Shown here: positions 1-64,000 of the stretch, piece after piece | Position numbering within the stretch: position 1 is the first letter of the stretch | How the letters are laid out: each line of letters begins with the position of its first letter | NCBI GenBank assembly: GCA_017960885.1 | Contig: JAGCYI010000176.1 | Span: forward strand, 27,047 to 91,046 | Reading direction: 5' to 3' | Length of the DNA stretch: 64,000 nt | DNA from: Bacteroidales bacterium | GTDB taxonomy: Bacteria > Bacteroidota > Bacteroidia > Bacteroidales > UBA3824 | Program-made: the position numbers and the translations under genes | The notes under the pieces: generated by a model | Seen by the model: the letters and a program-made list of their open reading frames with translations, nothing else | Database searches by the model: none | Told to the model about the DNA's origin: nothing

Positions 1-89
1 TCAATATAGTGAGCATAAACAATTTTTTTCGCAAAAGTAGAAAAATTTATTATTTCGGCAAAAATGGCGGGACAAACAATTTTTACCAT

Positions 90-97
90 TATCTTTG
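90..97 (+). promoter_or_regulatory. candidate Bacteroidetes -7 box (TAtcTTTG) ahead of the upxY-like gene
   Basis: The sequence tatctttg matches TAnnTTTG. No convincing TTTG -33 element lies at the expected spacing. If this box is real, it favours the GTG at 122 as the start codon. Confidence 0.25.
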
Positions 98-667
98 CTC
101 CGTAAATCAAAAACAATTATTGTGGACAGGAAAGATATCTTTTGGTTTCCGATGCGGGTAACATACAATCGCGAGATTAAGGTAAAAGAGAATCTCGATT
201 CGCTCGGTATTGAGAATTTTGTGCCTATGAAACAGCAATTTACAGTTCATTGCGGGCACAAGCGATTGGAAACTATTCCAGCCATAAATAATCTTTTGTT
301 CGTCCATTCGTCGCGAGAGATACTCACCAACCTTAAAATGACTGAGGAGGAGTTTTCACCTTTGCGCTATATGATGACACGTCCCCTTCAAAAAAATGCC
401 CGCCCAGAGATAATAACCATACCCGACCGCTCGATGGAAAATTTTATTCGCGCTGCCTCTCATACCGACGGTTCGTTGATATATCTCGACTATGGGTGCG
501 TGGCTGATAAAATAGGGCGACGGGTAGTGGTTTGCGATGGCCCTTTTGCTGGGGTTGAGGGTGTTGTACTTCGTATTGACAATAATAAGCGGGTGGTTAT
601 TAAACTAGAAAACGTGGTGGCTGTGGCAATAGCATTTGTCCCTCCTGCTTTTTTGAAGTTTTTGTAG
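95..667 (+). CDS. UpxY-family (NusG-like) capsule-operon transcription antiterminator
   Basis: The 190-aa ORF opens with WFPMRVTYNREIKVKENLDSLGIENFVPM (NusG-N/UpxY-like). It has a KOW-like GRRVVVCDGPFAGVEGVV near the C-terminus. It heads a 24-kb same-strand glycan operon. The start is uncertain (TTG 95 or GTG 122). Confidence 0.8.
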   Translation: MLRKSKTIIVDRKDIFWFPMRVTYNREIKVKENLDSLGIENFVPMKQQFTVHCGHKRLETIPAINNLLFVHSSREILTNLKMTEEEFSPLRYMMTRPLQKNARPEIITIPDRSMENFIRAASHTDGSLIYLDYGCVADKIGRRVVVCDGPFAGVEGVVLRIDNNKRVVIKLENVVAVAIAFVPPAFLKFL

Positions 668-984
668 CCTATGCTATCTCTTGTCAATCTTGTTTTTAGC
701 GCCTCCTCGTATAACAAAAATATTGAATCTGATATTTTTGGGTATTAATAAATAGCTTTTGTTAATAATTATTCGTAAATTTGCCACGCCTTTTGTAGTT
801 TTTGCGAAAGGTCTGACATATATATAGTCATTAACAATTTGTTGGATATCAATAAAATAATGATTATAACCAAGGGGCAGTTGTGTCTCAGACTTCTTAA
901 TTTTAAGGGGTGTCCCTCTCCTTTGTGCTTTTTCTAACCAAGAATCATTTTGTTGTGGAAAGTTATAAAGCATTGTGCCTATTG

Positions 985-1524
985 ATGCTGATGAGGCTAA
1001 AGACCGAACTTGATCCGTTTGACAAGCTGCGACTTCACAAGGCTGCCATAATGCTGGAGGTTTTTAGTAGTCGTAATTGTTTTAATATTTCAGATAGTTA
1101 TAGTGTTTACTATCAGGTTGTTAATCAATTTTCTGAGGAAATCAGGAACTTTCAAACACAATGCAACACCAACACACCTCAGGCATTGGAAAAATTGCTT
1201 TCCACTGTTGACCCCAAAGTTGACGAGTCGTACAAGCGAAGCACACCTTATTTATTACAAAGCGCAGAATTTGTAAATTCTATATCTGACAACACCACCC
1301 TTACAACCGTATCTGCATTGATTGGTATTATCCGAAATTGTGATCACTCTACTATCAACACTATTGCTCCAATCTTAAAAAACTCTGGCTATTCCATTTC
1401 TAACAAAGATATTTTAACATCGTTAATCAATCTCGAAAAATCTGGGGTGATAATAAAAGAAGATGAAGGGTATCAGTTGTCTAGAAATTATAAGGGTGTG
1501 GGCAGATATATCAAGCTGATGTAG
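985..1524 (+). CDS. hypothetical protein in the position normally held by UpxZ (trans-locus inhibitor)
   Basis: The ORF 910..1524 contains an in-frame ATG at 985. The call rests only on gene order, directly after upxY. No motif was recognised. Confidence 0.35.
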   Translation: MLMRLKTELDPFDKLRLHKAAIMLEVFSSRNCFNISDSYSVYYQVVNQFSEEIRNFQTQCNTNTPQALEKLLSTVDPKVDESYKRSTPYLLQSAEFVNSISDNTTLTTVSALIGIIRNCDHSTINTIAPILKNSGYSISNKDILTSLINLEKSGVIIKEDEGYQLSRNYKGVGRYIKLM

Positions 1525-1536
1525 ATTTTGATTAAA

Positions 1537-2286
1537 ATGAAAATACTTAACATTCTTTCTGTATGTTTGATCCTATTGGTATATTCAGTAGTATCATCTT
1601 GTGATTCAACCCCGTTTGCCGACAAAGATTTTGAAGTTAACGGAGTGAAATTCCGTATGATAGCCGTAGAAGGCGGATCATACATGATGGGTGCCACTCC
1701 CGGACAAGGCGAAGATGCCCGTGAAAACGAAAAACCTGCTCACAAGGTAACAGTTGACGATTTCTATATTGGAGAAACCGAGGTAACACAAGAGTTGTGG
1801 TTTGCTGTGATGGGGAATAATCCAAGTTTAAATCCCAGTGATCAAGGAAATTATCCAGTGGAGAATGTTTCCTGGAAGAATGTTCAAGTGTTTATTACGA
1901 AGTTAAATGATATTACTGGTCAGCAATTTCGACTTCCTTTTGAGGAAGAATGGGAGTATGCTGCCAGAGGTGGCAAAAACACAACAGACAAAAAATATGC
2001 GGGTAGTGATGATATTGGGGAAGTAGCGTGGTACAATGAAAATTCAAATGATAAAACACACGCTGTAGCTTCAAAGAAGGCTAATGAATTAGGTATTTAT
2101 GATATGAGTGGAAACGTGTGGGAATTTTGTGAATTGTCAAGTGATGTAAGTATTTGCAATATTAGAGGAGGTTCGGTTGGTAACAAGGCACAATTTCTAC
2201 GCACCTCTTCTCGATATCATCTGCAAACAAAAGTTAAGAATTATTCAGTTGGTTTTCGACTTATTTTAGATATATTGAATAATTAG
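1537..2286 (+). CDS. FGE/SUMF1-domain lipoprotein lacking the catalytic Cys pair
   Basis: Signal peptide plus lipobox: MKILNILSVCLILLVYSVVSSC. FGE-sulfatase fold motifs: GSYMMGA, EKPAHKVTVDDFYIGETEVTQELW, NVSWKNV, GIYDMSGNVWEF, RGGS. The C-terminal RGGSVGNKAQFLRTSSRYH has no Cys residues. The ATG at 1537 is preferred over the TTG at 1528. Confidence 0.75.
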   Translation: MKILNILSVCLILLVYSVVSSCDSTPFADKDFEVNGVKFRMIAVEGGSYMMGATPGQGEDARENEKPAHKVTVDDFYIGETEVTQELWFAVMGNNPSLNPSDQGNYPVENVSWKNVQVFITKLNDITGQQFRLPFEEEWEYAARGGKNTTDKKYAGSDDIGEVAWYNENSNDKTHAVASKKANELGIYDMSGNVWEFCELSSDVSICNIRGGSVGNKAQFLRTSSRYHLQTKVKNYSVGFRLILDILNN

Positions 2287-2294
2287 TTTCTCTA

Positions 2295-3443
2295 ATGAAT
2301 CAAATATTGATTACGGCCACTGTCCCTTCAATGATAGGACAGTTCAATATGGATAATATCGACATTCTTCAGAGTATGGGATGTCAAGTTCATATTGCAT
2401 GTAATTTTAAAGATACCAGCATTTGGCCAACGGAACGTATTGATATGTTTATTAAAAAGTTGGAAGCTAAAAATATAGTCTGCCATCAAATAGATTTTCC
2501 TAGAAATCCTCGTTTTTTATTTAAGGTAATAAAATCAAGCCGTCAATTGAATAATCTGTTGATTACTAATTCTTTTAAATTAATTCATTGCCATACCCCA
2601 TTGGCTGGATGTATATCAAGAATTGTGGCTCACAGACATAAAGTTAAGGTAATATATACGGCTCATGGCTTTCATTTTTATGATGGTGCTCCATTGTTAA
2701 ATTGGTTATTATATTATCCTGTTGAGAAGTTTTTGAGTAGGTGGACTGATATATTGATAACCATTACAAAAGAAGATTTTTCTAGGGCTGTCAATAAATT
2801 TCATGCTCAAAGAGTGGAGTATATATCAGGTGTTGGAATTGATGTAAATCAATTTGTTGTCAACGATATTGGTCGTAATCAAATCCGTGATGGCTTTGGG
2901 TTGCACGACGACGATATTTTATTACTGTCAGTTGGAGGTTTGGACGATAATAAAAACCATAAAGTGGTGTTAAATGCGCTAAAATTATTGAATAATAATA
3001 AATTATATTATTATATTGCTGGAATAGGTCCGTTAAAAGATTATTTGCTAGGTTTGATAAACGAATATGGTATAGCGAATCAAGCCAAGTTGCTTGGGTA
3101 TAGAAGTGATATTCCACAATTGTTAAATGCCGCAGATATATTTATTTTACCTTCAAAACGAGAAGGATTGAATGTGTCCTTAATGGAAGCTATGGCAAGT
3201 GGTCTGCCATGTATCTGTGGAAGAATACGAGGAAATGTGGATCTCATTGAGCAACCTAATGGTGGATTGCTTGTAAATCCTTCAAATGTGGGAGAATATG
3301 TTGAAAGTATTAATCATTTGATTGATAATAAATCGTTCTCCAAAATGGGAGAATTTAATCGCAATTTTATACAAAATTTTGATATTAAGGTGGTTAGAGA
3401 AAAAATGATTGCTATCTATAAATCAATTATTCCTCAAAATTGA
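2295..3443 (+). CDS. glycosyltransferase family 4 (GT-B)
   Basis: The C-terminal EGLNVSLMEAMASGLPCICG motif (E-x7-E type) is typical of GT4. The length is 382 aa. Confidence 0.8.
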   Translation: MNQILITATVPSMIGQFNMDNIDILQSMGCQVHIACNFKDTSIWPTERIDMFIKKLEAKNIVCHQIDFPRNPRFLFKVIKSSRQLNNLLITNSFKLIHCHTPLAGCISRIVAHRHKVKVIYTAHGFHFYDGAPLLNWLLYYPVEKFLSRWTDILITITKEDFSRAVNKFHAQRVEYISGVGIDVNQFVVNDIGRNQIRDGFGLHDDDILLLSVGGLDDNKNHKVVLNALKLLNNNKLYYYIAGIGPLKDYLLGLINEYGIANQAKLLGYRSDIPQLLNAADIFILPSKREGLNVSLMEAMASGLPCICGRIRGNVDLIEQPNGGLLVNPSNVGEYVESINHLIDNKSFSKMGEFNRNFIQNFDIKVVREKMIAIYKSIIPQN

Positions 3444-3472
3444 TTTATAATTACAATTTAATGTTTTTATAA

Positions 3473-4174
3473 ATGAATATAGCTGTTATTTTTGCAGGAG
3501 GTTCTGGACAACGTATGAACCTAGCTACAAAGCCAAAACAATTTTTGGAAGTGCATGGCAAGCCTATTATTATTTACACTTTAGAGCAATTTCAATATTG
3601 TGATCAAATAGATTCCATTGTTCTCGTTAGCCTAAAAGATTGGATTGGTTATTGTAAAGAATTGGCTGATTGTTATAATATTTCAAAACTTAGTGCAATT
3701 GTTGAAGGTGGCGTTACGGGGCAAGAGTCTATTTATCATGGGTTAAGTAAAGCTAAAGAATTGTTTGGCGATGATAATATTGTTTTAATTCATGATGGAG
3801 TTCGCCCTTTAATTGACACTGAAACAATTATAAGAAATATTGCTATGGTTAAGCAAAAACGTTGCGCAATAACAATAGCTCCTGCCATTGAAACGATTTT
3901 TCTAAAGGAGAACGATGGCTCTGTCGGTACTATTATTGATCGTTCTAAATGTCAATTGGCGCGAGCGCCACAAAGTTTTGTTTTGAAAGATATTTTTGAA
4001 GCTCATAACCGAGCTATTAATGATCAGATAGAGTTTATTGATTCTGCAAGTATGATGCAGCATTATGGATATAAATTGTTTTGCGTAGAGGGCAAACCAG
4101 ATAATATCAAAATTACTACATTGCGTGATTACTACTTATTTAAGGCTTTTTTAGAGGCAAATAATCAATTGTAA
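3473..4174 (+). CDS. IspD/TarI-like cytidylyltransferase (candidate ribitol-5-phosphate cytidylyltransferase)
   Basis: The N-terminus AVIFAGGSGQRMNLATKPKQFLEVHGKPIIIYTLE is the IspD/TarI signature. HDGVRP is also present. Confidence 0.75.
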   Translation: MNIAVIFAGGSGQRMNLATKPKQFLEVHGKPIIIYTLEQFQYCDQIDSIVLVSLKDWIGYCKELADCYNISKLSAIVEGGVTGQESIYHGLSKAKELFGDDNIVLIHDGVRPLIDTETIIRNIAMVKQKRCAITIAPAIETIFLKENDGSVGTIIDRSKCQLARAPQSFVLKDIFEAHNRAINDQIEFIDSASMMQHYGYKLFCVEGKPDNIKITTLRDYYLFKAFLEANNQL

Positions 4175-4186
4175 AACTGCTTTGTT

Positions 4187-5245
4187 ATGTGGATAGATAT
4201 TCCAATTTATAAAGAAGATATGGATTATATCCTAAATGTGCCCTTTATTCAATGGAGCGATTTCAAAAATACAAACATATTGATTACAGGAGGTACAGGA
4301 CATATTGGCTCTAATATAATCAATGCTTTATTGTATGTTGATTTGAAGTTGAATTTAAATATAAACATCTATGCGGTTGTTAGAAATCTTGACAAAGCAC
4401 AACGAATGTTTCAAAAGCAATTAGATGTTTCTTCTTCTTTGCATTTTTATGAAGGTTCTGTACAACATCCTATTTCTATTTCAAAACCAATTGATTATGT
4501 AATTCATTGTGCCTCACCCACAGCAAGTCTTGAAATTAACAGCCAGCCTTTGCAAGTGATTTATTCAGGCGTTATAGGCATGGTCAATTTGATTGAAATG
4601 GTTAAGAATACTGGGTGCAAAGGTTTTGTGTATTTGTCTAGTATGGAAGCTTATGGCGAGATTACATCAGAACACTCTCTAAAAGAACATATGTTGGGTT
4701 ATCTCGATTTACAAAATGTTAGAAATTCGTATCCTGAAACAAAGCGTATGTGCGAAATGTTGGTAAAATCAGCCTTTGCTGAATATAATTTACCCGCTAA
4801 GTCTATTCGATTGGCACAAACATTCGGTCCCGGGATTGCTAAAAACGATAGTAGAGTGTTTGCTATGATGGCACGATGTGTTATAAATGGAGATAATATT
4901 ATTCTGAAAACCTCTGGAACTAGTAAACATCCTTATCTGTATACTTCTCAGGCAGTTACTGCTATTATCAGTGTGCTTCGCTATGGTGAGAATGGAAAAG
5001 TGTATAATGCTGCAAATCCGAATACATACTGTTCTATTCAAGAGATGGCTCAATTTGTTTGTTCTGAAATTGCTCATTCTAATATATCAGTTGAATTTGA
5101 TCTTAATTCAGATATTTCCATTTATCCAAAACCCAGTTTTTTGAATATGGATGTTTCTGCATTGTGCTCGTTGGGATGGACATATTCTGGTACTCTAAAA
5201 GATATGTACGAGAGAATGATTTCTTGTATGCAATACGATAATTAA
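4187..5245 (+). CDS. extended SDR, NAD(P)-dependent epimerase/dehydratase/reductase family
   Basis: Rossmann motif ILITGGTGHIGSNI and catalytic YPETK (YxxxK). The gene lies directly after the IspD-like gene, the same pairing seen in fused CDP-ribitol synthases (Bcs1 type). Confidence 0.7.
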   Translation: MWIDIPIYKEDMDYILNVPFIQWSDFKNTNILITGGTGHIGSNIINALLYVDLKLNLNINIYAVVRNLDKAQRMFQKQLDVSSSLHFYEGSVQHPISISKPIDYVIHCASPTASLEINSQPLQVIYSGVIGMVNLIEMVKNTGCKGFVYLSSMEAYGEITSEHSLKEHMLGYLDLQNVRNSYPETKRMCEMLVKSAFAEYNLPAKSIRLAQTFGPGIAKNDSRVFAMMARCVINGDNIILKTSGTSKHPYLYTSQAVTAIISVLRYGENGKVYNAANPNTYCSIQEMAQFVCSEIAHSNISVEFDLNSDISIYPKPSFLNMDVSALCSLGWTYSGTLKDMYERMISCMQYDN

Positions 5246-5246
5246 A

Positions 5247-6161
5247 ATGAGTTTATTTAGTTTAAAATCTGCACTTAATTCTAATACAAACCCTAATGAG
5301 TTTGTGTTGTCTGACGAACTTATTCGTAAATTGCATGTCTTTTTATTGGATATGTTAGAAGATATAGTAAAGGTGCTTGAAAAACATCATCTTCGTTATT
5401 TTGTTGGAGGTGGTAGCTGTTTGGGAGCTATAAGGCATAAAGGTTTTATACCATGGGATGATGATTTGGATATTAATATGCCACGCGAAGATTATGATAA
5501 GTTCGCTTCTGTTTTTGAAACAGAACTAGGCGATAAATATGAGTTGAATGCGCCTAATTATAGTAGTGAAGTAATAAGTAGGTTCCCTAAGGTATTGGCT
5601 AAGAATACACGATATGCTGCTGCGGCATGGAATACTAAACCGCAGTTTGAAAAGGTTTTCATTGATATTTTCACAATGGAAAATGTTCCAGATAATAAGA
5701 TATCTCGCTTTTTTAAGGGCTGTTTCGTTAATTTTTTAGAATTTGTTGCCGGACAGGTTCTTTTATATGATTCTTTTAAGCACAATGATTCATCTATAGT
5801 GAAGAAAAAAATAGGGAAACTTAATTATGGAGTTAGATACCTTATCGGATTGTTGTTCTCTTTACGAGGTTATTCTAAATGGTGCAATTGTATAGATAAA
5901 TCGATTCGATATGAGAATAATAAATCGTTTTATGTGTGCTTTCCAACAGGTAGAAATCATTATTTTGGTGAAATTTTACCTCGTTCAATATTTTTTCCGT
6001 TGAAATCAGTACCTTTTGAAAATAGTTCTGTGTTGGTTCCTTGTCAGTTTCATAACTATTTGAAAAATTTGTACGGAGAAAATTATATGGAATTACCGCC
6101 ACCAGAAAAGCGAGAAAAACATTTTGTATCAATTATTGATTTGCCACAAGCAAATAATTAG
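5247..6161 (+). CDS. LicD-family phosphotransferase
   Basis: RYFVGGGSCLGAIRHKGFIPWDDDLDINMPREDYDKF matches the LicD nucleotidyltransferase-fold core, including the DxD. Confidence 0.8.
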   Translation: MSLFSLKSALNSNTNPNEFVLSDELIRKLHVFLLDMLEDIVKVLEKHHLRYFVGGGSCLGAIRHKGFIPWDDDLDINMPREDYDKFASVFETELGDKYELNAPNYSSEVISRFPKVLAKNTRYAAAAWNTKPQFEKVFIDIFTMENVPDNKISRFFKGCFVNFLEFVAGQVLLYDSFKHNDSSIVKKKIGKLNYGVRYLIGLLFSLRGYSKWCNCIDKSIRYENNKSFYVCFPTGRNHYFGEILPRSIFFPLKSVPFENSSVLVPCQFHNYLKNLYGENYMELPPPEKREKHFVSIIDLPQANN

Positions 6162-6184
6162 TGTGATAAGTTTTTTAATAGTAA

Positions 6185-7339
6185 ATGTCAATGAAATTGC
6201 GTAGAAGGTATATTTTTGGTATTATTTGCAATTTTTTTGTATTGCTATATTTGTTCTTGAATTTTGTAATTAGAGTTTTTGATAATTCTATTATTAGTCT
6301 TCGTCTATGTCTATTTTCTCTGCTTGTTTCTTGTGTGTGCTCATTTTTTTGTTATTCAAAAAAGAATTATTTATGCTTTTTGTATATTTTATTATTTATC
6401 GTTTCATGGTTTATAGAATTGATATTCAAGCCAGAATGGCAATATAGTTTCGACTATTTTGTTTATTCTGTGTCTTATATGTTGGTGGCTATGTTTTTAG
6501 TTCAGTGGAGTCAACAAGTATTTGCCTTGCGGGTGTTGTTTATTTTCGTGATGGTAAGTATTCTTGTGAAATTATTGTTGTTTGATACTCCTATACGAGA
6601 GTTTATGTTAGACGAGTCGTCTTATAATTTTATTAGTGTTTTAGCTTTGCTATATTTTGGATTGTATTGTCTTACGCTAATCAAAAATAATAAACCTCTT
6701 TCATTAAAAGATGGTTTTTTGTTTCTCGTTGTATGTTGCTTGGCTTACGGACGAGGTGGTATTATTTCGGCATTGTGTTTTTTAGGTCTCCTCTTAGTAT
6801 ATAAATTTTATAACGCACGGATAAGCGCCAATAAAAAAGTGTTAATTGGTTTTCTCGTGCTGTTGTCCATTATATTTTTTCATAGTCTGTTGCTTGATCG
6901 TTTAAGCGATTACGAAATATTTGGCAAGTTTAAGAAAATGGGGATGGAGAGTAACGGACGAGCTGATATTTGGCTTAAATTTATCAACAATTCATTTTCA
7001 AGTTTTAAAGATTTTATATTGGGTGCCAATCCAGCAAAAATATTTACCGAAGGTAACTTACATAATTCTTATTTGCAAATGTATGCCAATTTTGGTTTCG
7101 TTTTTTTTATTTCAAATGTATTTATTACTATTTTAATTCTTATCTATTATTCGCGAAAAAGAAGTAGAAATATTTGGCTTTTGATACTTTTTGTTACTTT
7201 TATTGTCAGGGCCTTGTTGGATAGAGTTTGTTTTAGGGGTCATTGCGAAATCCTATATTTTTATTTTATTTTTAATTTCTTTATTGATATATCAACAAAA
7301 AATAAAGTTGTTGATTGTAAATTATACAAATCATTGTAA
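6185..7339 (+). CDS. wzy: Wzy-like O-antigen/capsule polymerase (polytopic membrane protein)
   Basis: A 384-aa, very hydrophobic multi-helix protein with a larger loop around GMESNGRADIWLKF. It sits between glycosyltransferases and is very AT-rich. Confidence 0.55.
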   Translation: MSMKLRRRYIFGIICNFFVLLYLFLNFVIRVFDNSIISLRLCLFSLLVSCVCSFFCYSKKNYLCFLYILLFIVSWFIELIFKPEWQYSFDYFVYSVSYMLVAMFLVQWSQQVFALRVLFIFVMVSILVKLLLFDTPIREFMLDESSYNFISVLALLYFGLYCLTLIKNNKPLSLKDGFLFLVVCCLAYGRGGIISALCFLGLLLVYKFYNARISANKKVLIGFLVLLSIIFFHSLLLDRLSDYEIFGKFKKMGMESNGRADIWLKFINNSFSSFKDFILGANPAKIFTEGNLHNSYLQMYANFGFVFFISNVFITILILIYYSRKRSRNIWLLILFVTFIVRALLDRVCFRGHCEILYFYFIFNFFIDISTKNKVVDCKLYKSL

Positions 7340-7357
7340 AACTAGCATTGGTATCTT

Positions 7358-8485
7358 ATGTCATTAAAAGCACAAATATGTTATGTATGTACAACACCAT
7401 TTCAGATTATGAATGCTGTTTCTATGTGCGTTACCAATAAAGAGGTTGCCGATTTGTATATTGTTCCTCAATTTGCAGGAGCTGAATCCTATTTTAACAG
7501 AATTAAGGCGTTGAATGTGTTCCAAGTTGTGTCATTAATTAATGATGATTTTGTTCCTTATAAACGATTTTCGAATAAGATTCTCATTCATTTGTTATTA
7601 TTCTGGATTTATTTGAGAATTAAGAAGTTTGTTAAACCTATTTTGGTGCCTGATTCTGAATATAAAAGTATATTTATTTCATCAAAAGCATTAATAGGAA
7701 GATTAATATGTCTTTATCATATTCGTGCTAAATGTAATTCATCGTTTTTTTATTTTGATGATGGAGAAGGTAGTTATGATAATCCTAACTTATATTTGCC
7801 TCGTTTTTGGGATTCTTTTTTGAGAAAGCTCTTTTTCGGTAAAAGAGGTGTTGTATTAAGCCAAACAATGTATTTGTATTCGCCTGAATTACATAGTATT
7901 ATTAATCCATCCAGTACTTTAACTATTCATAAAATATCACCTTGGATTAACAATGATTATGTATTAAATATCATAAATTTTATTGCTGACTTTGATTCTC
8001 AAAAGCGAATTTCTGAAAATGTTATTTTGATAGATTCCATTGCAGATGAAACATTTGACTCAGAAAATTGTAAGTTATATAAACGAATGTGCCTAAAAGT
8101 TAATGAATTTTTTGGGAATGATATTATTTATAAAAAACATCCGCGAGATAAAACAACTTATGATGGTGCTAACATTAAAATTTATGAGTATTCGTCAATC
8201 CCATTTGAAGTTCTTTGTGCTAATATAGATATTTCCAACAAAGTGCTAATTGTGGCTGCTTCTACGGCTGTTTGCACTCCAAAGGTTTTGTTTAACGCTG
8301 AACCTTATGTTGTTTTGATGTATAAGTTTGTGAAATGTAATCAGCTTGCTGTTAAACAGGACGATTATTATCAGTCAATTAAGAATACATATAAGGATAA
8401 AAGTAGATTTTTAATTCCTGAATCAGAGCAAGATTTTGTAGATTGCTTGACTCGAATTAGAGCTGATATTTATGGTAAAGGATAA
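7358..8485 (+). CDS. GT52-like glycosyltransferase (candidate sialyl/Kdn-transferase)
   Basis: The N-terminus ICYVCTTPFQIMNAV resembles the GT52 opening. An FDDGEGS (D-D-G) motif lies at aa 134-136, ILIDSIADE follows, and KKHPRD (H-P) lies at aa 261-262. The spacing resembles the Neisseria Lst as recalled. Confidence 0.55.
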   Translation: MSLKAQICYVCTTPFQIMNAVSMCVTNKEVADLYIVPQFAGAESYFNRIKALNVFQVVSLINDDFVPYKRFSNKILIHLLLFWIYLRIKKFVKPILVPDSEYKSIFISSKALIGRLICLYHIRAKCNSSFFYFDDGEGSYDNPNLYLPRFWDSFLRKLFFGKRGVVLSQTMYLYSPELHSIINPSSTLTIHKISPWINNDYVLNIINFIADFDSQKRISENVILIDSIADETFDSENCKLYKRMCLKVNEFFGNDIIYKKHPRDKTTYDGANIKIYEYSSIPFEVLCANIDISNKVLIVAASTAVCTPKVLFNAEPYVVLMYKFVKCNQLAVKQDDYYQSIKNTYKDKSRFLIPESEQDFVDCLTRIRADIYGKG

Positions 8486-8575
8486 CTTATCATATAATTG
8501 CTATGGGGTCCTTGTTGAGCTAAGGTACCATTGTTACTGATTTTAATAAAAACTCTTTTTTCTTCATTTTTATCA

Positions 8576-9184
8576 ATGTATAAACATTTTGCCAAACGTA
8601 TATTGGATTTTTTGTTTTCTTTAATGTCTATATTGTTGATAGGTTGGATTATAGGCATTGTAGCATTATGGCTTCATTTCGCCAACAAAGGGGCGGGTGC
8701 TTTTTTCCTTCAATCTCGTCCTGGGAAAAATGGTAAAATATTTAAGGTCATCAAATTTAAAACTATGACCGACGAAAAAGATGAAAATGGCAATCTTTTG
8801 CCCGATGAAAAACGTCTTACAAAAATAGGGAAATTTATCCGATCAACATCAATTGATGAGCTACCTCAGATAATAAACGTTTTGAAAGGAGATATGTCGT
8901 TGATAGGCCCGCGACCATTATTAGTACAATATCTACCTTTATATACTAAGGAACAAGCACGAAGGCATGAAGTTCGACCTGGAATTACAGGCTGGGCTCA
9001 GTGTCATGGTCGTAATGCTATTTCATGGACACAAAAATTTGAATTGGATGTTTGGTATGTCGACAATATTTCCTTTATTGTGGATATTAAAATATTTTTT
9101 CTGACGATAAAAAAAGTTTTCATGCGTGAAGGTATTTCTCAGGAGGGAAATGCCACAATGGAATTTTTTAACGGACATAATTAG
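8576..9184 (+). CDS. small monotopic phosphoglycosyl transferase (PglC/WcfS-like bacterial sugar transferase)
   Basis: Motifs [40 protein letters not shown] and GITGWAQ. The ATG at 8576 is preferred over the TTG at 8531. Confidence 0.85.
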
Positions 9185-9187
9185 GAT

Positions 9188-9772
9188 ATGTATTTATATG
9201 GTGCAAGTGGTCATGCAAAAGTGATTATAGATATTCTGTTGGCATGTGGTATTTCTATTGATGGGTTGATTGATGATAATCCAAACATCAATTCTTTATT
9301 AACCTATCCAGTATATCATAATAAGTTAGATTTGTCTCCTATTATTGTTAGTGTTGGGAATAATTATGTTCGCAAATCTATTGTGGAAAAACTATTCGGA
9401 GAATTTGGTAAGGCTATTCATCCCTCTGCAATTGTCTCTCCTAATGCCTTTATCGATATAGGAACAGTTGTAATGCCAGGGGCTATTGTTAATTCTGGAA
9501 CCTCGATTGGAAAGCATTGTATTTTAAATACTGGTGTTTCTATCGACCATGAATGTGTTGTTGAAGATTATGTACACATTTCACCTCATGCTACTTTATG
9601 TGGCAATGTCAAGGTCGGAGAGGGTTCTTGGATAGGTGCAGGGGCTGTTGTTATTCAGGGTGTTGAAATAGGCAAGTGGAGTCAAATTGGTGCTGGTTCG
9701 GTGGTAACAAAAAATATCCCCGACAATGTACTCGCTTATGGTAATAATTGCAAGATAATCAAAAAGATATAA
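9188..9772 (+). CDS. PglD/NeuD-family sugar N-acetyltransferase (left-handed beta-helix)
   Basis: N-terminal Rossmann-like LYGASGHAKVIIDIL followed by hexapeptide repeats (GKHCILNTGVSIDHECVVEDYVHISPHATLCGNVKVGEGSWIGAGAVV). Confidence 0.8.
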   Translation: MYLYGASGHAKVIIDILLACGISIDGLIDDNPNINSLLTYPVYHNKLDLSPIIVSVGNNYVRKSIVEKLFGEFGKAIHPSAIVSPNAFIDIGTVVMPGAIVNSGTSIGKHCILNTGVSIDHECVVEDYVHISPHATLCGNVKVGEGSWIGAGAVVIQGVEIGKWSQIGAGSVVTKNIPDNVLAYGNNCKIIKKI

Positions 9773-9798
9773 TAGCTATCCTTCCTACGTATAAAGCA

Positions 9799-11328
9799 AT
9801 GGATAAATCGCAAAACAACACTAAGCGTTTAGCGAAAAACACATTATTGCTCTACTTCCGCCAAATCCTAATAATGCTGGTGTCGTTGTACACCGTTAGG
9901 GTGGTGTTGAAAGTACTTGGAGAGGAAGACTACGGTATTTATAACGTTGTGGCGGGTATTGTTACGATGTTCAGTTTTCTGACATCTACTATGGCTTCGG
10001 CAAGCCAACGATACTTAGCTGTGGACTTAACCACAGGCGATCTCACCAAACAAAAACAAACGTTCGGACTAATTTTATGGACATACATTTTGCTGATAAT
10101 TGCCACAGTAGTACTCGCTGAAAGCATTGCAGTGTGGTTTTTGAATGCAAAAATGACCATCCCTGACAATAGGCTGTATGCTGCAAATTGGGTGTTGCAG
10201 GCGGCTATACTGATGTTTGTTGTCAATATTATTGCCACGCCATATCTCTCTGCCGTAATTGCTCATGAAAAAATGGGTGTTTACGCATACGTGAGCATTT
10301 TTGATGCAGTATTAAAATTAGCAATAGTGTTCGTTTTGGAAGTTATGTCTTACGACAAACTAATACTTTACGCTGTTTTATTGTTAACTAGTTCAATTTT
10401 GGCAACTTCTTGTTATATATTATATTGTAGAAAGACATTTCCCGAATGTAAGGCAAATTTGTTTTACGACAAACAGCAAATGAAAGAAATGACCGCATTT
10501 GCCTGGTGGAATATGATTGGAACAGTTGCTAATCTTCTTAGAAGTCAAGGAATTAATGTATTACTGAATCTGTTTTTCAATCCTACAATCAATGCGGCAA
10601 GAGCAATTGCCTATCAAATAAACAATGCAATTATATCATTTTCAAATAATTTTTATACCGCAGTAAAACCTCAAATTATCAAGAGTTACGCTGCTGGTGA
10701 AAATGAGAGGATGATTCATTTGATTACGTCAAGTTCAAGGCTTGCGTTTTTCTTAGTTTTTATGTTGTCGCTACCAGTATATCTTAATATCGACTTTATG
10801 CTGAAACTCTGGCTCGAAAATCCGCCTGAGTATGCATGCCTGTTTTCCAAATTGGTGCTAATCAATATTTTACTCGAAGTTTTCAGTATGCCACTTGTAA
10901 CAGGATTGCAAGCAACGGGGAATATAAAAAGATATCAATCGGTAATATCAGTTATATATTTGCTCAATATTCCAATTTCGTATGTGTTGTTGAGATGCGG
11001 TTATCCGCCAGAAATAACGATGTACGTCAACATTGCTTTGGTGATGATTAGTTTCACGCCACGACTTCTGATATGCAAGAAATATTATTCGTTGTCTATA
11101 CAAGAGTATATGAAAAGCGTTTTACTCAAAACATTATTAGTCACAGCAATTTGTTATACAGCAAACTATTATTTGCTTAGATTGTTTGACGCTAATACTG
11201 TTGTAAATTTGTGCATTTCTTGTGTTGCGATTATTTTTGTTACAGGGTTTGTGATATTATTTATAGGGTTACAAAATGCTGAAAGGCAGTTAATTGCTAA
11301 TAAAATCAAATCTATAATTCATCGTTAG
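9799..11328 (+). CDS. wzx: Wzx-type oligosaccharide flippase (MOP superfamily)
   Basis: The opening RLAKNTLLLYFRQILIMLVSLYTVRVVLKVLGEEDYGIYNVV is typical of polysaccharide-biosynthesis flippases, followed by about 12 or more hydrophobic segments. The ATG at 9799 is preferred. Confidence 0.8.
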   Translation: MDKSQNNTKRLAKNTLLLYFRQILIMLVSLYTVRVVLKVLGEEDYGIYNVVAGIVTMFSFLTSTMASASQRYLAVDLTTGDLTKQKQTFGLILWTYILLIIATVVLAESIAVWFLNAKMTIPDNRLYAANWVLQAAILMFVVNIIATPYLSAVIAHEKMGVYAYVSIFDAVLKLAIVFVLEVMSYDKLILYAVLLLTSSILATSCYILYCRKTFPECKANLFYDKQQMKEMTAFAWWNMIGTVANLLRSQGINVLLNLFFNPTINAARAIAYQINNAIISFSNNFYTAVKPQIIKSYAAGENERMIHLITSSSRLAFFLVFMLSLPVYLNIDFMLKLWLENPPEYACLFSKLVLINILLEVFSMPLVTGLQATGNIKRYQSVISVIYLLNIPISYVLLRCGYPPEITMYVNIALVMISFTPRLLICKKYYSLSIQEYMKSVLLKTLLVTAICYTANYYLLRLFDANTVVNLCISCVAIIFVTGFVILFIGLQNAERQLIANKIKSIIHR

Positions 11329-11329
11329 A

Positions 11330-12502
11330 ATGGCCAATATTATTCGTTGTGCTTTGGGCAAAATCAAACGTAGAGCCAAAATGTATGTCCAAAGATATTA
11401 TGACAGATTCCCTTTTTTGATTAAAAGCCAGCCCAAAGGCGAAAAACGCGCAGTCCATATTTCTGCATTTTCATACGGTAATGCTGGAGATACATTGCTG
11501 CCTGTGGTTTTGCGTGACTTATTTAACGATACAATTGGTATTAAACAATGGCGCAGCGTGGATTTGCATGTGGAAGTCAGGAAATCTGATGTGAGATTTT
11601 ATAATAAAAAAGACTTCGTTGTAATTGGAGGTGGCGGATTATTTTTGAAAGATACAGGTGCAAATGACAATAGTGGCTGGCAATGGAATTGTAGTATTGA
11701 CAATTTAGCTAAAATCAATAAACCCATTATTGCTTTCGCAATTGGCTACAATAGATTCAGAGGTCAAGATGATTTTGAACCAATTTTCACTCAACATTTT
11801 AATCGTTTTGTTGAGCAAGTTAAGTTCATTGGCATTAGGAATCATGGCAGTATCGAAAAATTAAAAAAATACCTTAATTCTGATGCATTGAAAAACAAAC
11901 TGGTATATCAACCTTGCATGACTACTCTGATTTCCAAAATATATCCTCATTTGTACAATTACAGAGCTAAGGATAATTGTGTTGCTTTCAATTGTGCTTT
12001 TGACAGAGCTCAGTTGCGTTCTTCATCAGACCAATATTTACACGCCATAGCAAAAGTAGCAAAATCATTGTCCGAAAAAACTAAAATAAGGTTTTATTCA
12101 CATATTCATTCCGACACATTGGCTTTAAAATATTTTGATGAATACAAGGTGGATTATGAACTTGTTGAATTCAAAAACGTAGGTCAAATTGTTGAATGTT
12201 ATTCACAACCTAGGCTTGTAATTGGAATGAGAGGACATGCCCAAATGATTCCATTTGGATGCGGGACACCCATTCTGTCGATTATTTCTCACGACAAAAT
12301 GCAGTGGTTTCTTGATGATATTCACCATCCAGAATGGGGATGTGACGTTTTGGATAGTGATTTTGAAAACCAACTTATGCAAAAATCACATTCGCTTTTC
12401 GATAATTATGAACAATGTATAGATGATATTGAAGAAGCAAAAAAAATGCTTTGGTCTGTAACATTGGAAAATATGGCAAAAATTAAAGATATACTTAAAT
12501 AA
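11330..12502 (+). CDS. polysaccharide pyruvyl transferase family protein
   Basis: SAFSYGNAGDTLLPVVLRDLF and VIGGGGLF are the motifs of the CsaB/WcaK-type pyruvyl transferase family. Confidence 0.7.
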   Translation: MANIIRCALGKIKRRAKMYVQRYYDRFPFLIKSQPKGEKRAVHISAFSYGNAGDTLLPVVLRDLFNDTIGIKQWRSVDLHVEVRKSDVRFYNKKDFVVIGGGGLFLKDTGANDNSGWQWNCSIDNLAKINKPIIAFAIGYNRFRGQDDFEPIFTQHFNRFVEQVKFIGIRNHGSIEKLKKYLNSDALKNKLVYQPCMTTLISKIYPHLYNYRAKDNCVAFNCAFDRAQLRSSSDQYLHAIAKVAKSLSEKTKIRFYSHIHSDTLALKYFDEYKVDYELVEFKNVGQIVECYSQPRLVIGMRGHAQMIPFGCGTPILSIISHDKMQWFLDDIHHPEWGCDVLDSDFENQLMQKSHSLFDNYEQCIDDIEEAKKMLWSVTLENMAKIKDILK

Positions 12503-13374
12503 TGCAACCACCGAAAATAATAGCCGAAATAGGCTGTAACCACAAGGGCGACATGTCTGTCGCCAAGGAGATGATAATGACCGCGGCTACATATTGCAAA
12601 GCCGACATAGTAAAATTTCAAAAACGTTGCAACCGTGAATTGCTCACCCCAGAGGAGTACAACGCGCCGCATCCCCATCCCGAAAACTCTTACGGGAAGA
12701 CATATGGCGAACATCGCGAGTTTTTGGAGTTCGATTTGGAACAGCACCGACAACTCCAACAATGGTGCAATGAGTTTGGTATCGAATATTCCACTTCTGT
12801 ATGGGACTTGACATCTGCAAAGGAAATCTGCACGCTCAACCCAAGGATGATAAAAATTCCTTCCGCATGCAATCTCAATAAACCGCTTTTAGAGTATCTG
12901 TGCCACAATTTCGGAGGAGAAATACACGTTTCGTTCGGTATGACATCCAAAGAAGAGGAAGAAGAAATTGTTTCTTTCTTCGAGGCTCAAAAACGCAATC
13001 AAGATCTTGTGATTTACAATTGCACTTCGGGCTATCCCGTGCCGTTTGAGGACATCTGTCTTTTGGACATCAAACGTCTTTACGAAAAGTTTGAACACAG
13101 GGTCAAGGCAATTGGCTTTTCGGGACACCATCTTGGCATTGCTGTGGATTCGGCGGCAGTAGCATTGGGCGCAACGTTCATCGAACGTCATTACACTCTC
13201 GACCGCACTTGGAAAGGTACCGACCACGCCGCATCTCTTGAGCCCGACGGTGTCCGCAAACTTGCTCGCGACTGTCGTGCAGTTGCCAAGGCTCTGACCT
13301 ACAAACAAGAGGACATCCTTGATATTGAAAAGGTTCAGCGTAACAAATTGAAAAAAAATCAAGTGAAATGGTAA
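12502..13374 (+). CDS. NeuB-family nonulosonic acid (phosphate) synthase, short form without the C-terminal SAF domain
   Basis: KIIAEIGCNHKGDMSVAKEMIMTAATYCKADIVKFQK is the NeuB TIM-barrel opening. HHLG and ERHYTLD are also present. The protein is only 290 aa. Its start overlaps the upstream stop (TAATG). Confidence 0.8.
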   Translation: MQPPKIIAEIGCNHKGDMSVAKEMIMTAATYCKADIVKFQKRCNRELLTPEEYNAPHPHPENSYGKTYGEHREFLEFDLEQHRQLQQWCNEFGIEYSTSVWDLTSAKEICTLNPRMIKIPSACNLNKPLLEYLCHNFGGEIHVSFGMTSKEEEEEIVSFFEAQKRNQDLVIYNCTSGYPVPFEDICLLDIKRLYEKFEHRVKAIGFSGHHLGIAVDSAAVALGATFIERHYTLDRTWKGTDHAASLEPDGVRKLARDCRAVAKALTYKQEDILDIEKVQRNKLKKNQVKW

Positions 13375-13401
13375 TAATTTGGTCAATTAACTAAAAAATA
13401 T

Positions 13402-13432
13402 TTTGCCGATAAAACAAAAAGCATTAGATTTG
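13402..13432 (+). promoter_or_regulatory. consensus Bacteroidetes promoter (TTTG-N19-TAgaTTTG) internal to the capsule operon
   Basis: TTTG lies at 13402-13405 and TAGATTTG at 13425-13432. The spacing fits the published TTTG/TAnnTTTG architecture, and the element sits directly upstream of the Panacea-domain gene. Confidence 0.5.
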
Positions 13433-13458
13433 CAGTGAACAATCAAAATGAAACTACT

Positions 13459-14010
13459 ATGTCGTACACTAGACTTTTTAAACAGGACGTAACAATTCAG
13501 GCTATTCTGTATATCTTACAGAAAATGGGTGGCGTGTGCGATATTCATAAATGTCACAAAATCCTATATTTTTCCGACAACGAACATTTGTCGCGTTTTG
13601 GTAGGTCTATCACAGGTGATTCATACATTAAAATGGAATGGGGGCCAGTTCCAACGTGTGTTTATGACTTGTTGAAGGCTGTTAGGGGCGATAGTTACTT
13701 TGCAGCGCAGGTTGAAAACATAAGAAATAATATGTTTCATTTTGTTAATCAAAAAGACATTCAATCAACATCTGCTCCCGATATGGACTATTTGTCACAA
13801 TCAGAGGTAGATATTCTTGATAAATACATATCACAGTTTAAAGACCTTACCTTTCAACAAGTTTCGGAATTATCGCATGGTTTTGCGTGGAGCAATACCA
13901 AACGATACGGAGAAATTAGTGTTCGCGACCGTTTGACAGAACTTGGTGATAATGACGGTTACATTGATTTCATCGAAGAGCAATTAAAAGCGGAGGAGGC
14001 CTTTGCATAA
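13459..14010 (+). CDS. Panacea (DUF4065/SocA-like) domain antitoxin candidate
   Basis: KCHKILYFSDNEHLSRFGRSITGDSYIKMEWGPVPTCVYDLL fits the Panacea core pattern (K-x-x-K-L-L-Y ... G-x-P-I ... W-x-x-G-P-V). ATG 13459 is chosen because GTG 13435 lies only about 3 nt from the -7 box. Confidence 0.6.
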   Translation: MSYTRLFKQDVTIQAILYILQKMGGVCDIHKCHKILYFSDNEHLSRFGRSITGDSYIKMEWGPVPTCVYDLLKAVRGDSYFAAQVENIRNNMFHFVNQKDIQSTSAPDMDYLSQSEVDILDKYISQFKDLTFQQVSELSHGFAWSNTKRYGEISVRDRLTELGDNDGYIDFIEEQLKAEEAFA

Positions 14011-14426
14011 TGGAAGTTCCTTTGTCTGTGATATCATCTTCAGTGGTTAGAGGAGCAATTCTTCTTTCAGACTTTGAAGGGATTGACCATAGAAAGTTTT
14101 TCGTTGTGATGGGAATAAGCAAGGATAAAGTATGTGGATTCTTTTTTATAAACTCTAATGTTCATCCATTGATATTTAATAAACAAGAACTCCTTGATTT
14201 ACAATATCCTTTAAAACATTCCGATTACACGTTTCTTAAATATGATTCGTTTCTCTGTGCTTCTACAGTGATAGAGCGAAATCTTAGCGATATTGCAGAC
14301 GATATCAGTCGCGGTGGCACATCCATTATTGGCAAATTAAAAGATGAGCATATATCAGACGTATTGCAAATGGTAAATTCTTCTGTTGCAATTAGCAATC
14401 GACATAAGAAATTGTATTTTCAGTAG
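14010..14426 (+). CDS. uncharacterised 138-aa protein, candidate toxin partner of the Panacea antitoxin
   Basis: Its start overlaps the upstream stop by 1 nt (TAATG), which indicates translational coupling. It has no TM segment. A weak MazF/PemK-like pattern (RGAILLSDFEG...RKFFVVMG...FFFINS) is only a guess. Confidence 0.4.
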   Translation: MEVPLSVISSSVVRGAILLSDFEGIDHRKFFVVMGISKDKVCGFFFINSNVHPLIFNKQELLDLQYPLKHSDYTFLKYDSFLCASTVIERNLSDIADDISRGGTSIIGKLKDEHISDVLQMVNSSVAISNRHKKLYFQ

Positions 14427-14452
14427 TATTATACTCTTATATAATAATATAC

Positions 14453-15610
14453 ATGGTAACTGCATTTATCCCTGTTCGTGGTGGCAGTAAGTCAATTCCT
14501 CTCAAAAACATAAAGCCATTTTGCGGCAAGCCGTTGGTTTGTTGGAACATTGAGGCTTTGGAAAATTGTGCGGAAGTGGACAAAATTATTGTTGCCACAG
14601 ATTCCGACGAAATCGAAACAACCGTCGGTAAATTCAATTATAAGAAAACTAAAATCTACCGCCGATCCAAAGAAAACGCATCTGATACGGCAAGTACAGA
14701 AAGTGTAATGCTTGAATATATTAAAGCCGTACAAATGTCTGATGATGAAATATTTATGTTGGTTCAAGCAACCTCACCGCTTACACAGACCGCAGATTTT
14801 TCGGGCGGATTAACGATGTATTCTTCGGGACAATACGATAGTATTTTAACTTGTGTACGCAATTACCGTTTCTTTTGGAATACAGACGGGACAAGCCAAA
14901 ATTATGATTACAAAAACCGTCCACGTCGTCAGAATTTTGACGGAATGTTGATGGAAAACGGAGCATTCTACATCAACACCGTTAAAAACATTAAGACATC
15001 AGGCAACCGTTTGAACGGCAAGATTGGCATTTACGAAATGCCCGAATACACCTCCGCCGAAATCGACGAACCTGACGACTGGATTATCCTCGAAAATTTG
15101 ATGCGCCGTCATATCTTATCTAAAAACCGACCGTCTAAACCTGAAATAAAACTCTTTTTGAGCGACGTTGACGGCACCCTCACCGATGGAGGAATGTATT
15201 ATTCCGAATCCGGTGACGAACTCAAAAAATACAACACCCGCGATGGAATGGGCTTTCAAATGCTTCGTGAACGAGGCATCAAAACTGGAATCATCACTTC
15301 CGAGAATATGGCGCTCAACAAACGCCGTTTTGAGAAACTTAAAGTTGATTTCCTCATTCAAGGCAAACGCAACGGCGGCAAACTCGAAGCGGCATTGGAA
15401 ATATGTTCGCAACTAAACATCAGCTTGGAGAATGTTGCCTTTATTGGTGATGATGTCAATGATGTTGAGTTGCTGTCTAAGGTAGGATTTGCAGCGTGTC
15501 CGGCCGATGCTTGTGAAGAGGTAAAGTCTGTTCCTGCAATTGAGGTGATGACACGGAAAGGCGGCGAAGGTTGTGTGAGAGAAATGGTTACATTGGTAAA
15601 TAAAATGTAA
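14453..15610 (+). CDS. bifunctional CMP-nonulosonate synthetase (N-terminal) / KdsC-type HAD phosphatase (C-terminal)
   Basis: The N-terminus AFIPVRGGSKSIPLKNIKPFCGKPLV is the acylneuraminate cytidylyltransferase signature. The C-terminal half has intact HAD motifs: DVDGTLTDGGMYY, ITSE and GDDVNDVELL. Confidence 0.85.
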   Translation: MVTAFIPVRGGSKSIPLKNIKPFCGKPLVCWNIEALENCAEVDKIIVATDSDEIETTVGKFNYKKTKIYRRSKENASDTASTESVMLEYIKAVQMSDDEIFMLVQATSPLTQTADFSGGLTMYSSGQYDSILTCVRNYRFFWNTDGTSQNYDYKNRPRRQNFDGMLMENGAFYINTVKNIKTSGNRLNGKIGIYEMPEYTSAEIDEPDDWIILENLMRRHILSKNRPSKPEIKLFLSDVDGTLTDGGMYYSESGDELKKYNTRDGMGFQMLRERGIKTGIITSENMALNKRRFEKLKVDFLIQGKRNGGKLEAALEICSQLNISLENVAFIGDDVNDVELLSKVGFAACPADACEEVKSVPAIEVMTRKGGEGCVREMVTLVNKM

Positions 15611-15638
15611 TCCCCCAAAGACTTAAATATTTTAACTA

Positions 15639-16397
15639 ATGGAAAAGAAATTTGAAGATTTTATTGTTTCGGATCAAACAAAAACAATAGAAGCTCTTAT
15701 CAAAATTAACAATAATAAACAAGGATTTGTTATTGTAATAGATAATTATGATAAGGTTGTAGGAGTACTTACTGATGGAGATGTTCGCAGATCTATTATA
15801 AAAGAACACTCCCTCAATGATAATATTTCGTCGATTTTTACTCGTGATGCGGTTATAATTTCGATTAGTGATGGATTTGAAGCCGTAATAGAATCATTTA
15901 AAAAACAATCAATAAAGTTTATTCCCATTGTTGATGATCAATGCAGATTAGTAAATATTATTACCAAGGGTCAGATGCATGCATTATTATTGCAAGATAT
16001 CCAAGCCGATTTGTCGTACGATTTCTTTTCTCTTGATACTAATGTTGTGGATCATGAAATATATCTAAGACCTTGGGGGTATTATAAAACAACTGTTTTA
16101 AACGATTATTTTCAAACCAAAATAATCAGTGTTAAACCACAAGGTCAGTTGAGTCTTCAATCACATAATCATAGAGAAGAACATTGGATAGTGGCTCATG
16201 GAGAGGGTCTAGTTCAATTAGACAAATCAATAATTAAGGTAAGATGTGGCAGTAATATTTTTATTCCATTAGGATGTAAGCATCGACTTACCAACATATC
16301 AGATAATGAGTCGTTGATAATTACCGAGGTTCAAATTGGTGATTATTTTGGCGAAGATGACATTATCAGATATGAAGATATTTATGGCAGATGCTAA
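15639..16397 (+). CDS. CBS-pair domain fused to a type II phosphomannose-isomerase cupin
   Basis: The N-terminus FVIVIDNYDKVVGVLTDGDVRR is CBS-like. The C-terminus RPWGYYKTTVL...VKPQGQLSLQSHNHREEHWIVAHGEG matches the ManC C-terminal PMI cupin. Confidence 0.7.
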   Translation: MEKKFEDFIVSDQTKTIEALIKINNNKQGFVIVIDNYDKVVGVLTDGDVRRSIIKEHSLNDNISSIFTRDAVIISISDGFEAVIESFKKQSIKFIPIVDDQCRLVNIITKGQMHALLLQDIQADLSYDFFSLDTNVVDHEIYLRPWGYYKTTVLNDYFQTKIISVKPQGQLSLQSHNHREEHWIVAHGEGLVQLDKSIIKVRCGSNIFIPLGCKHRLTNISDNESLIITEVQIGDYFGEDDIIRYEDIYGRC

Positions 16398-16492
16398 TTT
16401 AACCACTTTTTTAGAATTCTCTATTCTTCATATTTATAATTGAATTAAATTAATTACCAATATTCCTTTTTAAGGAAATATACTTAATATAT

Positions 16493-17734
16493 ATGCAAAA
16501 TCGCATCTATCTCTGCCTTGCCCACATGGGAGGCAGTGAAATGAAGTACATTCAGGAGGCTTTCGACACTAACTGGGTTGTGCCGCTTGGCCCTAATGTC
16601 AATGCCTTTGAAACCGACTTGGAAGTTTTTGTCGGTCAGAACAAAAAAGTTGTTGCGCTTACTACCGGCACTGCGGCGGTGCATTTAGCTTTGTTAGCTT
16701 GTGGAGTGCAACCCGGCGACGAGGTTATTGTGCAGTCGTTCACATTCTGCGCTTCTTCGCACCCTATAACATATTTGGGCGCTACACCTGTGTTTGTGGA
16801 TTCCGAACCCGACACTTGGAATATGGATCCTGTGCTTTTGAAGCAGGCTATTGTGGATCGAATTGCCAAAACCGGACGCAAACCAAAGGCTATTGTGCCT
16901 GTGTATCTCTATGGTATGCCTGCCAAAATTAATGAAATAATGGCAGTGGCTCGCGAGTTCGACATTCCTGTGGTGGAAGATGCTGCCGAAGGATTTGGAA
17001 GTTTGTACAACGGACAAGTTTGCGGCACATTTGGCAAATATGGTGTGCTGAGTTTTAATGGCAACAAGATGATTACCACATCTGGTGGTGGCGCTTTGGT
17101 GTGTCCCGACGAAAATTCCAAAAACGAGATTATGTTTTATGCAACGCAGGCTCGCGAGGCGTATCCGTATTATCAGCACGAAAAAATCGGATACAATTAT
17201 CGTATGAGCAACATTTGCGCTGGTATCGGTCGCGGTCAGATGGAGATTGTCAACGAGCATATCAACCATCACAAGCATCTCACTGCCTTGTACAAAAAAC
17301 TCTTGTCGGTAGTTGACGGTATCACCCTTCATGAAAATCCGTCTCCTGAAATCGACAGCAATTACTGGCTCAATACCATAATCCTTGATAATAATCTTCG
17401 TGTAAAAGGTGAAGATAAAGCCTATACACAGGCAGTTCAAGGTGCTGTTGGTGGTGCGGCAGGTGTTACTCATACCGCAAGGTCGTTGCATACCGATTTT
17501 GAACCCAACAACAATGTTGAGGCTATGCGCATGGCTTTAGACAAAGCCAACATCGAGTCGCGTCCGCTTTGGAAGCCTATGCACTTGCAGCCAGTATATA
17601 AGAATAATCCCGCTTATACCAATGGCGTGAGCGCTTCCTTGTTTAAATGCGGTCTTTGCCTACCATCGGGACCAATGGTGAGCGATGCCGATGTTGAGTA
17701 TATTGTGGATACTATGAAGAACGCGATTATTTAG
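16493..17734 (+). CDS. DegT/DnrJ/EryC1/StrS-family PLP-dependent sugar aminotransferase (PglE/WcfR-like)
   Basis: The opening RIYLCLAHMGGSEMKYIQEAFDTNWVVPLGPNV is typical of this family. FNGNKMITTSGGGAL contains the PLP lysine. Confidence 0.85.
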   Translation: MQNRIYLCLAHMGGSEMKYIQEAFDTNWVVPLGPNVNAFETDLEVFVGQNKKVVALTTGTAAVHLALLACGVQPGDEVIVQSFTFCASSHPITYLGATPVFVDSEPDTWNMDPVLLKQAIVDRIAKTGRKPKAIVPVYLYGMPAKINEIMAVAREFDIPVVEDAAEGFGSLYNGQVCGTFGKYGVLSFNGNKMITTSGGGALVCPDENSKNEIMFYATQAREAYPYYQHEKIGYNYRMSNICAGIGRGQMEIVNEHINHHKHLTALYKKLLSVVDGITLHENPSPEIDSNYWLNTIILDNNLRVKGEDKAYTQAVQGAVGGAAGVTHTARSLHTDFEPNNNVEAMRMALDKANIESRPLWKPMHLQPVYKNNPAYTNGVSASLFKCGLCLPSGPMVSDADVEYIVDTMKNAII

Positions 17735-17740
17735 TTTGCT

Positions 17741-18112
17741 ATGACCAATCAAGAAATCGGCATCCTCGGTGAAAATGCTGCCGCAGATCTTCTACAACAG
17801 AAAGGTTACACTATCTTAGAACGCAACTACCATGTTGGTCATCTTGAAGTGGATATTATAGCGTTTAAAGATGGTATTATTGTTTTCGTTGAGGTAAAAA
17901 CTCGCTCTGCCGACTACCTTGTTGCTCCGCAGGAGGCTGTGAACTATCGCAAACAGAGCCTTATTATTAATGCTGCAAACGGATATATCCGCAAACACAA
18001 ACGTACTGAGGAGGCACGCCTTGATGTTATAACTGTGCTACACAAAGGTGGTAAGATTACCAGTGTGTCCCATATTGAGAACGCTTATTATCCAACCGTT
18101 AGAACCCATTGA
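17741..18112 (+). CDS. yraN: YraN-family (UPF0102) endonuclease-like protein
   Basis: GENAAADLLQQKGYTILERNYHVGHLEVDIIAFKDGIIVFVEVKTR is the YraN signature. Confidence 0.8.
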   Translation: MTNQEIGILGENAAADLLQQKGYTILERNYHVGHLEVDIIAFKDGIIVFVEVKTRSADYLVAPQEAVNYRKQSLIINAANGYIRKHKRTEEARLDVITVLHKGGKITSVSHIENAYYPTVRTH

Positions 18113-18945
18113 TTGATTTTAATTCTATGCTTACGCTAATGTATATAACCAATTCGCCTTCTGTTGCCGAAATTGCGCAACGATATGGTGTGGATTGGAT
18201 TTTTGTAGACCTTGAGACTCTCGGAAAAGAAGAGCGACAGAGGGATATGAATACTGTAAAGTCGCATCATACGGTCAACGACATTTCTGCCATTAAACCG
18301 ATTTTAACCACCTCAAAATTGCTTGTGAGGGTCAACCCAATTCACGACGGGTCAAGAGCTGAAATCGAAGATGTTATTAGCCGAGGTGCTGATATCATTA
18401 TGCTGCCAATGTGGAAAACCGTGCAGAATGTAGTTGATTTCCTGAGCTTTGTTGGTGGACGATGCAAAACACTTCTGCTGTTGGAAACCAAGGAGGCTTG
18501 CGAGGTGTTAGACGATGTTTTAAAAATTGACGGTATTGACTTTATACATATAGGACTCAACGACTTACATTTGAGTTACAACCTTTCGTTTATGTTTGAG
18601 CCGCTCTCAAACGGTTTGGTTGATGTTCTTTGCAACAAAATTGCACAGAAAGGTATTCCTTACGGTTTTGGTGGTATCGCCCGAATCGGAGAGGGTCTTA
18701 TCCCTGCCGAAATGCTTTTGATCGAACATTGTAGGTTGAATTCTTCAATGGCCATTTTGTCGCGAAGCTTCTGTAACACTTCTATTTACAGCTCCATTAA
18801 CGATATTGAGGATATTTTTGCTAACAATATGAAAAAACTCCGTGATTTTGAGGGGGTGGCAATGTCGCTCTCCGCTCACGACATGGCTTTTAATCATAAT
18901 AGGATTGTTGAATGTGTTAAAAGAGTAATTAGCGAAAAACTATGA
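18109..18945 (+). CDS. HpcH/HpaI aldolase / citrate-lyase-beta family protein
   Basis: Motifs GVDWIFVDLE, LVRVN, MLPMW, LLLLETKEA and IHIGLNDL fit the HpcH/HpaI TIM-barrel pattern. The start is either TTG 18109 (overlapping the yraN stop) or ATG 18127. Confidence 0.6.
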   Translation: MIDFNSMLTLMYITNSPSVAEIAQRYGVDWIFVDLETLGKEERQRDMNTVKSHHTVNDISAIKPILTTSKLLVRVNPIHDGSRAEIEDVISRGADIIMLPMWKTVQNVVDFLSFVGGRCKTLLLLETKEACEVLDDVLKIDGIDFIHIGLNDLHLSYNLSFMFEPLSNGLVDVLCNKIAQKGIPYGFGGIARIGEGLIPAEMLLIEHCRLNSSMAILSRSFCNTSIYSSINDIEDIFANNMKKLRDFEGVAMSLSAHDMAFNHNRIVECVKRVISEKL

Positions 18946-20147
18946 ACCAAAGTCAGTTGTCAGTTTTATCCGCTAAATATGGGTCGGCATTTTACTTGCT
19001 TGATACCCAGCAGTTTAAAAAAAATTTTATTGAACTGAAAAGCGCTTTTGCCACTATTTATCCAAATACCAATATAGCATATTCATACAAAACCAACTAT
19101 ATACCAGCACTTTGCAGGATTGTTGATGAGTTGGGAGGATTGGCTGAGGTGGTTTCTGATATGGAACTCAACATAGCTCGCAAAGTAGGAGTGAAGCCCT
19201 ATAATATTATTTGGAACGGTCCGTACAAGAATCCTCAAGAATTTGAAAACCTTCTCTTAGAGGGCGGACAAGTAAATTTGGATTCGTTTTATGAGACTGA
19301 ACTGTTAAAAACTATCGCTAAAAATCATCCCGAAAAGATTCTGAACGTTGGCGTAAGAGTAAACTTCGCTATCAACGACAATACAGTTTCGCGATTTGGG
19401 TTTGATGTGGAATCAAAAGAGTTTTTTGATACATTAAGCGCTATCAATCAATTAGATAATGTAAAACTTTTGGGCATTCAGTGTCATTATGCCACTCGAC
19501 GTCTTGAAACATGGCGTCCACGTGCCGAAAAAATGCTCGAACTTTTAGACAGAATCGGTATCGTTCCTCCTCGTATTGATTTGGGTGGAGGTCTCTACGG
19601 TAAGATTCACGAGAGTTTGAAAAAACAGTTCGACGCTTATATTCCTACATATCAAGAATATGCCGAATCTGTGGCTCCCCTTTTTGCCGAAAAGTTCGGT
19701 TCTATGCCAAATCCGCCTTTGTTGCTTATCGAACCTGGTAGCGCCTTGGTGGGCGATTGTATGAGTTTTGTAGCCAAGGTGGTGTCTATTAAGAATATAC
19801 GGGGACAATATTTTGCAACACTCCTCGGAAGTTCGCATAATATTAATATTTCGGGCAAGAATCCGCCGCTTACTGTGTATCCGCTTGCAAATGAGCGTTT
19901 TGAATATGATAATCTCAATTTCGTAGGCTACACTTGTATCGAAAGCGACGTGCTCTACCGTGGTTTCAACGGACTTTTGGGCGTGGGCGACTTTGTTGAG
20001 TTTGCCAACGCTGGTTCGTATTCGGTGGTTTTAAAACCGCCGTTTATCCTTCCTAACTTCCCTGTTTTGGACATCAGCGGCGACAATCCGGCTTTGATTA
20101 AACGTCAGGAGTGTTTCGACGATATTTTCCGCACATATAGTTTCTAA
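18942..20147 (+). CDS. fold-III PLP-dependent decarboxylase (Orn/DAP/Arg decarboxylase family 2)
   Basis: YAFYLLD..., IAYSYKTNY (PLP-Lys region), DLGGGL, EPGSALV and CIESD fit the DAP/ornithine decarboxylase layout. The start overlaps the upstream stop (ATGA). Confidence 0.75.
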   Translation: MNQSQLSVLSAKYGSAFYLLDTQQFKKNFIELKSAFATIYPNTNIAYSYKTNYIPALCRIVDELGGLAEVVSDMELNIARKVGVKPYNIIWNGPYKNPQEFENLLLEGGQVNLDSFYETELLKTIAKNHPEKILNVGVRVNFAINDNTVSRFGFDVESKEFFDTLSAINQLDNVKLLGIQCHYATRRLETWRPRAEKMLELLDRIGIVPPRIDLGGGLYGKIHESLKKQFDAYIPTYQEYAESVAPLFAEKFGSMPNPPLLLIEPGSALVGDCMSFVAKVVSIKNIRGQYFATLLGSSHNINISGKNPPLTVYPLANERFEYDNLNFVGYTCIESDVLYRGFNGLLGVGDFVEFANAGSYSVVLKPPFILPNFPVLDISGDNPALIKRQECFDDIFRTYSF

Positions 20148-20152
20148 GGCTG

Positions 20153-20830
20153 ATGTTCAGCAATTTCCTCAAACGTTTTTTTGACATTGTATCCTGTTCG
20201 GTGGCAACGGTTTTGTTGTTGCCGGTGTGGATTTTTGTCGCTATTGCAATTAAAATAGACTCTAAGGGTCCTATTTTGTTTGCGCAAGGTCGCCGTACCA
20301 AGGGTGGAAAGGTGTTTAAAATGCTAAAATTTCGCTCTATGGTGGTTAATGCCGAAAATATTGGCACGGGTCTTTTCTCTTACGACAACGACCCACGTGT
20401 TACTCGTGTGGGTAAGTTCCTTAGAAAGACAAGTATCGACGAACTCCCTCAACTACTGAACGTTATCAAAGGCGACATCTCTATTGTGGGTCCCCGTCCG
20501 TGCGTAACATACGAACTCGGCGATTTTGACACCCTCAACAAAAAATACAAAAAGCGTTTTGAAGTGAAGGGTGGCATCACTGGTCTTGCCCAAGTTAAGG
20601 GTCGCAACGAAAACTCTTGGGATGAGAAAGTTACGCTCGACAACCAATATGTTGACCGTTATAAATCCGAAGGTTTTTGGCTCGATATAAAAATAATGTG
20701 GTGGACTCTTTTTAAGGTTTTTACTAAGAAAAATATCAATGAGTCAAAGATTTCCGAAGATATGTCCGACATTGAATCGGCTGAACTTTCCGACGAAGAG
20801 GTAAAAAGAATTGCACATTTCCCCGATTAA
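20153..20830 (+). CDS. second small phosphoglycosyl transferase (bacterial sugar transferase family)
   Basis: Motifs KRFFDIVSCS, FKMLKFRSM, IDELPQLLNVIKGDISIVGPRP and GITGLAQ. It has an acidic C-terminal tail. Confidence 0.85.
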   Translation: MFSNFLKRFFDIVSCSVATVLLLPVWIFVAIAIKIDSKGPILFAQGRRTKGGKVFKMLKFRSMVVNAENIGTGLFSYDNDPRVTRVGKFLRKTSIDELPQLLNVIKGDISIVGPRPCVTYELGDFDTLNKKYKKRFEVKGGITGLAQVKGRNENSWDEKVTLDNQYVDRYKSEGFWLDIKIMWWTLFKVFTKKNINESKISEDMSDIESAELSDEEVKRIAHFPD

Positions 20831-20845
20831 TTCTATTTTTGCGGT

Positions 20846-21772
20846 ATGGAAAACAAAGAATCTAACCGCCTAATATGGCTTAATGGAGACATTATCAATG
20901 TCAACGACGCAAAAATCAATGTTTTGTCGCCGTCGGCTCAGTTTGGACTTAATGTTTTTGAAGGTATACGCTGCTATTGGAGTCAGGAACAAAACCAACT
21001 CTATGCGTTTAGACTTAAAGAACATTACCACAGACTTTTACAGTCGGTGCACCTTTTGCAAATAGAAGAAAAATATACCCTTGATGATTTGCAAGCGGCT
21101 TTTATTCAGGTAATTAAGGCCAACAACTATCGTGAGGATATAGCAGTTCGTCAAACCATTTTTGTTGACGGTTTCGGCACTTGGCATTCGAGCGAGAGAG
21201 CAGGTATGTTTGTATCTCCAATTGCAAAGGCAAAAACCAATCCCGAATACAACAAAAAGGGCTTAAACTGTTGCGTAAGTTCTTGGCGCAGAATAAGCGA
21301 CAATGTGCTTTCGCCACGTATCAAGTGCGGCGCCAACTATATCAACAGCCGTATGGCTCAACGTGAGGCACTTCGCAATGGCTACGACACTACCATTTTT
21401 CTCAACGAATTTGGCAAGGTGTCCGAAGGTCCCGGTTCGTGCTTGTTTATAGTTAAAAACGGACGCCTTATCACTCCGATGTTTACCGACAGCGTATTGG
21501 AGAGCATCACCCGCGATACAATTCTCATTCTTGCCCGCGAAAACGGCATTGAAACTGTTGAGCGCACTATCGACCGTACCGAACTCTACACTGCCGACGA
21601 GGCGTTTCTCTGCGGTTCGGCTATGGAGATAACTCCGGTGGTTTCGGTTGATAAGTATTTGATTAACAATGGCATGGAGGGCGAAATGACCCACAGTCTG
21701 CATTTGAAATATCTTGAATGTGTTTGTGGTGGAAATCCCTTGCACACCGATTGGCTAACACCTATTTATTAG
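20846..21772 (+). CDS. class IV (branched-chain/D-amino-acid type) aminotransferase
   Basis: LNGDIINVNDAKINVLSPSAQFGLNVFEGIRCYW together with IKCGANYINS (Lys region) and EGPGSCLF fits IlvE-like fold-type IV enzymes. Confidence 0.8.
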   Translation: MENKESNRLIWLNGDIINVNDAKINVLSPSAQFGLNVFEGIRCYWSQEQNQLYAFRLKEHYHRLLQSVHLLQIEEKYTLDDLQAAFIQVIKANNYREDIAVRQTIFVDGFGTWHSSERAGMFVSPIAKAKTNPEYNKKGLNCCVSSWRRISDNVLSPRIKCGANYINSRMAQREALRNGYDTTIFLNEFGKVSEGPGSCLFIVKNGRLITPMFTDSVLESITRDTILILARENGIETVERTIDRTELYTADEAFLCGSAMEITPVVSVDKYLINNGMEGEMTHSLHLKYLECVCGGNPLHTDWLTPIY

Positions 21773-21773
21773 T

Positions 21774-22538
21774 ATGTCTGAGGAGTTCAGCAACAACATG
21801 GTTTCGGTAATCATGCCTGTTTACAATGCGGCTAAATATCTTGAAACTTCGTTGTTGTCGATTGTAAACCAAACATATAAGGATTGGGAACTGGTTTTGG
21901 TAGATGACTGTTCCTCAGATAGTTCGCCAGATATTATAGCAAAATTTAAATCACAGCATCCAAACATTATCTACCATCGTTTGGATCAGAACCAAGGCGC
22001 AGCCGTTGCAAGAAATACCGCTCTCAATATAGCCAAGGGCAGGTTTGTGGCTTTTTTGGATAGCGACGATATTTGGGAATCGCAAAAACTCGAATGTCAG
22101 ATGGCGTTCATGCTTGAAAACAATGCTTTTGCCTCCTGCACCGCTTCCGACACTATCGACGACGATGGTAATTCTCTTGGCAAGGTTCGTAATGTGATTG
22201 ATGTTATCGACTATAAGTTCCTGCTGCACAATACTATGGTGTCTACTTCAACGGTAATGGTAGATAGAAACAAGTCAGGCAGATTTCAGATGCCGCTCAT
22301 GCGTTCGGGTCAGGATTACGCCACTTGGCTTATGCTTATGCGCAACGGGAATGTTTTTAGAGGTATCAACCAAGTGCTTACACATTATCGCGTTAGCAAA
22401 AAATCATTGTCGTCAAATAAGTTAGACAGCCTTCGGCAAATATATCAGATTCAAACCCAGTTTGAAAACATTGGCAGAATATCAGCCTTGGTAAATACTG
22501 GTTGTTTTGCTTTTAACGCTCTGAAAAAGAGGATTTAA
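21774..22538 (+). CDS. glycosyltransferase family 2
   Basis: VSVIMPVYNAAKYLETSLLSIVNQTY, VDDCSSD and FLDSDD (DxD). Confidence 0.85.
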   Translation: MSEEFSNNMVSVIMPVYNAAKYLETSLLSIVNQTYKDWELVLVDDCSSDSSPDIIAKFKSQHPNIIYHRLDQNQGAAVARNTALNIAKGRFVAFLDSDDIWESQKLECQMAFMLENNAFASCTASDTIDDDGNSLGKVRNVIDVIDYKFLLHNTMVSTSTVMVDRNKSGRFQMPLMRSGQDYATWLMLMRNGNVFRGINQVLTHYRVSKKSLSSNKLDSLRQIYQIQTQFENIGRISALVNTGCFAFNALKKRI

Positions 22539-22548
22539 CTCCATCTTT

Positions 22549-23700
22549 ATGAAAATTCTTCTCATCCCAATGTCGGCAATTGCCGAAACAGCCGGCCCGG
22601 TGTCGCGGTGCAGAAGAATTACCGAAGCACTTGCAGAGGCGGGCGCTGGGGTTGCCACTTGTATGGCTGAGGATGTCAACTTTAAGGCGGTTAACAGGGT
22701 ACGGAATTATTTTTTGGACATTCCAATGCCGTTTGGACTGCCGGCTTTTATTGCAAAACGCACTTTCCCCATTGCTCAGAAACTCGGTATCACATCTCGC
22801 AAAACTGTTTCAAGTTTCGACGATGTGCTGCGCATTACAGGCAATCTCGATTATAACTATCTGAAAAATAGCGTGCAAAGTATTCGTCACGCTATTCGCG
22901 ATTTTAATCCTGATATTGTTTACTCCGAGTTTAATATTTCGGCTTTTATAGCCGCCATAGTTGAAGATAAAAAGATTTGTGCCACAGTAAGTTATCCTAC
23001 CCAGTACGGATATGCGCACAATTCACGATATGCAACAGGGCTGAACCGCCTGCTCAAGGATTTTGGACTTGACAGTGTGGATTCAGCCCTTCAACTTTTT
23101 GACTGGGCTGATATCAAAATCTGTCCGAGTATCAGAGAGTTGGAACCTATCAATGGCAATGTGATATTCTGCGGCGCATTGAAAAATGTATTGCCGAAGG
23201 AGTGCACCCGCAACAAGATCCTTGTATATATGGGCAACGGAACTGTACCTGCCTCCAAAATGTTGAAGGTGGTTTCCAAGGCTTTTGCCGATAGCGGTTA
23301 CGAGGTTTTTATCGCCTCTAAGTATTTGGACCAAAAGGATATAGATAATATTCACATTGCACCTCGTTGGGATTTTGATTCGCTGCTCAACGAATCGGTC
23401 TGCTTTATCAACCATGGCGGACAGAACAGCATTTGCGACGGTCTGCAACACGGTGTTCCTCAGATAGTTGTGCCGGGAAAGGTGTTTGAGCGCAAGTACA
23501 ATGCCCAATCGCTTGTGGATAACAACGCAGGTGTGTGTCTCAACTATGAGGATTTCAATGCTGATACTCTCCGCAAAACTGCCGAACGGATTATTAACAG
23601 TGCAGAAATGCGTACCAACGCCCTTGCTCTTGGTCAAAAACTGTCCCTCGCCGGCGGTGTAGACCTTGTAGTAAAAACTCTTCTTGATTATACTAACTAA
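22549..23700 (+). CDS. GT1-family (MGT/UDP-glycosyltransferase-like) glycosyltransferase
   Basis: The C-terminal INHGGQNSICDGLQHGVPQIVVPGKVFERKYNAQ matches the GT1 donor-binding motif. Confidence 0.7.
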   Translation: MKILLIPMSAIAETAGPVSRCRRITEALAEAGAGVATCMAEDVNFKAVNRVRNYFLDIPMPFGLPAFIAKRTFPIAQKLGITSRKTVSSFDDVLRITGNLDYNYLKNSVQSIRHAIRDFNPDIVYSEFNISAFIAAIVEDKKICATVSYPTQYGYAHNSRYATGLNRLLKDFGLDSVDSALQLFDWADIKICPSIRELEPINGNVIFCGALKNVLPKECTRNKILVYMGNGTVPASKMLKVVSKAFADSGYEVFIASKYLDQKDIDNIHIAPRWDFDSLLNESVCFINHGGQNSICDGLQHGVPQIVVPGKVFERKYNAQSLVDNNAGVCLNYEDFNADTLRKTAERIINSAEMRTNALALGQKLSLAGGVDLVVKTLLDYTN

Positions 23701-23711
23701 AAATCAATATT

Positions 23712-24482
23712 TTGGTATACGATTTTGTATTTGTAGTATTGGTTTACCGCAACACCAAAGATTTGGAAGATTTTTTCAAGTGTTTGAAAACTCCTAATTC
23801 CAAGGTGTTGGTGGTGAATAGTTTTTATGATGAGGATTCGCGGGCTAAGTTCGAGGCTATTGCGCTTGCCAACCACGCCGATTTTCTCAATGTGGAAAAC
23901 AAGGGCTATGGCTATGGCAACAACCGTGGCTGCGAGTATGCTTTAAATAATTATCAGTTCCGCTATCTGATTATCTCCAATGCCGACATCGAAATTCAAA
24001 ATCTTGATGTCAACCAATTGTCGTCTAAGCATATCACTGCACCGAAGATTTTAACTCTGAAAGGAAAAAACCAGAATCCATATCTGCCATTTTTTTCTAA
24101 ACTATATGAAAAAATAAAATATTTCTTTATCAAACGCCGCAGTCGCTTGATAATATTTTGTTGGATTTTTAGTAGATTGTGTCGTGAGATATTTCTTCTT
24201 TTCCACAAAAAAGGCTATGTATTTGCGGCTCACGGAGCCTTTTTTATTATGCCATTTAACGTTTTAAAAGAGTTGTTTCCTCTCTACAACGAAAAAATGT
24301 TCCTCTTTGTAGAGGAGGCGCATTTGGCAATGCTGGCTCGTGAGAAGGGTATAAAAATTTATTATGATTCGTCGATTGTTATCAATCACAAGGAAGACGG
24401 CAGTGTTTCGTTTTTGAACAACGAAAATGAGATTCAGAACGAATCTTACATTGAGTTTTATAATACGTGGTTTAAAAAATAA
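23712..24482 (+). CDS. glycosyltransferase family 2 (rhamnosyltransferase-like subgroup)
   Basis: FVVLVYRNTKDLEDFF, NKGYGYGNNRG and ISNADIE. It has a TTG start and is the last gene of the operon. Confidence 0.65.
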   Translation: MVYDFVFVVLVYRNTKDLEDFFKCLKTPNSKVLVVNSFYDEDSRAKFEAIALANHADFLNVENKGYGYGNNRGCEYALNNYQFRYLIISNADIEIQNLDVNQLSSKHITAPKILTLKGKNQNPYLPFFSKLYEKIKYFFIKRRSRLIIFCWIFSRLCREIFLLFHKKGYVFAAHGAFFIMPFNVLKELFPLYNEKMFLFVEEAHLAMLAREKGIKIYYDSSIVINHKEDGSVSFLNNENEIQNESYIEFYNTWFKK

Positions 24483-24500
24483 GTTTTGTTTCTTTATAAA

Positions 24501-24537
24501 AAAATCCCCGGGGAGTGTTTCCTCGGGGATTTTTGTT
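24501..24537 (+). terminator. rho-independent terminator closing the capsule operon
   Basis: In aaaatccccg-gggagtgtttcct-cggggatttt, the stem atccccg/cggggat is followed by a T run. Confidence 0.7.
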
Positions 24538-24730
24538 TGTTAATAGTTTTAGTTGTTATTGTACCGTTGTTTCTAAAAAAGCTGATTATAAAAAGACTTC
24601 TAATTTTAAAAAAAGTTTGATTTGGTTGCAATATATGTATAATTTAGGTCGTGTTAATGGTTCTTATTTTTAATTACAATACAAAGATAGGCTTCTTCTG
24701 GGCACGTTGTGATTGTTCATTTTGTTCATT

Positions 24731-26029
24731 TTAATGAACAGGTTCTGCATAAAGGTCAAACTCCTCAGCGTCAATGATTTTTACATCGTAATATTTCCCG
24801 ATTTTTAATTTTGGCGCGGCGGATTGCTTTATGAGCACCTCGTTGTCCACTTCGGGCGAATCCTGCATAGTTCGTCCCACAAAGTATTCGCCTTCGGTGC
24901 GGTCTATTACCATGTTGTATATGCGGCCTATCTTCGCAACGTTCTGTTGCAGAGATATTTTCTGCTGAATTGCCATTATCTTGGCGGCTCTTTCGTCTTT
25001 CTTTTTCTGCGAAATACGGTCGCGGTAGTGTTCTGCGCTGTATGTGCCTTCTTCGGCGGAGTAGGTGAACACGCCGAGACGGTCGAAACGTACTTCTTTC
25101 ACAAATTCCACCAGTTCGTCGAAGGCAAGGTCGGTTTCGCCGGGAAATCCTACCAGGAGACTTGTGCGCAGTGCTATGTCGGGTATCTCTTCGCGGAAAC
25201 GTTTCAATAGGTCCATAGTCTCCTGCTTGGTGTGTCCGCGTTTCATCTTGCTGAGCACACGGTCGTTGATGTGCTGGAGAGGTATGTCGAGATAGTGGCA
25301 GATTTTCTTGCTGCGTTTCATCAGGGCGAGGGTCTCCAAGGGGAAGTTGTTGGGGTAGGTGTAGTGCAGACGTATCCAACGCACTTTGTCGATTTTGTCC
25401 AACTGCTCCACAAGCCGAGGTAGCGCATATTCTCCGTAAAGGTCTTTTCCATAATAACTTAAATCTTGCGCAATTAGGTTGAATTCCGTTGTGCCGCTTT
25501 CTGCCAAAAGAGTTACTTCGTTAACAATATCTTCTATCGGTCGGGAAATGTAACGCCCTCTGATATAGGGTATTGCACAAAATGCACACATGCGGTTGCA
25601 ACCTTCCGACACCTTTATATATGCGTAGTGTTTGGGCGTGGACAGGCTTCGTGCGGTGCCGCCTTCGGTGAAGGTTTTGCAGTCGAGTTTGTTGAGAATA
25701 TCTTGCAGACTGTCCACCCCGAAAAACTCGTCAACTTCGGGAATCTCTTTTTCCAACTCTTTTTTGTAACGTTGCGAAAGACAGCCGAATACAAAAAGGT
25801 GTTCAATTTCGCCTTCTTGCTTCATTCTGGCGTATTGAAGAATGGTGTCGATAGATTCCTGTTTGGCATCGAGAATAAATCCGCAGGTGTTGATTACCAC
25901 AATGTCGGCATTGCCATGTTCGCCGTATACCACGTTGTAGCGGCTGTGCAGACGGGTGGCGAGGTCTTCGCTGTCGACGGTGTTTTTGCTGCACCCGAGC
26001 GTTATGATAGATATGGTTTGTTTGTTCAT
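24731..26029 (-). CDS. rimO: ribosomal protein S12 methylthiotransferase RimO (radical SAM MTTase)
   Basis: The opening ISIITLGCSKNTVDSEDLATRL, the radical-SAM CNRMCAFCAIP motif and a TRAM-like C-terminus, at 432 aa. Confidence 0.85.
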   Translation of the reverse strand: MNKQTISIITLGCSKNTVDSEDLATRLHSRYNVVYGEHGNADIVVINTCGFILDAKQESIDTILQYARMKQEGEIEHLFVFGCLSQRYKKELEKEIPEVDEFFGVDSLQDILNKLDCKTFTEGGTARSLSTPKHYAYIKVSEGCNRMCAFCAIPYIRGRYISRPIEDIVNEVTLLAESGTTEFNLIAQDLSYYGKDLYGEYALPRLVEQLDKIDKVRWIRLHYTYPNNFPLETLALMKRSKKICHYLDIPLQHINDRVLSKMKRGHTKQETMDLLKRFREEIPDIALRTSLLVGFPGETDLAFDELVEFVKEVRFDRLGVFTYSAEEGTYSAEHYRDRISQKKKDERAAKIMAIQQKISLQQNVAKIGRIYNMVIDRTEGEYFVGRTMQDSPEVDNEVLIKQSAAPKLKIGKYYDVKIIDAEEFDLYAEPVH

Positions 26030-26162
26030 ATTTTATAGTGTGGATTTGCTGCAAATTTACACTTTTTTTGCCTCTAAATGATATCTTTTAAAAAATAATG
26101 CGTAGATTTGCATTAGGCAATTGTGCCTGATTTTTAATTGAAACACATAATTATATTTCGAT

Positions 26163-27359
26163 ATGGCATTTACTATCAGCGGAATACAGCAATTAGGCGT
26201 GGGCGTAGAAAACGTCTACAAAGCGTGGGATTGGTACAGAGAGAACTTCGGGTTCGACATCCTGCTCAGCGACGCACCCGGCGAGGCAGCTCTTATGCAG
26301 CCTTACACCGACCATCGTCCTCAGACTCGTCACACAATATTGGCTTACAATATGCAAGGCGGCGGCGGATTAGAGATTTGGCAATACACATCGCGCAAAC
26401 CGCAAAAGGCGCAGTTTAATGTGATGCTTGGCGACCTCGGTACTTTTATCGGAAAAATCAAAAGTAGCACTGTGGCAGCCGCTTACCTCAAATTTAAGAC
26501 TTCGAGCGGTAAACTCCGTTCTAAATTCTCTAAGACCATCGACGGCCGTGACCATTTCTTTGTGGAAGATCCTTATGGTAATCTTTTTGAAGTGGTGCAG
26601 AATGATACCACATTCCAGGCGACCGAAGCCAAAACCGGCGGCATCTACGGCGCTATCGTGGGCGTGTCGGATATGGAAAAATCGATGAAATTTTACGACG
26701 AGATTCTCGGCTACGACACTGTGGTCTACGACGAAACCGGTGTGTTTGAGGATTTTGCACATTTGCCTGGTGGTGAAGAACGTTACCGCCGTGTGCTGCT
26801 GTCTCATTCGCAGGAGCGCAAGGGGCCGTTCTCAAACTTCCTCAACGCTTCGCAGATAGAACTTGTGCAACTTGTTGACAGCGAGCGTAAACCGCGTAAG
26901 ATTTACGACTTCAAGACTCACCTTTGGGGCGACCCTGGTTTTATCCAGATTTGCTTCGATATCAAGAATATGAAAGATCTCAAAGAGTTTTGCGAAAGCA
27001 AGGGCGTGAACTTCCAAACCGACAGCAACCCAGAGGCTTACGAATCTGAGGCAGAAATTTTTGATATGGGCGGTGCTTCGGGACATTTTACATATATCGA
27101 AGACCCCGACGGCAACCTTATAGAGTTTGTGGAGACTTATTACATCCCTGTGCTCCAGAAGTTTAACATTGGTATCAACCTCAAAAAGCGCGACCCCGAA
27201 AAGGCTCTGCCAAACATTGTTATGGGCGGTCTGCGTTTCTTGCGCAAAGGTGCCGACTACACCTCGTCGCGCACTGCCAAGGAGAAATCAAAGATTGCCG
27301 ACGAGTGCGCCGAAAACCTTAAGAACAAACTTGAACAAGAATCTGAAAATCATAAATAA
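26163..27359 (+). CDS. multi-module VOC (glyoxalase/bleomycin-resistance/dioxygenase) family protein
   Basis: VOC-like beta-alpha-beta-beta-beta modules are reiterated (GVGVENVYKAWDWYRENFGF; VGVSDMEKSMKFYDEILGY; DPDGNLIEF), at 398 aa. Confidence 0.6.
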   Translation: MAFTISGIQQLGVGVENVYKAWDWYRENFGFDILLSDAPGEAALMQPYTDHRPQTRHTILAYNMQGGGGLEIWQYTSRKPQKAQFNVMLGDLGTFIGKIKSSTVAAAYLKFKTSSGKLRSKFSKTIDGRDHFFVEDPYGNLFEVVQNDTTFQATEAKTGGIYGAIVGVSDMEKSMKFYDEILGYDTVVYDETGVFEDFAHLPGGEERYRRVLLSHSQERKGPFSNFLNASQIELVQLVDSERKPRKIYDFKTHLWGDPGFIQICFDIKNMKDLKEFCESKGVNFQTDSNPEAYESEAEIFDMGGASGHFTYIEDPDGNLIEFVETYYIPVLQKFNIGINLKKRDPEKALPNIVMGGLRFLRKGADYTSSRTAKEKSKIADECAENLKNKLEQESENHK

Positions 27360-27369
27360 TTAATTGATT

Positions 27370-28686
27370 ATGAGTCAAAAATATTATTTCGTCTGCCGTA
27401 ACTGCGGACACAAGATCGACTCTTTTGACGAGTGGTTCAAACTCGGTCAGAAGTGTCCCGAATGTGGCAAAAACTTTGTCGACACCAAATATACTACCGA
27501 CCTTGGTAAATTAAAGGAGTTGTGCTTTACCCGCGACGAGGTTAAGAGCCTCTGGCACTATTTCGACTTTTTGCCGTTAGACAAGAAGGAAAATATCGTT
27601 TCGGCTGGCGAGGGTGTTCCTCAAATCAATCGTTGGGATTTTCTCGAAGAATTTGCACGCAAGGAGTACAACACCGACTGCAAGGTTTATGTAATGCGTC
27701 ACAATACTGGCAACGCCACACGCACTTTCAAGGATATCGCTGGCACGCTCGCTGCCTCGGTTCTCAAGGAGTGTGGCATCAACGAGTACGCTGTGGCAAG
27801 CACCGGCAACACTGCCAACGCTTTTTCGCACTATCTGGCTATGGCTGGCATCTCGCTCTACGTGTTTATGCCCGAAGACGCTGTAAAAGAGAATATTGCA
27901 TCGGTTAGCAGTTACGGACAGAAGGCTGTTATCTGCAAGGGCGACTATGCTTTTGCTAAGAAGATTGCTGGCGAGTTCACCGCCAAGAACAATATCCTTA
28001 TGACCATCGGCAACACCGACCCTCTGCGTGTGGAGGCTAAGAAAACTTGGGTTTACGAATGGCTTCGTCAGGTTGGCGAAACTCCCACAGTATATTTCCA
28101 GGCACTCAGCGGCGGCACAGGTCCTATTGCTGTAGAAAAGGCTTTCGACGAGATTGAACCCTTAGGTTTGGTTTCAAAACGTCCCCGCTATATTTCGGTT
28201 CAGCCGAGCCTTTGCGATCCTATGACTCAGGCGTGGGAGAAGGCTAAGGCTAACAATTTCCCCGAAGGTTGGCAAAATGATTTCCCGAAAATTCTTAATC
28301 CCAAAACCAAGGTTCAAACACTTGCCACAGGTGTCCCCGGTACATATCCTATCATAGCCGACATCACCAAAAAGTCTGGCGGCGAGATTATCTCGTTCAA
28401 CGAAGACCGTCTTGTTGACGTTGCCCGTTTAATTACTTTCAAAACAGGTGAGAAAATCGGTCCTGCATCGGCTGTGGGAATGGGCGGATTTTTTGATGCT
28501 CTCAAAAAAGGCCTTGTTCGCAATGGCGACGTGGTGATGATAAATATGGGCGAAGGCGTTGACCGTGCGTCGTTCTTCTTGCAGGAATATGTCTACAATG
28601 AAGACCGCGTGTCGGCAGCCGACGAAATCAAACCCTTCAGCCGCAAGGAGTTAGAATTCCGTTTGTGGAGGAATATTCTTAAATAG
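27370..28686 (+). CDS. threonine-synthase-like fold-II PLP enzyme with an N-terminal zinc ribbon
   Basis: CRNCGHKIDSFDEWFKLGQKCPECGK is a 4-Cys ribbon. TFKDIAG carries the PLP Lys, STGNTANA is present, and GGTGP is the phosphate loop. ATG 27370 is preferred; it lies 10 nt after the VOC gene stop. Confidence 0.65.
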   Translation: MSQKYYFVCRNCGHKIDSFDEWFKLGQKCPECGKNFVDTKYTTDLGKLKELCFTRDEVKSLWHYFDFLPLDKKENIVSAGEGVPQINRWDFLEEFARKEYNTDCKVYVMRHNTGNATRTFKDIAGTLAASVLKECGINEYAVASTGNTANAFSHYLAMAGISLYVFMPEDAVKENIASVSSYGQKAVICKGDYAFAKKIAGEFTAKNNILMTIGNTDPLRVEAKKTWVYEWLRQVGETPTVYFQALSGGTGPIAVEKAFDEIEPLGLVSKRPRYISVQPSLCDPMTQAWEKAKANNFPEGWQNDFPKILNPKTKVQTLATGVPGTYPIIADITKKSGGEIISFNEDRLVDVARLITFKTGEKIGPASAVGMGGFFDALKKGLVRNGDVVMINMGEGVDRASFFLQEYVYNEDRVSAADEIKPFSRKELEFRLWRNILK

Positions 28687-28713
28687 TTTTTACTAAAGAT
28701 TTTTTTCATAGCA

Positions 28714-28742
28714 ACCGTCGGACAATTGTCCGGCGGTTTTTT
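28714..28742 (+). terminator. rho-independent terminator
   Basis: accgtcggaca/tgtccggcggt forms an 11-bp stem with one G-T pair, followed by TTTTTT. It overlaps the 3' end of the convergent gene. Confidence 0.65.
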
Positions 28743-29460
28743 ATTTGCCGCTGCCTATCAGTGTGATAAGTTCAAGCCAAGTTTTGTGGGTGAGAACGGC
28801 AAACACTGCGATAGCCATCCAGCATATCACGCCGGGATAGCGCTCTTTTTGATTGAAACCAAGGTCGAGGGCTGTGCCAAATGATTTTTTTAAACCTTTA
28901 TTGCTGAATATGTCTTTGAATTTCAGTTTTGTACCTTTGCCCAATCCTTCCGACACTGCTTTTATCGACCAGATTTCGTCTAACAAAAGATGGCAGAAAT
29001 AACCGCAACTAACTGCGAACGAGATTACAAACTGCTCTCTGATGTTCAGTTTTGTGGTAGAGGCTATGAACAAGGCTATTAGGAAACTGAGGATATACGC
29101 CGGTAAAGAATGGAATATCCCTCGGTGGTTAGTGTGCTTTTTGAAAAATTCCTGTAATATTATCTTTACAAAGAAGAAGCAAGCCACTGGTACAAAAATC
29201 TTTAACGCCAAAGTTGCGCCTGCCATATGCATCCAGTAGAGGCTCATCGCCGCCATAAAGTATGCATAAAACGAGAAGATTATCTTTATGGGGACCCCCG
29301 GCCCCGAGTCCATATCGGGCAGAAACGACCCGATTACAGTTGCAAAAAACACTATTACAGCCATATACGCATTTGGTATAAGGTTCCAGTTGTAAGAAAT
29401 CACCGCCACGGCAAATCCTGTTACCGCACCGGCTTCCACGTGTGTTTTAAAATCAGCCAT
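28741..29460 (-). CDS. membrane-bound metal-dependent hydrolase (YdjM/DUF457-like)
   Basis: FKTHVEAGAVTG, FLPDMDS and HRGIFHS motifs with several TM helices. Confidence 0.6.
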   Translation of the reverse strand: MADFKTHVEAGAVTGFAVAVISYNWNLIPNAYMAVIVFFATVIGSFLPDMDSGPGVPIKIIFSFYAYFMAAMSLYWMHMAGATLALKIFVPVACFFFVKIILQEFFKKHTNHRGIFHSLPAYILSFLIALFIASTTKLNIREQFVISFAVSCGYFCHLLLDEIWSIKAVSEGLGKGTKLKFKDIFSNKGLKKSFGTALDLGFNQKERYPGVICWMAIAVFAVLTHKTWLELITLIGSGK

Positions 29461-30043
29461 TGTTTTCCAGAGGGTGTTTGCGTGAGTATTTTTGTAAAAA
29501 TTTCAGGTAAAAATGGTAGACTGCGAAGGCTATCAGAGTGCCTTCGATTGCGCCTACGATTATGTCGCCCATATAATGTCGTCCCAAATATATGCGAGAG
29601 TACGACACAAGCACGGCTACGAAAAATACGCCGATGGTGTAGTACTTGTTTTTAAAGTATTTGGCGGTCATCACGGCTATGCAGAAAAATGTGGCTGCGT
29701 GTGCCGAGAAAAATCCGAATCTGCCACCTCGGTCGCCGTAAACTATGTGCACCATATCTTTGATGCTTTCGTCGTGACAGGGGCGGTAGCGTTGAACGGT
29801 GTGTTTTACAAGGTTGCAAATCTGGTCGGCAAGCAATATCGCCAATGCCAGGAAAAGCAAGAAAATCACTGCCTTGCGGTAGTCGGGCTTCGCTTTTCTG
29901 AAAAGGAAGAACAACAACAGCGCACCAATTCCAAACCACACATATTTCGACGACACGTAATAGAAAAACGGGTCGAAGCCTTCGGAGTTTAGTCCGTTGA
30001 TGGCAAGTGTGATGTCTTGGTCAAGTTGCAGTATTGGGTTCAT
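29453..30043 (-). CDS. PAP2-family phosphatase
   Basis: All three PAP2 motifs are present: KHTVQRYRP, FFSAHAA and SRIYLGRHYMGD. Confidence 0.85.
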   Translation of the reverse strand: MNPILQLDQDITLAINGLNSEGFDPFFYYVSSKYVWFGIGALLLFFLFRKAKPDYRKAVIFLLFLALAILLADQICNLVKHTVQRYRPCHDESIKDMVHIVYGDRGGRFGFFSAHAATFFCIAVMTAKYFKNKYYTIGVFFVAVLVSYSRIYLGRHYMGDIIVGAIEGTLIAFAVYHFYLKFLQKYSRKHPLENNG

Positions 30044-30050
30044 TGTCAGA

Positions 30051-30725
30051 CTATTGCTGTTTTTCTTTCTCGGGCATATCTGCTATGATGTCTAATCCGC
30101 CTTTCACTTTGTCGCCGATTTTTACGCGTATTTTGGTTCCAAGGGGCAGGAAGATGTCGGCACGTGAGCCGAACTTTATGAATCCGAACTGCTGACCTTG
30201 TTTGGCAGTGTCGCCTTCGTGAAGCGGAGCTACAATGCGGCGTGCCATAAATCCTGCTATCTGACGGAACATTATGTCGATGCTGTCTTTGGTGCGGACT
30301 GCTATGGTTGTGCGCTCGTTGTCGGTAGATGATTTGGGATGCGCAGCCAAAAGGTACTTGCCTTCGTGATGGCGGAAATATACCACCTTGCCCGATACTG
30401 GCCAGCGGTTAGAGTGAACGTTCCAAACCGACATAAACACCGAAACCTGGATGCGTTTGTCTTTGAAATACTCTGGTTCTTCCACCTCTTCTATGGCCAC
30501 CACTTCACCGTCGGCAGGAGAGAGCACCACGTAAGGATTCTCTACCACGTGACGTTTTGGGTCGCGGAAAAACTGCAACACCAGTATCAGCAAGAACAAT
30601 GATCCGAGCTGCAAGATGTATCCAGGTATCTTGTATTCTCCCAAAAAGTGGAAGTATAGCCAGTTGACTAAGATTATAAATAATACTACGATTATAATAG
30701 TTATGTATCCTTCTTTGTGTATCAT
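30051..30725 (-). CDS. psd: phosphatidylserine decarboxylase proenzyme
   Basis: An N-terminal TM segment and FIKFGSRADIFLP containing the G-S self-cleavage site, at 224 aa. It lies next to cdsA. Confidence 0.85.
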   Translation of the reverse strand: MIHKEGYITIIIVVLFIILVNWLYFHFLGEYKIPGYILQLGSLFLLILVLQFFRDPKRHVVENPYVVLSPADGEVVAIEEVEEPEYFKDKRIQVSVFMSVWNVHSNRWPVSGKVVYFRHHEGKYLLAAHPKSSTDNERTTIAVRTKDSIDIMFRQIAGFMARRIVAPLHEGDTAKQGQQFGFIKFGSRADIFLPLGTKIRVKIGDKVKGGLDIIADMPEKEKQQ

Positions 30726-30738
30726 AATGTGTTTTAGT

Positions 30739-31560
30739 TTATTCCATTAATATTGTGCAGGCGTAGACAGGAATGGCAGCCAGAAGTGCGCTGTCGAAAC
30801 GGTCTAACACTCCGCCGTGTCCGGGTAGGAGAGTGCCTGAGTCTTTGATGCCTGCGTTGCGTTTAATCATAGATTCAGCCAAGTCGCCAAGTACTGCGAA
30901 TGTTACGCAAACGGCAGCAATGAGCAACCATTGAGGCAGAGAGTATATTCCAGCAAGATAGTATACGGGAACGGCTGCTGCAAGAGTGAGTATAATGCCG
31001 CCCACAAGACCTTCTACAGATTTCTTGGGCGAGATTCGCGGTATAAGCTTGTGCTTGCCAAAGAGCGTGCCCGCACAGTATGCACCGGTATCTGCCACCC
31101 AGATGAATATGAAGAAACATAGCAGTACCTTGCCGTCGGGTTCGTGTGTGCCGGGAAGGTAGAGCATATTGCTTAGCAGTCCCAAGGGTAGTGCAGTGTA
31201 AAGAACACCGAGTATCGTGTTTGACCAGTTGTCGATAGGGGTGTCTTTTTTCCTATAGATTTCGATAACTGGCACAAGACAAAACGCAGTGGCTACAAGC
31301 ACAATGAATTTTGCCGGAATGGTTCCGTCTGCTATAAAAAATAATGCGGCAAAGAGCAACACGGCAAGAGCCACACCTGTAACTGTTTGCGGAGTGTATC
31401 CTTTTGCTTTGCATATACGGTAGTATTCTAATACTCCTGTTACGGTAAAAAATCCAAACACTACCAAAAACAACCATTTGCTGATTGTTGCCGACGCTAT
31501 TACCAACGCTAAAAACAGCGCACCTGTTATTATTCTCGAAAGAAGGTTACTCTTTTTCAC
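30739..31560 (-). CDS. cdsA: phosphatidate cytidylyltransferase
   Basis: SMIKRNAGIKDSGTLLPGHGGVLDRFDS is the CdsA signature. Confidence 0.9.
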   Translation of the reverse strand: MKKSNLLSRIITGALFLALVIASATISKWLFLVVFGFFTVTGVLEYYRICKAKGYTPQTVTGVALAVLLFAALFFIADGTIPAKFIVLVATAFCLVPVIEIYRKKDTPIDNWSNTILGVLYTALPLGLLSNMLYLPGTHEPDGKVLLCFFIFIWVADTGAYCAGTLFGKHKLIPRISPKKSVEGLVGGIILTLAAAVPVYYLAGIYSLPQWLLIAAVCVTFAVLGDLAESMIKRNAGIKDSGTLLPGHGGVLDRFDSALLAAIPVYACTILME

Positions 31561-32500
31561 TTTCGTTAATGTTGGTTAGTATTTCTACGGCAGAATCGAA
31601 GTTGATTTCGTCTACATAGAGGTCAACGTCGAACATAAAGTCGCGGTCTAATCTTGTGATTGTAACAGCTTCTATTCCAGCTTTTTCGAGTATAGCAACG
31701 GCGTAATCGGCTTTGATTTGCGAATTGTATGTAGCAGCATTTTTCCACTCTTTTCTTTCGTTGATGATGGTGATGGCTTTTTCTTCGTTGCTACATTCTA
31801 CATAAAGCTCGTATTTGCCATTGTTGTTGACTATTATAGAACGGATGTTGTATTTTCCTAATAAGTTTTCGCGAATTTCGGCGCGGTGGAGCATCGTATA
31901 GTCGTCGATTTTGATCCATCCAATAAGGTCGGAGAGTGTCTGACGTGCGTTTTCCATGTCGGCAGATTTTACATAGATGTCTATCTCTGCCTTCATATAC
32001 TGCTCGTCGCGTTTTTTGATAACTATGGAAGGAATGTGTTTTTCATCGAGCAATTCTACTCTGAATCTTGTTTGACGAGTGCGCAGACATGTTTCCAAGA
32101 GGCTCCAGCCTTCGAGTTTCTCGCCGTTGATGTATGGCATTGTTTGGTCGATTTGTTCAGTAGGCACAAACAGCTCGTAGTTGTTGAGCACATAGCGGGG
32201 GTTGCTGCATTTTTTGATTTCAGCCTGAATGCCGTTTTGAACAAGTATGTCGCGCAGGTTTTCAAGCGGTTTTGACAATATGAACGAATCCACTTTGGTG
32301 AGTCCGTGAAATTCCTCTATGATGGCGTGCGCCATTTTCTCGTCTTCTTTCCTTACATAGAGTTCGTATTCGCCAATAAGGAAAAGGCTGTCTTTGGCGT
32401 TGATAACCACTGCGTTGATATTGTTCTGCTCTAATATAGTTTTGCGAATCTCCGCCTGATGGGGACGGTCGAATGATTCAAGTTTTACCCAATCTTCCAT
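31547..32500 (-). CDS. protein built of 4-5 reiterated DUF2007-like (putative signal-transducing) modules
   Basis: The modules repeat internally: WVKLESFDRPHQAEIRKTILEQNNINAVVINAKDS...YELYV; WIKIDDYTMLHRAEIRENLLGKYNIRSIIVNNNGKYELYV; IKADYAVAILEKAGIEAVTI...DLYV. Confidence 0.5.
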   Translation of the reverse strand: MEDWVKLESFDRPHQAEIRKTILEQNNINAVVINAKDSLFLIGEYELYVRKEDEKMAHAIIEEFHGLTKVDSFILSKPLENLRDILVQNGIQAEIKKCSNPRYVLNNYELFVPTEQIDQTMPYINGEKLEGWSLLETCLRTRQTRFRVELLDEKHIPSIVIKKRDEQYMKAEIDIYVKSADMENARQTLSDLIGWIKIDDYTMLHRAEIRENLLGKYNIRSIIVNNNGKYELYVECSNEEKAITIINERKEWKNAATYNSQIKADYAVAILEKAGIEAVTITRLDRDFMFDVDLYVDEINFDSAVEILTNINESEKE

Positions 32501-32552
32501 AATATTACAATTTTTGGTTACACATTTTATACATCGTTTTACGTATAATTGT

Positions 32553-34592
32553 CTATAAGGTTTGAGCAGATGGGGGAGGAGTGTCGTCTTCGTCGGGATC
32601 TTGTTTCGACGATGTTTCTTCCTCTATTTCTTGACGCTCTTTCTGTATGCCGTAGAGAGCCTCTTCCTGACGTTTGTTGGCAAATTTGCGTTTGCCGAAT
32701 ATGCGTTCAACGTCTTCGGTGAAGATTACCTCGCGTTCAAGCAGCTGCTGTGCAAGTTGTGCGAGCTGGTCTTTGTGCTCGGCTATAATCTCTTTGGCTC
32801 GGGTGTAAACCTTGTCTACCAGTTCTTTAGCCTCTTCGTCGATAACTTCGGCGGTTTTTTCGCTGTAAGGTTTCTGGAACGAGTAGTCGCCGTTGTTGGC
32901 ATTGTAGAAACTTATGTTGCCCACCTTGTTGCTCATGCCGTAAACCGAAACCATTGCGTAGGCGTATTTGGTAACGCGTTCAAGGTCGTTGAGAGCGCCG
33001 GTAGAAATTTTTCCAAAGTTGATTTCTTCAGATGCGCGGCCAGCCACAAGTGCGCACATTTCGTCGAGCATCTGCTCTTTGGTGGTGATTTGTCGCTCTT
33101 CGGGCAGATACCATGCTGCACCGAGCGCCTTGCCACGGGGAACGATTGTAACCTTGATGAGCGGCTGTGCGTTTTCGAGCAGCCACGATACTGTGGCGTG
33201 TCCTGCCTCGTGGAATGCTATGGTACGTTTTTCCTGCTCGGTGATTATCTTGTTTTTCTTTTCGAGACCGCCGATGATACGGTCAACAGCGTCTAAAAAG
33301 TCCTGACGGCCAACAGTTTCGCGGTTGTTGCGTGCTGCTATGAGCGCTGCCTCGTTGCATACGTTGGCTATGTCGGCTCCTGAGAATCCAGGTGTCTGTT
33401 TTGCCAAAAGGTTTACATCGAGTTCGGGGTCGGTTTTCAGGGGTTTGAGGTGAACGCCGAATATTTCGCCACGCTCGTTGAGGTCGGGCAGGTCGATGAT
33501 TATCTGGCGGTCGAATCGTCCAGCACGCATCAATGCGGGGTCTAACACGTCGGCACGGTTGGTGGCGGCTATCATAATGATTCCGTTGTTGGTTTCAAAA
33601 CCGTCCATCTCTGTAAGCAACTGGTTGAGTGTGCTTTCGCGTTCGTCGTTGCTGTGGAAGCTCAGACTGTTGCCACGTGCACGGCCTATGGCGTCGATCT
33701 CGTCGATAAAGATGATGCAGGGTGCTTTCTGTTTGGCTTGAGCGAAAAGGTCTCTTACACGTGACGCACCTACGCCCACAAACATCTCCACAAAGTCGCT
33801 ACCCGACATTGAGAAGAACGGAACGTCGGCTTCGCCTGCTACTGCTTTGGCCAATAAGGTCTTACCAGTGCCGGGAGGACCTACGAGTAATGCGCCCTTG
33901 GGTATCTTGCCGCCTAAGCGTGTGTATTTCTGCGGATTCTTGAGGAAGTCAACTATTTCGGTAACTTCGGTTTTGGCTTCTTTCAAACCAGCCACGTCGG
34001 CAAATGTTATCTTCGACATGGTTTCGCCTTTGTCGAACATCTTGGCTCGTGACTTGCCCATGCTGAATATGCCACCTCCAGCGCCTCCACCAATTCTGCG
34101 GAACATGAAAATCCATATTCCCACAATAATCAAAAGTGGTAATACCCAGCCAATTATGTCGCTAACATAGTCGGGACGGCTGTCGCTGTCGAACAAAATG
34201 CGCTCCTCTTCGGGAAGGTCTTTCTGGGCTTTCTCTAAGCGGCTCATAAATTCTTCGGGCGACGAAATCTGATAGAAGAAGTGCGGACCTTGGATCGGAA
34301 TCTGTTTTTCGCGCAAGAATTTGTATTTGTCGGTGTTGTAACGGTCTTCTTTTAATATAAGGTGTGCCTTTTCTTTGTTTACCACCACAATTCGTTTGAG
34401 GTCTTGGTTTTTAAGCATTGTTTCCACCTCGTTCCAATTGATATTCTGCGGCGAGCCAGCAGGATTGTAGAACTGGAACATAATGATGCATAGGGTTGCT
34501 ATGGCAAATATCCAAAAAATTGCGTTGCTTTTGCCGTTGTTAGGTCTGTTTTGACGGAACGGCGGGGGAGTGGGTGATTGATTTTCCTCCAT
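32553..34592 (-). CDS. ftsH: ATP-dependent zinc metalloprotease FtsH
   Basis: Walker A GPPGTGKT, the AAA SRH region and the HEAGHA zinc site, with two N-terminal TM helices. Confidence 0.97.
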
Positions 34593-34626
34593 TTTATATA
34601 TAATATAATAGTGTGCTAATTATTAT

Positions 34627-35016
34627 TTATTTAGAAATTATCTGTTCGTCGGGATAGTCGGTGCGAGGCGCATCAGCCCAAAGGCTTTCGAGACGGTAGA
34701 ACTCTCTTGCCTCCGAAAGGAAAATGTGCACTACAACGTTGATGTAGTCTAACAGAATCCATTGTGCGTTTTCGCGGCCGTGTATATGAACTGGTTTTTC
34801 TCCAGCGTTTTCGCGGAGGTAGTCGTCTACCTCGTCGGCAATGGCTAGCACTTGACGTGGGTTGTCGGCTTCACCTATCACAAAAAAGTCGCAGATGCTG
34901 CCAGCAGTCTGCCTCATATCTAATTTAACAATCTTTTGTCCTTTTTTCTCTTTTATCGCCGCCACTGCTATCTCTGCAAGTACGTCGCTTGTTATCTCTG
35001 TATTTTTTTTCGCCAT
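34627..35016 (-). CDS. rsfS: ribosome silencing factor RsfS (iojap-like)
   Basis: A 129-aa protein with DYINVVVHIF and the W..LE.LW pattern, in the conserved position beside ftsH. Confidence 0.85.
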   Translation of the reverse strand: MAKKNTEITSDVLAEIAVAAIKEKKGQKIVKLDMRQTAGSICDFFVIGEADNPRQVLAIADEVDDYLRENAGEKPVHIHGRENAQWILLDYINVVVHIFLSEAREFYRLESLWADAPRTDYPDEQIISK

Positions 35017-35115
35017 TTTGTAATTTTAAATATGTGGGCTCAAAATTGAGCCTTTGTTTTCAATCTGCAAATATACGTTTATTAATTAAATTATAAAAGC
35101 AAAGGTTGAAAATAT

Positions 35116-35898
35116 TTACGATATTGAGTTTGTGAGTTCAATAAAGTCGTCAACCGACAATTGTTCGGGACGCAATGTGAGGAAACGCTCCTGTGCCGCA
35201 CTGCCGTTGAGATATTTGCTGAGTGAGTTGCGCAACATCTTGCGGCGCATGCCGAACGATTCTTTTACAATGCGGCGGAATAGTGCCTCGTCGCAGGGAA
35301 GGGCTTTCATGCCGTTGCGTTTTAGGCGGATTACAGCGCTTTGCACCTTGGGAGGAGGGTTAAATTTGCTGCTGTCGACTCCGAAGAGGTATTCAATGTC
35401 GTAGTAGGCTTGCAAAAATACGCTGAGTATGCCGTATTCCTTGGTGCCGGGCTTGTTGGCTATGCGCACTGCCACTTCGCGCTGTAGCATGCACACTACC
35501 TGACGCACTTCGTCTTTGTGGTCGAGTATCTTGAAAAATATCTGGCTCGATATGTTGTAGGGGAAGTTGCCGCAGATGATGGGGAATCCTTTGGGCAGTA
35601 GCTCGTTGAGGTTAACTTGCAAAAAGTCGCCGCCGATAATCCTGTTCTCGTTGTAGAGCGTGGGGAAATTGGCGCAGAGGTATTCTACCGACTCGCGGTC
35701 TATCTCTATCACATTGAGGTCGAGCTCTTTGCGTTGCAACAGAAACTGCGTGAGCACGCCTGTGCCGGGACCAATTTCCAGACAGACGGGTTTTTCGCCT
35801 TCGCTGGCTTTATAGTCGATGCTGTCGGCAATGCGTTTGGCTATATTCAAATCGGTGAGAAAATGCTGTCCGAGGTTTTTCTTGGGTTTTACGTCCAT
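35116..35898 (-). CDS. rsmA: 16S rRNA (adenine1518/1519-N6)-dimethyltransferase
   Basis: The opening KKNLGQHFL, EIGPGTGVLT and GNFPYNISS. Confidence 0.92.
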   Translation of the reverse strand: MDVKPKKNLGQHFLTDLNIAKRIADSIDYKASEGEKPVCLEIGPGTGVLTQFLLQRKELDLNVIEIDRESVEYLCANFPTLYNENRIIGGDFLQVNLNELLPKGFPIICGNFPYNISSQIFFKILDHKDEVRQVVCMLQREVAVRIANKPGTKEYGILSVFLQAYYDIEYLFGVDSSKFNPPPKVQSAVIRLKRNGMKALPCDEALFRRIVKESFGMRRKMLRNSLSKYLNGSAAQERFLTLRPEQLSVDDFIELTNSIS

Positions 35899-35934
35899 AT
35901 TATTATGAGTTTTTTATTCGTTACAAATTTAAAA

Positions 35935-35985
35935 AATAATTATGCATTAAGCATTATGAATTATGCATTGAGATAATGCATTGTT
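35935..35985. repeat. ATGCAT-core A/T-rich repeat patch (GCATTAT family)
   Basis: aattatgcattaagcattatgaattatgcattgagataatgcattg lies immediately 3' of the TamA-like stop codon and upstream of rsmA. Confidence 0.8.
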
Positions 35986-38509
35986 AGAACGGATATCCGA
36001 TTCCTAAACAGAATGCCCAGTTGGTTTTGCGGAGCATAAATTTACGGTCGTCTTTTACAAGCCATCTGCTGCCTTCGGCTACTGACGGGTCGTGGAGTTT
36101 GAGACCAAAATCGGAGCGGAAGATAAAGAAGTCGAAATCGAGCCTTAGACCCAATCCTGTGCCAACCGCTATCTCTTTGTAAAAGCGTTTGAAATCAAAG
36201 TCGCCACCAGTACGGCGGTCGTCGGCATTGATGCTCCAGATGTTGCCCGCGTCTACAAACCATGCTCCTTCTATCACCCAGAACACTTTGAAACGGTATT
36301 CAAGGTTTGCTTCGAGTTTCATGTCGGAGGTCATATTTGGGAATTGTTTCTGCATTTCGGTTTCGGCATCCTGTTTTACAGAGTAACAGCCAGGTCCTAC
36401 GCTCCTTATCTGCCAGGCTCTCAAACTGTTGGCGCCACCTGAAAAATATTGCTCGGTAAACGGCATCGACGTGCTGTTGCCGTACGGGAGACCTACACCC
36501 AAATAGCCTCGTATCGCCATTGTGGTGGTTTCGGAGGTTTTGAGGTAATGCCTGTAGTCGATGTCGGTTTTAATAAACTGCGCGTACATTGTGTTCACCA
36601 GCGGTACTGTGTATGCGCCTTCGTCGTTTTTCTCTGTTTTAAATTTCTTGTTGGCAAGTTGCAAAAGGTTGCCTGCCCAGCTGATATTGAGTTTCAGGTA
36701 GTCGTAGTTTCGTTTGCCGCTGCTTTGATTGTTGAATGTGATGCTGTATGTGCTGCCAAGGATAAAATGGTCTTGGTAAGAGTCTTTGATATAGAGTTTT
36801 TCGAGCCAGCGCATAAAAGTGCTGTCGGTTTTGGAAATATGTATCGAGCTCAGACGCAACGGTGTGAATGTGTGCGTGTAATAATTGCCCACCTGCCACT
36901 GGTAATATAGGTTGGCGTTTACCATTGATCGGGTATAGTCGGGACGGGAACGGTAGTTGATACCAGCCGAAAAGTATGTTCGCGGAGTGTTGTCGCGGAA
37001 ATAATCGCGCAAAAACTTGAATAACAACAGACGGGGGAAATATAGCCTTGCCTCCAGACCGTATTCTTGGGTGTTGAGGTTGAGTTTGAGCTGCTCTTTG
37101 CTGAGGTTGTTCTGGCTTTCGAGCGCCACCGACACTTTCATGTCGAAGGTTTCCGCACCGTGAAAAATGTTTTTGTGCTGGTATGTGAGCGACGATGCCG
37201 CACCGAGGTTTCCCGACGAGTTGGTGCCGCCGATTTCAAAAATATACGCCTGCAACATATTGTTAGTGAGGTATATATTGCAGTTGAGCGAATCTCGGGC
37301 AGGAGCGGGGGTAAACTCTATGTTTACCATCTTGTACATGTTGAACGCCGAAAGGTGACGGTATGTGTTGGTGACGTCGTTTTGCCGATAGAGGTTGCCA
37401 GGACGCACAAACACCTCGTTTGCTACCACGTCGGGTTTAACATCCCTTCCTCCGTGACTTACAAAATATATCGGGCTACCTTTGAAATTGTGCAAAGTGG
37501 TGTCGGTGTCGTTGTAATAATCATCGCCATCGGTGAGGGCTTGCTTACCGTTGTGGTTTGGAAATACTGCCACCTGAGAAATGTATGAGCGACGGTGGTC
37601 GATGGCGCGGCCGTTATCGAGTATTATAGGCTCGATGGTGACAATAAGGTCTGCTTTGTGGTCTTTGCCAATGGTGTCGATTTGGTAAGTGATGTAGTTT
37701 TTGGCAAACGAATAGTAGCCATTGTTTTTGAGATTGGCTGTAATGCGTTCGGATTCAGCGCGAAGCACATCGGCGTCGAGGTTGTTGCCTAATGAAAACA
37801 GCCGCGACGACGTGTCGGCAAGGACATATTTGCGCAGGGTGTCTTCTTGAATGTTGTACGATACGTTGTCGATGGTGATTGGAGTGCCGGCGGTGATTTT
37901 GTATGTGACTTCGGTGTTGCGGCGCTTGGTTTTTTCGGAGTATTCAACTTTGGCATCGTAAAAGCCCTTGTTGCACATATAAAGCCGTATCTGCTCAGCC
38001 GATTTTGCCGACATTACAGGATTGTACTTAACTGGCTCTTCGCCAATATTTTGTATAAAGATAGGAAAGCAAAACTTCTTTGTTTTTTCAGAATATCCCT
38101 TGTCGCGTAGACGCTTAGATTTTTCGGTGTATTTGTTGTACTTGCGGCTGTCTTTTGGATATAAACGGGCGCGAGTTCTCAGTTTTGATATTTTGTTTTC
38201 GTGCTCTATTCTTAACAAATCATTTTTTTCGTCGATTTTTTTTTGTATTTTTGCCCTGCGTTCGTTGTTTTTCACGGGGTCTACACTGTTGTAAACACGG
38301 GCGTGAATAGCTATGCCGAATACCGACCGCACAGGTTTCTGGCGGATATACTCTTCGGTTTCTGAAACATCAATCTGCTTGGTGTCGCATTCTACCGACA
38401 TTTTTATGAGCAGAGTTTCGTCTTCGGCGAAATATTTTTTTGGGCTGCAACCGTTTAGCACAATTGTTGCAGCGGTAATGATAGTTAAATATTTGATTGA
38501 GATACTCAT
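35984..38509 (-). CDS. BamA/TamA-family outer-membrane beta-barrel protein (surface antigen D15 type)
   Basis: An 841-aa protein with a lipoprotein-like signal (VLNGCSP), POTRA-like N-terminal repeats, FSGGANSLRAW and a terminal GIGYPF aromatic beta-signal. Confidence 0.75.
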   Translation of the reverse strand: MSISIKYLTIITAATIVLNGCSPKKYFAEDETLLIKMSVECDTKQIDVSETEEYIRQKPVRSVFGIAIHARVYNSVDPVKNNERRAKIQKKIDEKNDLLRIEHENKISKLRTRARLYPKDSRKYNKYTEKSKRLRDKGYSEKTKKFCFPIFIQNIGEEPVKYNPVMSAKSAEQIRLYMCNKGFYDAKVEYSEKTKRRNTEVTYKITAGTPITIDNVSYNIQEDTLRKYVLADTSSRLFSLGNNLDADVLRAESERITANLKNNGYYSFAKNYITYQIDTIGKDHKADLIVTIEPIILDNGRAIDHRRSYISQVAVFPNHNGKQALTDGDDYYNDTDTTLHNFKGSPIYFVSHGGRDVKPDVVANEVFVRPGNLYRQNDVTNTYRHLSAFNMYKMVNIEFTPAPARDSLNCNIYLTNNMLQAYIFEIGGTNSSGNLGAASSLTYQHKNIFHGAETFDMKVSVALESQNNLSKEQLKLNLNTQEYGLEARLYFPRLLLFKFLRDYFRDNTPRTYFSAGINYRSRPDYTRSMVNANLYYQWQVGNYYTHTFTPLRLSSIHISKTDSTFMRWLEKLYIKDSYQDHFILGSTYSITFNNQSSGKRNYDYLKLNISWAGNLLQLANKKFKTEKNDEGAYTVPLVNTMYAQFIKTDIDYRHYLKTSETTTMAIRGYLGVGLPYGNSTSMPFTEQYFSGGANSLRAWQIRSVGPGCYSVKQDAETEMQKQFPNMTSDMKLEANLEYRFKVFWVIEGAWFVDAGNIWSINADDRRTGGDFDFKRFYKEIAVGTGLGLRLDFDFFIFRSDFGLKLHDPSVAEGSRWLVKDDRKFMLRKTNWAFCLGIGYPF

Positions 38510-38556
38510 AGCGGCAAAAATACTGCTTTTTTAAATACAGTGCAAAAATATTAAAT

Positions 38557-39339
38557 ATGCTTAGCAAAAACAGAATAAAGCAGATTAATTCTCTGCAAAT
38601 TAAAAAATATCGTCAAGAATCTGGCACATTTGTGGCTGAGGGCACTAAAGTGGTGCTTGAATTATTGCGCTCCGATATGCGTATTAAAGAAATTTTTGCA
38701 GTGCCCGAATGGATTCTTTCGTATGCCGACCGTTTTAAAAACACTATTATCACTGCTGTAAACGCAGTGGAGATACGCAAATTGTCGGCAATGACCACTG
38801 CCTGCAGCGTGGTGGCGGAGGTTTATATTCCCAAACCTACTTCTAAGCCCGACATTCGCAAGGGCGAACTCTATCTTGCATTGGATGGCGTGCGCGACCC
38901 GGGCAATTTGGGCACTATACTCCGAATAGCCAACTGGTATGGCATACGTACTGTTTTAGCGTCGAATGATTGCACCGATATGTTTAATCCCAAAGTGGTG
39001 CAAGCCGCTATGGGTTCGGCTTTTAGGGTGAGGGTCGATTATTGCGACTTGCCTCAGACGCTATCTGATGCCCGTAGCAAGGGAGTTGATGTGTTTGGTA
39101 CTTTTATGGACGGCGAGAGCATTTACAGCACCGACCTTTCGAATGGAGGCGTTATTGTGATGGGCAACGAAGGTCACGGTATTTCAAACGAGGTAACAGC
39201 GGCAATTTCGCGGCGAATTGCCATACCTTGCGGCTGCGATTCTGACTCGGCTCCCGAAAGTCTCAACGTTTCGTCGGCTACGGCGATCGTTTGCAACGAA
39301 TTTTACCGTATTTTAAACCGAAAAAAAATAGCCTTGTAA
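38557..39339 (+). CDS. TrmH/SpoU-family RNA 2'-O-methyltransferase
   Basis: LALDGVRDPGNLGTILRIANWYG, MGNEGHGIS and SLNVSSATAI are the SPOUT motifs. Confidence 0.85.
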   Translation: MLSKNRIKQINSLQIKKYRQESGTFVAEGTKVVLELLRSDMRIKEIFAVPEWILSYADRFKNTIITAVNAVEIRKLSAMTTACSVVAEVYIPKPTSKPDIRKGELYLALDGVRDPGNLGTILRIANWYGIRTVLASNDCTDMFNPKVVQAAMGSAFRVRVDYCDLPQTLSDARSKGVDVFGTFMDGESIYSTDLSNGGVIVMGNEGHGISNEVTAAISRRIAIPCGCDSDSAPESLNVSSATAIVCNEFYRILNRKKIAL

Positions 39340-39465
39340 GTAGTTGATTATGAATGAAAAATAATTTTTTTTGAAAAAACTTTCAAAAAAATTGCAACAT
39401 ATTCAAATTTAAACCGTACATTTGCACAGAGATTGTTTAGAGGTAGTAGATTAGTTAATAGTTAG

Positions 39466-39507
39466 TTTTTTTTTTGAAGCGGGACACCAAGCTCCCGCTT
39501 TTTTTAT
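39466..39507. terminator. bidirectional rho-independent terminator
   Basis: In tttttttttt-gaagcggga-caccaagc-tcccgctt-ttttt, the stem is flanked by T and A runs on both strands. It lies between convergent genes. Confidence 0.7.
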
Positions 39508-40205
39508 ATCACACTTTTTCCACTAAAGTTTTTGAGATTGAGCGAATCGATGTCGATATGGCATCCGAGCAGGTTGCACTCGTTGAGAGTTTCGGCAATG
39601 GTGCTCAGTATCGGCACGTCTAATGGCATGAGCAAAGTGAAAATGCATCCCTTGCGACAAAACTTCACCGTGGTGACAGTGTGGTGGCGGTCGTCTTGAA
39701 ATGCGAACTCTTTCTTTATGATCTCTTTTTGCAATGGCGAAAACTCTTCTTTTGATTCCGACCTTACTGTGGCTTTGAATTTGATTTTGCCGTCAACGCT
39801 GCCAAAAGGAGATAGTATATAAATCTTAACTTCGCCTGTGAGGTCGTATTCCACGTTGCCTTTGCACTCGTTGCGGGCTATTGCGGGCCAGAAATCGTAA
39901 AGTCCCTGGTGTTTTTTTGCGTATTCGGTTAGAAAGCGCAACGCCTCAATGCTTCCAATGTCGGCCATATCAGAGAGCGCGGTTTTCACCTTGTCGTCGT
40001 TGTCGTTGTGGTTTAGTATTAATGCGTTGGCCTCAAACGATTTGCAGTTGTTGCCAGTCTGCCTGCGTCTTTGCGAAAATTCGGTGTAGTCTATCTGCTC
40101 CTCCAACGGGATTCGCTCGGTAACAAACTCCACCGGGCGTGCGTAGTCTATGCCGTATTCTTTTTTGAGGTAATCGCGAAACGAGTCTGTCTTGTTGAGA
40201 AGCAT
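39504..40205 (-). CDS. hypothetical protein (233 aa, no recognised domain)
   Basis: The reading frame is open and lies downstream of the histidine kinase on the same strand. No motif was recognised. Confidence 0.5.
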   Translation of the reverse strand: MLLNKTDSFRDYLKKEYGIDYARPVEFVTERIPLEEQIDYTEFSQRRRQTGNNCKSFEANALILNHNDNDDKVKTALSDMADIGSIEALRFLTEYAKKHQGLYDFWPAIARNECKGNVEYDLTGEVKIYILSPFGSVDGKIKFKATVRSESKEEFSPLQKEIIKKEFAFQDDRHHTVTTVKFCRKGCIFTLLMPLDVPILSTIAETLNECNLLGCHIDIDSLNLKNFSGKSVI

Positions 40206-40274
40206 AATAATTACAAATTATAAATGGTTAATAGCCAGTTAGTTTATGCGTTAGGGCATTAAACATATGCAGCG

Positions 40275-42248
40275 TTAATTATCCTTAGGCTGGGTGTTGT
40301 AACCAATAGCAAAGTGAAACAACGAGCCTTTCTGAGGTTCAGATTCGATAATTATGGTGCTACCAAGCATTTTTATATAGCTGTTGCATATAGATAATCC
40401 AACGCCTACGCCACCATGTTGACGTTCAAGAGTTTTCTCGTCTTGTAGAAACGAAGTGAATATTTTCGACTGCATCTCTTTCCTTATACCGATTCCTGTG
40501 TCGCGGACAAAAAATTCAAGGGCGTTGTCTTTGCCAATGTATTTGTATCCAAACGAAACTTCGCCTTTTTCGGTGAATTTCAATCCGTTGTCTACGAGGG
40601 TCGACATAATACGGTGTATTTTTGTTCTGTCGGTGTAGATGTAAGAGGCAAACTTGTCGAGGCCCTTTTGAGGAATGAGAGCAAGTCCTTTGGTGTCAGC
40701 CTTGTTTTTGTATATGTCGAGCAGGTCGTCGATGAGGTCGTTGAGGCAGAACGATGTGTTTGATACCTTAACCTGGCGTGTTTCAATCTTAGAAAGCTCA
40801 ACAATAGAGTTTACAATGTTTACAAGGTTTTTAGCAGCCTTGCAGATAGTGTCGGCATATTTAAACTGCTTTGGTGTGAGTTCTCCCGAACGGCAGAGCA
40901 GGTCGCTGAATCCCGCTATGCTGTTGAGAGGAGTGCGTATTTCGTGACTTATGTTGCCAAGGAAAGCTGTTTTGAGCTTTTCGTTCTGTTCTGCTATCTC
41001 TTTGGCTTTGATAAGTTCTCTTTTGTAGTGGTAGTCTTTGATTTCGCGGTGCATAAGTGGTGCGGCGTAGTCGGCAAGGCTTCTGACAAAATCTTTGCTT
41101 TTTTGGTCGTAGCCTTGCGGCGAGTCGGCAAGTCCTATGAGTCCTACTAATTCGTCTTCGTTGAGGATAGGGGTTATGAGCACATATTTGTGACCGTTGA
41201 TATTCTCCATCGACACCTGGTCTTTGGATTTGAGCGACTCTAATCCCGCCGGGAAATAATTCATGTTGGCTACGAACTCGCCTTCGTCGTTGGTGAGGGC
41301 ATAATTGGCGTTTTGGTCGTTAACTGCCAACACCTTTATATTAGCATCGTCCATAGGATATCCAATAAAGCCGCATGGACTTTGGGTATTGTGCTGCACA
41401 AGGTCGATTATCGCTTTGTATACGTCAGTGTCGCCGCCGAGAGCAAAGGCCTTTGATACTTCGTTTTTTACAAACAGGTCGTTGCGCTGTTCTATCTCGG
41501 CTTTGATGTCGTTGAATACAGCTGCGGCGTAGCCTATGCGAGGTGAAAACATTTTTACTTCCAAGTGCCTGTGTGTCTGCGGATTTTCAAAAACCTCTTT
41601 CATCGCGCGACCGTGAAGGGCTATCCTGTCGAGCTTAGATGCAATACTTTGGTTGATGGCAGGAAGAATCCGCGATAACGGACGTCCTATTATGTTGTCG
41701 CGCTCCACGTCGAAATACATCTCAAATGTGGAGTTGATGTCGATAATTTCAAAATCTGAAGTCCCGTCGTAGTTTTCGGTTTTCTTAAGGAACAGGAACC
41801 CCGAGGTCATGTTCTCAAACAGCATCTTGAAGTTGTTGTTGTCGAGGTCGCTGTCGGGCGAGAGGGGATTTGTGATTTCGGTGAACTGTAGTATAAGCCC
41901 CGTGAACATTCTGGCACACTTTATTCTATATGTGGTGCCTCTGATTCCGCACAGAAATTCTGCCACTTTGTTGCCTTCGAGGGCGCTTTGTATCCTGTTT
42001 TTAAAGGTGTTTTCTGCAAGTTCGGGAAACACATCGAACAGCAAAGGGTTTGCCTTGCCGTTCTTATAGTGCGAGGTTATTATAGAAGCGCTGTGGTTGC
42101 GGTTGATAATTTGAAAATCGTCGCCACACAGAAACACAGCATCGGCATGACTACCGAGCAGCCCCGACAATATCTCCATGCCGGCGTCTGTGGATAGTTT
42201 TTTCAGGCACCCGCAATCTCCGTCGTTATGTATCTCTGTTTTTTCCAT
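40275..42248 (-). CDS. cytoplasmic PAS/GAF sensor histidine kinase (no receiver domain, no adjacent response regulator)
   Basis: The HisKA H-box is FLGNISHEIRTPLNSI. HATPase motifs are DNGLKFT, DTGIGI and GGVGVGLSI. No TM segment is present. Confidence 0.85.
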   Translation of the reverse strand: MEKTEIHNDGDCGCLKKLSTDAGMEILSGLLGSHADAVFLCGDDFQIINRNHSASIITSHYKNGKANPLLFDVFPELAENTFKNRIQSALEGNKVAEFLCGIRGTTYRIKCARMFTGLILQFTEITNPLSPDSDLDNNNFKMLFENMTSGFLFLKKTENYDGTSDFEIIDINSTFEMYFDVERDNIIGRPLSRILPAINQSIASKLDRIALHGRAMKEVFENPQTHRHLEVKMFSPRIGYAAAVFNDIKAEIEQRNDLFVKNEVSKAFALGGDTDVYKAIIDLVQHNTQSPCGFIGYPMDDANIKVLAVNDQNANYALTNDEGEFVANMNYFPAGLESLKSKDQVSMENINGHKYVLITPILNEDELVGLIGLADSPQGYDQKSKDFVRSLADYAAPLMHREIKDYHYKRELIKAKEIAEQNEKLKTAFLGNISHEIRTPLNSIAGFSDLLCRSGELTPKQFKYADTICKAAKNLVNIVNSIVELSKIETRQVKVSNTSFCLNDLIDDLLDIYKNKADTKGLALIPQKGLDKFASYIYTDRTKIHRIMSTLVDNGLKFTEKGEVSFGYKYIGKDNALEFFVRDTGIGIRKEMQSKIFTSFLQDEKTLERQHGGVGVGLSICNSYIKMLGSTIIIESEPQKGSLFHFAIGYNTQPKDN

Positions 42249-42491
42249 ACATGCCGATTAAAGAATTTTTCACAACCAAATATATAAAAAAAATTTATTA
42301 CGTGTATCAAGTATTCTAAAAAAAAATAAAAATTTACAATTTGTTTACATCTATCTACAAGTGTTTTTTTTCGCAGTATTGGGCAGATTGGGCTCAGAGT
42401 ACAATCTTTGGAACGTTCTTTGTTAGTCAGATACAAAACACATTATTATTATATTAAAAACAGGAAAAAATAAGACAATTACTCGAAGATC

Positions 42492-44468
42492 ATGAAAAGG
42501 CTGATATTCTGTATAGTGGCTTTAACGATGTTGATGGTATCGTGCGGCGACGGACCTGAAGAATCCGTCGGCGGTGCCAATATTTATCGCGACGCCACAC
42601 TTCAGCGCATATATAATTGCCGTTTTACTGGTGGCTCGTCTGACTTGGTCAAATATATAAGTTCCGAACTTCCCGAATACCGCAAGGCTGCGGCGTATAC
42701 CATTGGCGCTATGCGCGACAGCCTCAATATGATGAGCGTGATGTCGCTCCTTAGCGACGAGGATTCTGGCGTGAGGCTTGCTGCCGTTAACGCATTAGGA
42801 CAAATCGGACACAGCGCCGCCAACGATAGACTAAGGACTCTTGTAACCTCCGACAACAACGAAGAGGTGCGCCAGGCCGCCCTTGTTGCGCTCGGATTGT
42901 GTGGCGGCGAAAACGAATTAAACTATGTATGCTCGTTTTCGTTCCTCCCGGCTCAGCCTCAAATGGCTTTGGCTCAGGTGAAATCGCTGTGTATGTTTCA
43001 GCAGTCGGGCGTGCAGCGTCCGCAGGCGCTTGCCAAGGCTGCCGAGATTCTTGCCGACCGCAAAGCCGACGGTCATATCAAGAGCGTGGCTGCTCAGTTT
43101 TTCGCTCTGTACAACGACGACCTTACTCCTTATACCGATATGTTGGCAACAGCATACAAAAATGCCGACTTGGTTTCGGTGCAGACCAATATTGCTCGCG
43201 CTCTGCGCAACTGCACCAACGAACGCGCTCAGTATCTTTTGCAACGCATTATCACCCAGGATACTTGCGACTATCGTGTAAGAATAGCTGCAATAGAGTC
43301 TTGCAATAGTTTTAAGTATTCTAATTTTAAGGATGAGATGGTGAATCTTGCCTACAGCACCGACGGACGTATAGCTGCAAAGGCTGCCGAGTTTATTCTT
43401 GCGAAAGGTATTAAGGCCGACACGCTGCTTTATTGTGAGATGGCCGACAAAGTGCCCAGCTGGAAATCGCGTGCAGTGATGAGGGGCGCGGTGCTTAAGT
43501 ATTCTCGTGATATTAAGGCTCTTACCGATGCTATTGTGGAGGGTATCGGGGTTACCAATAATATTTGTGAGCGTGAAGCCCTCACTTTGGCTTTGGGTTC
43601 AAGTATTCAGGGTTTTAGGTTTGTGGAGTACCAGATACTGTATTCAGAAAACAGGATAACCCGTATGTCGGCGCTCAAGGCGTTGATTTATATGTTTGAA
43701 CAGCCTGGATTTGATGCCGCAAGCCGCAAGACTGTAAAAGAGGGCAACGCGTCGCTTTATAAGGAGTTTTACGAGATATTCCGCAAAACCGTGGTAAGGG
43801 GTACTCCCGACCAGGCCGCTCTTGCCGCTAAGACTATAGCCGACAACTATGATAAGCTTCAGCTCTTTGTGGGCAACACATATTATCTCAATCAAGCCCT
43901 CAACAAGTGCAACCTGCCAGAAGACGAAAAGTATTACCGTATGATTTCGGCGGCAATAAAGGTTATCAACGGTCAGGAAATTGAATACAAGGGTCAGTCG
44001 ACTGCTGTGATGCCCGACTGGGAGTATATTTCGCGTATCCCGTCAGACCAGAAGGTGCGTATCACTACCACAAGGGGCGACATTGTGCTGCAACTTAAGG
44101 TAAACGAGGCTCCTGTTGCCGTTCAATATTTTCTTAAGCTTGTAGAAGCGGGATATTTTAACCAGACTACTCTTTACTTCCGTTCGCCCGACACTGTTGC
44201 CGATGACGGAAGTATTTCGGAATACGAGCAGACACGTGAGGTGGTGATTCCTTGCGAGCCTTATTTCGGCAGTGTTACCGAGGGAAGTGTAGCCCTTGTT
44301 CCAAACACCGATATGAATGTGTTTTCAAACAAGTGGTTTGTTTCGCTTACTCCCGACGCCGCCGGTAATAGTAGGTTGAGCGTGTTTGCATCGGTGGTTG
44401 AGGGTATCGACAACCTTCACGGCATTCAAGATGGCGATGTGGTTATCTCAGCAGAGAAACTGCATTAG
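42492..44468 (+). CDS. lipoprotein with HEAT-like repeats and a C-terminal divergent cyclophilin-type PPIase domain
   Basis: Lipobox LMVSCGDG. HEAT-like segments: EYRKAAAYTIGAMRD, DEDSGVRLAAVNALGQIG and EEVRQAALVALG. The C-terminus TTTRGDIVLQLKVNEAPVAVQYFLKLVEAGYF resembles the cyclophilin opening. Confidence 0.6.
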   Translation: MKRLIFCIVALTMLMVSCGDGPEESVGGANIYRDATLQRIYNCRFTGGSSDLVKYISSELPEYRKAAAYTIGAMRDSLNMMSVMSLLSDEDSGVRLAAVNALGQIGHSAANDRLRTLVTSDNNEEVRQAALVALGLCGGENELNYVCSFSFLPAQPQMALAQVKSLCMFQQSGVQRPQALAKAAEILADRKADGHIKSVAAQFFALYNDDLTPYTDMLATAYKNADLVSVQTNIARALRNCTNERAQYLLQRIITQDTCDYRVRIAAIESCNSFKYSNFKDEMVNLAYSTDGRIAAKAAEFILAKGIKADTLLYCEMADKVPSWKSRAVMRGAVLKYSRDIKALTDAIVEGIGVTNNICEREALTLALGSSIQGFRFVEYQILYSENRITRMSALKALIYMFEQPGFDAASRKTVKEGNASLYKEFYEIFRKTVVRGTPDQAALAAKTIADNYDKLQLFVGNTYYLNQALNKCNLPEDEKYYRMISAAIKVINGQEIEYKGQSTAVMPDWEYISRIPSDQKVRITTTRGDIVLQLKVNEAPVAVQYFLKLVEAGYFNQTTLYFRSPDTVADDGSISEYEQTREVVIPCEPYFGSVTEGSVALVPNTDMNVFSNKWFVSLTPDAAGNSRLSVFASVVEGIDNLHGIQDGDVVISAEKLH

Positions 44469-45094
44469 TTGAAGAAACGCTGCCAAGAGTAGAGGTTGTC
44501 GTCTTTGTGCCACATGTTGCATTCCCAACGTGATATTCGTTCTGCAACCTTGCTTTTAACTTTTTGGTTTGTGCCAGGTTTTGTGTAGTAGCACCAACGC
44601 ATAAACTCGCGGTCGGTGTCGCCGTTAAGAAGGATTTCTTTTCTAAGAGTGCTTTTTGTGAAAGCTCCGCAGCCTTTGCTGAAAATGAAGTGTGCAACAG
44701 CTAATTTGCGGCTTCCTTTGAGGTTGGTGAGTTTTTCGGCAGTGCGTATTGCGCGGTTAAAGTCGCGGCGAAGTAGGCTGTCGGCTGTCTCACGTGAAAT
44801 CTGGTGGGGGAAATGCTCGCCTTTTTGAATTATGTGTCCGTAACCGATTGTGAGTTTTCCTGCTGAGCAGCGGTAGGGGCGTCCGTTGGCAAATCCCTCG
44901 TGTTGTTTGATAAAGTCAATAACTTCTTCATAGTTTGACCTCCAACTTTGTTCGAGTGCGAGGTCGAGGTTAAAAGTATCGCTTGATGCCGGACGAATAT
45001 CAAGGTTTTCTGATTGTTCTGAAAGCAATGTATTGCCCGGGTTTGCAAATGTCAGGACTGCGATCACCGCGCCTGTCTTAAAAAGGTTATTCAT
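44465..45094 (-). CDS. secreted GH24 (T4-type) lysozyme
   Basis: A signal peptide MNNLFKTGAVIAVLTFA, and IKQHEGFANGRPYRCSAGKLTIGYGH, which aligns to the T4L E11...D20...T26 block. ATG 45094 is preferred over TTG 45124. Confidence 0.75.
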   Translation of the reverse strand: MNNLFKTGAVIAVLTFANPGNTLLSEQSENLDIRPASSDTFNLDLALEQSWRSNYEEVIDFIKQHEGFANGRPYRCSAGKLTIGYGHIIQKGEHFPHQISRETADSLLRRDFNRAIRTAEKLTNLKGSRKLAVAHFIFSKGCGAFTKSTLRKEILLNGDTDREFMRWCYYTKPGTNQKVKSKVAERISRWECNMWHKDDNLYSWQRFFN

Positions 45095-45252
45095 TGTATG
45101 GTTTGTTTTGTTAAGCGGGTGCAAAGTAACGGGGTTTTTGCCACCTGACCAAACAAAAGGCGTTAAACATTCGCAAAGTTTTGATTAAGACCATTATACA
45201 ATGCGTAATGCAAAATTTATAATTCATAGTACTTTTGGTAATGCAGAATTTT

Positions 45253-45297
45253 AATGCATAATTCATAATGCATAATTCATAATAAATAATTCATAAT
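45253..45297. repeat. ATGCAT-core repeat patch, ATAATGC orientation (left arm)
   Basis: aatgcataattcataatgcataattcataataaataattcataat has a roughly 14-bp period. Confidence 0.8.
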
Positions 45298-45344
45298 ATA
45301 CCCGTAAGGGCGTACCTTGTGTGCGTTACTTTTTTACACCCACA

Positions 45345-45384
45345 CACAAAAAATGTAGGGACGCGGCGCTCCACGTCCCTACAT
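45345..45384 (-). terminator. rho-independent terminator of the nusB-DUF1573-yajC operon
   Basis: A perfect 11-bp stem (atgtagggacg/cgtccctacat) with a 10-nt loop. On the minus strand it is followed by TTTTTTGTGTG. Confidence 0.8.
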
Positions 45385-45407
45385 TTGGTAAAATATCATT
45401 CTTGTTG

Positions 45408-45441
45408 ATTATGCATTATGCATTAAGCATTATGCATTAAT
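45408..45441. repeat. ATGCAT-core repeat patch, GCATTAT orientation (right arm)
   Basis: attatgcattatgcattaagcattatgcattaa abuts the yajC stop codon. Its reverse complement matches the left arm at about 28 of 31 positions. Confidence 0.8.
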
Positions 45442-45771
45442 TTACTGCTGCTGTTGCATGTCGGAATTGTCTTTGATGATTGCTGACTTTTCGAAACATA
45501 CGTCAACGCCGTCGGAAATCGAAACGATGATTGTAGATTCGTTCATCGACTTAACAATGCCGTGTATTCCGCCTATGGTAACAATGCGGTCGCCTTTCTT
45601 TAGTTCGTCGCGAAACTGCTGGAGTTCTTTCTGGCGTTTCTGCTGTGGACGGATCATAAAGAAATAGAATACGGCCATCATTGCCACGATCATTATTATG
45701 AATGAGTAGTTCATGCCTTGCGGAGCTTCTCCTGCTCCGGCTGCAGCTGTAAGTATTGTCAATGTGTTCAT
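45442..45771 (-). CDS. yajC: preprotein translocase subunit YajC
   Basis: A 109-aa protein with a single TM segment, followed by RPQQKRQKELQQFRDELKKGDRIVTIGGIHGIV. Confidence 0.9.
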   Translation of the reverse strand: MNTLTILTAAAGAGEAPQGMNYSFIIMIVAMMAVFYFFMIRPQQKRQKELQQFRDELKKGDRIVTIGGIHGIVKSMNESTIIVSISDGVDVCFEKSAIIKDNSDMQQQQ

Positions 45772-45792
45772 TATGATGTATATTTTTAGGGT

Positions 45793-46221
45793 TTATAATT
45801 CGCTTTTAACTTCGCCTGTAATTACAAGCTCAAAGATGTCGTCTTCGCTGTTGGAAAATATTCTGATGGTTTTGTACTGTGTGCCAGATTTTCCGTTGCT
45901 GTCGAATCGTACTCTTATCGAACCCCTGTTGCCAGGTTTTACAGGTTCTTTGTCGTATTCAGGCACAGTGCATCCGCACGAGGTTTCTATTTTAGAAATT
46001 ATGATGTCGGCATTGCCGGTGTTGGTGAATTTAAATTCAGAACTAACCTGCTCACCTTCGAGGATGGTGCCGAAGTTGTACACTGTAGTGTCGAACAAGA
46101 AGCTTCCTTTTTTTGTAGAGTCAGCCGCAGCGGTGTCGGAGCTTTGTTGGCTGTTGGTTGGTGCGCTTTGGCAGGCAGCCACCATCAGTGCTATTACTGC
46201 TATATATATAAGGTGTTTCAT
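45793..46221 (-). CDS. DUF1573-domain lipoprotein
   Basis: Lipobox LMVAACQS, FDTTVYNFGTILEGEQVSSEFKFTNTGNADIIISKIETSCGCT and PGNRGSIRVRF. ATG 46221 is preferred over the long upstream extension. Confidence 0.85.
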   Translation of the reverse strand: MKHLIYIAVIALMVAACQSAPTNSQQSSDTAAADSTKKGSFLFDTTVYNFGTILEGEQVSSEFKFTNTGNADIIISKIETSCGCTVPEYDKEPVKPGNRGSIRVRFDSNGKSGTQYKTIRIFSNSEDDIFELVITGEVKSEL

Positions 46222-46234
46222 GGTATTATTTTTT

Positions 46235-47194
46235 TTAATTTTGTTCTTGTTGTCCTTTTGTTTCTCCAGCCGACTTGAGAATGCGTTTTTGCTGACGGAG
46301 CACTTGTGTGATTTTGTCGAGCACGCCGTTGATAAAGGTGCAACTGCGAGATGTGGAGTAGTTTTTAGCAAGTTCGATATACTCGTTGAATGTAACTTTA
46401 AGCGGAATTTCGGGGAATTGCTCAATTTCAGCCACTGCAGTTTGGAGAATTAATATATCAAAGAATGCGATACGTTCGATATCCCAGTTAGTGGTGCACT
46501 CGTTGATCAATTTTCGGTATTCGTCGCACGAAGCCACAGCCGAGTCGAGCAGCTTGCGTGCAAATTTGCTGTCTTCTTCGTTTTTGTACATAGGCATAAG
46601 GGCGTAGTCGCTGTCGTATCCTATGCGGTAACGTTCAATAGTGCGGATTACCATGCCGATGATAAATTCTGCGCTGTCGGTCCAGTATACGCTCATCTCT
46701 TCGAGTGTTTGGTAAAGGAGGTCGCACTCGCACACAATCTGCGAGAAAAAGAAATTGATTATCTTCTTGTCGCTTTCATAGGTCGAGGTGTCGGCTTCCA
46801 TATATGCGGCATATTCCTGGCTTTCGGTAAAATCTTTGTAAAGGCGTTTGATTAGTTCGGGGTGCTTGTTCCACGAAAGTTTTGAAGAGGCAATCTGTGT
46901 TTGCAGGTTTTTGTTTTCTCTCAACTGGGCGATGAGCTTGTTGTTTACAAACTTGAGGTTGGGGTTGAGGTCACTTTTGGTGGCGAGGTGTTTTTGCCTA
47001 TTGCTCTCAATGCGGTTTTGTGCGTAATCGCATACGTCTAACGCTAACTGCATCAAAAAGAAGTATAGACTATATGACCGGCTGATGCTGAAGTCCAACT
47101 CTTTTTCATATTTGGCGAGGTCGCCGTCGTCGTTTTGATAGTAGGAATAGATGGTTTGAAGCACCTTTATCCTAAGTATTCGCCTGCTTATCAT
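46235..47194 (-). CDS. nusB: transcription antitermination factor NusB (long Bacteroidetes form)
   Basis: The opening ISRRILRIKVLQTIYSY and the C-terminal NusB fold motifs (DIERIAFFDILILQTAVAEI, AKNYSTSRSCTFINGVLD). Confidence 0.85.
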   Translation of the reverse strand: MISRRILRIKVLQTIYSYYQNDDGDLAKYEKELDFSISRSYSLYFFLMQLALDVCDYAQNRIESNRQKHLATKSDLNPNLKFVNNKLIAQLRENKNLQTQIASSKLSWNKHPELIKRLYKDFTESQEYAAYMEADTSTYESDKKIINFFFSQIVCECDLLYQTLEEMSVYWTDSAEFIIGMVIRTIERYRIGYDSDYALMPMYKNEEDSKFARKLLDSAVASCDEYRKLINECTTNWDIERIAFFDILILQTAVAEIEQFPEIPLKVTFNEYIELAKNYSTSRSCTFINGVLDKITQVLRQQKRILKSAGETKGQQEQN

Positions 47195-47257
47195 TTTTTA
47201 AAAGAACTATATAATTTTTATCGTCTGTTTTCAGACTGCAAAGATATGAAAAGAAAT

Positions 47258-47308
47258 GTTAATGCAATATTAATAATGCATAATTCTTAATGCATAATGC
47301 ATGATGCA
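47258..47308. repeat. ATGCAT-core repeat patch (ATAATGC orientation)
   Basis: gttaatgcaatattaataatgcataattcttaatgcataatgcatgatgcaaaat lies between a terminator and the nusB upstream region. Confidence 0.8.
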
Positions 47309-47311
47309 AAA

Positions 47312-47344
47312 TAAAAAAGCGGAAGATTTTCTTCCGCTTTTTTG
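47312..47344 (-). terminator. rho-independent terminator of the T9SS beta-helix gene
   Basis: The aagcggaaga/tcttccgctt stem is flanked by A and T runs. It lies 20 nt beyond the stop codon. Confidence 0.8.
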
Positions 47345-47363
47345 TACTTGTTGTTGTCTGTTG

Positions 47364-49604
47364 TTAGTTTACCGACAATTTGAAGGTTTTTCCGTTTATC
47401 GTTACTACATATATGCCGGGTTTGGCAATCTGTATTTCTTCGTGTGTAGATTTTGTTGTTGCTGATTGTATCATACGGCCTTGAAGGTCGATGATGGTGT
47501 ATTTGGCGTCGGCTTCGGTTTCGATGTAAATGGTGTTGCTATAAGCCCATACTTTTGTTGCGTCAATGGTTTCGGCAAGTTCGTTTACAGGAGTGCCAGG
47601 GTTAGTTTGTTCTTGAATAAACTCTGCAGAAACTGTAACGTTGCCTTCGGGCATGGTGAACTTGCCGTCGGTTACGGTTACGTCGTTGCCGTTATTGTCT
47701 TTTACAATGAATTCTTTGAGTTTGTAACCTGCGGCGGGGTAAGTGGTGAGTGTAATAGTTTCGCCGTTGAATGCTTTCAAGGGTGATGCTTTTACAATGC
47801 CGTTCTGCGCGTCGGATACTGTGATGGTGTAGTATGCCGAGGGAGAGGGAACGAGTTTTTTGCCGTTTAATGTTTCCCAGTTGATAGTGCTGGCGCTGGT
47901 GTAGGTTTGTGTAGAGTTGCCTTCTACAATGAATGTCTTGCCTTCGTCAATAGCTATTTTGTCGGCGATATAACCGTTGGCAATAATATAGTCGGATGCT
48001 TTGGTATAGCCGAGTATTACTTTAGAACAAGTTGCATCTTGACCTTTGCCTATTCCGGCAGCTTTGCTTCCGCTTACATCTACCATAGTTTTGCCCATAG
48101 CGGTAATTTGACCACCTTTGATGGTGATGTCGCCGCACGAACTATAACGTCCTCCGCCAATACCTGCTGCACCATTTCCGCCGGTAGCTTTGATAGTGCC
48201 ACTTTCAATGACGATATTGCCGCAAGGTATTTTACTCCATCCTGCACCTATGCCGGCAGCTACTCCGTTGCTGCTTGCATCGAGCGCACCTGTGCCTTTG
48301 ATGGTTAAAGTTTTGTCTACAGGTACATAGATGCCCGGATATTCAGAATCGAAACCTTTGACAATGTTTTTAGCTACTAAATTGATAGTGGCATCGCCTA
48401 AGCAAGTAATGCCTGCCCATGCGTAGTTTTCATCGTTTTCTCCTTCAATTGTAACACCGTGGAGTGTGACTGTGGCACCGTCTTTAATGGTGATTTTGTA
48501 GTTGCCATTGAGTGTGCCTGTGAGAATATCGTTGTTTTTAGCTTCGTAATTGCCGGTTAAAGTAGATAAGTCTACCATATTGCCTTGATACCATTGAGCA
48601 TACAGTGTTAAGGTGCTACCCGGTGTGCTGATGTCGGTAACAAATTCGGCATTGGCGTATGAAGTGCCTGAGCCGTCTTTTTCGGTGTTCCAACCGATAA
48701 ATTTATAACCCGAACGGGTAAATGCATTTTGCGGCATATGTGTTGGGAATCCGGGCAATAGAGTAAGGCTTGCCATTTCGCCTGAGCCGCCATTGGCTTC
48801 AAATACTACATTGTATGATTTTAATGACGGAGTGAATGTTACAGATTCACCTTCGATACTTTCGGATGTAACAAAATCGCCAAGTGTGATAGTGCCGCAA
48901 GTGCTAGATTTGCTGCCAGCTACACCAATGCAATATGGAGCATATTCGCCTTTGGTGGCAGTTACAGAAGTAACGGTGTTAGTAATGATGATGTTGCCGC
49001 CTTTGTTGCCTTCTCCGCTGCCTATGCCCGGAGCATTATTGCCACCTGTGGCGGTTACAGTGCCTCCCTTGATGGTGATGTTGCCGCTTGTTTGGTTTTT
49101 GCCACCGCCTATACCTGGTGCATAATTTCCACCTGTGGCATTGATAATGCCGCCTTCGATAAGAATGTTGCCGCTGGCTTTGTTGAATAAACCGCCTATG
49201 CCGCAAGCATTTGACTTGCCGTAAGCATTAAGTTTGCCAGATCCTGTAATGGTTAATGTAGAGCCATCGGGCACAAAAATACCCGCACTTTCGTAAAATC
49301 CCTTTACAGTGTTTTCACCTTCTAAGATGATGGTGGCGTTACCTAAGCATGTGAGTCCAGAATAATTGAAGCTCTGGTTTAATTCTTCAGTTCCATTGAT
49401 AATAGCGTTATTGAGGGTGATGGAGGCACCGTCGGCGATTGTGATTCTGCAGTTGATGCCGAGTGTGCCGGTGAGTATTTGTCCGTTGGTAACGGGTAAT
49501 GTGTTTGCTGAAACCTTCGAAAGGTCTACTGTGTTGTTTTGTGCCTGCCCCGCTGTGGCGGCAAACACAAATGCTGATAGCATTAATAGGTGTAGCTTTT
49601 TCAT
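47364..49604 (-). CDS. T9SS-secreted beta-helix surface protein with an internal module duplication and a Listeria-Bacteroides repeat
   Basis: The signal peptide is MKKLHLLMLSAFVFAATAGQAQ. Two homologous roughly 200-aa modules carry reiterated ATGGN-x-APGIGGG motifs. FEANGGSGEM...GYKFIGWNTEKDGSGTSY...LYAQW is a Listeria-Bacteroides repeat. The C-terminus IYVVTINGKTFKLSVN is a T9SS sorting domain. ATG 49604 is preferred. Confidence 0.8.
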   Translation of the reverse strand: MKKLHLLMLSAFVFAATAGQAQNNTVDLSKVSANTLPVTNGQILTGTLGINCRITIADGASITLNNAIINGTEELNQSFNYSGLTCLGNATIILEGENTVKGFYESAGIFVPDGSTLTITGSGKLNAYGKSNACGIGGLFNKASGNILIEGGIINATGGNYAPGIGGGKNQTSGNITIKGGTVTATGGNNAPGIGSGEGNKGGNIIITNTVTSVTATKGEYAPYCIGVAGSKSSTCGTITLGDFVTSESIEGESVTFTPSLKSYNVVFEANGGSGEMASLTLLPGFPTHMPQNAFTRSGYKFIGWNTEKDGSGTSYANAEFVTDISTPGSTLTLYAQWYQGNMVDLSTLTGNYEAKNNDILTGTLNGNYKITIKDGATVTLHGVTIEGENDENYAWAGITCLGDATINLVAKNIVKGFDSEYPGIYVPVDKTLTIKGTGALDASSNGVAAGIGAGWSKIPCGNIVIESGTIKATGGNGAAGIGGGRYSSCGDITIKGGQITAMGKTMVDVSGSKAAGIGKGQDATCSKVILGYTKASDYIIANGYIADKIAIDEGKTFIVEGNSTQTYTSASTINWETLNGKKLVPSPSAYYTITVSDAQNGIVKASPLKAFNGETITLTTYPAAGYKLKEFIVKDNNGNDVTVTDGKFTMPEGNVTVSAEFIQEQTNPGTPVNELAETIDATKVWAYSNTIYIETEADAKYTIIDLQGRMIQSATTKSTHEEIQIAKPGIYVVTINGKTFKLSVN

Positions 49605-49634
49605 TTTTTTTAATAGTTCATAAAATTTAAGATG

Positions 49635-49642
49635 CAAAGGTA
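49635..49642 (-). promoter_or_regulatory. candidate -7 box (TAccTTTG on the minus strand) for the T9SS beta-helix gene
   Basis: The plus-strand caaaggta lies 31-38 nt upstream of ATG 49604. Only a partial -33 element (TTGTG) is present. Confidence 0.35.
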
Positions 49643-49669
49643 GAATTTTTTTTTGTACACACAAGTGGA

Positions 49670-49690
49670 TTGATAAATAGATTTTATCAA
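49670..49690. promoter_or_regulatory. operator-like inverted repeat TTGATAAA-N5-TTTATCAA
   Basis: A perfect 8-bp inverted repeat overlaps the expected -33 region of the T9SS gene promoter. Additional ATTGAT/ATCAAT half-sites are adjacent. Confidence 0.35.
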
Positions 49691-49734
49691 TAATCAATTA
49701 GTTTTGTCGTAGAATTACGGGTATACACATTTTG

Positions 49735-50145
49735 TTATATGGCTATATAGGCACTATATCATATGGCTATATAGGTACGGATGCCTGCTTGCAGATGCCT
49801 GTCTCACAGATAACCCCGCACATCAGCGCCGCCGGGGCGGCTCGATGTACACATATATCATATGGCTATATAGGTACTATATCATATGGCTATATAGGCA
49901 CTATACCATATGGCTATATAGGCACTATACCATATGGCTATATAGGTACGGATGCCTACTCACAGATGCCTGTCTCACAGATAACCCCGCACATCAGCGC
50001 CGCCGGGGCGGCTCGATGTACACATATATCATATGGCTATATAGGCACTATACCATATGGCTATATAGGCACGGATGCCTATCTCACAGATGCCTGTCTC
50101 ACAGATAACCCCGCACATCAGCGCCGCCGGGGCGGCTCGATGTAC
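49735..50145. repeat. nested tandem-repeat array: 8 x 24-bp unit interleaved with 3 x 72-73-bp unit
   Basis: The 24-bp unit (c/t)CATATGGCTATATAGG(c/t)ACTATA has its ATATGG at 49737, 49761, 49860, 49884, 49908, 49932, 50031 and 50055. The long unit GGATGCCT..CTCACAGATGCCTGTCTCACAGATAACCCCGCACATCAGCGCCGCCGGGGCGGCTCGATGTAC occurs at 49779-49850, 49950-50021 and 50073-50145. Confidence 0.95.
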
Positions 50146-50190
50146 GGGGTTACAGAGATACCGTCTTCCAGACGGTTATAAGGATACTCA

Positions 50191-50221
50191 TAAAAAAGAG
50201 CGGGTGCCGCAGCAGCCCGCC
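50191..50221 (-). terminator. candidate rho-independent terminator of the 239-aa gene
   Basis: The minus strand reads gcgggctgctgcggcacccgc (5-6 bp GC stem) followed by tCTTTTTT. It lies 28 nt after the stop codon. Confidence 0.5.
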
Positions 50222-50248
50222 CATTTCAAGGAAAGAATGGAATATTTT

Positions 50249-50968
50249 TTACTGTTCTTTTTTCTTGGCCCTTACCGTAGCCATAAACTTGATGGTGGCG
50301 GCTGTTTCGGCAAAGATGGTGTTGTATGATTTTACCAGCTCGGTTTCGCTGCCGCCAAGGCAGTCTTGAGCATATTTTATTGATGTGAGCAGTTTTTGAA
50401 TATTTTTTACCACCGTGTCGCGGGCTGTTACCACTGCCTTGCTTTTGTCTACTTTAACATCCACGCGCGAATTGATTGTGGAGCGGTATTCCTCCACGAT
50501 CGACTCCATGTCGGCAAGAATGGCGGCGGCGCCAATGGTTTCAAAATCTTCGGCGGGAAGTTGCTTCAAACTTGAAAGCACGTTTTCCAGCTTTGAAATA
50601 GCCTCGCTTTTGAGCGCAAACACTGTAGTGATTTTTACAAATTTGGGTTCAATTTTGGCAGCAGCCTTGCCCTGAGCCTCTATGCCGCTGTTTTTTGATG
50701 TGGTGATGCATCCGTATAGCGCGGTGTAGCGCTTTTTGAGGGTGTCTAAGTACTGCTGCGACAGCACTGTGGTCTGTGTGGTTTTTTCCTTGGTTTTGGC
50801 ATCGGTAAATTCGGCGGCCGATTTTTTAAGCTCGGCAATCATCTCTTTGGTCACCTTTTCTTTGGCCACTCCGCCAGCCTTTACAAGTTTTGCTACTAAC
50901 TCTGAGAGCATATCTGTTCTCATTCTGTGTATCGATACACCTGACATTGATATTTGTACGTTTGACAT
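50249..50968 (-). CDS. hypothetical all-helical protein (239 aa)
   Basis: The composition is Lys/Ala/Glu/Thr-rich and low in Pro and Gly. There is no signal peptide and no recognised motif. A consensus promoter lies upstream. Confidence 0.55.
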   Translation of the reverse strand: MSNVQISMSGVSIHRMRTDMLSELVAKLVKAGGVAKEKVTKEMIAELKKSAAEFTDAKTKEKTTQTTVLSQQYLDTLKKRYTALYGCITTSKNSGIEAQGKAAAKIEPKFVKITTVFALKSEAISKLENVLSSLKQLPAEDFETIGAAAILADMESIVEEYRSTINSRVDVKVDKSKAVVTARDTVVKNIQKLLTSIKYAQDCLGGSETELVKSYNTIFAETAATIKFMATVRAKKKEQ

Positions 50969-51008
50969 TTTATATAATATTAGGTTTATGAATAAATTTC
51001 CTATGCTG

Positions 51009-51040
51009 CAAAAGTAAAGTAAAAAATATCAATATGCAAA
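51009..51040 (-). promoter_or_regulatory. consensus Bacteroidetes promoter (TTTG-N20-TActTTTG on the minus strand)
   Basis: On the plus strand, caaaagta at 51009-51016 and caaa at 51037-51040 are separated by 20 nt. The element lies 41 nt upstream of ATG 50968. Confidence 0.5.
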
Positions 51041-51089
51041 CAAAATGTACAAAATTTTAAAAATAAATTAATTTTTTTTGAGTCAGGTG

Positions 51090-51100
51090 ATACAATGTAT
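51090..51100. promoter_or_regulatory. 11-bp palindrome ATACAATGTAT (copy 1)
   Basis: A perfect palindrome within gATACAATGTATag. An identical 14-mer recurs 171 bp downstream. Confidence 0.4.
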
Positions 51101-51260
51101 AGTCCCGATTGTAATTTTGCTCATTTTATCTTATACAATATACTGATTTATATAAATTTTGATTAATTGTATTATATGATTGGTATAGTCTAATATATTA
51201 ATATTTAGTTGCATACATTTGTGTTTGTAGATTGTGTTTAAAATATTATAAATACATTAG

Positions 51261-51271
51261 ATACAATGTAT
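51261..51271. promoter_or_regulatory. 11-bp palindrome ATACAATGTAT (copy 2)
   Basis: An identical 14-mer gATACAATGTATag, flanked by further TACATT/AATGTA and ATTGTAT half-sites. Confidence 0.4.
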
Positions 51272-51623
51272 AGATAATTATATTGTATGATAAATGCACC
51301 CTTTTGCGTGCGTAACCGACAGATACTTATTGATTTTGTATATAATGCAATCCTTTATAATGCTCCGCCTACTATATATGCATATAATTGCGCCACAAAA
51401 ATGATATAATTGTTTATATCTTGCTGTAAATGCAAAAGTTCCGCGATTTTTGCCCTCGGCATATTGTATGTTTTGCTCAACCATTAGTACACTGCGTTTT
51501 ACGCATTGTATTGATGGCGTCAATTAACCTAAAATTCAAACAGCAGGTGCAACAATTTGCACATAAATTGTGTTTAATTAAATAGAATAGATTGTGCAAA
51601 TTCATAACCTTGTGTTTAACAAA

Positions 51624-54600
51624 ATGAAAGCAACCATGAAAACAACCAAATATACAACCATGAAGACTGTCTTCAAAACATTAGCCCTTGTGCTAATGAC
51701 CGCCGCCTGCCTGTCTGCGCAGGCTCAGGACGAGGCCAAGGTGTTCTACTCTTGGAACTCGGGTCCGTGGAACCAGCTCGAAACCTGGAGCTACAACGCC
51801 AACGACTACCAGCCCGTAGCCTCGCTGCCCACCAGCAACGACGACGTGTTCATCATCGAACCCGTTACCATAACCGAGAGCACCGACCCTTCGGAAGATG
51901 CCAAAGCCAAGAAGCTCCACCTCAACGCCACCCTCACCATCGAGAGCGGCGCCACTGTGCCCGTGTTTGGCGAATTAGTGGGTCACGGCAACCTCACCCT
52001 CAACGGCGACAACTATCCCGAAGTGCCTACCGGCAAAGACTACTACTCCGGTATGGTGTCGCTCAGCGGCAATGTGAATATGGAGCGCAATGTCGACAAC
52101 TACTCCAAGCTGTCGTTCAACGTGCTCAGCGGCACGGTAACGTTCAACAATCCCCTCCTCCGTTTCGGCACGGTGCGCGTGTCGTCAGGAGCGGTAACTG
52201 CAGCCGCCGACATCACCGTGCTCGAAGACCTTATAGTCAACAGCGGAAGCTCGTTCACCGGCAACCAAGACGTTACCATCAGCACCCACGGCAACATCGT
52301 GGCGTCTGGCTCGTTTGATATCGGCGGCACTCTCGCATTCGTATCCACCGACCGAAACCAGACTTTCACCCTCAAGCACGCCATCACACTAAAAAACATA
52401 CTGGTAGACAAAGGCACTACCAACTACTACGCCGACATCCTCGCCGCGGCCTCAGGATATTACCCAACCGAAGAAGGCAAAATCCCTGTCATCAACCTTC
52501 AGACAGGCTCGTTGATCATAGGCTCAAACATCAAAGTGGCTAAGCTCTCCACCTCGAGCGATTTTGTGATTCCGCAGAACGCCGAGCTCAAGATTGCCGG
52601 CGGCACAGTAGAGTCGCTCAAATCAATAACAGTAAACGGCGACCTCACAGTAGCCAGCGGACACCTCTACCTCGGTTACGACGGCGACAAGGGCGGCGTA
52701 AACCTCAACGGCGGCACATTCACAGTGTCGGGCGGCAGCAGCACCACCACATTCGTACAAGACGGCGGTGTGGCATCGGCTTTCCGTATGACTGCCGGCG
52801 AGCTCACCATCACCGACCGAGACCACGACAACAATTTGTTTTTTAATCTCACAAGCCCCAACACTGTTTACTCGCTTTCGGGTGGCACATTCATATTCAA
52901 AGGTTCTACGTTCGCTGTGCATAGCTCCAACCCGATAGCCACCGGCGGTGAGTTTATTTTCGACAGCGGCTCCCAAACCCCAGAACTAAAATACATCGCA
53001 CCATTCTACTCCTTATATATTAAGAGCGGACAAGTGAAGTATATCCCCGAGGTAGGCAACAACAACCCCTTTGTGGTAAACGGCAATTTTAAGCTTGCTC
53101 CCACTGCCTCTTTTTTAAACTCCGACAAAGACCTTCATATCGGTGGCGACCTCTTGCTCGAAGCTCAGGAAGGTGATGGAAACCAGAACATAGGTGCGTT
53201 TTCCGAAATCAACGACTTCTACTTTTTCTCATCCAACAACACCACCATCACCACCAACAATCGTCATGTAACATACAATAACGTTGTGATTGAGAAAGCC
53301 ACCGGCAAGAGCGTCACCCTCACATCCGACATATCGCTTTCGGGTGCGCTCACAGTGCTCAACGGTACTCTCAACACAAACTCCAAGAGTGTGAGTGTGC
53401 AAGACTCTGTGCTCAACAACGGCGCAATCATTGGCAACCTTCATCTTAATGGAGGTGACGGACAGACTATGTCAGGCTCAGGCTCTTACGACAAGGTGTA
53501 CCTCGACAATCAGAACGGAGTAAAGCTCAAGTCTGACGTCACTGTCAACGAGTTCATTTTCCCAACTTCGGTCAATGCGCTGTGCAACCTCAACAACTAT
53601 GTGATGACGGTCAACAACAAAGTTACTAACGCAGGCTCTACAAGGTTTTTTGCCAACAACACCAACAGGGCAAGTTCAGGTCTTCGTCTGCATGTGACTG
53701 CTGCAGCTGGCACAGCCACTAATACAAACTTAGCTACCTATCATATCGGCTATGGCAGCAACTACGCCCCAGCCTTCATACGCACTACTGCCGCCCTATC
53801 TGCCGCAGTAGACGAGTGGGTTACATTCAACGTGCTTGACCCCGACGGTGCTCATCATCCGTGTCTCAAAACAGATAAAAACGCAAGCATATACTGGGTG
53901 GCTCGTTCGTCGGCAAACAATACCAACAATCCTAACAATGGCAAGATCAAATACGTGCTCGAATGTGAGAGCGTGAACTTTACAAACAATAATAATCCGC
54001 CCCTTTATTACAACTTGGGTCTTATTGGCACAGGTTGGATTGTTTCGGGTACATCACAAACCCACAAAGTAGAATTCCAAGATGCTAATTACGCCCTTCC
54101 TTCTGGCGACTTTACAGCTGGTGAGACAGGTAATAATAATCTTTCTATCAGAGTTCTGTATACAACGGGAGGTGCTACAAGGTCTGAGTTTTACGTAACA
54201 GGCAATAATTGGCGTATCAACAATACCAACCAACTTACTACACCGGCAGCCGGTGATATCCTTGTAGTGAGAAACTGTGACTGGTGCGAATATTTTCCTA
54301 ATAACACATGTGTTGCTGCTTCTTGGTTTGGATGTACGGAATACGCTGGCAAAACTGATTATATCGGCAAAATTATTTTTGAACGTGATGAAGATTTTGA
54401 AGGAGACTACGGTCGTCTCTATTTGGACAACGTTTCCGGTATACATATTGGTGAAATCAGCGGAAAGGGTATAGTACAGATTTTGTCAGATTTTACCAGT
54501 CAATATGTGGTTAATGCCGACTATTCACAGTTTGATGCTGAAGACGAGAGTTCTTATATTTTCTACAATACAGGAAAAAATAATTCTTCTACATATACCA

Positions 54601-57600
54601 TCAACTACAAGCACGAGGGTACATATCCCAATGTCAGCCTTGGTACTTCGTATGTTGGAACAGACTCACCTACTTTGTATTATCAAGGCAAGCTGCCTAT
54701 CAGAGGATACCTGAATATCCGCCGCTGTGTGTTCGAAATGCGCAGCGATGTGGAGTGCGGCCAGCTTCAGCTTGGCGGTGTGTACAATGGTGATGTTAAA
54801 TTTAACCCCTCTTACAGCTCCACTCTCACAGTCAACGGCAACATCAATTTTGATTTCACAATTGACGTTGACGACGAAGAAAAAAAAGGAAGCCGCCGTA
54901 TCTTTATGGCCGATGTCAATGGAAACGGAACTAACAAAATTATTGTAAAAGGTGACATCATAGCTGAAACTGGATACTCCGGTTACCAAAATCAGGATAT
55001 GGGATTTGAGCTCTGCAATAGCTACGGCAAGTTTGTAACACTCGAATTTGCCGGCTCTAAAAATTCTGAAATCAGAATTACCCCCCGCGACAAGTTCAAG
55101 TTTGAAGTTGGTAGGGTAGTGGTAAACAAAGACGAAGGCAGCAGCGTGACTTTCGCCTCTATGCCTATGAATTTCAAAAACTCCAGCCTCTATGCCGCAA
55201 GCTCCGCTAACAAGGCGTTTGTATTGCAGAGCGGCAACGCTATTTTCAATGTGGCGCAAGAGTTGACACTTTCGTCAGATGGCGACGACTTTATAATACC
55301 CGCAGCATCTAAGCTGATAGCCAACGCCTCGGGCGTGGTTTTCAATGTGGGATGCAACACTGGCATCACTCTCGGCGGCACTCTCGAGCTCAACGAGGGC
55401 ACTAAGCTTGTAAACCAAGGACACCTTTATTATAAGGAAACCGGCAAGGCAATTCTTGATGTAAAAGCTGGAGCTGAGTTTTCTGCATCGCAATTCTGCC
55501 CCGATCCTCAGTCTTCGGGTCGAATTGCTCTCACAGTTGCCACAACATCGTCGAATGGTTCGTTTAAAATCGGCGGCGACGGATGTATGTCCGCTGCGGC
55601 TTACGGAATCTTCGATATTGCAGAAGGTAGCACAATCACTTTGGCAGACAATGCCGAGGTGCAATTTATCGACGGCAGACACAATCCTAACATAGCCGAC
55701 GTGGCTATCAACAACGACGAAGCCGACTGCCATTTCGGTACTGGGGCTAAATTTATTTTTGAAAAGGCGGTGACCAATGTATTGTCTGAGCCTATCGTTG
55801 AAAAAGAAGGTCGTGTTGAAAGAAGAGGTGTTCGTTCGTTAACTAAGAATGGTAATTATACACCTTGTACTCCAAGTGGTGTTTGGACTGCTGATTGGTA
55901 TTCAAAATATAACGCTAATGATCCAAATTGGAGTTTCGATTATACTCTGGATGATAATCGCGAAAAAATAGGTTCTTATTATTATAAGGATAGACATTAT
56001 TTCTACACTTACAATGGATCTCCTGACCATAGGGTAGTGATGGGTTCATCATCATCGCCCTCGTCGTTCACACTTGCCAGCAACACACCGCTGCCCAATG
56101 TGGAGATTCGCGACGATGCCACCGTTACTCTTATGACCGTGCCGCTCACTGTCAACAACACCCTCACCATAACATCCGAAGGCACTCTCAATGCCAACGG
56201 CAAGGATATGTTTCTCCTTGGCGACTTTATTGTGGACGGTGCTTTCACCCCGGGTGTCAACACTGTGGATTTCTGCGGCACTGAAAAACAGACTGTCGGC
56301 GGCGACAAGCCTATCAAATTCTACAACTCCACTATATCAAACAACAGCGCTATTGTAGAGTTTGTAAACGCCAACACCATTGCCAACGAACTTTATATTA
56401 AAGAAAACGCCAACCTCTTTGACGCCGGCGCTTGGCGACCCATCACTGTGGAAACCAAGTACACCAACAAACTCGGCACTTACTCTGGCGAGGGCGGCAT
56501 CGCCCTCAACAGCGGCGACCAGGATCATACTGTTAATGTATACAGCACCGGCACCACTTCAAAACTTATTGTCAACAACCCCGCTGGCGTGGTGGTTGAC
56601 AACAAAACTGGCGAAGACCTCGTTATCAGCGAAGCCCTCGTTATTGACAACGGATTGCTCAATATGATGACCGTTAACCTCGTGCTCGGCGAGAATGTGT
56701 CAACAGTAGAAGGCGAGGGCTTCGGCACTAACAAGATGATTGTGTTTGAATCGGCTGTTACCCGATGCGGCGTTAAGAAAATATTCAGCGGCAGCGAGAC
56801 GGAGTTTCTGATGCCTTTCGGCGTTACCAACAAATACACACCCGCCACTATACATTTGACCGAAATTACCCCAGGCGCTTCTATTACGATATTCCCAATT
56901 GATGCCTACCATCCATCTATTGTGGAAGATGAGGAGTATGAAGATGATGAATTCAACTTGCCCGACTTTGCCAACACTTTGAAATATTATTGGGACGTGG
57001 TGTCTGATGGCGTGCAAAATTTCAAAGGCTGGCTGATGTTCAACAACCAAAAGGAAGACTATCAGGCTCCCAACAAGGGTGATGGTCACGGATACGACCA
57101 TTATGTGGCAGCCCGTCTGCTCAAAGACCATGTGGAGTGGGACAAGGACGACATCCTCAGCGACTCGTACGACAAGGGCGAGATCGTTTTCAAAAATTTC
57201 GACTTCGACAACGACGCCAACATCTCTGGCCAGTACACCGCAGGCCTGGTTGACCGTAATGGTATCGGCTCTATTCCCGGCAAACTCAAGGTATACGTTA
57301 CCAAACAAAACGGTAAGTGGAATGAAGCCTCTACTTGGGCGGTTGCAACGGTTGAGGGCAACCATATCTACTTCGACAATAATGGCGATGCCGTTATTGA
57401 CGAAGCCGCTACAGCTAAGCTTCCTGACACCTTTGAATGTCCCGAACGAGGCTCTATAGTTTTTGTATACCACAATGTGGACGTTGAAGACAACGGTATC
57501 AACGTGTTCCACACCACTATAGGACGCAACTCATCCGCCGAAATAGGCACAGTAAACCTCTACAATACCAAGAGCCACCGTTTTGGCGTGGTTGCTGGTA

Positions 57601-60600
57601 GGGGACGTATTATCACCCAATCGGGTTCGCTGCCCCGTGGTTTCTACAATAAGTTTGTGGAAGCCAAAGGCGGTACTATTGAGTATGACGGCGAAACCGA
57701 CTACGAAATCAATATGAGCGTGTTTAACAATGTGGAGTTCTCCGGATCGCACAAACGCATCCTTGGTCCAAACGACCTTGTGGTCAACGGCTATTTCAAA
57801 ACCAACGGCGATAACTCTCCACAAGATAAATTGAGCATTATCAACTCCAACGGTGCCACATGGAATATCAAGGGCGACTTCATCTACAACCAAGGCACGT
57901 TTGTAGCTCCCACCGAAGGCACTATCAGCATCATAAGAATGTGCGGTGGAGATGGTCAGGAAATGTACTCCGAAGGCGAGTTTGATCCCGATGTGCTGCA
58001 TATCAATATTTTGGAAGTGGCAAACTCGTCGCTCGACGGCGTACACGCCAAGCTCAATATCAATATCGTGGAGCATGTTAAGTTCGACGACGGAGTGCTC
58101 TACACCTACGACGATAAGCGTTTCGCCATCATCAATTTCTCTGAAGACGAGTCGCTCACAGTGCAGAACTACAACAAAGACCGCTTTATCAACGGCCCGC
58201 TTACCAAGCTCATCCTCAACGAGGGCAAATGGACTTTCCCCGTGGGCAGCCACCTCAACGACGAGGAGAAACAGAACAACCGTCTCGGCCACTTCACCGT
58301 GTACGACTATTCGCCTGGCGACAACAACGGCAGCGGCTTTGTAACTGTTAAGTATTTCTACGAGCCTCACTCTAAAAGCGGTGAACCCGGCCGCTACGGC
58401 GAAGGCATCATCTCTGTTGACCGTTCGGAATACTGGACTGTGAAACCCGACGTAGCAGGTTCTACTTTCGGACTCCGTCTCCGTTGGGACGAAACAAGCC
58501 TTATTTCTTCCGACGCCGCATCTATAAGCAATGTCTGCATTACCAATTTCGACGGCGAAAACTGGATCAAGGTCAACTCAAAGGCTGCGTCTACAAGCAC
58601 TCAGACTGGTACTGTATATTCCGACAACCCCGCAGTGCTTACACACGACAGCCAGTCTTACGTATACACTCTCGCCCATACCGGCTCAATCACTTTCAAC
58701 TGGACAGGCGATTATGACGACAACTGGTTCGACACCCGCAACTGGAGCGGCATGCAAGTGCCCACTTTCACCGACTTTGTAATTATCGGCACTGTGGAAA
58801 CTGGCAAAAAATACCCAGTTATCAATACTTCTGAGATTGCCGAGGCTAAATTTCTGGAGCTTTCCGACCATTCAAGCCTCACCATAAGGTCTGGTGCTAA
58901 GCTCACCGTCTTCACCGACGTGGTAGTGGAAGATGGTAGCACGCTTCTTCTTGAAACATCTTCCAATCTCAAAGATCCTGATCCAAATAACAACAAAGTA
59001 TTCCATTCGCTGCCGGTTGCCGGTTCGCTTATCTATTATGGCAACTATATAGGCCAGGTAACATTCCAGCGCTTTGTACGCAGTTACGAGTTTGAACGTT
59101 TGAGCATTCCTGTTTCAGGATTCAATGTTTCTCAGTTCTTTTATGGCGCTTATGTCTACCGTTACAACGAAGATGCTGATCTTGACGATGATGTACCGAA
59201 CAAAACAGATGAGTATTATCATTATCAAGGGGCAGATGAAAACCAAAACCCCGAAATCCTCTCTGACGGATGGGAAATGATTGACAAATCCGATGTTGAT
59301 AATACAGACCTCACACAGGCATACCGCTATATTAGCTGGCCATATTTTGCACCTTATGCTATGTCGTTTACTGGTACCCCCGTGCTCCATGGTGGCGAAG
59401 ATTTCGTAGTGCCAGTGTCGTTCACCAGCAACGACCCCGTAGAGCCTGGCATGGGTTACACCGATGATATGCTCGACGGTTGGAACTATATACCCAATCC
59501 ATTCCTTTCGGCAATCGACGCCGACAAGATTGTGTTCAACCATGTTGACAAGGTTATCTACACTCACGACAATATATCCGACTACCCAATTGCGTATGTA
59601 GTGGATGGCGGATTTAATGTAGGTGTGTTAAATACTGTTGGTGTAACTAATCAAGAAGGTAGCCGCTACATTCCGGCAGGTCAGAGTTTCTTTGTTCACG
59701 CCACCAAAGGCGCCTCTACACAGGGCTCTGGCTCCGTGGTGCTTACTAAGGCTTCTCGAAGCCATGGCGACGCCAATATGGTAATTAAGTCGGGTAGAAA
59801 CTCAGGCAAATCTGAGTATGAAAAAATAGTGTTCAACACATCGGCTGGCGGAGCAAAATACCAGAGTGCTGTTTACTTTGCCGAAAATGCTACCGAGGCG
59901 TTCGACTCGCAATACGATGCCTTTATGCAGGAGGTGGAAGCCGACAACGTGCTCTTCTTCTATTCGTTTGGCAGCGATTACAAAGTGCCTCTTGCAGCCA
60001 ACGGCTTGCCGCATTCTGTTAAGGATGGCGGAGAAATCCGTCTCGGATACTCTACAACCACAGCCGGCACATACACCTTGTATGTTCCCGCACTCTCGGT
60101 TGCTAATGCTCAGGTTTACTTGTACGATGCCGAAAAAGAAACCACAACACAATTGTCGGAAGGTTTTGCTTGCAAGATAGATGTGGCTGCTGGCACCAAC
60201 AATTCAAGGTTTAAACTTATTTTTGAACCTATTGTTGAGCCTGAGCCCGAACCCGAGCCCGAACCTTTACCACAGCCTCAACCACAGCCAGATCCTATAA
60301 ATGATCCTGTGGTAATTATCAATCCCGAAATTATTGTCCCTGATATAATTGACGATTCTAACGTGCCTTTTGATGTAGACACTGATGAAACTGACAATAA
60401 TACCGACAATATCGTTCCTTTGCCTTCTGAATTGACTACTGTTGATAAAGAAATAGATGTGAAGGTTTATCCCGTGCCTTCAAACGGACCTGTTACAGTT
60501 GAACTCGGCTCGCTGATTGAAGAAACTGGTTCGGTTAGGATGACACTCGTCTCCGTTTCAGGACGTGTGATTATCACCAAAAACGTGGTGGACGATAAAG

Positions 60601-60689
60601 TAGAACTCAATATCGATAAGGCCGGAGTGTATATCCTAAGGCTGCAAACCCCGTCGAAAACAGTGGTTAAGAGAATAGTGATACAATAG
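51624..60689 (+). CDS. giant (~3,020 aa) T9SS-secreted surface protein
   Basis: The signal peptide is MKTVFKTLALVLMTAACLSAQAQ. The protein has long Gly/Asn/Thr/Ser-rich beta-strand-type sequence and a PEPEPEPEPEPLPQPQPQPDP linker. The C-terminus VKVYPVPSNGPVTVEL...GVYILRLQT...KRIVIQ is a Por secretion-tail sorting domain. The start is ambiguous (GTG 51594; ATG 51624, 51636 or 51660). Confidence 0.85.
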   Translation: MKATMKTTKYTTMKTVFKTLALVLMTAACLSAQAQDEAKVFYSWNSGPWNQLETWSYNANDYQPVASLPTSNDDVFIIEPVTITESTDPSEDAKAKKLHLNATLTIESGATVPVFGELVGHGNLTLNGDNYPEVPTGKDYYSGMVSLSGNVNMERNVDNYSKLSFNVLSGTVTFNNPLLRFGTVRVSSGAVTAAADITVLEDLIVNSGSSFTGNQDVTISTHGNIVASGSFDIGGTLAFVSTDRNQTFTLKHAITLKNILVDKGTTNYYADILAAASGYYPTEEGKIPVINLQTGSLIIGSNIKVAKLSTSSDFVIPQNAELKIAGGTVESLKSITVNGDLTVASGHLYLGYDGDKGGVNLNGGTFTVSGGSSTTTFVQDGGVASAFRMTAGELTITDRDHDNNLFFNLTSPNTVYSLSGGTFIFKGSTFAVHSSNPIATGGEFIFDSGSQTPELKYIAPFYSLYIKSGQVKYIPEVGNNNPFVVNGNFKLAPTASFLNSDKDLHIGGDLLLEAQEGDGNQNIGAFSEINDFYFFSSNNTTITTNNRHVTYNNVVIEKATGKSVTLTSDISLSGALTVLNGTLNTNSKSVSVQDSVLNNGAIIGNLHLNGGDGQTMSGSGSYDKVYLDNQNGVKLKSDVTVNEFIFPTSVNALCNLNNYVMTVNNKVTNAGSTRFFANNTNRASSGLRLHVTAAAGTATNTNLATYHIGYGSNYAPAFIRTTAALSAAVDEWVTFNVLDPDGAHHPCLKTDKNASIYWVARSSANNTNNPNNGKIKYVLECESVNFTNNNNPPLYYNLGLIGTGWIVSGTSQTHKVEFQDANYALPSGDFTAGETGNNNLSIRVLYTTGGATRSEFYVTGNNWRINNTNQLTTPAAGDILVVRNCDWCEYFPNNTCVAASWFGCTEYAGKTDYIGKIIFERDEDFEGDYGRLYLDNVSGIHIGEISGKGIVQILSDFTSQYVVNADYSQFDAEDESSYIFYNTGKNNSSTYTINYKHEGTYPNVSLGTSYVGTDSPTLYYQGKLPIRGYLNIRRCVFEMRSDVECGQLQLGGVYNGDVKFNPSYSSTLTVNGNINFDFTIDVDDEEKKGSRRIFMADVNGNGTNKIIVKGDIIAETGYSGYQNQDMGFELCNSYGKFVTLEFAGSKNSEIRITPRDKFKFEVGRVVVNKDEGSSVTFASMPMNFKNSSLYAASSANKAFVLQSGNAIFNVAQELTLSSDGDDFIIPAASKLIANASGVVFNVGCNTGITLGGTLELNEGTKLVNQGHLYYKETGKAILDVKAGAEFSASQFCPDPQSSGRIALTVATTSSNGSFKIGGDGCMSAAAYGIFDIAEGSTITLADNAEVQFIDGRHNPNIADVAINNDEADCHFGTGAKFIFEKAVTNVLSEPIVEKEGRVERRGVRSLTKNGNYTPCTPSGVWTADWYSKYNANDPNWSFDYTLDDNREKIGSYYYKDRHYFYTYNGSPDHRVVMGSSSSPSSFTLASNTPLPNVEIRDDATVTLMTVPLTVNNTLTITSEGTLNANGKDMFLLGDFIVDGAFTPGVNTVDFCGTEKQTVGGDKPIKFYNSTISNNSAIVEFVNANTIANELYIKENANLFDAGAWRPITVETKYTNKLGTYSGEGGIALNSGDQDHTVNVYSTGTTSKLIVNNPAGVVVDNKTGEDLVISEALVIDNGLLNMMTVNLVLGENVSTVEGEGFGTNKMIVFESAVTRCGVKKIFSGSETEFLMPFGVTNKYTPATIHLTEITPGASITIFPIDAYHPSIVEDEEYEDDEFNLPDFANTLKYYWDVVSDGVQNFKGWLMFNNQKEDYQAPNKGDGHGYDHYVAARLLKDHVEWDKDDILSDSYDKGEIVFKNFDFDNDANISGQYTAGLVDRNGIGSIPGKLKVYVTKQNGKWNEASTWAVATVEGNHIYFDNNGDAVIDEAATAKLPDTFECPERGSIVFVYHNVDVEDNGINVFHTTIGRNSSAEIGTVNLYNTKSHRFGVVAGRGRIITQSGSLPRGFYNKFVEAKGGTIEYDGETDYEINMSVFNNVEFSGSHKRILGPNDLVVNGYFKTNGDNSPQDKLSIINSNGATWNIKGDFIYNQGTFVAPTEGTISIIRMCGGDGQEMYSEGEFDPDVLHINILEVANSSLDGVHAKLNINIVEHVKFDDGVLYTYDDKRFAIINFSEDESLTVQNYNKDRFINGPLTKLILNEGKWTFPVGSHLNDEEKQNNRLGHFTVYDYSPGDNNGSGFVTVKYFYEPHSKSGEPGRYGEGIISVDRSEYWTVKPDVAGSTFGLRLRWDETSLISSDAASISNVCITNFDGENWIKVNSKAASTSTQTGTVYSDNPAVLTHDSQSYVYTLAHTGSITFNWTGDYDDNWFDTRNWSGMQVPTFTDFVIIGTVETGKKYPVINTSEIAEAKFLELSDHSSLTIRSGAKLTVFTDVVVEDGSTLLLETSSNLKDPDPNNNKVFHSLPVAGSLIYYGNYIGQVTFQRFVRSYEFERLSIPVSGFNVSQFFYGAYVYRYNEDADLDDDVPNKTDEYYHYQGADENQNPEILSDGWEMIDKSDVDNTDLTQAYRYISWPYFAPYAMSFTGTPVLHGGEDFVVPVSFTSNDPVEPGMGYTDDMLDGWNYIPNPFLSAIDADKIVFNHVDKVIYTHDNISDYPIAYVVDGGFNVGVLNTVGVTNQEGSRYIPAGQSFFVHATKGASTQGSGSVVLTKASRSHGDANMVIKSGRNSGKSEYEKIVFNTSAGGAKYQSAVYFAENATEAFDSQYDAFMQEVEADNVLFFYSFGSDYKVPLAANGLPHSVKDGGEIRLGYSTTTAGTYTLYVPALSVANAQVYLYDAEKETTTQLSEGFACKIDVAAGTNNSRFKLIFEPIVEPEPEPEPEPLPQPQPQPDPINDPVVIINPEIIVPDIIDDSNVPFDVDTDETDNNTDNIVPLPSELTTVDKEIDVKVYPVPSNGPVTVELGSLIEETGSVRMTLVSVSGRVIITKNVVDDKVELNIDKAGVYILRLQTPSKTVVKRIVIQ

Positions 60690-60717
60690 ACGAAACCTGA
60701 ATATCAAATAGTAAAAC

Positions 60718-60765
60718 AAAAGGAAGGTGAAAAGTGGATAACCCATTTTTCACCTTCCTTTTTAA
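60718..60765 (+). terminator. strong rho-independent terminator of the giant gene
   Basis: aaaggaaggtgaaaa/ttttcaccttccttt forms a roughly 15-bp perfect stem with a 13-nt loop, followed by a T run. Confidence 0.85.
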
Positions 60766-60839
60766 TTATGCATTATGCATTATGCATTATGCATTATGCA
60801 TTATGCATTATGCATTGTGCATTGTGCATTATGCATTAA
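60765..60839. repeat. heptanucleotide microsatellite (GCATTAT)n, about 10 units with two GCATTGT variants
   Basis: attatgcattatgcattatgcattatgcattatgcattatgcattgtgcattgtgcattatgcattaat. The last unit supplies the final codons and the TAA stop of the convergent PP2C gene. Confidence 0.95.
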
Positions 60840-63207
60840 TTCTAAATCCAAACACCGTAATATCATCAGTTTGTTTGCGGATACCACGCCAAATTATTAG
60901 TTCTTCTTCGAGCCTTTGTTTTTGTTGAGGACAAGGAAGGTGAGCTATTTGTGATAGCAGTTGGTTGAAATCGCGGCGAGAGTATTTGCGGTTTTCGCTT
61001 ATGCCAAATTGGTCGGCATATCCATCAGAGGCGATGTAAATCATATCGCCTGTAGCTACCTCGATAGTTTCGTTTTGGAAATCGAGCTGCATAGGATATA
61101 TTCCAATGGGGCATTTTGTGGGAACATATAGTTGCAATTGGTTGTCGTGCACAATTACGAGCGGAATGTTAGCTCCTGCATATTGGATAGTTTTGCCATT
61201 GAGGAAAGCCACGGCAATATCCAAACCGTCGCGGAGTATGACAGAGTTTTGCAGGGCGGCGATAATTTTTTTTCTGAGCAGTTCGAGCACAGTGGCAGGA
61301 GAGAAGTTTTCTTCGCCAAAATGAGTGTTGAGTATGTCTTGCAAAATACTTGCCGAGAGAACGCTCATAAGTGCGCCTGGAACGCCGTGTCCTGTACAGT
61401 CAGCCACTACGCATATTTTGGTTTCGTCTATTGAGGTAACAAAGTAGAAGTCGCCTCCCACTATGTCGCAGGGTTGGTACATTACAAAGCTGTCGGGGAA
61501 TACCTTTGCTGTTTTTTCTGACGACGGATAGAAAAGCGCATCCTGAATACGTTTTGCATAGGTTAGGCTCTCCTCCATACGGCGATGGACGTTTTCAAGC
61601 TGGTTTTTCTTCTCCTCGGTCTGTTCGAGCGAGTTCATTAGGTTTTCGGTGAGGGTTTTTAACTGCTGCTCGTATTGTTTGCGTTCGGTAACGTTTCGCA
61701 CTATGCCTTCATATCCGGCAGGAGCGCCATTGCTGTCGAAGAATGTGTTGATATTGGCCTCGCAGTGAAGAGTGTTTCCTTTGCGGTTTTTTACCTTGAA
61801 AGAGAATCCTTTCACATAGCCTGTGCGTGCAATACCCTCCCAGTCTATAGAGGTGTTTACAATGTCGGTGATATTTTGACCAATAATGTCGTTGATGCTT
61901 TCGTAGCCAAAGGCATCGCAACACGAACGGCTGGCTTGTAGTATCGTTCCTTCTAAGTCTACTCTGAGATAGAGGTCGGTTAGATTGTCGATAGTGCTTT
62001 GCATCAGGCGGTTCTGCTCTATCATGTTTTTCTCTTTTTCGCGGCCTTTGGATATGTCCATCAATGAGCAGAATACTCCGAAAGGATTGTCGTTGCCGTA
62101 GGCAAAGGTAATTTTGGATACCGAGTAGCATTTCTGACCTTTGTCGAAGCATGATAAGAAATGAATTTTAAGCAGCTTTTCTGATTTTGAGTTGATAATG
62201 GCGCGGTCTTCGTCAAACACAGGGAAAAGTTCTTCTGGCAATCCCAGTTCGCGTTCGTCTTTGCCTACAAAATCATCGGGATTGAGTCCGAACGACTTGG
62301 CAAATTGACTGTTGACGAGTTCAAATTTCAAATTCTTGTTTTTAATATACACTCTTGCGGGTGTAGCCTGCAAAAACGCCTTCATTTTGTTTATCTGCTC
62401 GGCTTCGTTTTTTATTATTTTCTCGTCGTTGCCGCAGCCCAAAAATAAGAATCCTATTAGCAGGAGGCTCGATATCACTACGTACCAAATCCAAAAATTG
62501 CTGCCTATAGCGGTTTCACTTCCGCTATATGAGAATTGAAGCACACCGTAGTCGAGATTGTTGATGTCGTGGATAAACTCGTTGATAATTACAGGATTGA
62601 GCGATTGTTTTAGCTGTTCCTTGTCGCGCACATATTCTACCTCCCAGAGGTCGGAGGGAAGAATCTGCGACGCCATTTGCTGTATGTGTCCTATGGCGAG
62701 TAGGTAACCTCCCGAGTCGAGTCGTTTCTTTTCTGCGTTCTTTACTGGCACACCGTATATCACAAACAGTGTGTCGTTGAAGTATTTGTAGTATTTGAAG
62801 TGGTTGTAATACTCTATTTTGCTCGAAATTGTGCCTTTGTCGGCTTTTAACATATAGGAGTTGAGGTCGCCCGCACTGGCTATGATGTCTTCTTTGGAAC
62901 TAAGCAGAGCTATAGAGTGGATATGGTTGTCGTGCACTACATCTTCCATTTCCAATTCGCTCCAAAGTTCTTCTGCATGGTCGCTGCCTACCACTTCGGC
63001 AAGTTCGTCGTAGTTTCCGTAATCTTCCAAAAGATCAAAGTATTTTTGGTCGGCAATTTTGAAAAACGACTGTTCCCAAGCTCCTGCGCTATAAAATGTG
63101 GCGTTGGATATGCTTCCTCTGAACTTTATAAACACCATAGTGGCTACCGTAAATAATAATAAAAACACTATGGTAGCCCGTATTTTTAAGCTGATTTTCT
63201 TGCACAT
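60829..63207 (-). CDS. membrane-anchored PAS-domain SpoIIE/RsbU-type PP2C serine phosphatase
   Basis: The architecture is an N-terminal TM segment, an extracytoplasmic domain, a second TM segment, two PAS-like regions, a coiled coil, then the PP2C core (GGDFYF, VVADCTGHGVPGALMS, ASDGYADQ). Confidence 0.8.
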   Translation of the reverse strand: MCKKISLKIRATIVFLLLFTVATMVFIKFRGSISNATFYSAGAWEQSFFKIADQKYFDLLEDYGNYDELAEVVGSDHAEELWSELEMEDVVHDNHIHSIALLSSKEDIIASAGDLNSYMLKADKGTISSKIEYYNHFKYYKYFNDTLFVIYGVPVKNAEKKRLDSGGYLLAIGHIQQMASQILPSDLWEVEYVRDKEQLKQSLNPVIINEFIHDINNLDYGVLQFSYSGSETAIGSNFWIWYVVISSLLLIGFLFLGCGNDEKIIKNEAEQINKMKAFLQATPARVYIKNKNLKFELVNSQFAKSFGLNPDDFVGKDERELGLPEELFPVFDEDRAIINSKSEKLLKIHFLSCFDKGQKCYSVSKITFAYGNDNPFGVFCSLMDISKGREKEKNMIEQNRLMQSTIDNLTDLYLRVDLEGTILQASRSCCDAFGYESINDIIGQNITDIVNTSIDWEGIARTGYVKGFSFKVKNRKGNTLHCEANINTFFDSNGAPAGYEGIVRNVTERKQYEQQLKTLTENLMNSLEQTEEKKNQLENVHRRMEESLTYAKRIQDALFYPSSEKTAKVFPDSFVMYQPCDIVGGDFYFVTSIDETKICVVADCTGHGVPGALMSVLSASILQDILNTHFGEENFSPATVLELLRKKIIAALQNSVILRDGLDIAVAFLNGKTIQYAGANIPLVIVHDNQLQLYVPTKCPIGIYPMQLDFQNETIEVATGDMIYIASDGYADQFGISENRKYSRRDFNQLLSQIAHLPCPQQKQRLEEELIIWRGIRKQTDDITVFGFRINA

Positions 63208-63370
63208 ATCATAATTCTAAGTTAATTCCTTCTTTATAATAAATCAAAAACTGAACCTTTGTGTGTAAATTAATCTCAAAGGTATAAGATTTTTTTGTTA
63301 AATATACGGATATTACCAAGAAAAGGAATAACTTTGCGCCATAATATTTTATAAAAAAATACATTTTGAT

Positions 63371-64000
63371 ATGATGACCTCAAAGGAAATACGCAAAGCC
63401 TTTTTGGATTTTTTTGCGTCGAAGCAGCATAAGATTGTGCCCTCGGCACCTATGGTTGTGAAAAACGACCCTACCCTGATGTTTACCAACGCAGGTATGA
63501 ACCAGTTTAAAGACATTTTCCTCGGCAACGAACCCGCGGCAAGCAAGCGTGTGGCCGACAGTCAGAAGTGCCTCCGCGTGTCGGGCAAGCACAACGACCT
63601 CGAAGAAGTGGGTCACGACACCTACCACCACACTATGTTCGAGATGCTTGGCAACTGGAGCTTCGGCGACTATTTCAAAAAAGAGATTATCGACTGGGCT
63701 TGGGAGTTTCTCGTAGATGTGCTTCATCTCGACACCAGCCGCCTCTACGCCACTGTTTTTGAGGGCGCAAAGGATGAGAACCTCGAAGCCGACGACGAGG
63801 CCCGCGGATACTGGCTCAAACACCTTCCCGCCGACCGCGTGATTATGGGCAACAAGCACGACAACTTCTGGGAAATGGGCGCAACTGGTCCTTGCGGTCC
63901 TTGCAGCGAGATACATATCGACCTCCGCAGCGACGAGGAGCGTGCTAAGCTTCCCGGCGTGAAACTCGTTAACCAGAGCCATCCCCAGGTGATTGAGATT
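63371..64000 (+). CDS. alaS: alanine--tRNA ligase, 5' partial (runs off the window; absent from the ORF track)
   Basis: Manual translation from ATG 63371 gives [52 protein letters not shown]...[40 protein letters not shown], the class II AlaRS N-terminal signature. A TAacTTTG box lies at 63329-63336. Confidence 0.95.

Follow-up and report, generated by a model that had tools for sequence, protein, structure and literature searches.

Introduction

The closest described system is the Kdn pathway of Bacteroides thetaiotaomicron, for which BT1714 has been described as the Kdn-9-P synthase, BT1713 as the Kdn-9-P phosphatase and BT1715 as the CMP-Kdn synthetase (Wang et al. 2008, cited in PMC6200933). 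The route proposed below for the locus that we analysed also resembles the Kdo pathway (KdsA/KdsC/KdsB), in which PEP and a sugar phosphate are condensed to a phospho-ulosonate that is dephosphorylated by an enzyme of the same HAD fold and activated with CMP. However, the Kdo synthase belongs to DAHP_synth_1 and not to NeuB, and the product has eight carbons rather than nine. The vertebrate pathway (NANS, CMAS) likewise passes through a phosphorylated intermediate and places the CMAS domain before a HAD domain, but it starts from ManNAc-6-P and its NANS carries an antifreeze-like/SAF domain. With the classical NeuC/NeuB/NeuA pathways to Neu5Ac and Leg our locus shares the NeuB TIM barrel (EIG.NH, KFQ, SGH, ERH) and a CTP_transf_3 synthetase; it differs from them in having neither NeuC nor a SAF domain, in a loop motif of the synthase and in the clade of that synthase. 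NeuB proteins without a SAF domain are already known as a broad class (PMC8208679), and our literature search found no characterised bacterial CMAS-phosphatase fusion.

The window, that is, the whole stretch of 64,000 nucleotides analysed here, comes from a gut-type Bacteroidales genome that is 84.66% complete. Its capsule locus most likely carries a gene set that would produce CMP-Kdn from Man-6-P, and ordinary sialic acid would not be the expected product. We assign a probability of roughly 0.7 to a self-contained CMP-Kdn cassette at this locus, the substrates and product being predicted from sequence. This reading draws on observed features: the domain content, the intact catalytic residues, the placement in the clade, a gene neighbourhood kept in relatives, and residues that bear on specificity. 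Judged by its genes, the cassette is a common variant of the pathway already known in B. thetaiotaomicron, as both consist of a NeuB-family synthase, a KdsC-type C0 HAD phosphatase and a cytidylyltransferase with no NeuC. The window differs in that phosphatase and synthetase form a single protein, in that the synthetase domain has hardly any similarity to the BT1715 type (E 0.023) and in that the cassette includes a dedicated CBS-PMI gene. The features of the cassette are as follows.

12502..13374, + strand: SAF-less NeuB-family synthase of 290 aa, predicted Kdn-9-phosphate synthase (Pfam NeuB, clade)
12685..12732, + strand: loop motif NSYGKTYGEHREFLEF, synthase aa 62-77 (alignment)
14453..15127, + strand: CMP-nonulosonate synthetase domain, aa 1-225 of the fused protein, predicted CMP-Kdn synthetase (CTP_transf_3)
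15137..15610, + strand: KdsC-type C0 HAD domain, aa 229-385 of the fused protein, predicted Kdn-9-P phosphatase (49% identity to BT1713)
15639..16397, + strand: CBS pair plus type II phosphomannose-isomerase (PMI) cupin of 252 aa, predicted dedicated Man-6-P supply (Pfam)

A short NeuB of the phosphatase-coupled clade

The open reading frames of the original prediction were found where it had placed them, and its description of a 290-aa synthase that ends with the barrel was correct: residues 26-268 matched Pfam NeuB (PF03102) with 238.7 bits, and no Pfam match to a SAF domain was obtained in the 290 aa. The synthase aligns with N. meningitidis NeuB (349 aa) over residues 19-284 of the latter, which leaves only 12 residues past the barrel, and the shortness is native: a length of 290-291 aa was found in 107 of 121 members of the family. 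The metal- and PEP-binding residues are kept (EIGCNH, KFQK, FSGHH, ERH). The protein scored under the cut-offs of both the Neu5Ac and the Pse synthase equivalogs; against TIGR03569, the classical Neu5Ac synthase NeuB, it reached 203.7 bits, far under the cut-off of 399.65, and the SAF domain and the NeuC partner of a classical Neu5Ac synthase are lacking as well. An atlas feature search with the synthase returned matches from its own family only.

The lack of the SAF domain had also been offered as an argument for a Kdn-9-P synthase. This argument failed, and SAF loss was ruled out as a Kdn marker, because the BT1714-type enzyme is a 346-aa protein that has the C-terminal SAF/antifreeze-like domain which the window synthase lacks; the two are 34% identical. 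The BT1714 type is represented here by the synthase of an uncultured Bacteroides contig (L022), which serves as a stand-in for the B. thetaiotaomicron locus: the HAD encoded next to it is 100% identical to BT1713, and our degenerate-pattern scan for the BT1713 gene returned this contig and not B. thetaiotaomicron itself.

The assignment of the synthase relies instead on its clade and neighbourhood. We surveyed 40 NeuB loci from a 150-genome sample of the order. A KdsC-type HAD gene lay within 3 kb, with no NeuC, in 15/40 loci, an adjacent NeuC was present in 18/40 (one of these 18 also had a HAD gene) and neither was present in the remaining 7/40. In the NeuB tree the members from HAD-only loci were split from all members from NeuC loci with an SH-aLRT of 99, the BT1714 type and the window synthase both falling on the HAD side. 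Within the window's own clade the genes adjoin a phosphatase and never NeuC. A HAD gene alone is no proof of Kdn, as the NeuC-type locus L050 also carries an intact HAD of the same type.

The two sides of the tree also differ in the loop motif. Among the aligned NeuBs, NSYGKTYGEHREFLEF was present in the HAD-adjacent members, including the BT1714 type and further NeuBs coupled to a phosphatase, and absent from the NeuC-adjacent ones; the pattern NS[FY]GKTYGEHR is common to the HAD side, and GKTYGEHR is shared by the window synthase and the BT1714 type. The motif was kept in 113/121 close homologues, and the Leptospira chain 6ncs showed a gap at this position in the alignment. A loop in human NanS favours the phosphorylated substrate (PMC8208679), and the motif may mark the counterpart of that loop. 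From these features the synthase is predicted to convert Man-6-P and PEP to Kdn-9-P.

A long branch nevertheless lies under the window's NeuB subclade, separate from the BT1714 type, and where N. meningitidis has Glu134 the window's clade carries Cys or Ile while the BT1714 type carries Asp, which indicates that the active sites of the two differ. The long branch and the substitutions would fit a reading in which another sugar phosphate is condensed with PEP, or the product is modified, to give a Kdn-like but distinct ulosonic acid; the pyruvyl transferase and acyltransferase genes that recur beside the cassette fit this alternative as well. It is weighed below with the residues of the synthetase and the PMI gene.

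The fused synthetase and phosphatase

The gene at 14453-15610 (+) encodes a protein of 385 aa in which a CMP-sialate synthetase is joined to a KdsC-type HAD. A fusion of this kind with intact motifs had been predicted and was confirmed: CTP_transf_3 matched residues 4-140 with 85.6 bits, and DVDGTLTDG and GDDVND are present in the HAD. The predicted likeness to the domain order of vertebrate CMAS also held, mouse 1qwj matching residues 3-218 of the fusion and mouse 3ewi residues 230-379. The fusion is not unusual, since it is common in Bacteroidota, Bacillota and Actinomycetota.

The closest solved relative of the synthetase domain was the Prymnesium parvum CMP-Kdn synthetase PpNeuA (9t4z, 150.8 bits), while mouse CMAS scored 111.5 bits, V. 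cholerae NeuA 73.7 and N. meningitidis NeuA 39.5; in PpNeuA a C-terminal transmembrane segment takes the place of the HAD. Arg196 of PpNeuA gates Kdn versus Neu5Ac, and the R196L exchange swaps the preference (PMC12934254). The aligned residue of the fusion is R186 (codon at 15008-15010), which was invariant in 121/121 relatives, whereas Arg was missing at this position from the NeuC-adjacent synthetases. The domain is thus predicted to be a CMP-Kdn synthetase. Lys13 of the domain, at the position of N. meningitidis Lys16, was likewise present in 121/121 relatives. This lysine is described as invariant in Neu5Ac-specific enzymes and absent from Kdn-specific ones, PpNeuA having Val23 (PMC12934254), and its retention in the window counts against Kdn specificity of the synthetase.

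The retained lysine would be accommodated by a mammalian-type route in which ManNAc-6-P gives Neu5Ac-9-P, which is dephosphorylated and converted to CMP-Neu5Ac, and the domain order shared with vertebrate CMAS and the database names of the proteins (N-acetylneuraminate synthase, N-acylneuraminate cytidylyltransferase) point the same way. Against it stands the invariant R186, the counterpart of the residue that excludes Neu5Ac in PpNeuA (PMC12934254).

For the HAD domain the top NCBIfam match was NF058599, KDN-9-P phosphatase, with 161.2 bits, under the equivalog cut-off of 180; TIGR01670 matched at fusion residues 232-383 with 134.3 bits (cut-off 106.95). D238, D240, D333 and D334 are invariant, and E284, R292 and K295 aligned with E56, R64 and K67 of BT1713, for which mutant structures exist (E56A in PDB 4hgq, E56A/K67A in 4hgr). 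The four catalytic positions and the BT1713 substrate residues were kept in 120-121 of 121 relatives. Unlike the window HAD with its Glu, two aligned KdsC chains carry Arg at position 56; at 67, Lys is replaced in them by Ser or Asp. The domain is accordingly annotated here as a probable Kdn-9-P phosphatase. BT1713 reportedly discriminates only modestly between Kdn-9-P and Neu5Ac-9-P, and the acceptance of Neu5Ac-9-P by BT1713-type phosphatases counts for the mammalian-type route.

It could also be argued from the two-domain architecture shared with vertebrate CMAS that the HAD serves oligomerisation and has no catalytic function, which has been reported for the vertebrate protein, and that the synthase takes free mannose. 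The vertebrate HAD domain is said to be inactive; by contrast, the catalytic and substrate residues of the window type are conserved as given above, and this NeuB clade is tightly tied to this HAD, fused or as a separate gene. We consider a non-catalytic role very unlikely. A role of the fused HAD as the housekeeping KdsC was also considered and is unlikely, as a genome of the same genus (G140) that lacks the cassette has its own KdsC-type matches. On the other side, a divergent HAD of 241 aa is the only further KdsC-like match in the incomplete genome of the window.

The CBS-PMI gene and the genome background

The gene following the fusion combines a MannoseP_isomer domain (PF01050, 106.1 bits) with a CBS pair (43.1 bits). 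It contains the type II PMI cupin motifs SLQ.H..R.E.W and H..N, which we take to be the catalytic motif of that family, and SLQSHNHREEHW and HRLTN were kept in this protein as well as in three homologues. Relatives carry the two pathway genes side by side or overlapping, or else with nothing but CBS-PMI in between (in one locus also an acyltransferase); the short NeuB adjoins the fusion in Treponema brennaborense, in Paraprevotella clara and in two further genomes. Loci were also fetched through CBS-PMI homologues (one protein is named for Blautia hydrogenotrophica), and in 3/3 of those examined the homologue was flanked by the short NeuB and the fusion. This placement in three unrelated loci is our reason for including CBS-PMI in the cassette. 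Since a type I PMI is encoded elsewhere in the genome, the cupin PMI comes in addition to it.

A co-located PMI suggests mannose-6-P as the sugar phosphate, and the Arg of the synthetase suits a 5-hydroxyl, as in Kdn (PMC12934254). Both observations speak against a distinct ulosonic acid, which we regard as unlikely.

The absence of NeuC that had been noted for the locus extended to the whole assembly: no match to Epimerase_2 (NeuC/WecB) was obtained anywhere in the 84.66%-complete genome, and neither NanE nor a second NeuB was found in it, although at this level of completeness the absence of a gene is not proof. The mammalian-type route would thus have no source of ManNAc or ManNAc-6-P among the genes recovered, and the cassettes of relatives are accompanied by a PMI or by no such gene, never by NeuC. 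We hold Neu5Ac to be an improbable product.

The proposed pathway and its meaning

The phosphorylated route to Kdn that had been predicted was supported, with Kdn itself as the presumed product, by the NeuB clade and its neighbourhood, the BT1713-type residues, the Arg of the synthetase, the NeuB/CBS-PMI/fusion cassette and the failure to find NeuC or NanE. In this route the CBS-PMI protein would convert fructose-6-P to mannose-6-P, and the SAF-less NeuB would condense mannose-6-P with PEP to Kdn-9-P. The fused protein would then cleave off the 9-phosphate with its C-terminal HAD domain and form CMP-Kdn from Kdn and CTP with its N-terminal domain. CMP-Kdn would be consumed by a capsule glycosyltransferase, possibly the GT52-like protein described below.

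With no more than three genes, the cassette would be a compact way to CMP-Kdn out of central metabolites. The databases contain thousands of proteins of this cassette, from Bacteroides, Paraprevotella, Treponema, Blautia and further bacteria that live with hosts, and they carry the names of N-acetylneuraminate enzymes. If Kdn is the true product, gut bacteria with this class of cassette would be wrongly predicted to show 'sialylation' and molecular mimicry, because Kdn is not the self sugar of humans. The unexplained phosphatase-like domain of the vertebrate CMP-sialic acid synthetase can also be compared with this bacterial cassette. A bolder proposal, which we put forward as doubtful, is that the eukaryotic sialic acid pathway goes back to a cassette of this kind, which would have survived in prokaryotes, with Kdn and not Neu5Ac as the ancestral product. 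Were that so, the catalytically dead C-terminal domain of vertebrate CMAS would be a relic of a bifunctional Kdn-9-P phosphatase/CMP-Kdn synthetase, and many gut-bacterial genes annotated for Neu5Ac would actually make Kdn.

Other genes of the locus

A scan for promoters of the sigma-70 type gave counts no higher than in shuffled sequence; the scan was not built for Bacteroidota promoters. Four further features of the locus were considered.

7358..8485, + strand: GT52-like protein, candidate Kdn transferase (Pfam GT52 E 1.3e-4, under cut-off)
9188-9772: PglD-like acetyltransferase (same locus)
13435..14426, + strand: SocA/Panacea antitoxin-like gene and 138-aa partner, an insertion that parts the synthase gene from the fusion (Pfam SocA_Panacea 84.2 bits)
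16493-17734: LegC-like aminotransferase (NCBIfam TIGR04181 356.7 bits, cut-off 420)

The aminotransferase, whose top NCBIfam match is the LegC family even at this score under the cut-off, and the PglD-like acetyltransferase might together serve a legionaminic- or pseudaminic-type pathway. The hydrolysing 2-epimerase was not found in the 84.66%-complete genome, the window NeuB falls outside the NeuC-associated clade and a 9-phosphatase would have no role in such a pathway; moreover, the aminotransferase, the acetyltransferase and Bac_transf better fit a priming amino-sugar triad. We therefore rejected the LegC-like protein as a nonulosonate enzyme and judge this pathway extremely unlikely.

For the last step of the CMP-Kdn route, the GT52-like protein showed local similarity around HPR[DE]K (E 6e-6) to a GT52 gene of Paraprevotella clara that comes right after the cassette, a slight hint that it may be the Kdn transferase.

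Gene content of the locus

The original prediction placed a Kdn-type, rather than Neu5Ac-type, nonulosonic acid pathway in this region, and domain and genome searches confirmed the observation behind it, a short NeuB and a synthetase–phosphatase fusion without NeuC at 12502-15610. The features considered here were as follows.

7358-8485, 375-aa GT52-like protein, sub-threshold GT52 match
12502-13374, NeuB-family synthase, 290 aa (Pfam NeuB, residues 26-268, 238.7 bits)
12860-12868, site equivalent to N. meningitidis NeuB Glu134 (aa 121-123, SAC)
13435-14426, SocA/Panacea gene and 138-aa ORF, between the synthase and fusion genes
14453-15610, CMP-sialate synthetase–HAD fusion, 385 aa (CTP_transf_3, residues 4-140; KdsC-type HAD, residues 232-383)
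15639-16397, CBS-pair/PMI-cupin gene (CBS-PMI), downstream of the fusion

The window is part of a contig of a metagenome-assembled genome (3.99 Mb, 84.66% complete) and starts with a Bacteroidales-style capsule operon containing NusG-like UpxY, glycosyltransferases, an IspD/SDR/LicD set, Bac_transf, a PglD-like acetyltransferase, a flippase and a pyruvyl transferase. In the window the genes run in the order NeuB, toxin-antitoxin pair, fusion, PMI. In the relatives examined, the synthase and fusion genes lay next to each other, overlapped, or had only CBS-PMI (in one locus also an acyltransferase gene) between them, and we therefore regard the toxin-antitoxin pair as an insertion. The genome assembly contained a single NeuB gene. 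No Epimerase_2 (NeuC/WecB) or NanE was found in the whole 84.66%-complete genome. Nor did this assembly yield a canonical KdsC scoring above the cut-off; the sole KdsC-like match besides the fused domain was a divergent 241-aa HAD of 52.6 bits (G000:C10:25278-25754; 1375-2100 of the fetched locus L003).

The Bac_transf and PglD-like acetyltransferase genes (8531-9772) lie 6.7 kb upstream of a DegT/LegC-like aminotransferase gene (16493-17734). Between these two places sit the flippase, the pyruvyl transferase and the entire cassette, and there the GC content changes in a step from about 0.33 to 0.40. The capsule locus looks mosaic.

The synthase lacks the SAF domain

As predicted, Pfam detected a NeuB domain and no SAF domain in the 290-aa synthase, and the protein ends where the barrel ends. 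Aligned with the N. meningitidis NeuB (349 aa), it covers residues 19-284, which leaves no room for the antifreeze-like domain of about 65 aa. The short length is native, since it is shared (290-291 aa) by 107 of 121 close homologues. NeuBs without SAF are an already known class (PMC8208679). At the position of N. meningitidis Glu134 (SGE), aligned members of the window clade had Ala-Cys or Ala-Ile, and those of the clade of BT1714, the B. thetaiotaomicron Kdn-9-P synthase, had Arg-Asp. Its substitution in both clades indicates that the active site is remodelled there in phosphatase-coupled synthases. Some close homologues (P0008, P0009 and P0055; 380-383 aa) are fused to a hexapeptide-repeat acetyltransferase (PF03102 and PF00132).

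The missing SAF domain had also been offered as an argument for Kdn. A degenerate-pattern scan for BT1713, the Kdn-9-P phosphatase, led to a contig of an uncultured Bacteroides (L022) encoding a 164-aa HAD identical to the BT1713 crystal sequence 3e81 over all 164 residues. This HAD is adjoined by a SAF-bearing NeuB of 346 aa and then by a 249-aa cytidylyltransferase, which were taken as the equivalents of BT1714 and of the CMP-Kdn synthetase BT1715. The characterised type of Kdn-9-P synthase thus retains SAF, and loss of this domain by itself cannot indicate Kdn; that argument was dropped. Compared with this system, the window synthase was 34% identical to the BT1714 type and the window HAD domain 49% identical to BT1713, and the synthetase domain showed practically no relationship to the BT1715 type (E 0.023).

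The fused phosphatase and synthetase domains

Both domains of the predicted fusion were matched, and the HAD catalytic motifs quoted for it were present. The order of the domains is that of chordate CMAS, in agreement with the likeness to vertebrate CMP-sialic acid synthetase noted originally, and such fusions are abundant in Bacteroidota, Bacillota, Actinomycetota and Chloroflexota. The HAD domain scored above the cut-off against TIGR01670 (134.3 bits); its top NCBIfam match was NF058599 (KDN-9-P phosphatase, Bacteroides), with a score of 161.2 bits that falls short of the 180-bit cut-off. Equivalents of BT1713 Glu56, Arg64 and Lys67 occurred in all NeuB-adjacent HADs, fused or free, and the deposited BT1713 mutants 4hgq (E56A) and 4hgr (E56A/K67A) mark residues probed for specificity. 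In the two KdsC chains of the alignment, position 56 was Arg and position 67 was Ser or Asp. Among 121 fused homologues, the Asp pairs of the nucleophile and GDD motifs, E284 and R292 were invariant and K295 was present in 120. This conservation suggests a catalytically competent HAD domain of the nonulosonate-9-P type, a description that does not discriminate Kdn-9-P from Neu5Ac-9-P.

The synthetase domain bears on that choice. Among solved structures it matched 9t4z best, with 150.8 bits, followed by mouse CMAS (111.5) and the enzymes of V. cholerae (73.7) and N. meningitidis (39.5). The 9t4z structure is that of PpNeuA, a CMP-Kdn synthetase from Prymnesium parvum that is specific for Kdn. 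Its Arg196 lies in the C5 pocket and is reported in Kdn-specific enzymes only; replacing it (R196L or R196A) shifts the preference to Neu5Ac (PMC12934254). In the HMMER alignment this position is R186 of the window fusion. The arginine was present in 121/121 homologues of the fusion and missing from the synthetases encoded beside NeuC in the order sample. Counting against Kdn specificity, the window domain keeps Lys13; Kdn-specific enzymes are reported to be without this lysine, and PpNeuA has Val23 (PMC12934254). One fusion gene, beside a 71%-identical short NeuB in genome G005 (contig C1; L030 4872-6011, minus strand), has a degenerate synthetase N-terminus, ALILAGESRITSLNDIQ for FIPVRGGSKSIPLKNIK, and Ile at the R186 position, with intact HAD motifs.

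The module would require only fructose-6-P or mannose-6-P, PEP and CTP, which fits Kdn. Neu5Ac, Leg and Pse do not fit, since all need amino-sugar precursors. From these sequence comparisons we consider it probable (roughly 0.7) that the cassette makes CMP-Kdn. Reservations come from the long branch of the synthase clade, its substitution at the Glu134 position, the HAD at the NeuC-type locus L050 and the incompleteness of the genome. The Kdn-9-P route itself has been described before, in both B. thetaiotaomicron and P. parvum (PMC6200933). The searchable literature yielded no assay of any enzyme of the SAF-less/fused variant, and no description of a SAF-less synthase, optional CBS-PMI and fused synthetase/active phosphatase as one conserved module; the argument for Kdn as its product appears to us to be new.

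NeuB clades follow their neighbouring genes

We screened 150 genomes from the order of the window genome for NeuB, KdsC-type HAD and Epimerase_2, fetched 40 NeuB loci and scored their neighbours. A KdsC-type HAD lay within 3 kb in the absence of NeuC at 15 loci and NeuC was adjacent at 18, one of them also with HAD; the other 7 had neither, one being cut by a contig end. In a maximum-likelihood tree of NeuBs from these loci, from loci found through BT1713 and from three cassette loci, the NeuBs of HAD-only loci were split from all those of NeuC loci (SH-aLRT 99), with the window NeuB on the HAD side. Selection through BT1713 guarantees a HAD in the loci found that way, but not in the 40 loci of the order sample, where the association was the same. 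Together with Treponema, Paraprevotella and two other short NeuBs, the window protein formed a fully supported subclade on a long branch, beside other SAF-less lineages and sister to the SAF-bearing BT1714 clade. The HAD-side NeuBs share the loop motif NS[FY]GKTYGEHR.[FY]LE[FL], where NeuC-side proteins have unrelated sequence. A loop of human NanS favours phosphorylated substrate (PMC8208679), and we infer that it is the same loop.

The HAD is not exclusive to cassettes without NeuC, since one NeuB–NeuC type locus (L050; G105:C8, about 6006-10420) has an apparently intact BT1713-type HAD and a CMAS without the Kdn arginine. Their reading frames overlap and may represent a frameshifted fused gene.

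The cassette in relatives

Treponema brennaborense (L026), Paraprevotella clara (L028) and two further genomes, G005 and G008, have short NeuB and fusion genes that adjoin or overlap each other, with no NeuC nearby in any of these four. In P. clara the cassette is followed by a GT52 gene, to whose product the window protein encoded at 7358-8485 showed local similarity centred on HPR[DE]K (E 6e-6); this protein is a candidate Kdn transferase.

About 2,300 CBS-PMI homologues had the same architecture. We looked up the loci of three, including a protein named for Blautia hydrogenotrophica, and in 3/3 CBS-PMI lay between a 289-aa NeuB (69-73% identical to that of the window) and a 388-390-aa CMAS-HAD fusion with the R186-equivalent arginine. 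The PMI cupin motifs are conserved in CBS-PMI. A type I PMI is separately encoded in the window genome, which makes CBS-PMI an additional, pathway-linked copy.

L070 and L072 have Acyltransferase_3 genes beside the cassette. Four loci that otherwise differ (window 11330-12502, L028 4633-5922, L070 3651-4832 and L071 11412-12620) share a gene for polysaccharide pyruvyl transferase near the cassette, accompanied in L028 by an FrhB-like gene; Kdn or a neighbouring sugar may be pyruvylated.

What the first reader, a model, noticed from the sequence alone, without database searches (positions are those of the whole stretch)
18109..21772. Aldolase - PLP decarboxylase - (second initiating transferase) - class IV aminotransferase module of unknown product
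Four translationally packed genes encode an HpcH/HpaI-family pyruvate-aldolase-type TIM barrel, a fold-III Orn/DAP-type decarboxylase, a second PglC-like phosphoglycosyl transferase and an IlvE-like class IV aminotransferase. GT2, GT1 and GT2 genes follow. The three enzymes form a chemically coherent cascade. Aldol addition of pyruvate to an aldehyde would give a 4-hydroxy-2-oxo acid. Transamination would give a 4-hydroxy amino acid. Decarboxylation would give an amino alcohol. The product could be a non-sugar substituent of the glycan. I know of no characterised capsule pathway with this trio. The second initiating transferase also implies that a second lipid-linked glycan is started from the same operon.
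Basis: inference. Interest (0 to 1): 0.6.

Follow-up and report, generated by a model that had tools for sequence, protein, structure and literature searches.

The report
Pyruvate-aldolase sugar-tailoring cassette with own primer
The aldolase-like, decarboxylase, priming-transferase and aminotransferase genes are one conserved, horizontally spread cassette of gut bacteria that most likely builds an unusual amine-bearing first sugar for a surface polysaccharide, by chemistry no paper I found describes.

Summary
Four tightly packed genes (ALD, DEC, PGT2, AT4) are followed by three glycosyltransferase genes and a strong terminator, at the tail of a Bacteroidales capsule locus.

- **Not housekeeping copies.** The same genome has a true lysA and a true ilvE elsewhere.
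- **Conserved block.** ALD-DEC-PGT-AT4-GT2 recurs in the same order in 30 of 65 long ALD loci, at 50-75% identity. Carriers include Clostridia, Prevotella, a Bacteroides MAG, Bacilli and Acholeplasmatales.
- **Core pair.** ALD sits beside a small priming transferase in 67 of 76 loci.
- **Alternative tailoring.** Loci without AT4/DEC carry a 2-hydroxyacid dehydrogenase instead (19 of 35, against 0 of 30). So ALD's product is a 2-oxo acid that is either aminated or reduced.
- **Natural fusions.** ALD is found fused to DEC, to each dehydrogenase type, to the priming transferase, to a GT4 and to a PglF-type dehydratase domain.

A free amino-alcohol substituent is less likely, because no activating or ligating enzyme is conserved. 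I favour a pyruvate-derived side chain built on the priming sugar itself. That step is inferred, not shown. This scan had already noted the same cassette on other DNA. I found no publication on it.

The parts
17741..18112 (+). YraN/UPF0102 gene at the seam between the first glycan module and the cassette. It is not part of the conserved cassette.
   Evidence: PF02021 91.5 bits. It is absent from the other 79 ALD loci.
18127..18945 (+). ALD: divergent HpcH/HpaI-type (pyruvate-kinase-like TIM barrel) enzyme, the proposed pyruvate C-C bond-forming step. The ORF can also be read from TTG 18109.
   Evidence: PF03328 49.9 bits. AF2 model pLDDT 93. Foldseek top hits are YfaU and HpaI. VIA Z 17-19.6 to the pyruvate kinase barrel, SbnG, GarL, HpcH and CitE-like enzymes. 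Glu126 and Asp152 are invariant and align with the YfaU metal ligands.
18942..20147 (+). DEC: fold-III PLP decarboxylase, a distinct paralogue of LysA
   Evidence: TIGR01048 140 bits against a cut-off of 298. Best PDB hits are FslC 96 bits, then LysA and BtrK. The Lys, His, GGG, EPGS and CxExD motifs are conserved in 34 homologues. ALD-DEC fusions are P0133 and P0135.
20153..20830 (+). PGT2: small monotopic phosphoglycosyl transferase, the cassette's own primer
   Evidence: PF02397 214 bits. It is equidistant from WbaP (133 bits) and PglC (127 bits). It is 59-75% identical among cassette loci, against 31-51% for ALD-adjacent PGTs in loci without the full cassette.
20846..21772 (+). AT4: class IV (BCAT-type) aminotransferase
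   Evidence: NF005146 300 bits against a cut-off of 279. It scores 257 bits to BCAT 6gkr. The catalytic Lys and other motifs are conserved in 33 homologues. The genome's housekeeping ilvE_II is elsewhere.
21774..22538 (+). GT2a: TuaG-like GT2, the fifth conserved cassette member, probably adding the second sugar
   Evidence: NF047683 256 bits, below the cut-off of 400. A GT2-cluster gene lies in 27 of 30 cassette loci, usually directly after AT4 at 43-63% identity.
22549..23700 (+). GT1-type (GT-B, MGT/EryCIII-like) glycosyltransferase, locus-specific
   Evidence: PF06722, PF04101 and PF00201 hits. It is absent from the nearest relative L003.
23712..24482 (+). 256-aa protein, probably a divergent GT2
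   Evidence: No Pfam hit. It is 38-43% identical to cluster c30, whose member L006:12534-13367 hits PF00535 at 34 bits.
24500..24534 (+). Intrinsic-terminator-like hairpin closing the operon
   Evidence: 16-pair stem followed by a T run.

Best explanation
ALD, DEC, PGT2, AT4 and the following GT2 form one mobile 'special first sugar' cassette.

Proposed steps, all inferred from family chemistry and gene context:
1. ALD is a metal-dependent pyruvate-enolate enzyme of the HpcH/HpaI type. It joins C3 of pyruvate to a carbonyl and gives a 4-hydroxy-2-oxo-acid group.
2. AT4, a BCAT-type transaminase, converts the 2-oxo acid to an L-2-amino acid.
3. DEC removes the carboxylate and leaves a primary amine.
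4. The acceptor carbonyl is most likely on the nucleotide-linked priming sugar. The best candidate is the UDP-4-keto-6-deoxy-HexNAc made by a PglF-type dehydratase encoded elsewhere in this genome. The product would then be a C-branched sugar with an aminoethyl-type side chain.
5. PGT2 loads that sugar onto undecaprenyl phosphate, and GT2a extends it.

Shown here: gene content, conserved synteny, fusions, mutually exclusive tailoring enzymes, intact catalytic motifs, and separate housekeeping lysA and ilvE.

Not shown: every chemical step, and above all the identity of the acceptor.
For: **Synteny.** ALD-DEC-PGT-AT4(-GT2) has the same order in 30 loci across several phyla.

**ALD-PGT link.** The two are adjacent in 67 of 76 loci. 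PGT-ALD, PGT-GT4-ALD and GT4-ALD fusions exist.

**Tailoring.**
- No cassette locus (0 of 30) has a 2-hydroxyacid dehydrogenase, against 19 of 35 loci without AT4/DEC.
- ALD-DEC, ALD-Ldh_2 and ALD-2-Hacid_dh fusions exist.
- In the ALD tree, dehydrogenase-type loci are nested among AT4+DEC loci. L013 sits beside L005, and L010 beside L015.

**On-sugar reading.**
- No kinase, nucleotidyltransferase, ligase or carrier protein is conserved in the cassette.
- The two enzymes that must recognise the first sugar, PGT2 and GT2a, are co-inherited with AT4/DEC.
- ALD is fused to a PglF catalytic domain (P0247). It is also fused to the TM + CoA_binding_3 module otherwise found on PglF and WbaP.
- A PglF-like gene lies within the 8-kb flanks in 11 of 30 cassette loci, directly upstream of ALD in nine.
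- A PglF/CapD-type gene is present in 65 of 66 ALD genomes, against 79% of PGT-bearing background genomes.

**Enzyme integrity.** ALD metal ligands; DEC and AT4 motifs.

**Not housekeeping.** True lysA and ilvE lie elsewhere in the genome.

**Decarboxylase relatives.** DEC's nearest solved relatives, FslC and BtrK, decarboxylate amino acids that are already conjugated to a larger molecule.
Against: - AT4 scores above NCBI's ilvE equivalog cut-off and keeps the usual BCAT motifs. That fits a small aliphatic 2-oxo acid better than a bulky UDP-sugar.
- No PglF-type gene lies inside the window's own locus.
- Only 11 of 30 cassette loci and 3 of 35 others have one within 8 kb.
- Several ALD loci also carry a full PglE/PglD/PglC-like set, which would compete for the same keto-sugar.
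- The PglF association is largely confounded. 79% of PGT-bearing genomes have such a gene anyway, and related genomes are not independent.
- HMMER aligns the YfaU catalytic Arg74 with ALD Asn76, not with the invariant Arg74.
- The HpaI His (DxEH) is not kept.
- Fold search cannot separate aldolase-type from CitE/SbnG-type chemistry.
- No C-branched sugar of this kind is known from any carrier organism.
Confidence: 0.45

Rival explanations
1. ALD condenses pyruvate with a small free aldehyde. AT4 and DEC then give a free 4-hydroxy amino acid and an amino alcohol. Enzymes outside the cassette later attach this to the glycan as a non-sugar substituent.
For: - HpcH/HpaI aldolases normally use small aldehydes (family knowledge; PDB hits).
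- AT4 passes the ilvE cut-offs and looks like an ordinary BCAT.
- Five cassette loci carry a TagD-like cytidylyltransferase and six a LicD transferase.
- The window's own locus has an IspD-like cytidylyltransferase and a LicD.
Against: - No kinase, ligase, cytidylyltransferase or carrier protein is conserved with the trio. Only PGT and GT2 are.
- This reading does not explain ALD's fusions to PGT, GT4, the PglF domain and the membrane/CoA_binding_3 module.
- It does not explain why PGT sits between DEC and AT4 in every cassette.
Confidence: 0.25
2. The same chemistry, but after priming. PGT2 first loads an ordinary sugar phosphate onto undecaprenyl phosphate. ALD, AT4 and DEC then act on the lipid-linked sugar at the membrane.
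For: PGT-ALD and TM/CoA_binding_3-ALD fusions place ALD at the membrane. Some loci have ALD, PGT and glycosyltransferases only, with no local carbonyl-forming enzyme.
Against: A carbonyl on the lipid-linked sugar would still need an oxidising enzyme, and none is conserved. Cassette PGTs form their own 59-75% identity group, as expected if they recognise a special donor. PglF-type enzymes share the same membrane module yet act on soluble UDP-sugars.
Confidence: 0.12
3. ALD makes a 3-substituted pyruvate other than an aldol adduct. One example would be phosphonopyruvate, through PEP-mutase-like chemistry. AT4 and DEC would then give phosphonoalanine and 2-aminoethylphosphonate, or the sulfo analogues, for LicD-type transfer.
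For: The superfamily is shared with PEP mutase. The same either/or logic (reduce, or transaminate and decarboxylate) applies to phosphonopyruvate (my own knowledge of phosphonate pathways). Ldh_2 includes sulfolactate dehydrogenases. A few cassette loci have a cytidylyltransferase and LicD.
Against: There is no PF13714 hit. No PEP mutase or isocitrate lyase appears among the listed Foldseek matches (ranks 1-50) or the top 50 VIA matches. The Glu/Asp ligand pattern is HpaI-like. LicD and cytidylyltransferase genes are present in only a minority of loci.
Confidence: 0.04
4. The genes are ordinary amino-acid-metabolism paralogues (lysA, ilvE and a catabolic aldolase) that merely lie inside a capsule operon.
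For: AT4 passes the ilvE equivalog cut-off.
Against: True lysA (387 bits against 298) and ilvE_II (435 bits against 307) are elsewhere in the genome. DEC is far below the lysA cut-off. The block is syntenic across phyla, always in glycan loci.
Confidence: 0.02

Closest known systems
PglF-PglE-PglD-PglC initiation module (Campylobacter UDP-diNAcBac). The window has its own version: PGT1 8531-9184, PglD-like 9188-9772, DegT 16493-17734.
   Same: A compact set of enzymes tailors a UDP-HexNAc-derived sugar and hands it to a dedicated small monotopic PGT. The membrane TM + CoA_binding_3 module of PglF is also found fused to ALD.
   Different: The tailoring enzymes come from other families. They are an HpcH-type TIM barrel, a fold-IV transaminase and a fold-III decarboxylase, in place of a fold-I sugar aminotransferase and an acetyltransferase. 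PGT2 scores only 127 bits to PglC, while PGT1 scores 260 bits.
Class II pyruvate aldolases HpaI, YfaU/RhmA and GarL
   Same: Same Pfam family and TIM-barrel fold. The Glu/Asp metal ligands are aligned.
   Different: Identity is 14-19%, and all equivalog scores are far below their cut-offs. ALD has DLET in place of DxEH. It carries a family-specific insert with invariant K40, R43, Q44 and H54, plus invariant GFGG and SR motifs. It occurs in glycan loci and is fused to PGT or PglF domains.
NIS-siderophore pairs of an HpcH-like enzyme with a fold-III decarboxylase (SbnG/SbnH, AcsB/AcsE, FslC)
   Same: An HpcH-fold enzyme co-occurs with an Orn/DAP-type decarboxylase that acts on an amino acid already attached to a larger molecule. 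FslC is DEC's best solved match, and SbnG is a top structural match of ALD.
   Different: There is no IucA/IucC synthetase here, and the context is glycan assembly. The SbnG/SbnH and AcsB/AcsE roles are from my own knowledge and were not tested here.
Biocatalytic aldolase + BCAT cascades to gamma-hydroxy-alpha-amino acids, and C-branched sugars such as yersiniose (YerE) or shewanellose
   Same: The same reaction logic: pyruvate-type aldol addition and then transamination, or C-C branching at the 4-keto group of an NDP-sugar.
   Different: The cascades are man-made. YerE is ThDP-dependent. No natural pathway with this trio was found in the literature. These comparisons rest on recall, not on tests made here.

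Membership tests
HpcH/HpaI class II aldolase family (PF03328) | Pfam model above its gathering score | tested here: met
   49.9 bits against a cut-off of 25.
HpcH/HpaI class II aldolase family (PF03328) | Pyruvate-kinase-like TIM barrel fold | tested here: met
   AF2 pLDDT 93. Foldseek E 2e-11 to YfaU and HpaI. VIA Z 18.6 to GarL, rmsd 2.9 over 200 residues.
HpcH/HpaI class II aldolase family (PF03328) | Glu and Asp divalent-metal ligands (YfaU E153 and D179) | tested here: met
   ALD E126 (LETKE) and D152 (GLNDL) align with them and are invariant in 26 homologues.
HpcH/HpaI class II aldolase family (PF03328) | Catalytic Arg at the end of strand 3 (HpaI R70, YfaU R74) | tested here: inconclusive
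   An invariant R74 ends strand 3. HMMER, however, aligns YfaU R74 with ALD N76. No structural superposition was available.
HpcH/HpaI class II aldolase family (PF03328) | DxEH motif (HpaI His45) | tested here: not met
   The window has D34-L-E36-T. Homologues have T, Y, D or E at that position.
Named aldolases and lyases RhmA, HpaI, GarL and CitE (NCBIfam equivalogs) | Score above the curated cut-off | tested here: not met
   17-32 bits against cut-offs of 369-443.
Diaminopimelate decarboxylase LysA (TIGR01048) | Score above the curated cut-off | tested here: not met
   140 bits against 297.9. The genome's real lysA scores 387 bits.
Fold-III PLP decarboxylases (Orn/DAP/Arg type) | PLP-Lys, His, Gly-rich loop, EPG and CxExD catalytic motifs | tested here: met
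   YSYKTNY, cH.A.R, GGG, EPGSA and TCIE.D are conserved in 34 homologues. PF02784 scores 88 bits.
Branched-chain aminotransferase IlvE, type I (NF005146 / TIGR01122) | Score above the curated cut-off, with the catalytic Lys | tested here: met
   300.2 against 279 and 282.3 against 245.6. PRIKCGANY is conserved. Membership is by sequence only. A housekeeping role is unlikely, since ilvE_II is present elsewhere.
Small monotopic phosphoglycosyl transferases (PglC-like, PF02397) | A Bac_transf domain alone in a protein of about 200 aa | tested here: met
   213.6 bits over residues 7-190 of 225 aa.
PglC (diNAcBac-1-P transferase) specificity group | Close similarity to solved PglC | tested here: not met
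   PGT2 scores 127 bits to 8g1n, against 260 bits for PGT1 of the same locus.
PEP mutase / isocitrate lyase family | PF13714 match or closest fold | tested here: inconclusive
   No Pfam hit. None appears among the listed Foldseek matches (ranks 1-50) or the top 50 VIA matches. Absence from a list does not exclude a relationship.

The most novel reading that the evidence does not exclude
ALD would be the founding member of a family of metal-dependent aldolase-type enzymes that form a C-C bond between pyruvate and a nucleotide-linked keto-sugar. This would create a previously unseen class of C-branched priming sugars in gut commensals. Their side chains would carry a 2-oxo-acid, hydroxy-acid, amino-acid or amine group, depending on which tailoring genes accompany ALD. 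The window's cassette would make the amine form.
Probability: 0.35. Interest if true: 0.85.

Novelty: new variant of a known kind. Interest (0 to 1): 0.62.

Why it matters
The ALD family is large: 1,439 clusters at 50% identity match at E <= 0.001. It sits at the very first steps of surface-polysaccharide assembly. Carriers include human and animal gut commensals such as Blautia, Roseburia, Faecalibacterium, Eubacterium, Anaerobutyricum, Prevotella and Bacteroides.

If the reading holds, it would define:
- a new way of making sugars, by aldolase-type C-C branching on a glycan precursor;
- a modular either/or tailoring scheme (oxo, hydroxy, amino acid or amine);
- a new specificity class of priming transferases.

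A cationic amine on the first sugar could affect immune recognition, as zwitterionic Bacteroides capsules do (my own knowledge). The pathway can be tested directly with five proteins and commercially available UDP-GlcNAc.

Tried and rejected
- I took contexts from the search for related loci instead.
- **Literature.** Searches for HpcH or aldolase together with phosphoglycosyl transferases, capsule or EPS loci found nothing relevant. One call failed on syntax (37). The O'Toole/Imperiali/Allen 2021 PGT network paper is not held, so I could not check whether it lists PGT-aldolase fusions.
- **Housekeeping lysA/ilvE.** Rejected.
- **PEP-mutase or phosphonate route.** Not supported.
- **Fold search.** It could not separate aldolase-type from CitE/SbnG/pyruvate-kinase-type barrels. 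Z scores of 17-19.6 are tied.
- **PglF dependence.** 65 of 66 ALD genomes have such a gene, but 79% of PGT-bearing control genomes do too. The enrichment is suggestive only, and related genomes are not independent.
- **Local carbonyl-forming enzyme.** Not found in 'ALD-only' loci.
- **ESM Atlas.** It returned only 'aldolase/citrate lyase family' clusters.
- **Structure coordinates.** No model coordinates were available in the script box. So I could not superpose the catalytic Arg or inspect the pocket.

Full report
**What is there**

The window starts with a NusG/UpxY-like gene (95-667). It then runs as one + strand glycan operon to a strong terminator at 24500-24534. The organism is a rumen-type Bacteroidales MAG. 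The locus is almost identical to JAEERW010000009, isolate Tb.RUG.368.

The finding's four genes are real and tightly packed:
- ALD, 18109/18127-18945
- DEC, 18942-20147
- PGT2, 20153-20830
- AT4, 20846-21772

Three further genes follow: a TuaG-like GT2, a GT1-type transferase and a 256-aa probable GT2. Pfam and NCBIfam confirm the family calls. ALD most likely starts at ATG 18127, since MLTLMYITN matches the N-termini of homologues.

**Not housekeeping copies**
- DEC scores 140 bits on the lysA model, whose cut-off is 298.
- AT4 does pass the type I ilvE cut-offs.
- The same genome nevertheless carries a true lysA (387 bits) on contig C199 and a true ilvE_II (435 bits) on C214.
- DEC and AT4 keep all catalytic motifs across 33-34 homologues.
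- ALD keeps the Glu/Asp metal ligands of YfaU and HpaI.

**A conserved, mobile cassette**

A scan of species-representative genomes gave 80 loci with ALD homologues.
- tblastn and ORF clustering show ALD-DEC-PGT-AT4, usually followed by the GT2, in the same order in 30 loci. Identities are 50-75%.
- Carriers include many Clostridia, Prevotella, a Bacteroides thetaiotaomicron MAG, Bacilli and Acholeplasmatales. A truncated Melainabacteria contig (L043) shows ALD-DEC-PGT up to its end.
- ALD is rare within any one lineage. It was found in 6 of 401 sampled genomes of the window's order and in none of three species of the same genus. It was found in 2 of 301 sampled genomes of the order that holds Blautia. 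That pattern fits an accessory, horizontally moved block.
- The family is nevertheless large: 1,439 representative clusters at E <= 0.001.

**ALD and the primer**

ALD lies beside a small Bac_transf PGT in 67 of 76 loci. Natural fusions among the representative proteins:
- PGT-ALD, in five clusters
- PGT-GT4-ALD
- GT4-ALD
- ALD-DEC, in two clusters
- ALD-Ldh_2
- ALD-2-Hacid_dh, in two clusters
- ALD-PglF catalytic domain
- TM + CoA_binding_3-ALD, carrying the same N-terminal module as PglF/CapD dehydratases and WbaP-type PGTs

PGT2 is therefore not an unrelated second initiating transferase. It is ALD's most constant partner. In the window, PGT1 (8531-9184) is clearly PglC-like at 260 bits. 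PGT2 is equidistant from PglC and WbaP.

**The product is a 2-oxo acid**
- None of the 30 cassette loci has a 2-hydroxyacid dehydrogenase.
- Of 35 long loci without AT4/DEC, 19 carry a D-2-hydroxyacid dehydrogenase or an Ldh_2 enzyme next to ALD or PGT.
- The ALD tree has two well-supported clades. All AT4+DEC loci fall in one of them. Dehydrogenase-type loci are nested there beside close AT4+DEC relatives, so the tailoring type has switched repeatedly on similar ALDs.
- Two loci have ALD-PGT-AT4 without DEC.

The simplest reading is that ALD makes an R-CH2-CO-COOH group. This group is left as it is, reduced, transaminated, or transaminated and decarboxylated.

**Where the side chain sits (inference)**

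Arguments for a side chain built on the priming sugar:
- No kinase, nucleotidyltransferase, ligase or carrier protein is conserved with the trio. Only the PGT and the GT2 are. A free amino alcohol would have no conserved route onto the glycan. A C-C bond made directly on the priming sugar needs none.
- PGT2 and GT2a, which must recognise the first sugar, are co-inherited with AT4/DEC.
- The fusions to the PglF domain and the PglF-type membrane module point the same way.
- A PglF-like gene lies within the 8-kb flanks in 11 of 30 cassette loci, directly upstream of ALD in nine.
- A PglF/CapD-type gene is present in 65 of 66 ALD genomes, including this one on contig C274.

These point to a UDP-4-keto-6-deoxy-HexNAc acceptor.

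Caveats:
- 79% of PGT-bearing control genomes also have such a gene. The naive Fisher test gives 6e-5, but related genomes are not independent.
- AT4 looks like an ordinary BCAT.
- Several ALD loci also hold a full PglE/PglD/PglC set.
- Fold search ties ALD equally to aldolases, SbnG/CitE-type enzymes and the pyruvate kinase barrel.

**The window's locus**

The cassette sits at the tail of a composite locus. Upstream lie PGT1, a PglD-like gene, Wzx, a pyruvyl transferase, a Kdn-type cassette, a toxin-antitoxin pair and a DegT gene. A YraN gene marks the seam. GC rises from about 29-35% (2-12 kb) to 40-44% (16-24 kb). Two primers in one Bacteroidales locus is unusual. Whether both are used is open.

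**Novelty**

I found no publication on this trio or on PGT-aldolase fusions. One key paper was not held. Earlier agents of this scan reported the same cassette on other DNA and reached similar readings. I read those notes after reaching mine. All chemistry remains untested.

Noticed in passing
window:18109-18130: The listed TTG start of ALD overlaps the YraN stop. Homologue N-termini (MLxLMYITN) fit ATG 18127, which leaves a 14-nt gap rather than translational overlap.
   Followed up: partly
window:1-24534: The capsule locus is compositionally mosaic. GC is about 29-35% from 2 to 12 kb and 40-44% from 16 to 24 kb. It holds two priming transferases (PGT1 is PglC-like, PGT2 is cassette-type) but only one Wzx, which suggests two modules joined at the YraN gene.
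   Followed up: partly
window:1528-2286: An FGE-sulfatase-like (formylglycine-generating enzyme family) gene lies near the head of the capsule locus, an unusual neighbour for glycosyltransferases.
   Followed up: no
L060:7995-14624: A variant locus reads ALD, PIG-L-type de-N-acetylase, PGT, DEC-like (41% identity), PylC-like ATP-grasp ligase, GT4, 2-hydroxyacid dehydrogenase. Here the decarboxylase may act on an amino acid ligated to a de-acetylated amino sugar.
   Followed up: no
L009:538-3238 and L010:1318-8837: Some Clostridia carry two ALD copies in one locus. At least one copy is fused to the TM + CoA_binding_3 membrane module, and in L010 both are.
   Followed up: partly
L051 (CAVGWF010000094.1, 5.5 kb): A contig labelled Escherichia coli carries an ALD-PGT-dehydrogenase arrangement typical of Clostridia. 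It is probably a binning contaminant.
   Followed up: no
L005:3247-4503: In Eubacterium callanderi FD, a weak IS605 OrfB/TnpB-like gene lies about 3.5 kb upstream of the cassette, which may bear on its mobility.
   Followed up: no
L021, L022, L024, L047, L028: Several cassette loci continue with a TagD-like cytidylyltransferase, a FrhB/4Fe-4S protein and a LicD transferase. This recurring sub-module may add a phospho-alcohol to the same glycan.
   Followed up: no

Follow-up and report, generated by a model that had tools for sequence, protein, structure and literature searches.

Nested higher-order repeats are known from eukaryotic rDNA spacers and satellites. The locus described here resembles them in its (x^n X)^m architecture and apparently in its concerted evolution, but it is bacterial and only 0.4 kb long; no bacterial case emerged from a search of the literature on nested tandem repeats. 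In enterobacteria, BIME-2 REP arrays consist of hairpin palindromes amplified in tandem with linkers, are intergenic and vary in number between strains, and the present array is alike in all these respects. REP/BIME elements, however, occur as hundreds of dispersed copies in alternating orientation, whereas the copies here are all direct and were found at one locus. Plasmid iterons and sopC of F are direct repeats of approximately 20–43 bp with internal palindromes; the array, in contrast, is chromosomal, has no rep/par gene among the listed genes and shows no similarity to plasmids.

Two further systems offer closer comparisons. Bacterial intergenic VNTRs, such as MIRU-VNTR and the promoter repeats of M. 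tuberculosis, likewise have head-to-tail units of tens of bp near a promoter and a copy number that varies by strain and is hidden by short-read assemblies, and in M. tuberculosis the copy-number variation of promoter-proximal tandem repeats matters (PMC12817950). The present array differs in having three levels of nesting, two interleaved unit types and a distribution seemingly limited to one species-level lineage. BrickBuilt of P. gingivalis shares with it a Bacteroidales host and a tandem, spacerless unit of about 23–24 nt that is intergenic and species-specific, but BrickBuilt has a leader and a tail, inverted-repeat ends and 19 occurrences per genome, whereas our array has no terminal inverted repeats and was found at one locus only (PMC4596501).

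The array was found in a contig from an uncultured Bacteroidales bacterium, within a stretch of 64,000 nucleotides that was analysed as a whole (hereafter the window). It spans 49731–50145 and can be written as [24a 24b] L1 aca [24c 24d 24e 24f] L2 aca [24g 24h] L3, with the following parts:

49731–49778, plus strand: 24-mer run 1, two copies, with 3 and 0 mismatches
49779–49850, plus strand: long unit L1, 72 nt, sub-repeats GATGCCTGCTTGCA and GATGCCTGTCTCACA (14–15 nt), then the 46-nt hairpin core
49851–49853: ACA linker ahead of run 2
49854–49949, plus strand: 24-mer run 2, four exact copies, varying at positions 5 and 22 only
49950–50021, plus strand: long unit L2, 72 nt
50022–50024: ACA linker ahead of run 3
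50025–50072, plus strand: 24-mer run 3, two copies
50073–50145, plus strand: long unit L3, 73 nt, with an extra base in the first sub-repeat

The 24-mer TATAYCATATGGCTATATAGGYAC had eight matches, all on the plus strand and in runs of two, four and two (starts at 49731, 49755, 49854, 49878, 49902, 49926, 50025 and 50049), and the L core had three exact copies; neither was found in shuffled sequences. These counts confirm the initial annotation, which had described the 2-4-2 runs and a long unit present three times, and place the array start at 49731. Seven of the eight 24-mers are exact. Copy 1, with its three mismatches, blends into the unique flank and is probably the founder copy. Two palindromes, CATATG and CTATATAG, stand side by side in the 24-mer, and each run is closed by one long unit L of 72–73 nt (n = 3). 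The internal direct repeat ascribed earlier to L is real: units of 14–15 nt are in turn repeated in tandem through the 5′ half of L, with four variants of GATGCCTnnCTCACA and then a decayed third copy, GATAACCCCG-CACA. A 46-nt core, CACAGATAACCCCGCACATCAGCGCCGCCGGGGCGGCTCGATGT(A/G)C, is the portion kept in every L copy. TRF and a repeat search recovered periods of 24, 15, 171 and 124. The long units start at 49779, 49950 and 50073, so that the spacing of 171 and then 123 bp given in the initial annotation holds for the starts, the two values differing by two 24-mers; measured between ends, the spacings are 171 and 124, because L3 carries one extra base. The longest exact repeat inside the array, read from the sequence, is about 85 nt. 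Head-to-tail units of between 10 and a few hundred bp thus follow one another without unique spacers, as in a bacterial minisatellite or VNTR. Judged from this arrangement, the nesting appears to comprise three levels of head-to-tail duplication, of 14–15 nt, 24 nt and 123/171 nt. A CRISPR array was rejected, as it had been from the start, because both unit types repeat and no cas domains are present within 10 kb.

The array lies in a non-coding intergenic region between two minus-strand genes, together with several other features:

47278–50183, no strand assigned: 2.9-kb segment with T9SS gene, promoter, array and hairpin hp, missing from relative L011
47364–49604, minus strand: 746-aa T9SS cargo gene, the downstream neighbour
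49635–49642, minus strand: TAccTTTG, a -7 box of Bacteroidetes type belonging to the T9SS cargo gene
49669–49691, no strand assigned: operator-like inverted repeat ATTGATAAA-N5-TTTATCAAT, perfect over 9 bp, between array and promoter
50106–50152, no strand assigned: H, an imperfect palindrome of 47 nt, to which L3 contributes its 3′ part and the flank GGGGTTA the rest
50160–50176, no strand assigned: hp, a hairpin with a 7-bp stem (ACCGTCT-TCC-AGACGGT), directly after H
50176–50187, minus strand: gene 3′-end relic GTATCCTTATAA (V-S-L-stop), matching GTATCATTATAA, the end of the 888-aa gene of contig L029
50192–50220, minus strand: intrinsic-terminator-like hairpin and T-run of the 239-aa gene
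50249–50968, minus strand: 239-aa gene, the upstream neighbour and border of a variable slot

The GC-rich palindrome reported earlier is present, but it is not a whole element: in the terminal copy it forms the tip of the longer H, TAACCCCGCACATC-agc-GCCGCC-gg-GGCGGC-tc-GATGTACGGGGTTA, whose stems of 8, 5 and 5 bp are separated by small internal loops. The internal L copies have no such outer stem. The 7-bp-stem hairpin described behind the array also proved real, and H together with hp gave a folding z of -4.7.

The T9SS product contains Flg_new, a beta-helix repeat, DUF6383 and a weak Por_Secre_tail. Its -7 box is the only TAnnTTTG box on the gene's strand and lies 89–93 nt from the array edge, close to the roughly 95 nt estimated initially; the repeats are upstream of the -33 region, not between promoter elements, and no promoter motif was found inside the array. 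The inverted repeat at 49669–49691, about 40 nt from the array, is identical in the related MAG Bacteroidales bacterium Tb.RUG.368 and is likely the operator of some regulator. On the other side, the terminator of the 239-aa gene is kept in relatives without the array. Hence the array sits between that gene's terminator and the promoter and operator-like repeat of the T9SS gene. A scan for sigma-70 promoters and terminators used a model that is uninformative for Bacteroidetes. A 149-aa ORF across the array was rejected as an artefact, in keeping with the initial view of the encoded peptide, since its frame is broken by one 25-nt unit in Tb.RUG.368. For the 239-aa protein, sequence searches of Pfam, NCBIfam, PADLOC and PDB gave nothing significant, and its family comprises only 19 clusters, each of them from uncultured Bacteroidales. 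It was considered as a DNA-binding partner of the array and discarded, given that it has no domain match and that relatives possess the gene but not the array. Farther upstream, a 625-bp AT-rich spacer (50969–51593) separates the 239-aa gene from a divergent 3031-aa T9SS gene, and in one assembly a 68-aa ORF is called within it (L001 9485–9691).

We compared the array with the orthologous region in related sequences (three-digit numbers such as L001 refer to these sequences and not to repeat units). The alleles were as follows:

Window: 2-L-4-L-2-L (three L and eight 24-mers)
L001/L024: 2-L only (one L and two 24-mers), an L1-type unit being joined straight to the right flank
L025 (SRR12529115): the first two 24-mers, then an L2-type unit
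Tb.RUG.368: an incomplete L core, then four 24-mers, of which one measures 25 nt, and one L

Four different array alleles were thus present among five sources, although the evidence for polymorphism comes mostly from short-read metagenome assemblies, which can collapse repeats, and coverage of Tb.RUG.368 is only about 3x. L001 and L024 belong to the same species, and their flanks are 100% identical to the window over approximately 250 nt on each side. Since the longest exact repeat is about 85 nt, an assembly at k = 141 should resolve the window allele, and the short L001 allele is therefore probably real. In L025, a 31-mer joins a T-type 24-mer to an L2-type unit, and no such 31-mer exists in the window. 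The short-read contigs L002–L004, L025 and L026 end at or within the array. Copy number accordingly differs between strains, as in a VNTR, in L001, L025 and Tb.RUG.368, all judged on short-read assemblies. The unit gain or loss proposed initially is thereby borne out, and the comparison of close strains that had been suggested did reveal a difference, with one L and two 24-mers in L001 against three and eight in the window. Further, copies are uniform within a genome: GATGTAC occurs in 4/4 cases in the window species and GATGTGC in 3/3 in Tb.RUG.368, which indicates homogenisation or recent expansion. The variants of the 14–15-nt sub-repeat are combined differently in the window species and in Tb.RUG.368. 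Uniform copies and reshuffled sub-repeats together are signs of concerted evolution and unequal exchange.

Short heptamer repeats of one family (TAATGCA/ATTATGC, AATTATG/TTCATAA) are common in the intergenic regions of this lineage, e.g., at 45239–45297, 47270–47310 and 60765–60838 of the window and at 1140–1249, 3661–3747 and 5703–5817 of L005. They lie upstream of the -7 boxes of nusB, the 160-aa gene described below and the T9SS gene of Tb.RUG.368, and others follow terminators or border the 2.9-kb indel. On the downstream side of the T9SS gene, 5.7 copies were counted in the window and 12.4 in Tb.RUG.368, and between array and promoter Tb.RUG.368 has 15.7 copies (TTCATAA/TTCAGAA) over approximately 110 bp. 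The heptamers could be promoter-upstream elements or recombination hot spots. Being common, and with a copy number that differs between the window species and Tb.RUG.368, they suggest that the lineage is repeat-prone.

No other locus with either unit was found. An exact search for a 27-mer of the L core matched one of 185,579 species genomes, namely Tb.RUG.368, at the orthologous locus only. In JGI metagenomes, the 24-mer core was found at the same locus on the Tb.RUG.368 contig and in three unrelated single-copy matches (L007–L009, soil and other contigs), which we judged to be due to chance. The search for both units elsewhere that had been called for thus returned, besides chance single matches, only the orthologous locus of Tb.RUG.368. 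Pattern scans of IMG/VR with both units gave no match, a blastn search with one higher-order unit gave none in PLSDB plasmids or INPHARED phages, and the window holds no other copy of either unit; the genome-wide searches used exact patterns, by which diverged copies elsewhere would be missed. Neither the 24-mer nor L was present in relatives whose 239-aa protein is 96, 89, 87, 86, 76, 63 or 59% identical. On these searches the array appears limited to one species-level lineage and to one locus, which argues against a MITE, a REP-like or an otherwise dispersed element, and its absence from relatives with 59–96% identity of the 239-aa protein suggests that it is young.

The region between the 239-aa gene and nusB has a different content in every relative examined. 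In L011 it is empty, the 239-aa gene leading directly into nusB; L020 has a different surface-protein gene, L013 and L014 a convergent gene, L016 three small genes (DUF7724, DUF7723 and DUF4160), and L023 a 310-aa gene. A pair of genes encoding 160 and 151 aa occupies the slot in L021, L027–L031 and L043. These comparisons show a gene-replacement hotspot, where accessory genes have been swapped repeatedly. In Tb.RUG.368, the 160/151-aa pair is carried on an insert of 1177 bp flanked on either side by a 77-bp copy of H+hp, the two copies being direct repeats, and the window, which has no such module, has exactly the single-copy H+hp form. The DNA of the module is 95% identical between Tb.RUG.368 and L021 while the adjacent 239-aa gene is only 68% identical, so the module has recently passed between lineages. 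In L021, L027–L031 and L043 neither H nor hp lies beside it, and the difference between the window and Tb.RUG.368 is therefore better read as ordinary recombination between the 77-bp repeats. The slot holds surface-protein genes and small modules, possibly defence-related, that are exchanged between lineages.

Several observations concern the module itself. It is located at approximately 79.8–80.8 kb of Tb.RUG.368 contig JAEERW010000009.1 (L005/L006) and at 6794–7815 of L021. The two genes overlap at ATGA and have their own TAtcTTTG promoter and hairpin terminator. The module had no match in Pfam or NCBIfam, and the 160-aa protein showed a weak similarity (E = 2e-7) to the C-terminal end of the PADLOC defence candidate PDC-M32A. 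The terminator element TTGGAGTGCRGACGGCTCGTCYGCC was located at L043 466–482 and 1224–1240, L021 6794–6810 and L006 7800–7816; in L043 it flanks the module on both sides as inverted copies, its orientation in Tb.RUG.368 is opposite to that in L021, and the window does not contain it. Possibly this hairpin is a small element that can move or invert. Elsewhere in the window, positions 1–12000 form a run of same-strand genes with a GC content of 31–36%, against 42% for the whole window, and may represent a horizontally acquired locus.

The flank of the array retains traces of a lost gene. The hairpin hp and TTATAAGGATAC (50160–50187) match the start of contig L029, right after the stop codon of an 888-aa gene whose product is a BspA/DUF285-type T9SS protein. 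The last codons are GTA TCA TTA TAA in L029 and GTA TCC TTA TAA in the window (minus strand), and Tb.RUG.368 carries the exact L029 version of this 12-mer. From these matches we infer that the 239-aa gene was formerly followed by a T9SS gene, of which deletion left only the last four codons, and that hp was the 3′ flank of this gene. H probably belongs to the flank of that lost gene too, as it abuts hp in both the window species and Tb.RUG.368; L029 ends before the position of H. A search with the 888-aa protein was dominated by members of the large BspA/LRR family, and the matches listed included no close orthologue. The heptanucleotide TACACAT is present in the left flank and at every joint from L to a 24-mer, as expected if the 171-bp unit is a duplicated, once-unique segment.

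Taken together, we consider it probable that the array is a young higher-order minisatellite (VNTR), hypermutable and strain-variable, that formed at a single locus, within the gene-replacement hotspot, around a hairpin which a lost surface-protein gene had left behind. The array would have grown in intergenic DNA upstream of the T9SS surface-protein gene, in what had been a spacer between two surface-protein genes, from a seed that would have included the palindromic pair H and hp, likely remnants of the deleted T9SS gene. Unit number would shift by replication slippage or by unequal homologous recombination between the direct repeats of 24–170 bp, probably promoted by hairpin-forming palindromes that stall replication, and gene conversion or unequal exchange would hold the copies alike within one genome. 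Recombination between the 77-bp H+hp repeats could also explain why the window lacks the two-gene module and has one copy of the repeat. An edge copy that merges gradually into unique flank, such as the first 24-mer, is what the start of a tandem duplication looks like, and repeated rounds of duplication are sufficient for the nested architecture, so no special mechanism is needed. Most likely the array itself performs no sequence-specific function. If it has an effect, this may be a by-product, through altered length or structure of the DNA that leads from the upstream terminators to the T9SS promoter and operator-like repeat.

Some features sit uneasily with this minisatellite reading. Two adjacent palindromes per 24-mer suit a dimeric DNA-binding protein, chance duplication does not explain why a palindrome-bearing sequence was amplified, and contingency repeats classically lie, as this array does, just ahead of a surface-protein promoter. 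The array might instead be a cis-regulatory platform or contingency locus, with the 24-mers as binding sites for a dimeric regulator or a nucleoid protein and a unit number that tunes or switches the T9SS promoter, comparable to the promoter tandem repeats of M. tuberculosis and the repeats upstream of Haemophilus hmw. Besides the paired palindromes, its position (89–93 nt ahead of the -7 box, with the operator-like repeat some 40 nt away), a strain-variable copy number with a surface protein as target, and the heptamer repeat in the same upstream region of Tb.RUG.368 are consistent with such a role, and copy-number variation of promoter tandem repeats has been documented elsewhere (PMC12817950). 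Nevertheless, the array is missing from close relatives in which both flanking gene families are retained and from relatives with a related downstream gene or the same gene neighbourhood, and its distance to the promoter is not conserved, being approximately 110 bp greater in Tb.RUG.368. The Pfam labels within 10 kb, where several genes are unannotated, include no regulator; the first palindrome is broken in some units (TCATATGG in the window, AATATGG in Tb.RUG.368); and unit lengths of 24, 123 and 171 bp put successive copies out of helical phase. We therefore regard promoter tuning as rather unlikely, and the iteron-like protein-binding platform proposed in the initial annotation is not supported: there is no rep/par domain among the listed genes, no DnaA-box cluster at the array and no co-occurring regulator gene. 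The array does resemble iterons or sopC in its direct repeats of approximately 24 bp and their internal palindromes, but the context is that of chromosomal housekeeping genes (nusB, yajC) and no plasmid similarity was detected. An iteron or centromere-like site of a replicon or integrated element is thus nearly refuted and seems extremely improbable. A replication origin was rejected as well, with neither a DnaA-box cluster nor a skew switch at the array.

Other readings start from the hairpins. H+hp could be an att- or attC-like recombination site for small gene modules, with the array as stacked empty sites. The 1177-bp insert of Tb.RUG.368, a module with promoter and terminator bounded by the 77-bp H+hp, would then have the window as its single-copy product, the module moves between lineages (95% DNA identity against 68% for the 239-aa gene), and H is long and imperfect, with small bulges and AAC...GTT at its base. 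The same module, however, occupies the same slot in L021, L027–L031 and L043 with neither hairpin, and the identity of the 77-bp repeats runs well past the palindrome on both sides, for which homologous recombination or duplication is a better fit than a defined crossover point. Moreover, no integrase or recombinase domain is listed within 10 kb, the attC R''/R' consensus (RYYYAAC/GTTRRRY) is not matched as judged by eye, and the internal L copies have no outer stem. Such a site is improbable. That H+hp belongs to an undescribed cassette-exchange system of gut or rumen Bacteroidales, in which the three L units are empty sites and the 160/151-aa module is a cassette, is a further proposal that we rate as decidedly improbable. 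A mobile repeat family, either a MITE like BrickBuilt or a REP/BIME-like cluster, would account for the stable hairpins in the array and for the assembly breaks there, and BrickBuilt is a precedent for an intergenic 23-nt minisatellite within a MITE in another Bacteroidales member (PMC4596501). Against it, there are no terminal inverted repeats (0 inverted pairs in 49600–50300), the array was found at a single locus in the one genome in which it occurs, the collections scanned yielded no other, and the 64-kb window has no further copy. A MITE was rejected for the missing terminal inverted repeats and for want of dispersed copies in exact-pattern and blastn searches, a REP/BIME cluster for its uniformly direct copies at one locus, which makes a mobile family very improbable. 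Equally doubtful is a structured non-coding repeat RNA transcribed from the array, as the initial annotation had also considered. Both strands fold far better than shuffled sequences (z = -5.5 and -5.9), but such z-scores are expected of any tandem array of palindromes. No Rfam family was matched in a scan of 48.5–51.5 kb at E<=1, which yielded only a sub-threshold L20-leader match on the neighbouring terminator. The lone plus-strand -7-like box that could drive transcription into the array (TAGTTTTG, 49699) is within chance expectation and not kept in Tb.RUG.368, and relatives have no array at all.

Overall, the locus is a real, non-chance feature and most likely an ordinary but unusually elaborate hypervariable repeat. 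Gut Bacteroidales are best known for their invertible promoters. If unit number does tune T9SS expression, the array would add a large-unit contingency locus to this group and would matter more than a minisatellite; it would matter most if the hairpin were a site of gene-module exchange. If the minisatellite reading is true, the array would be a fast-evolving strain marker that explains why short-read assemblies break here, and a clear bacterial nested repeat whose birth and concerted evolution are still visible.
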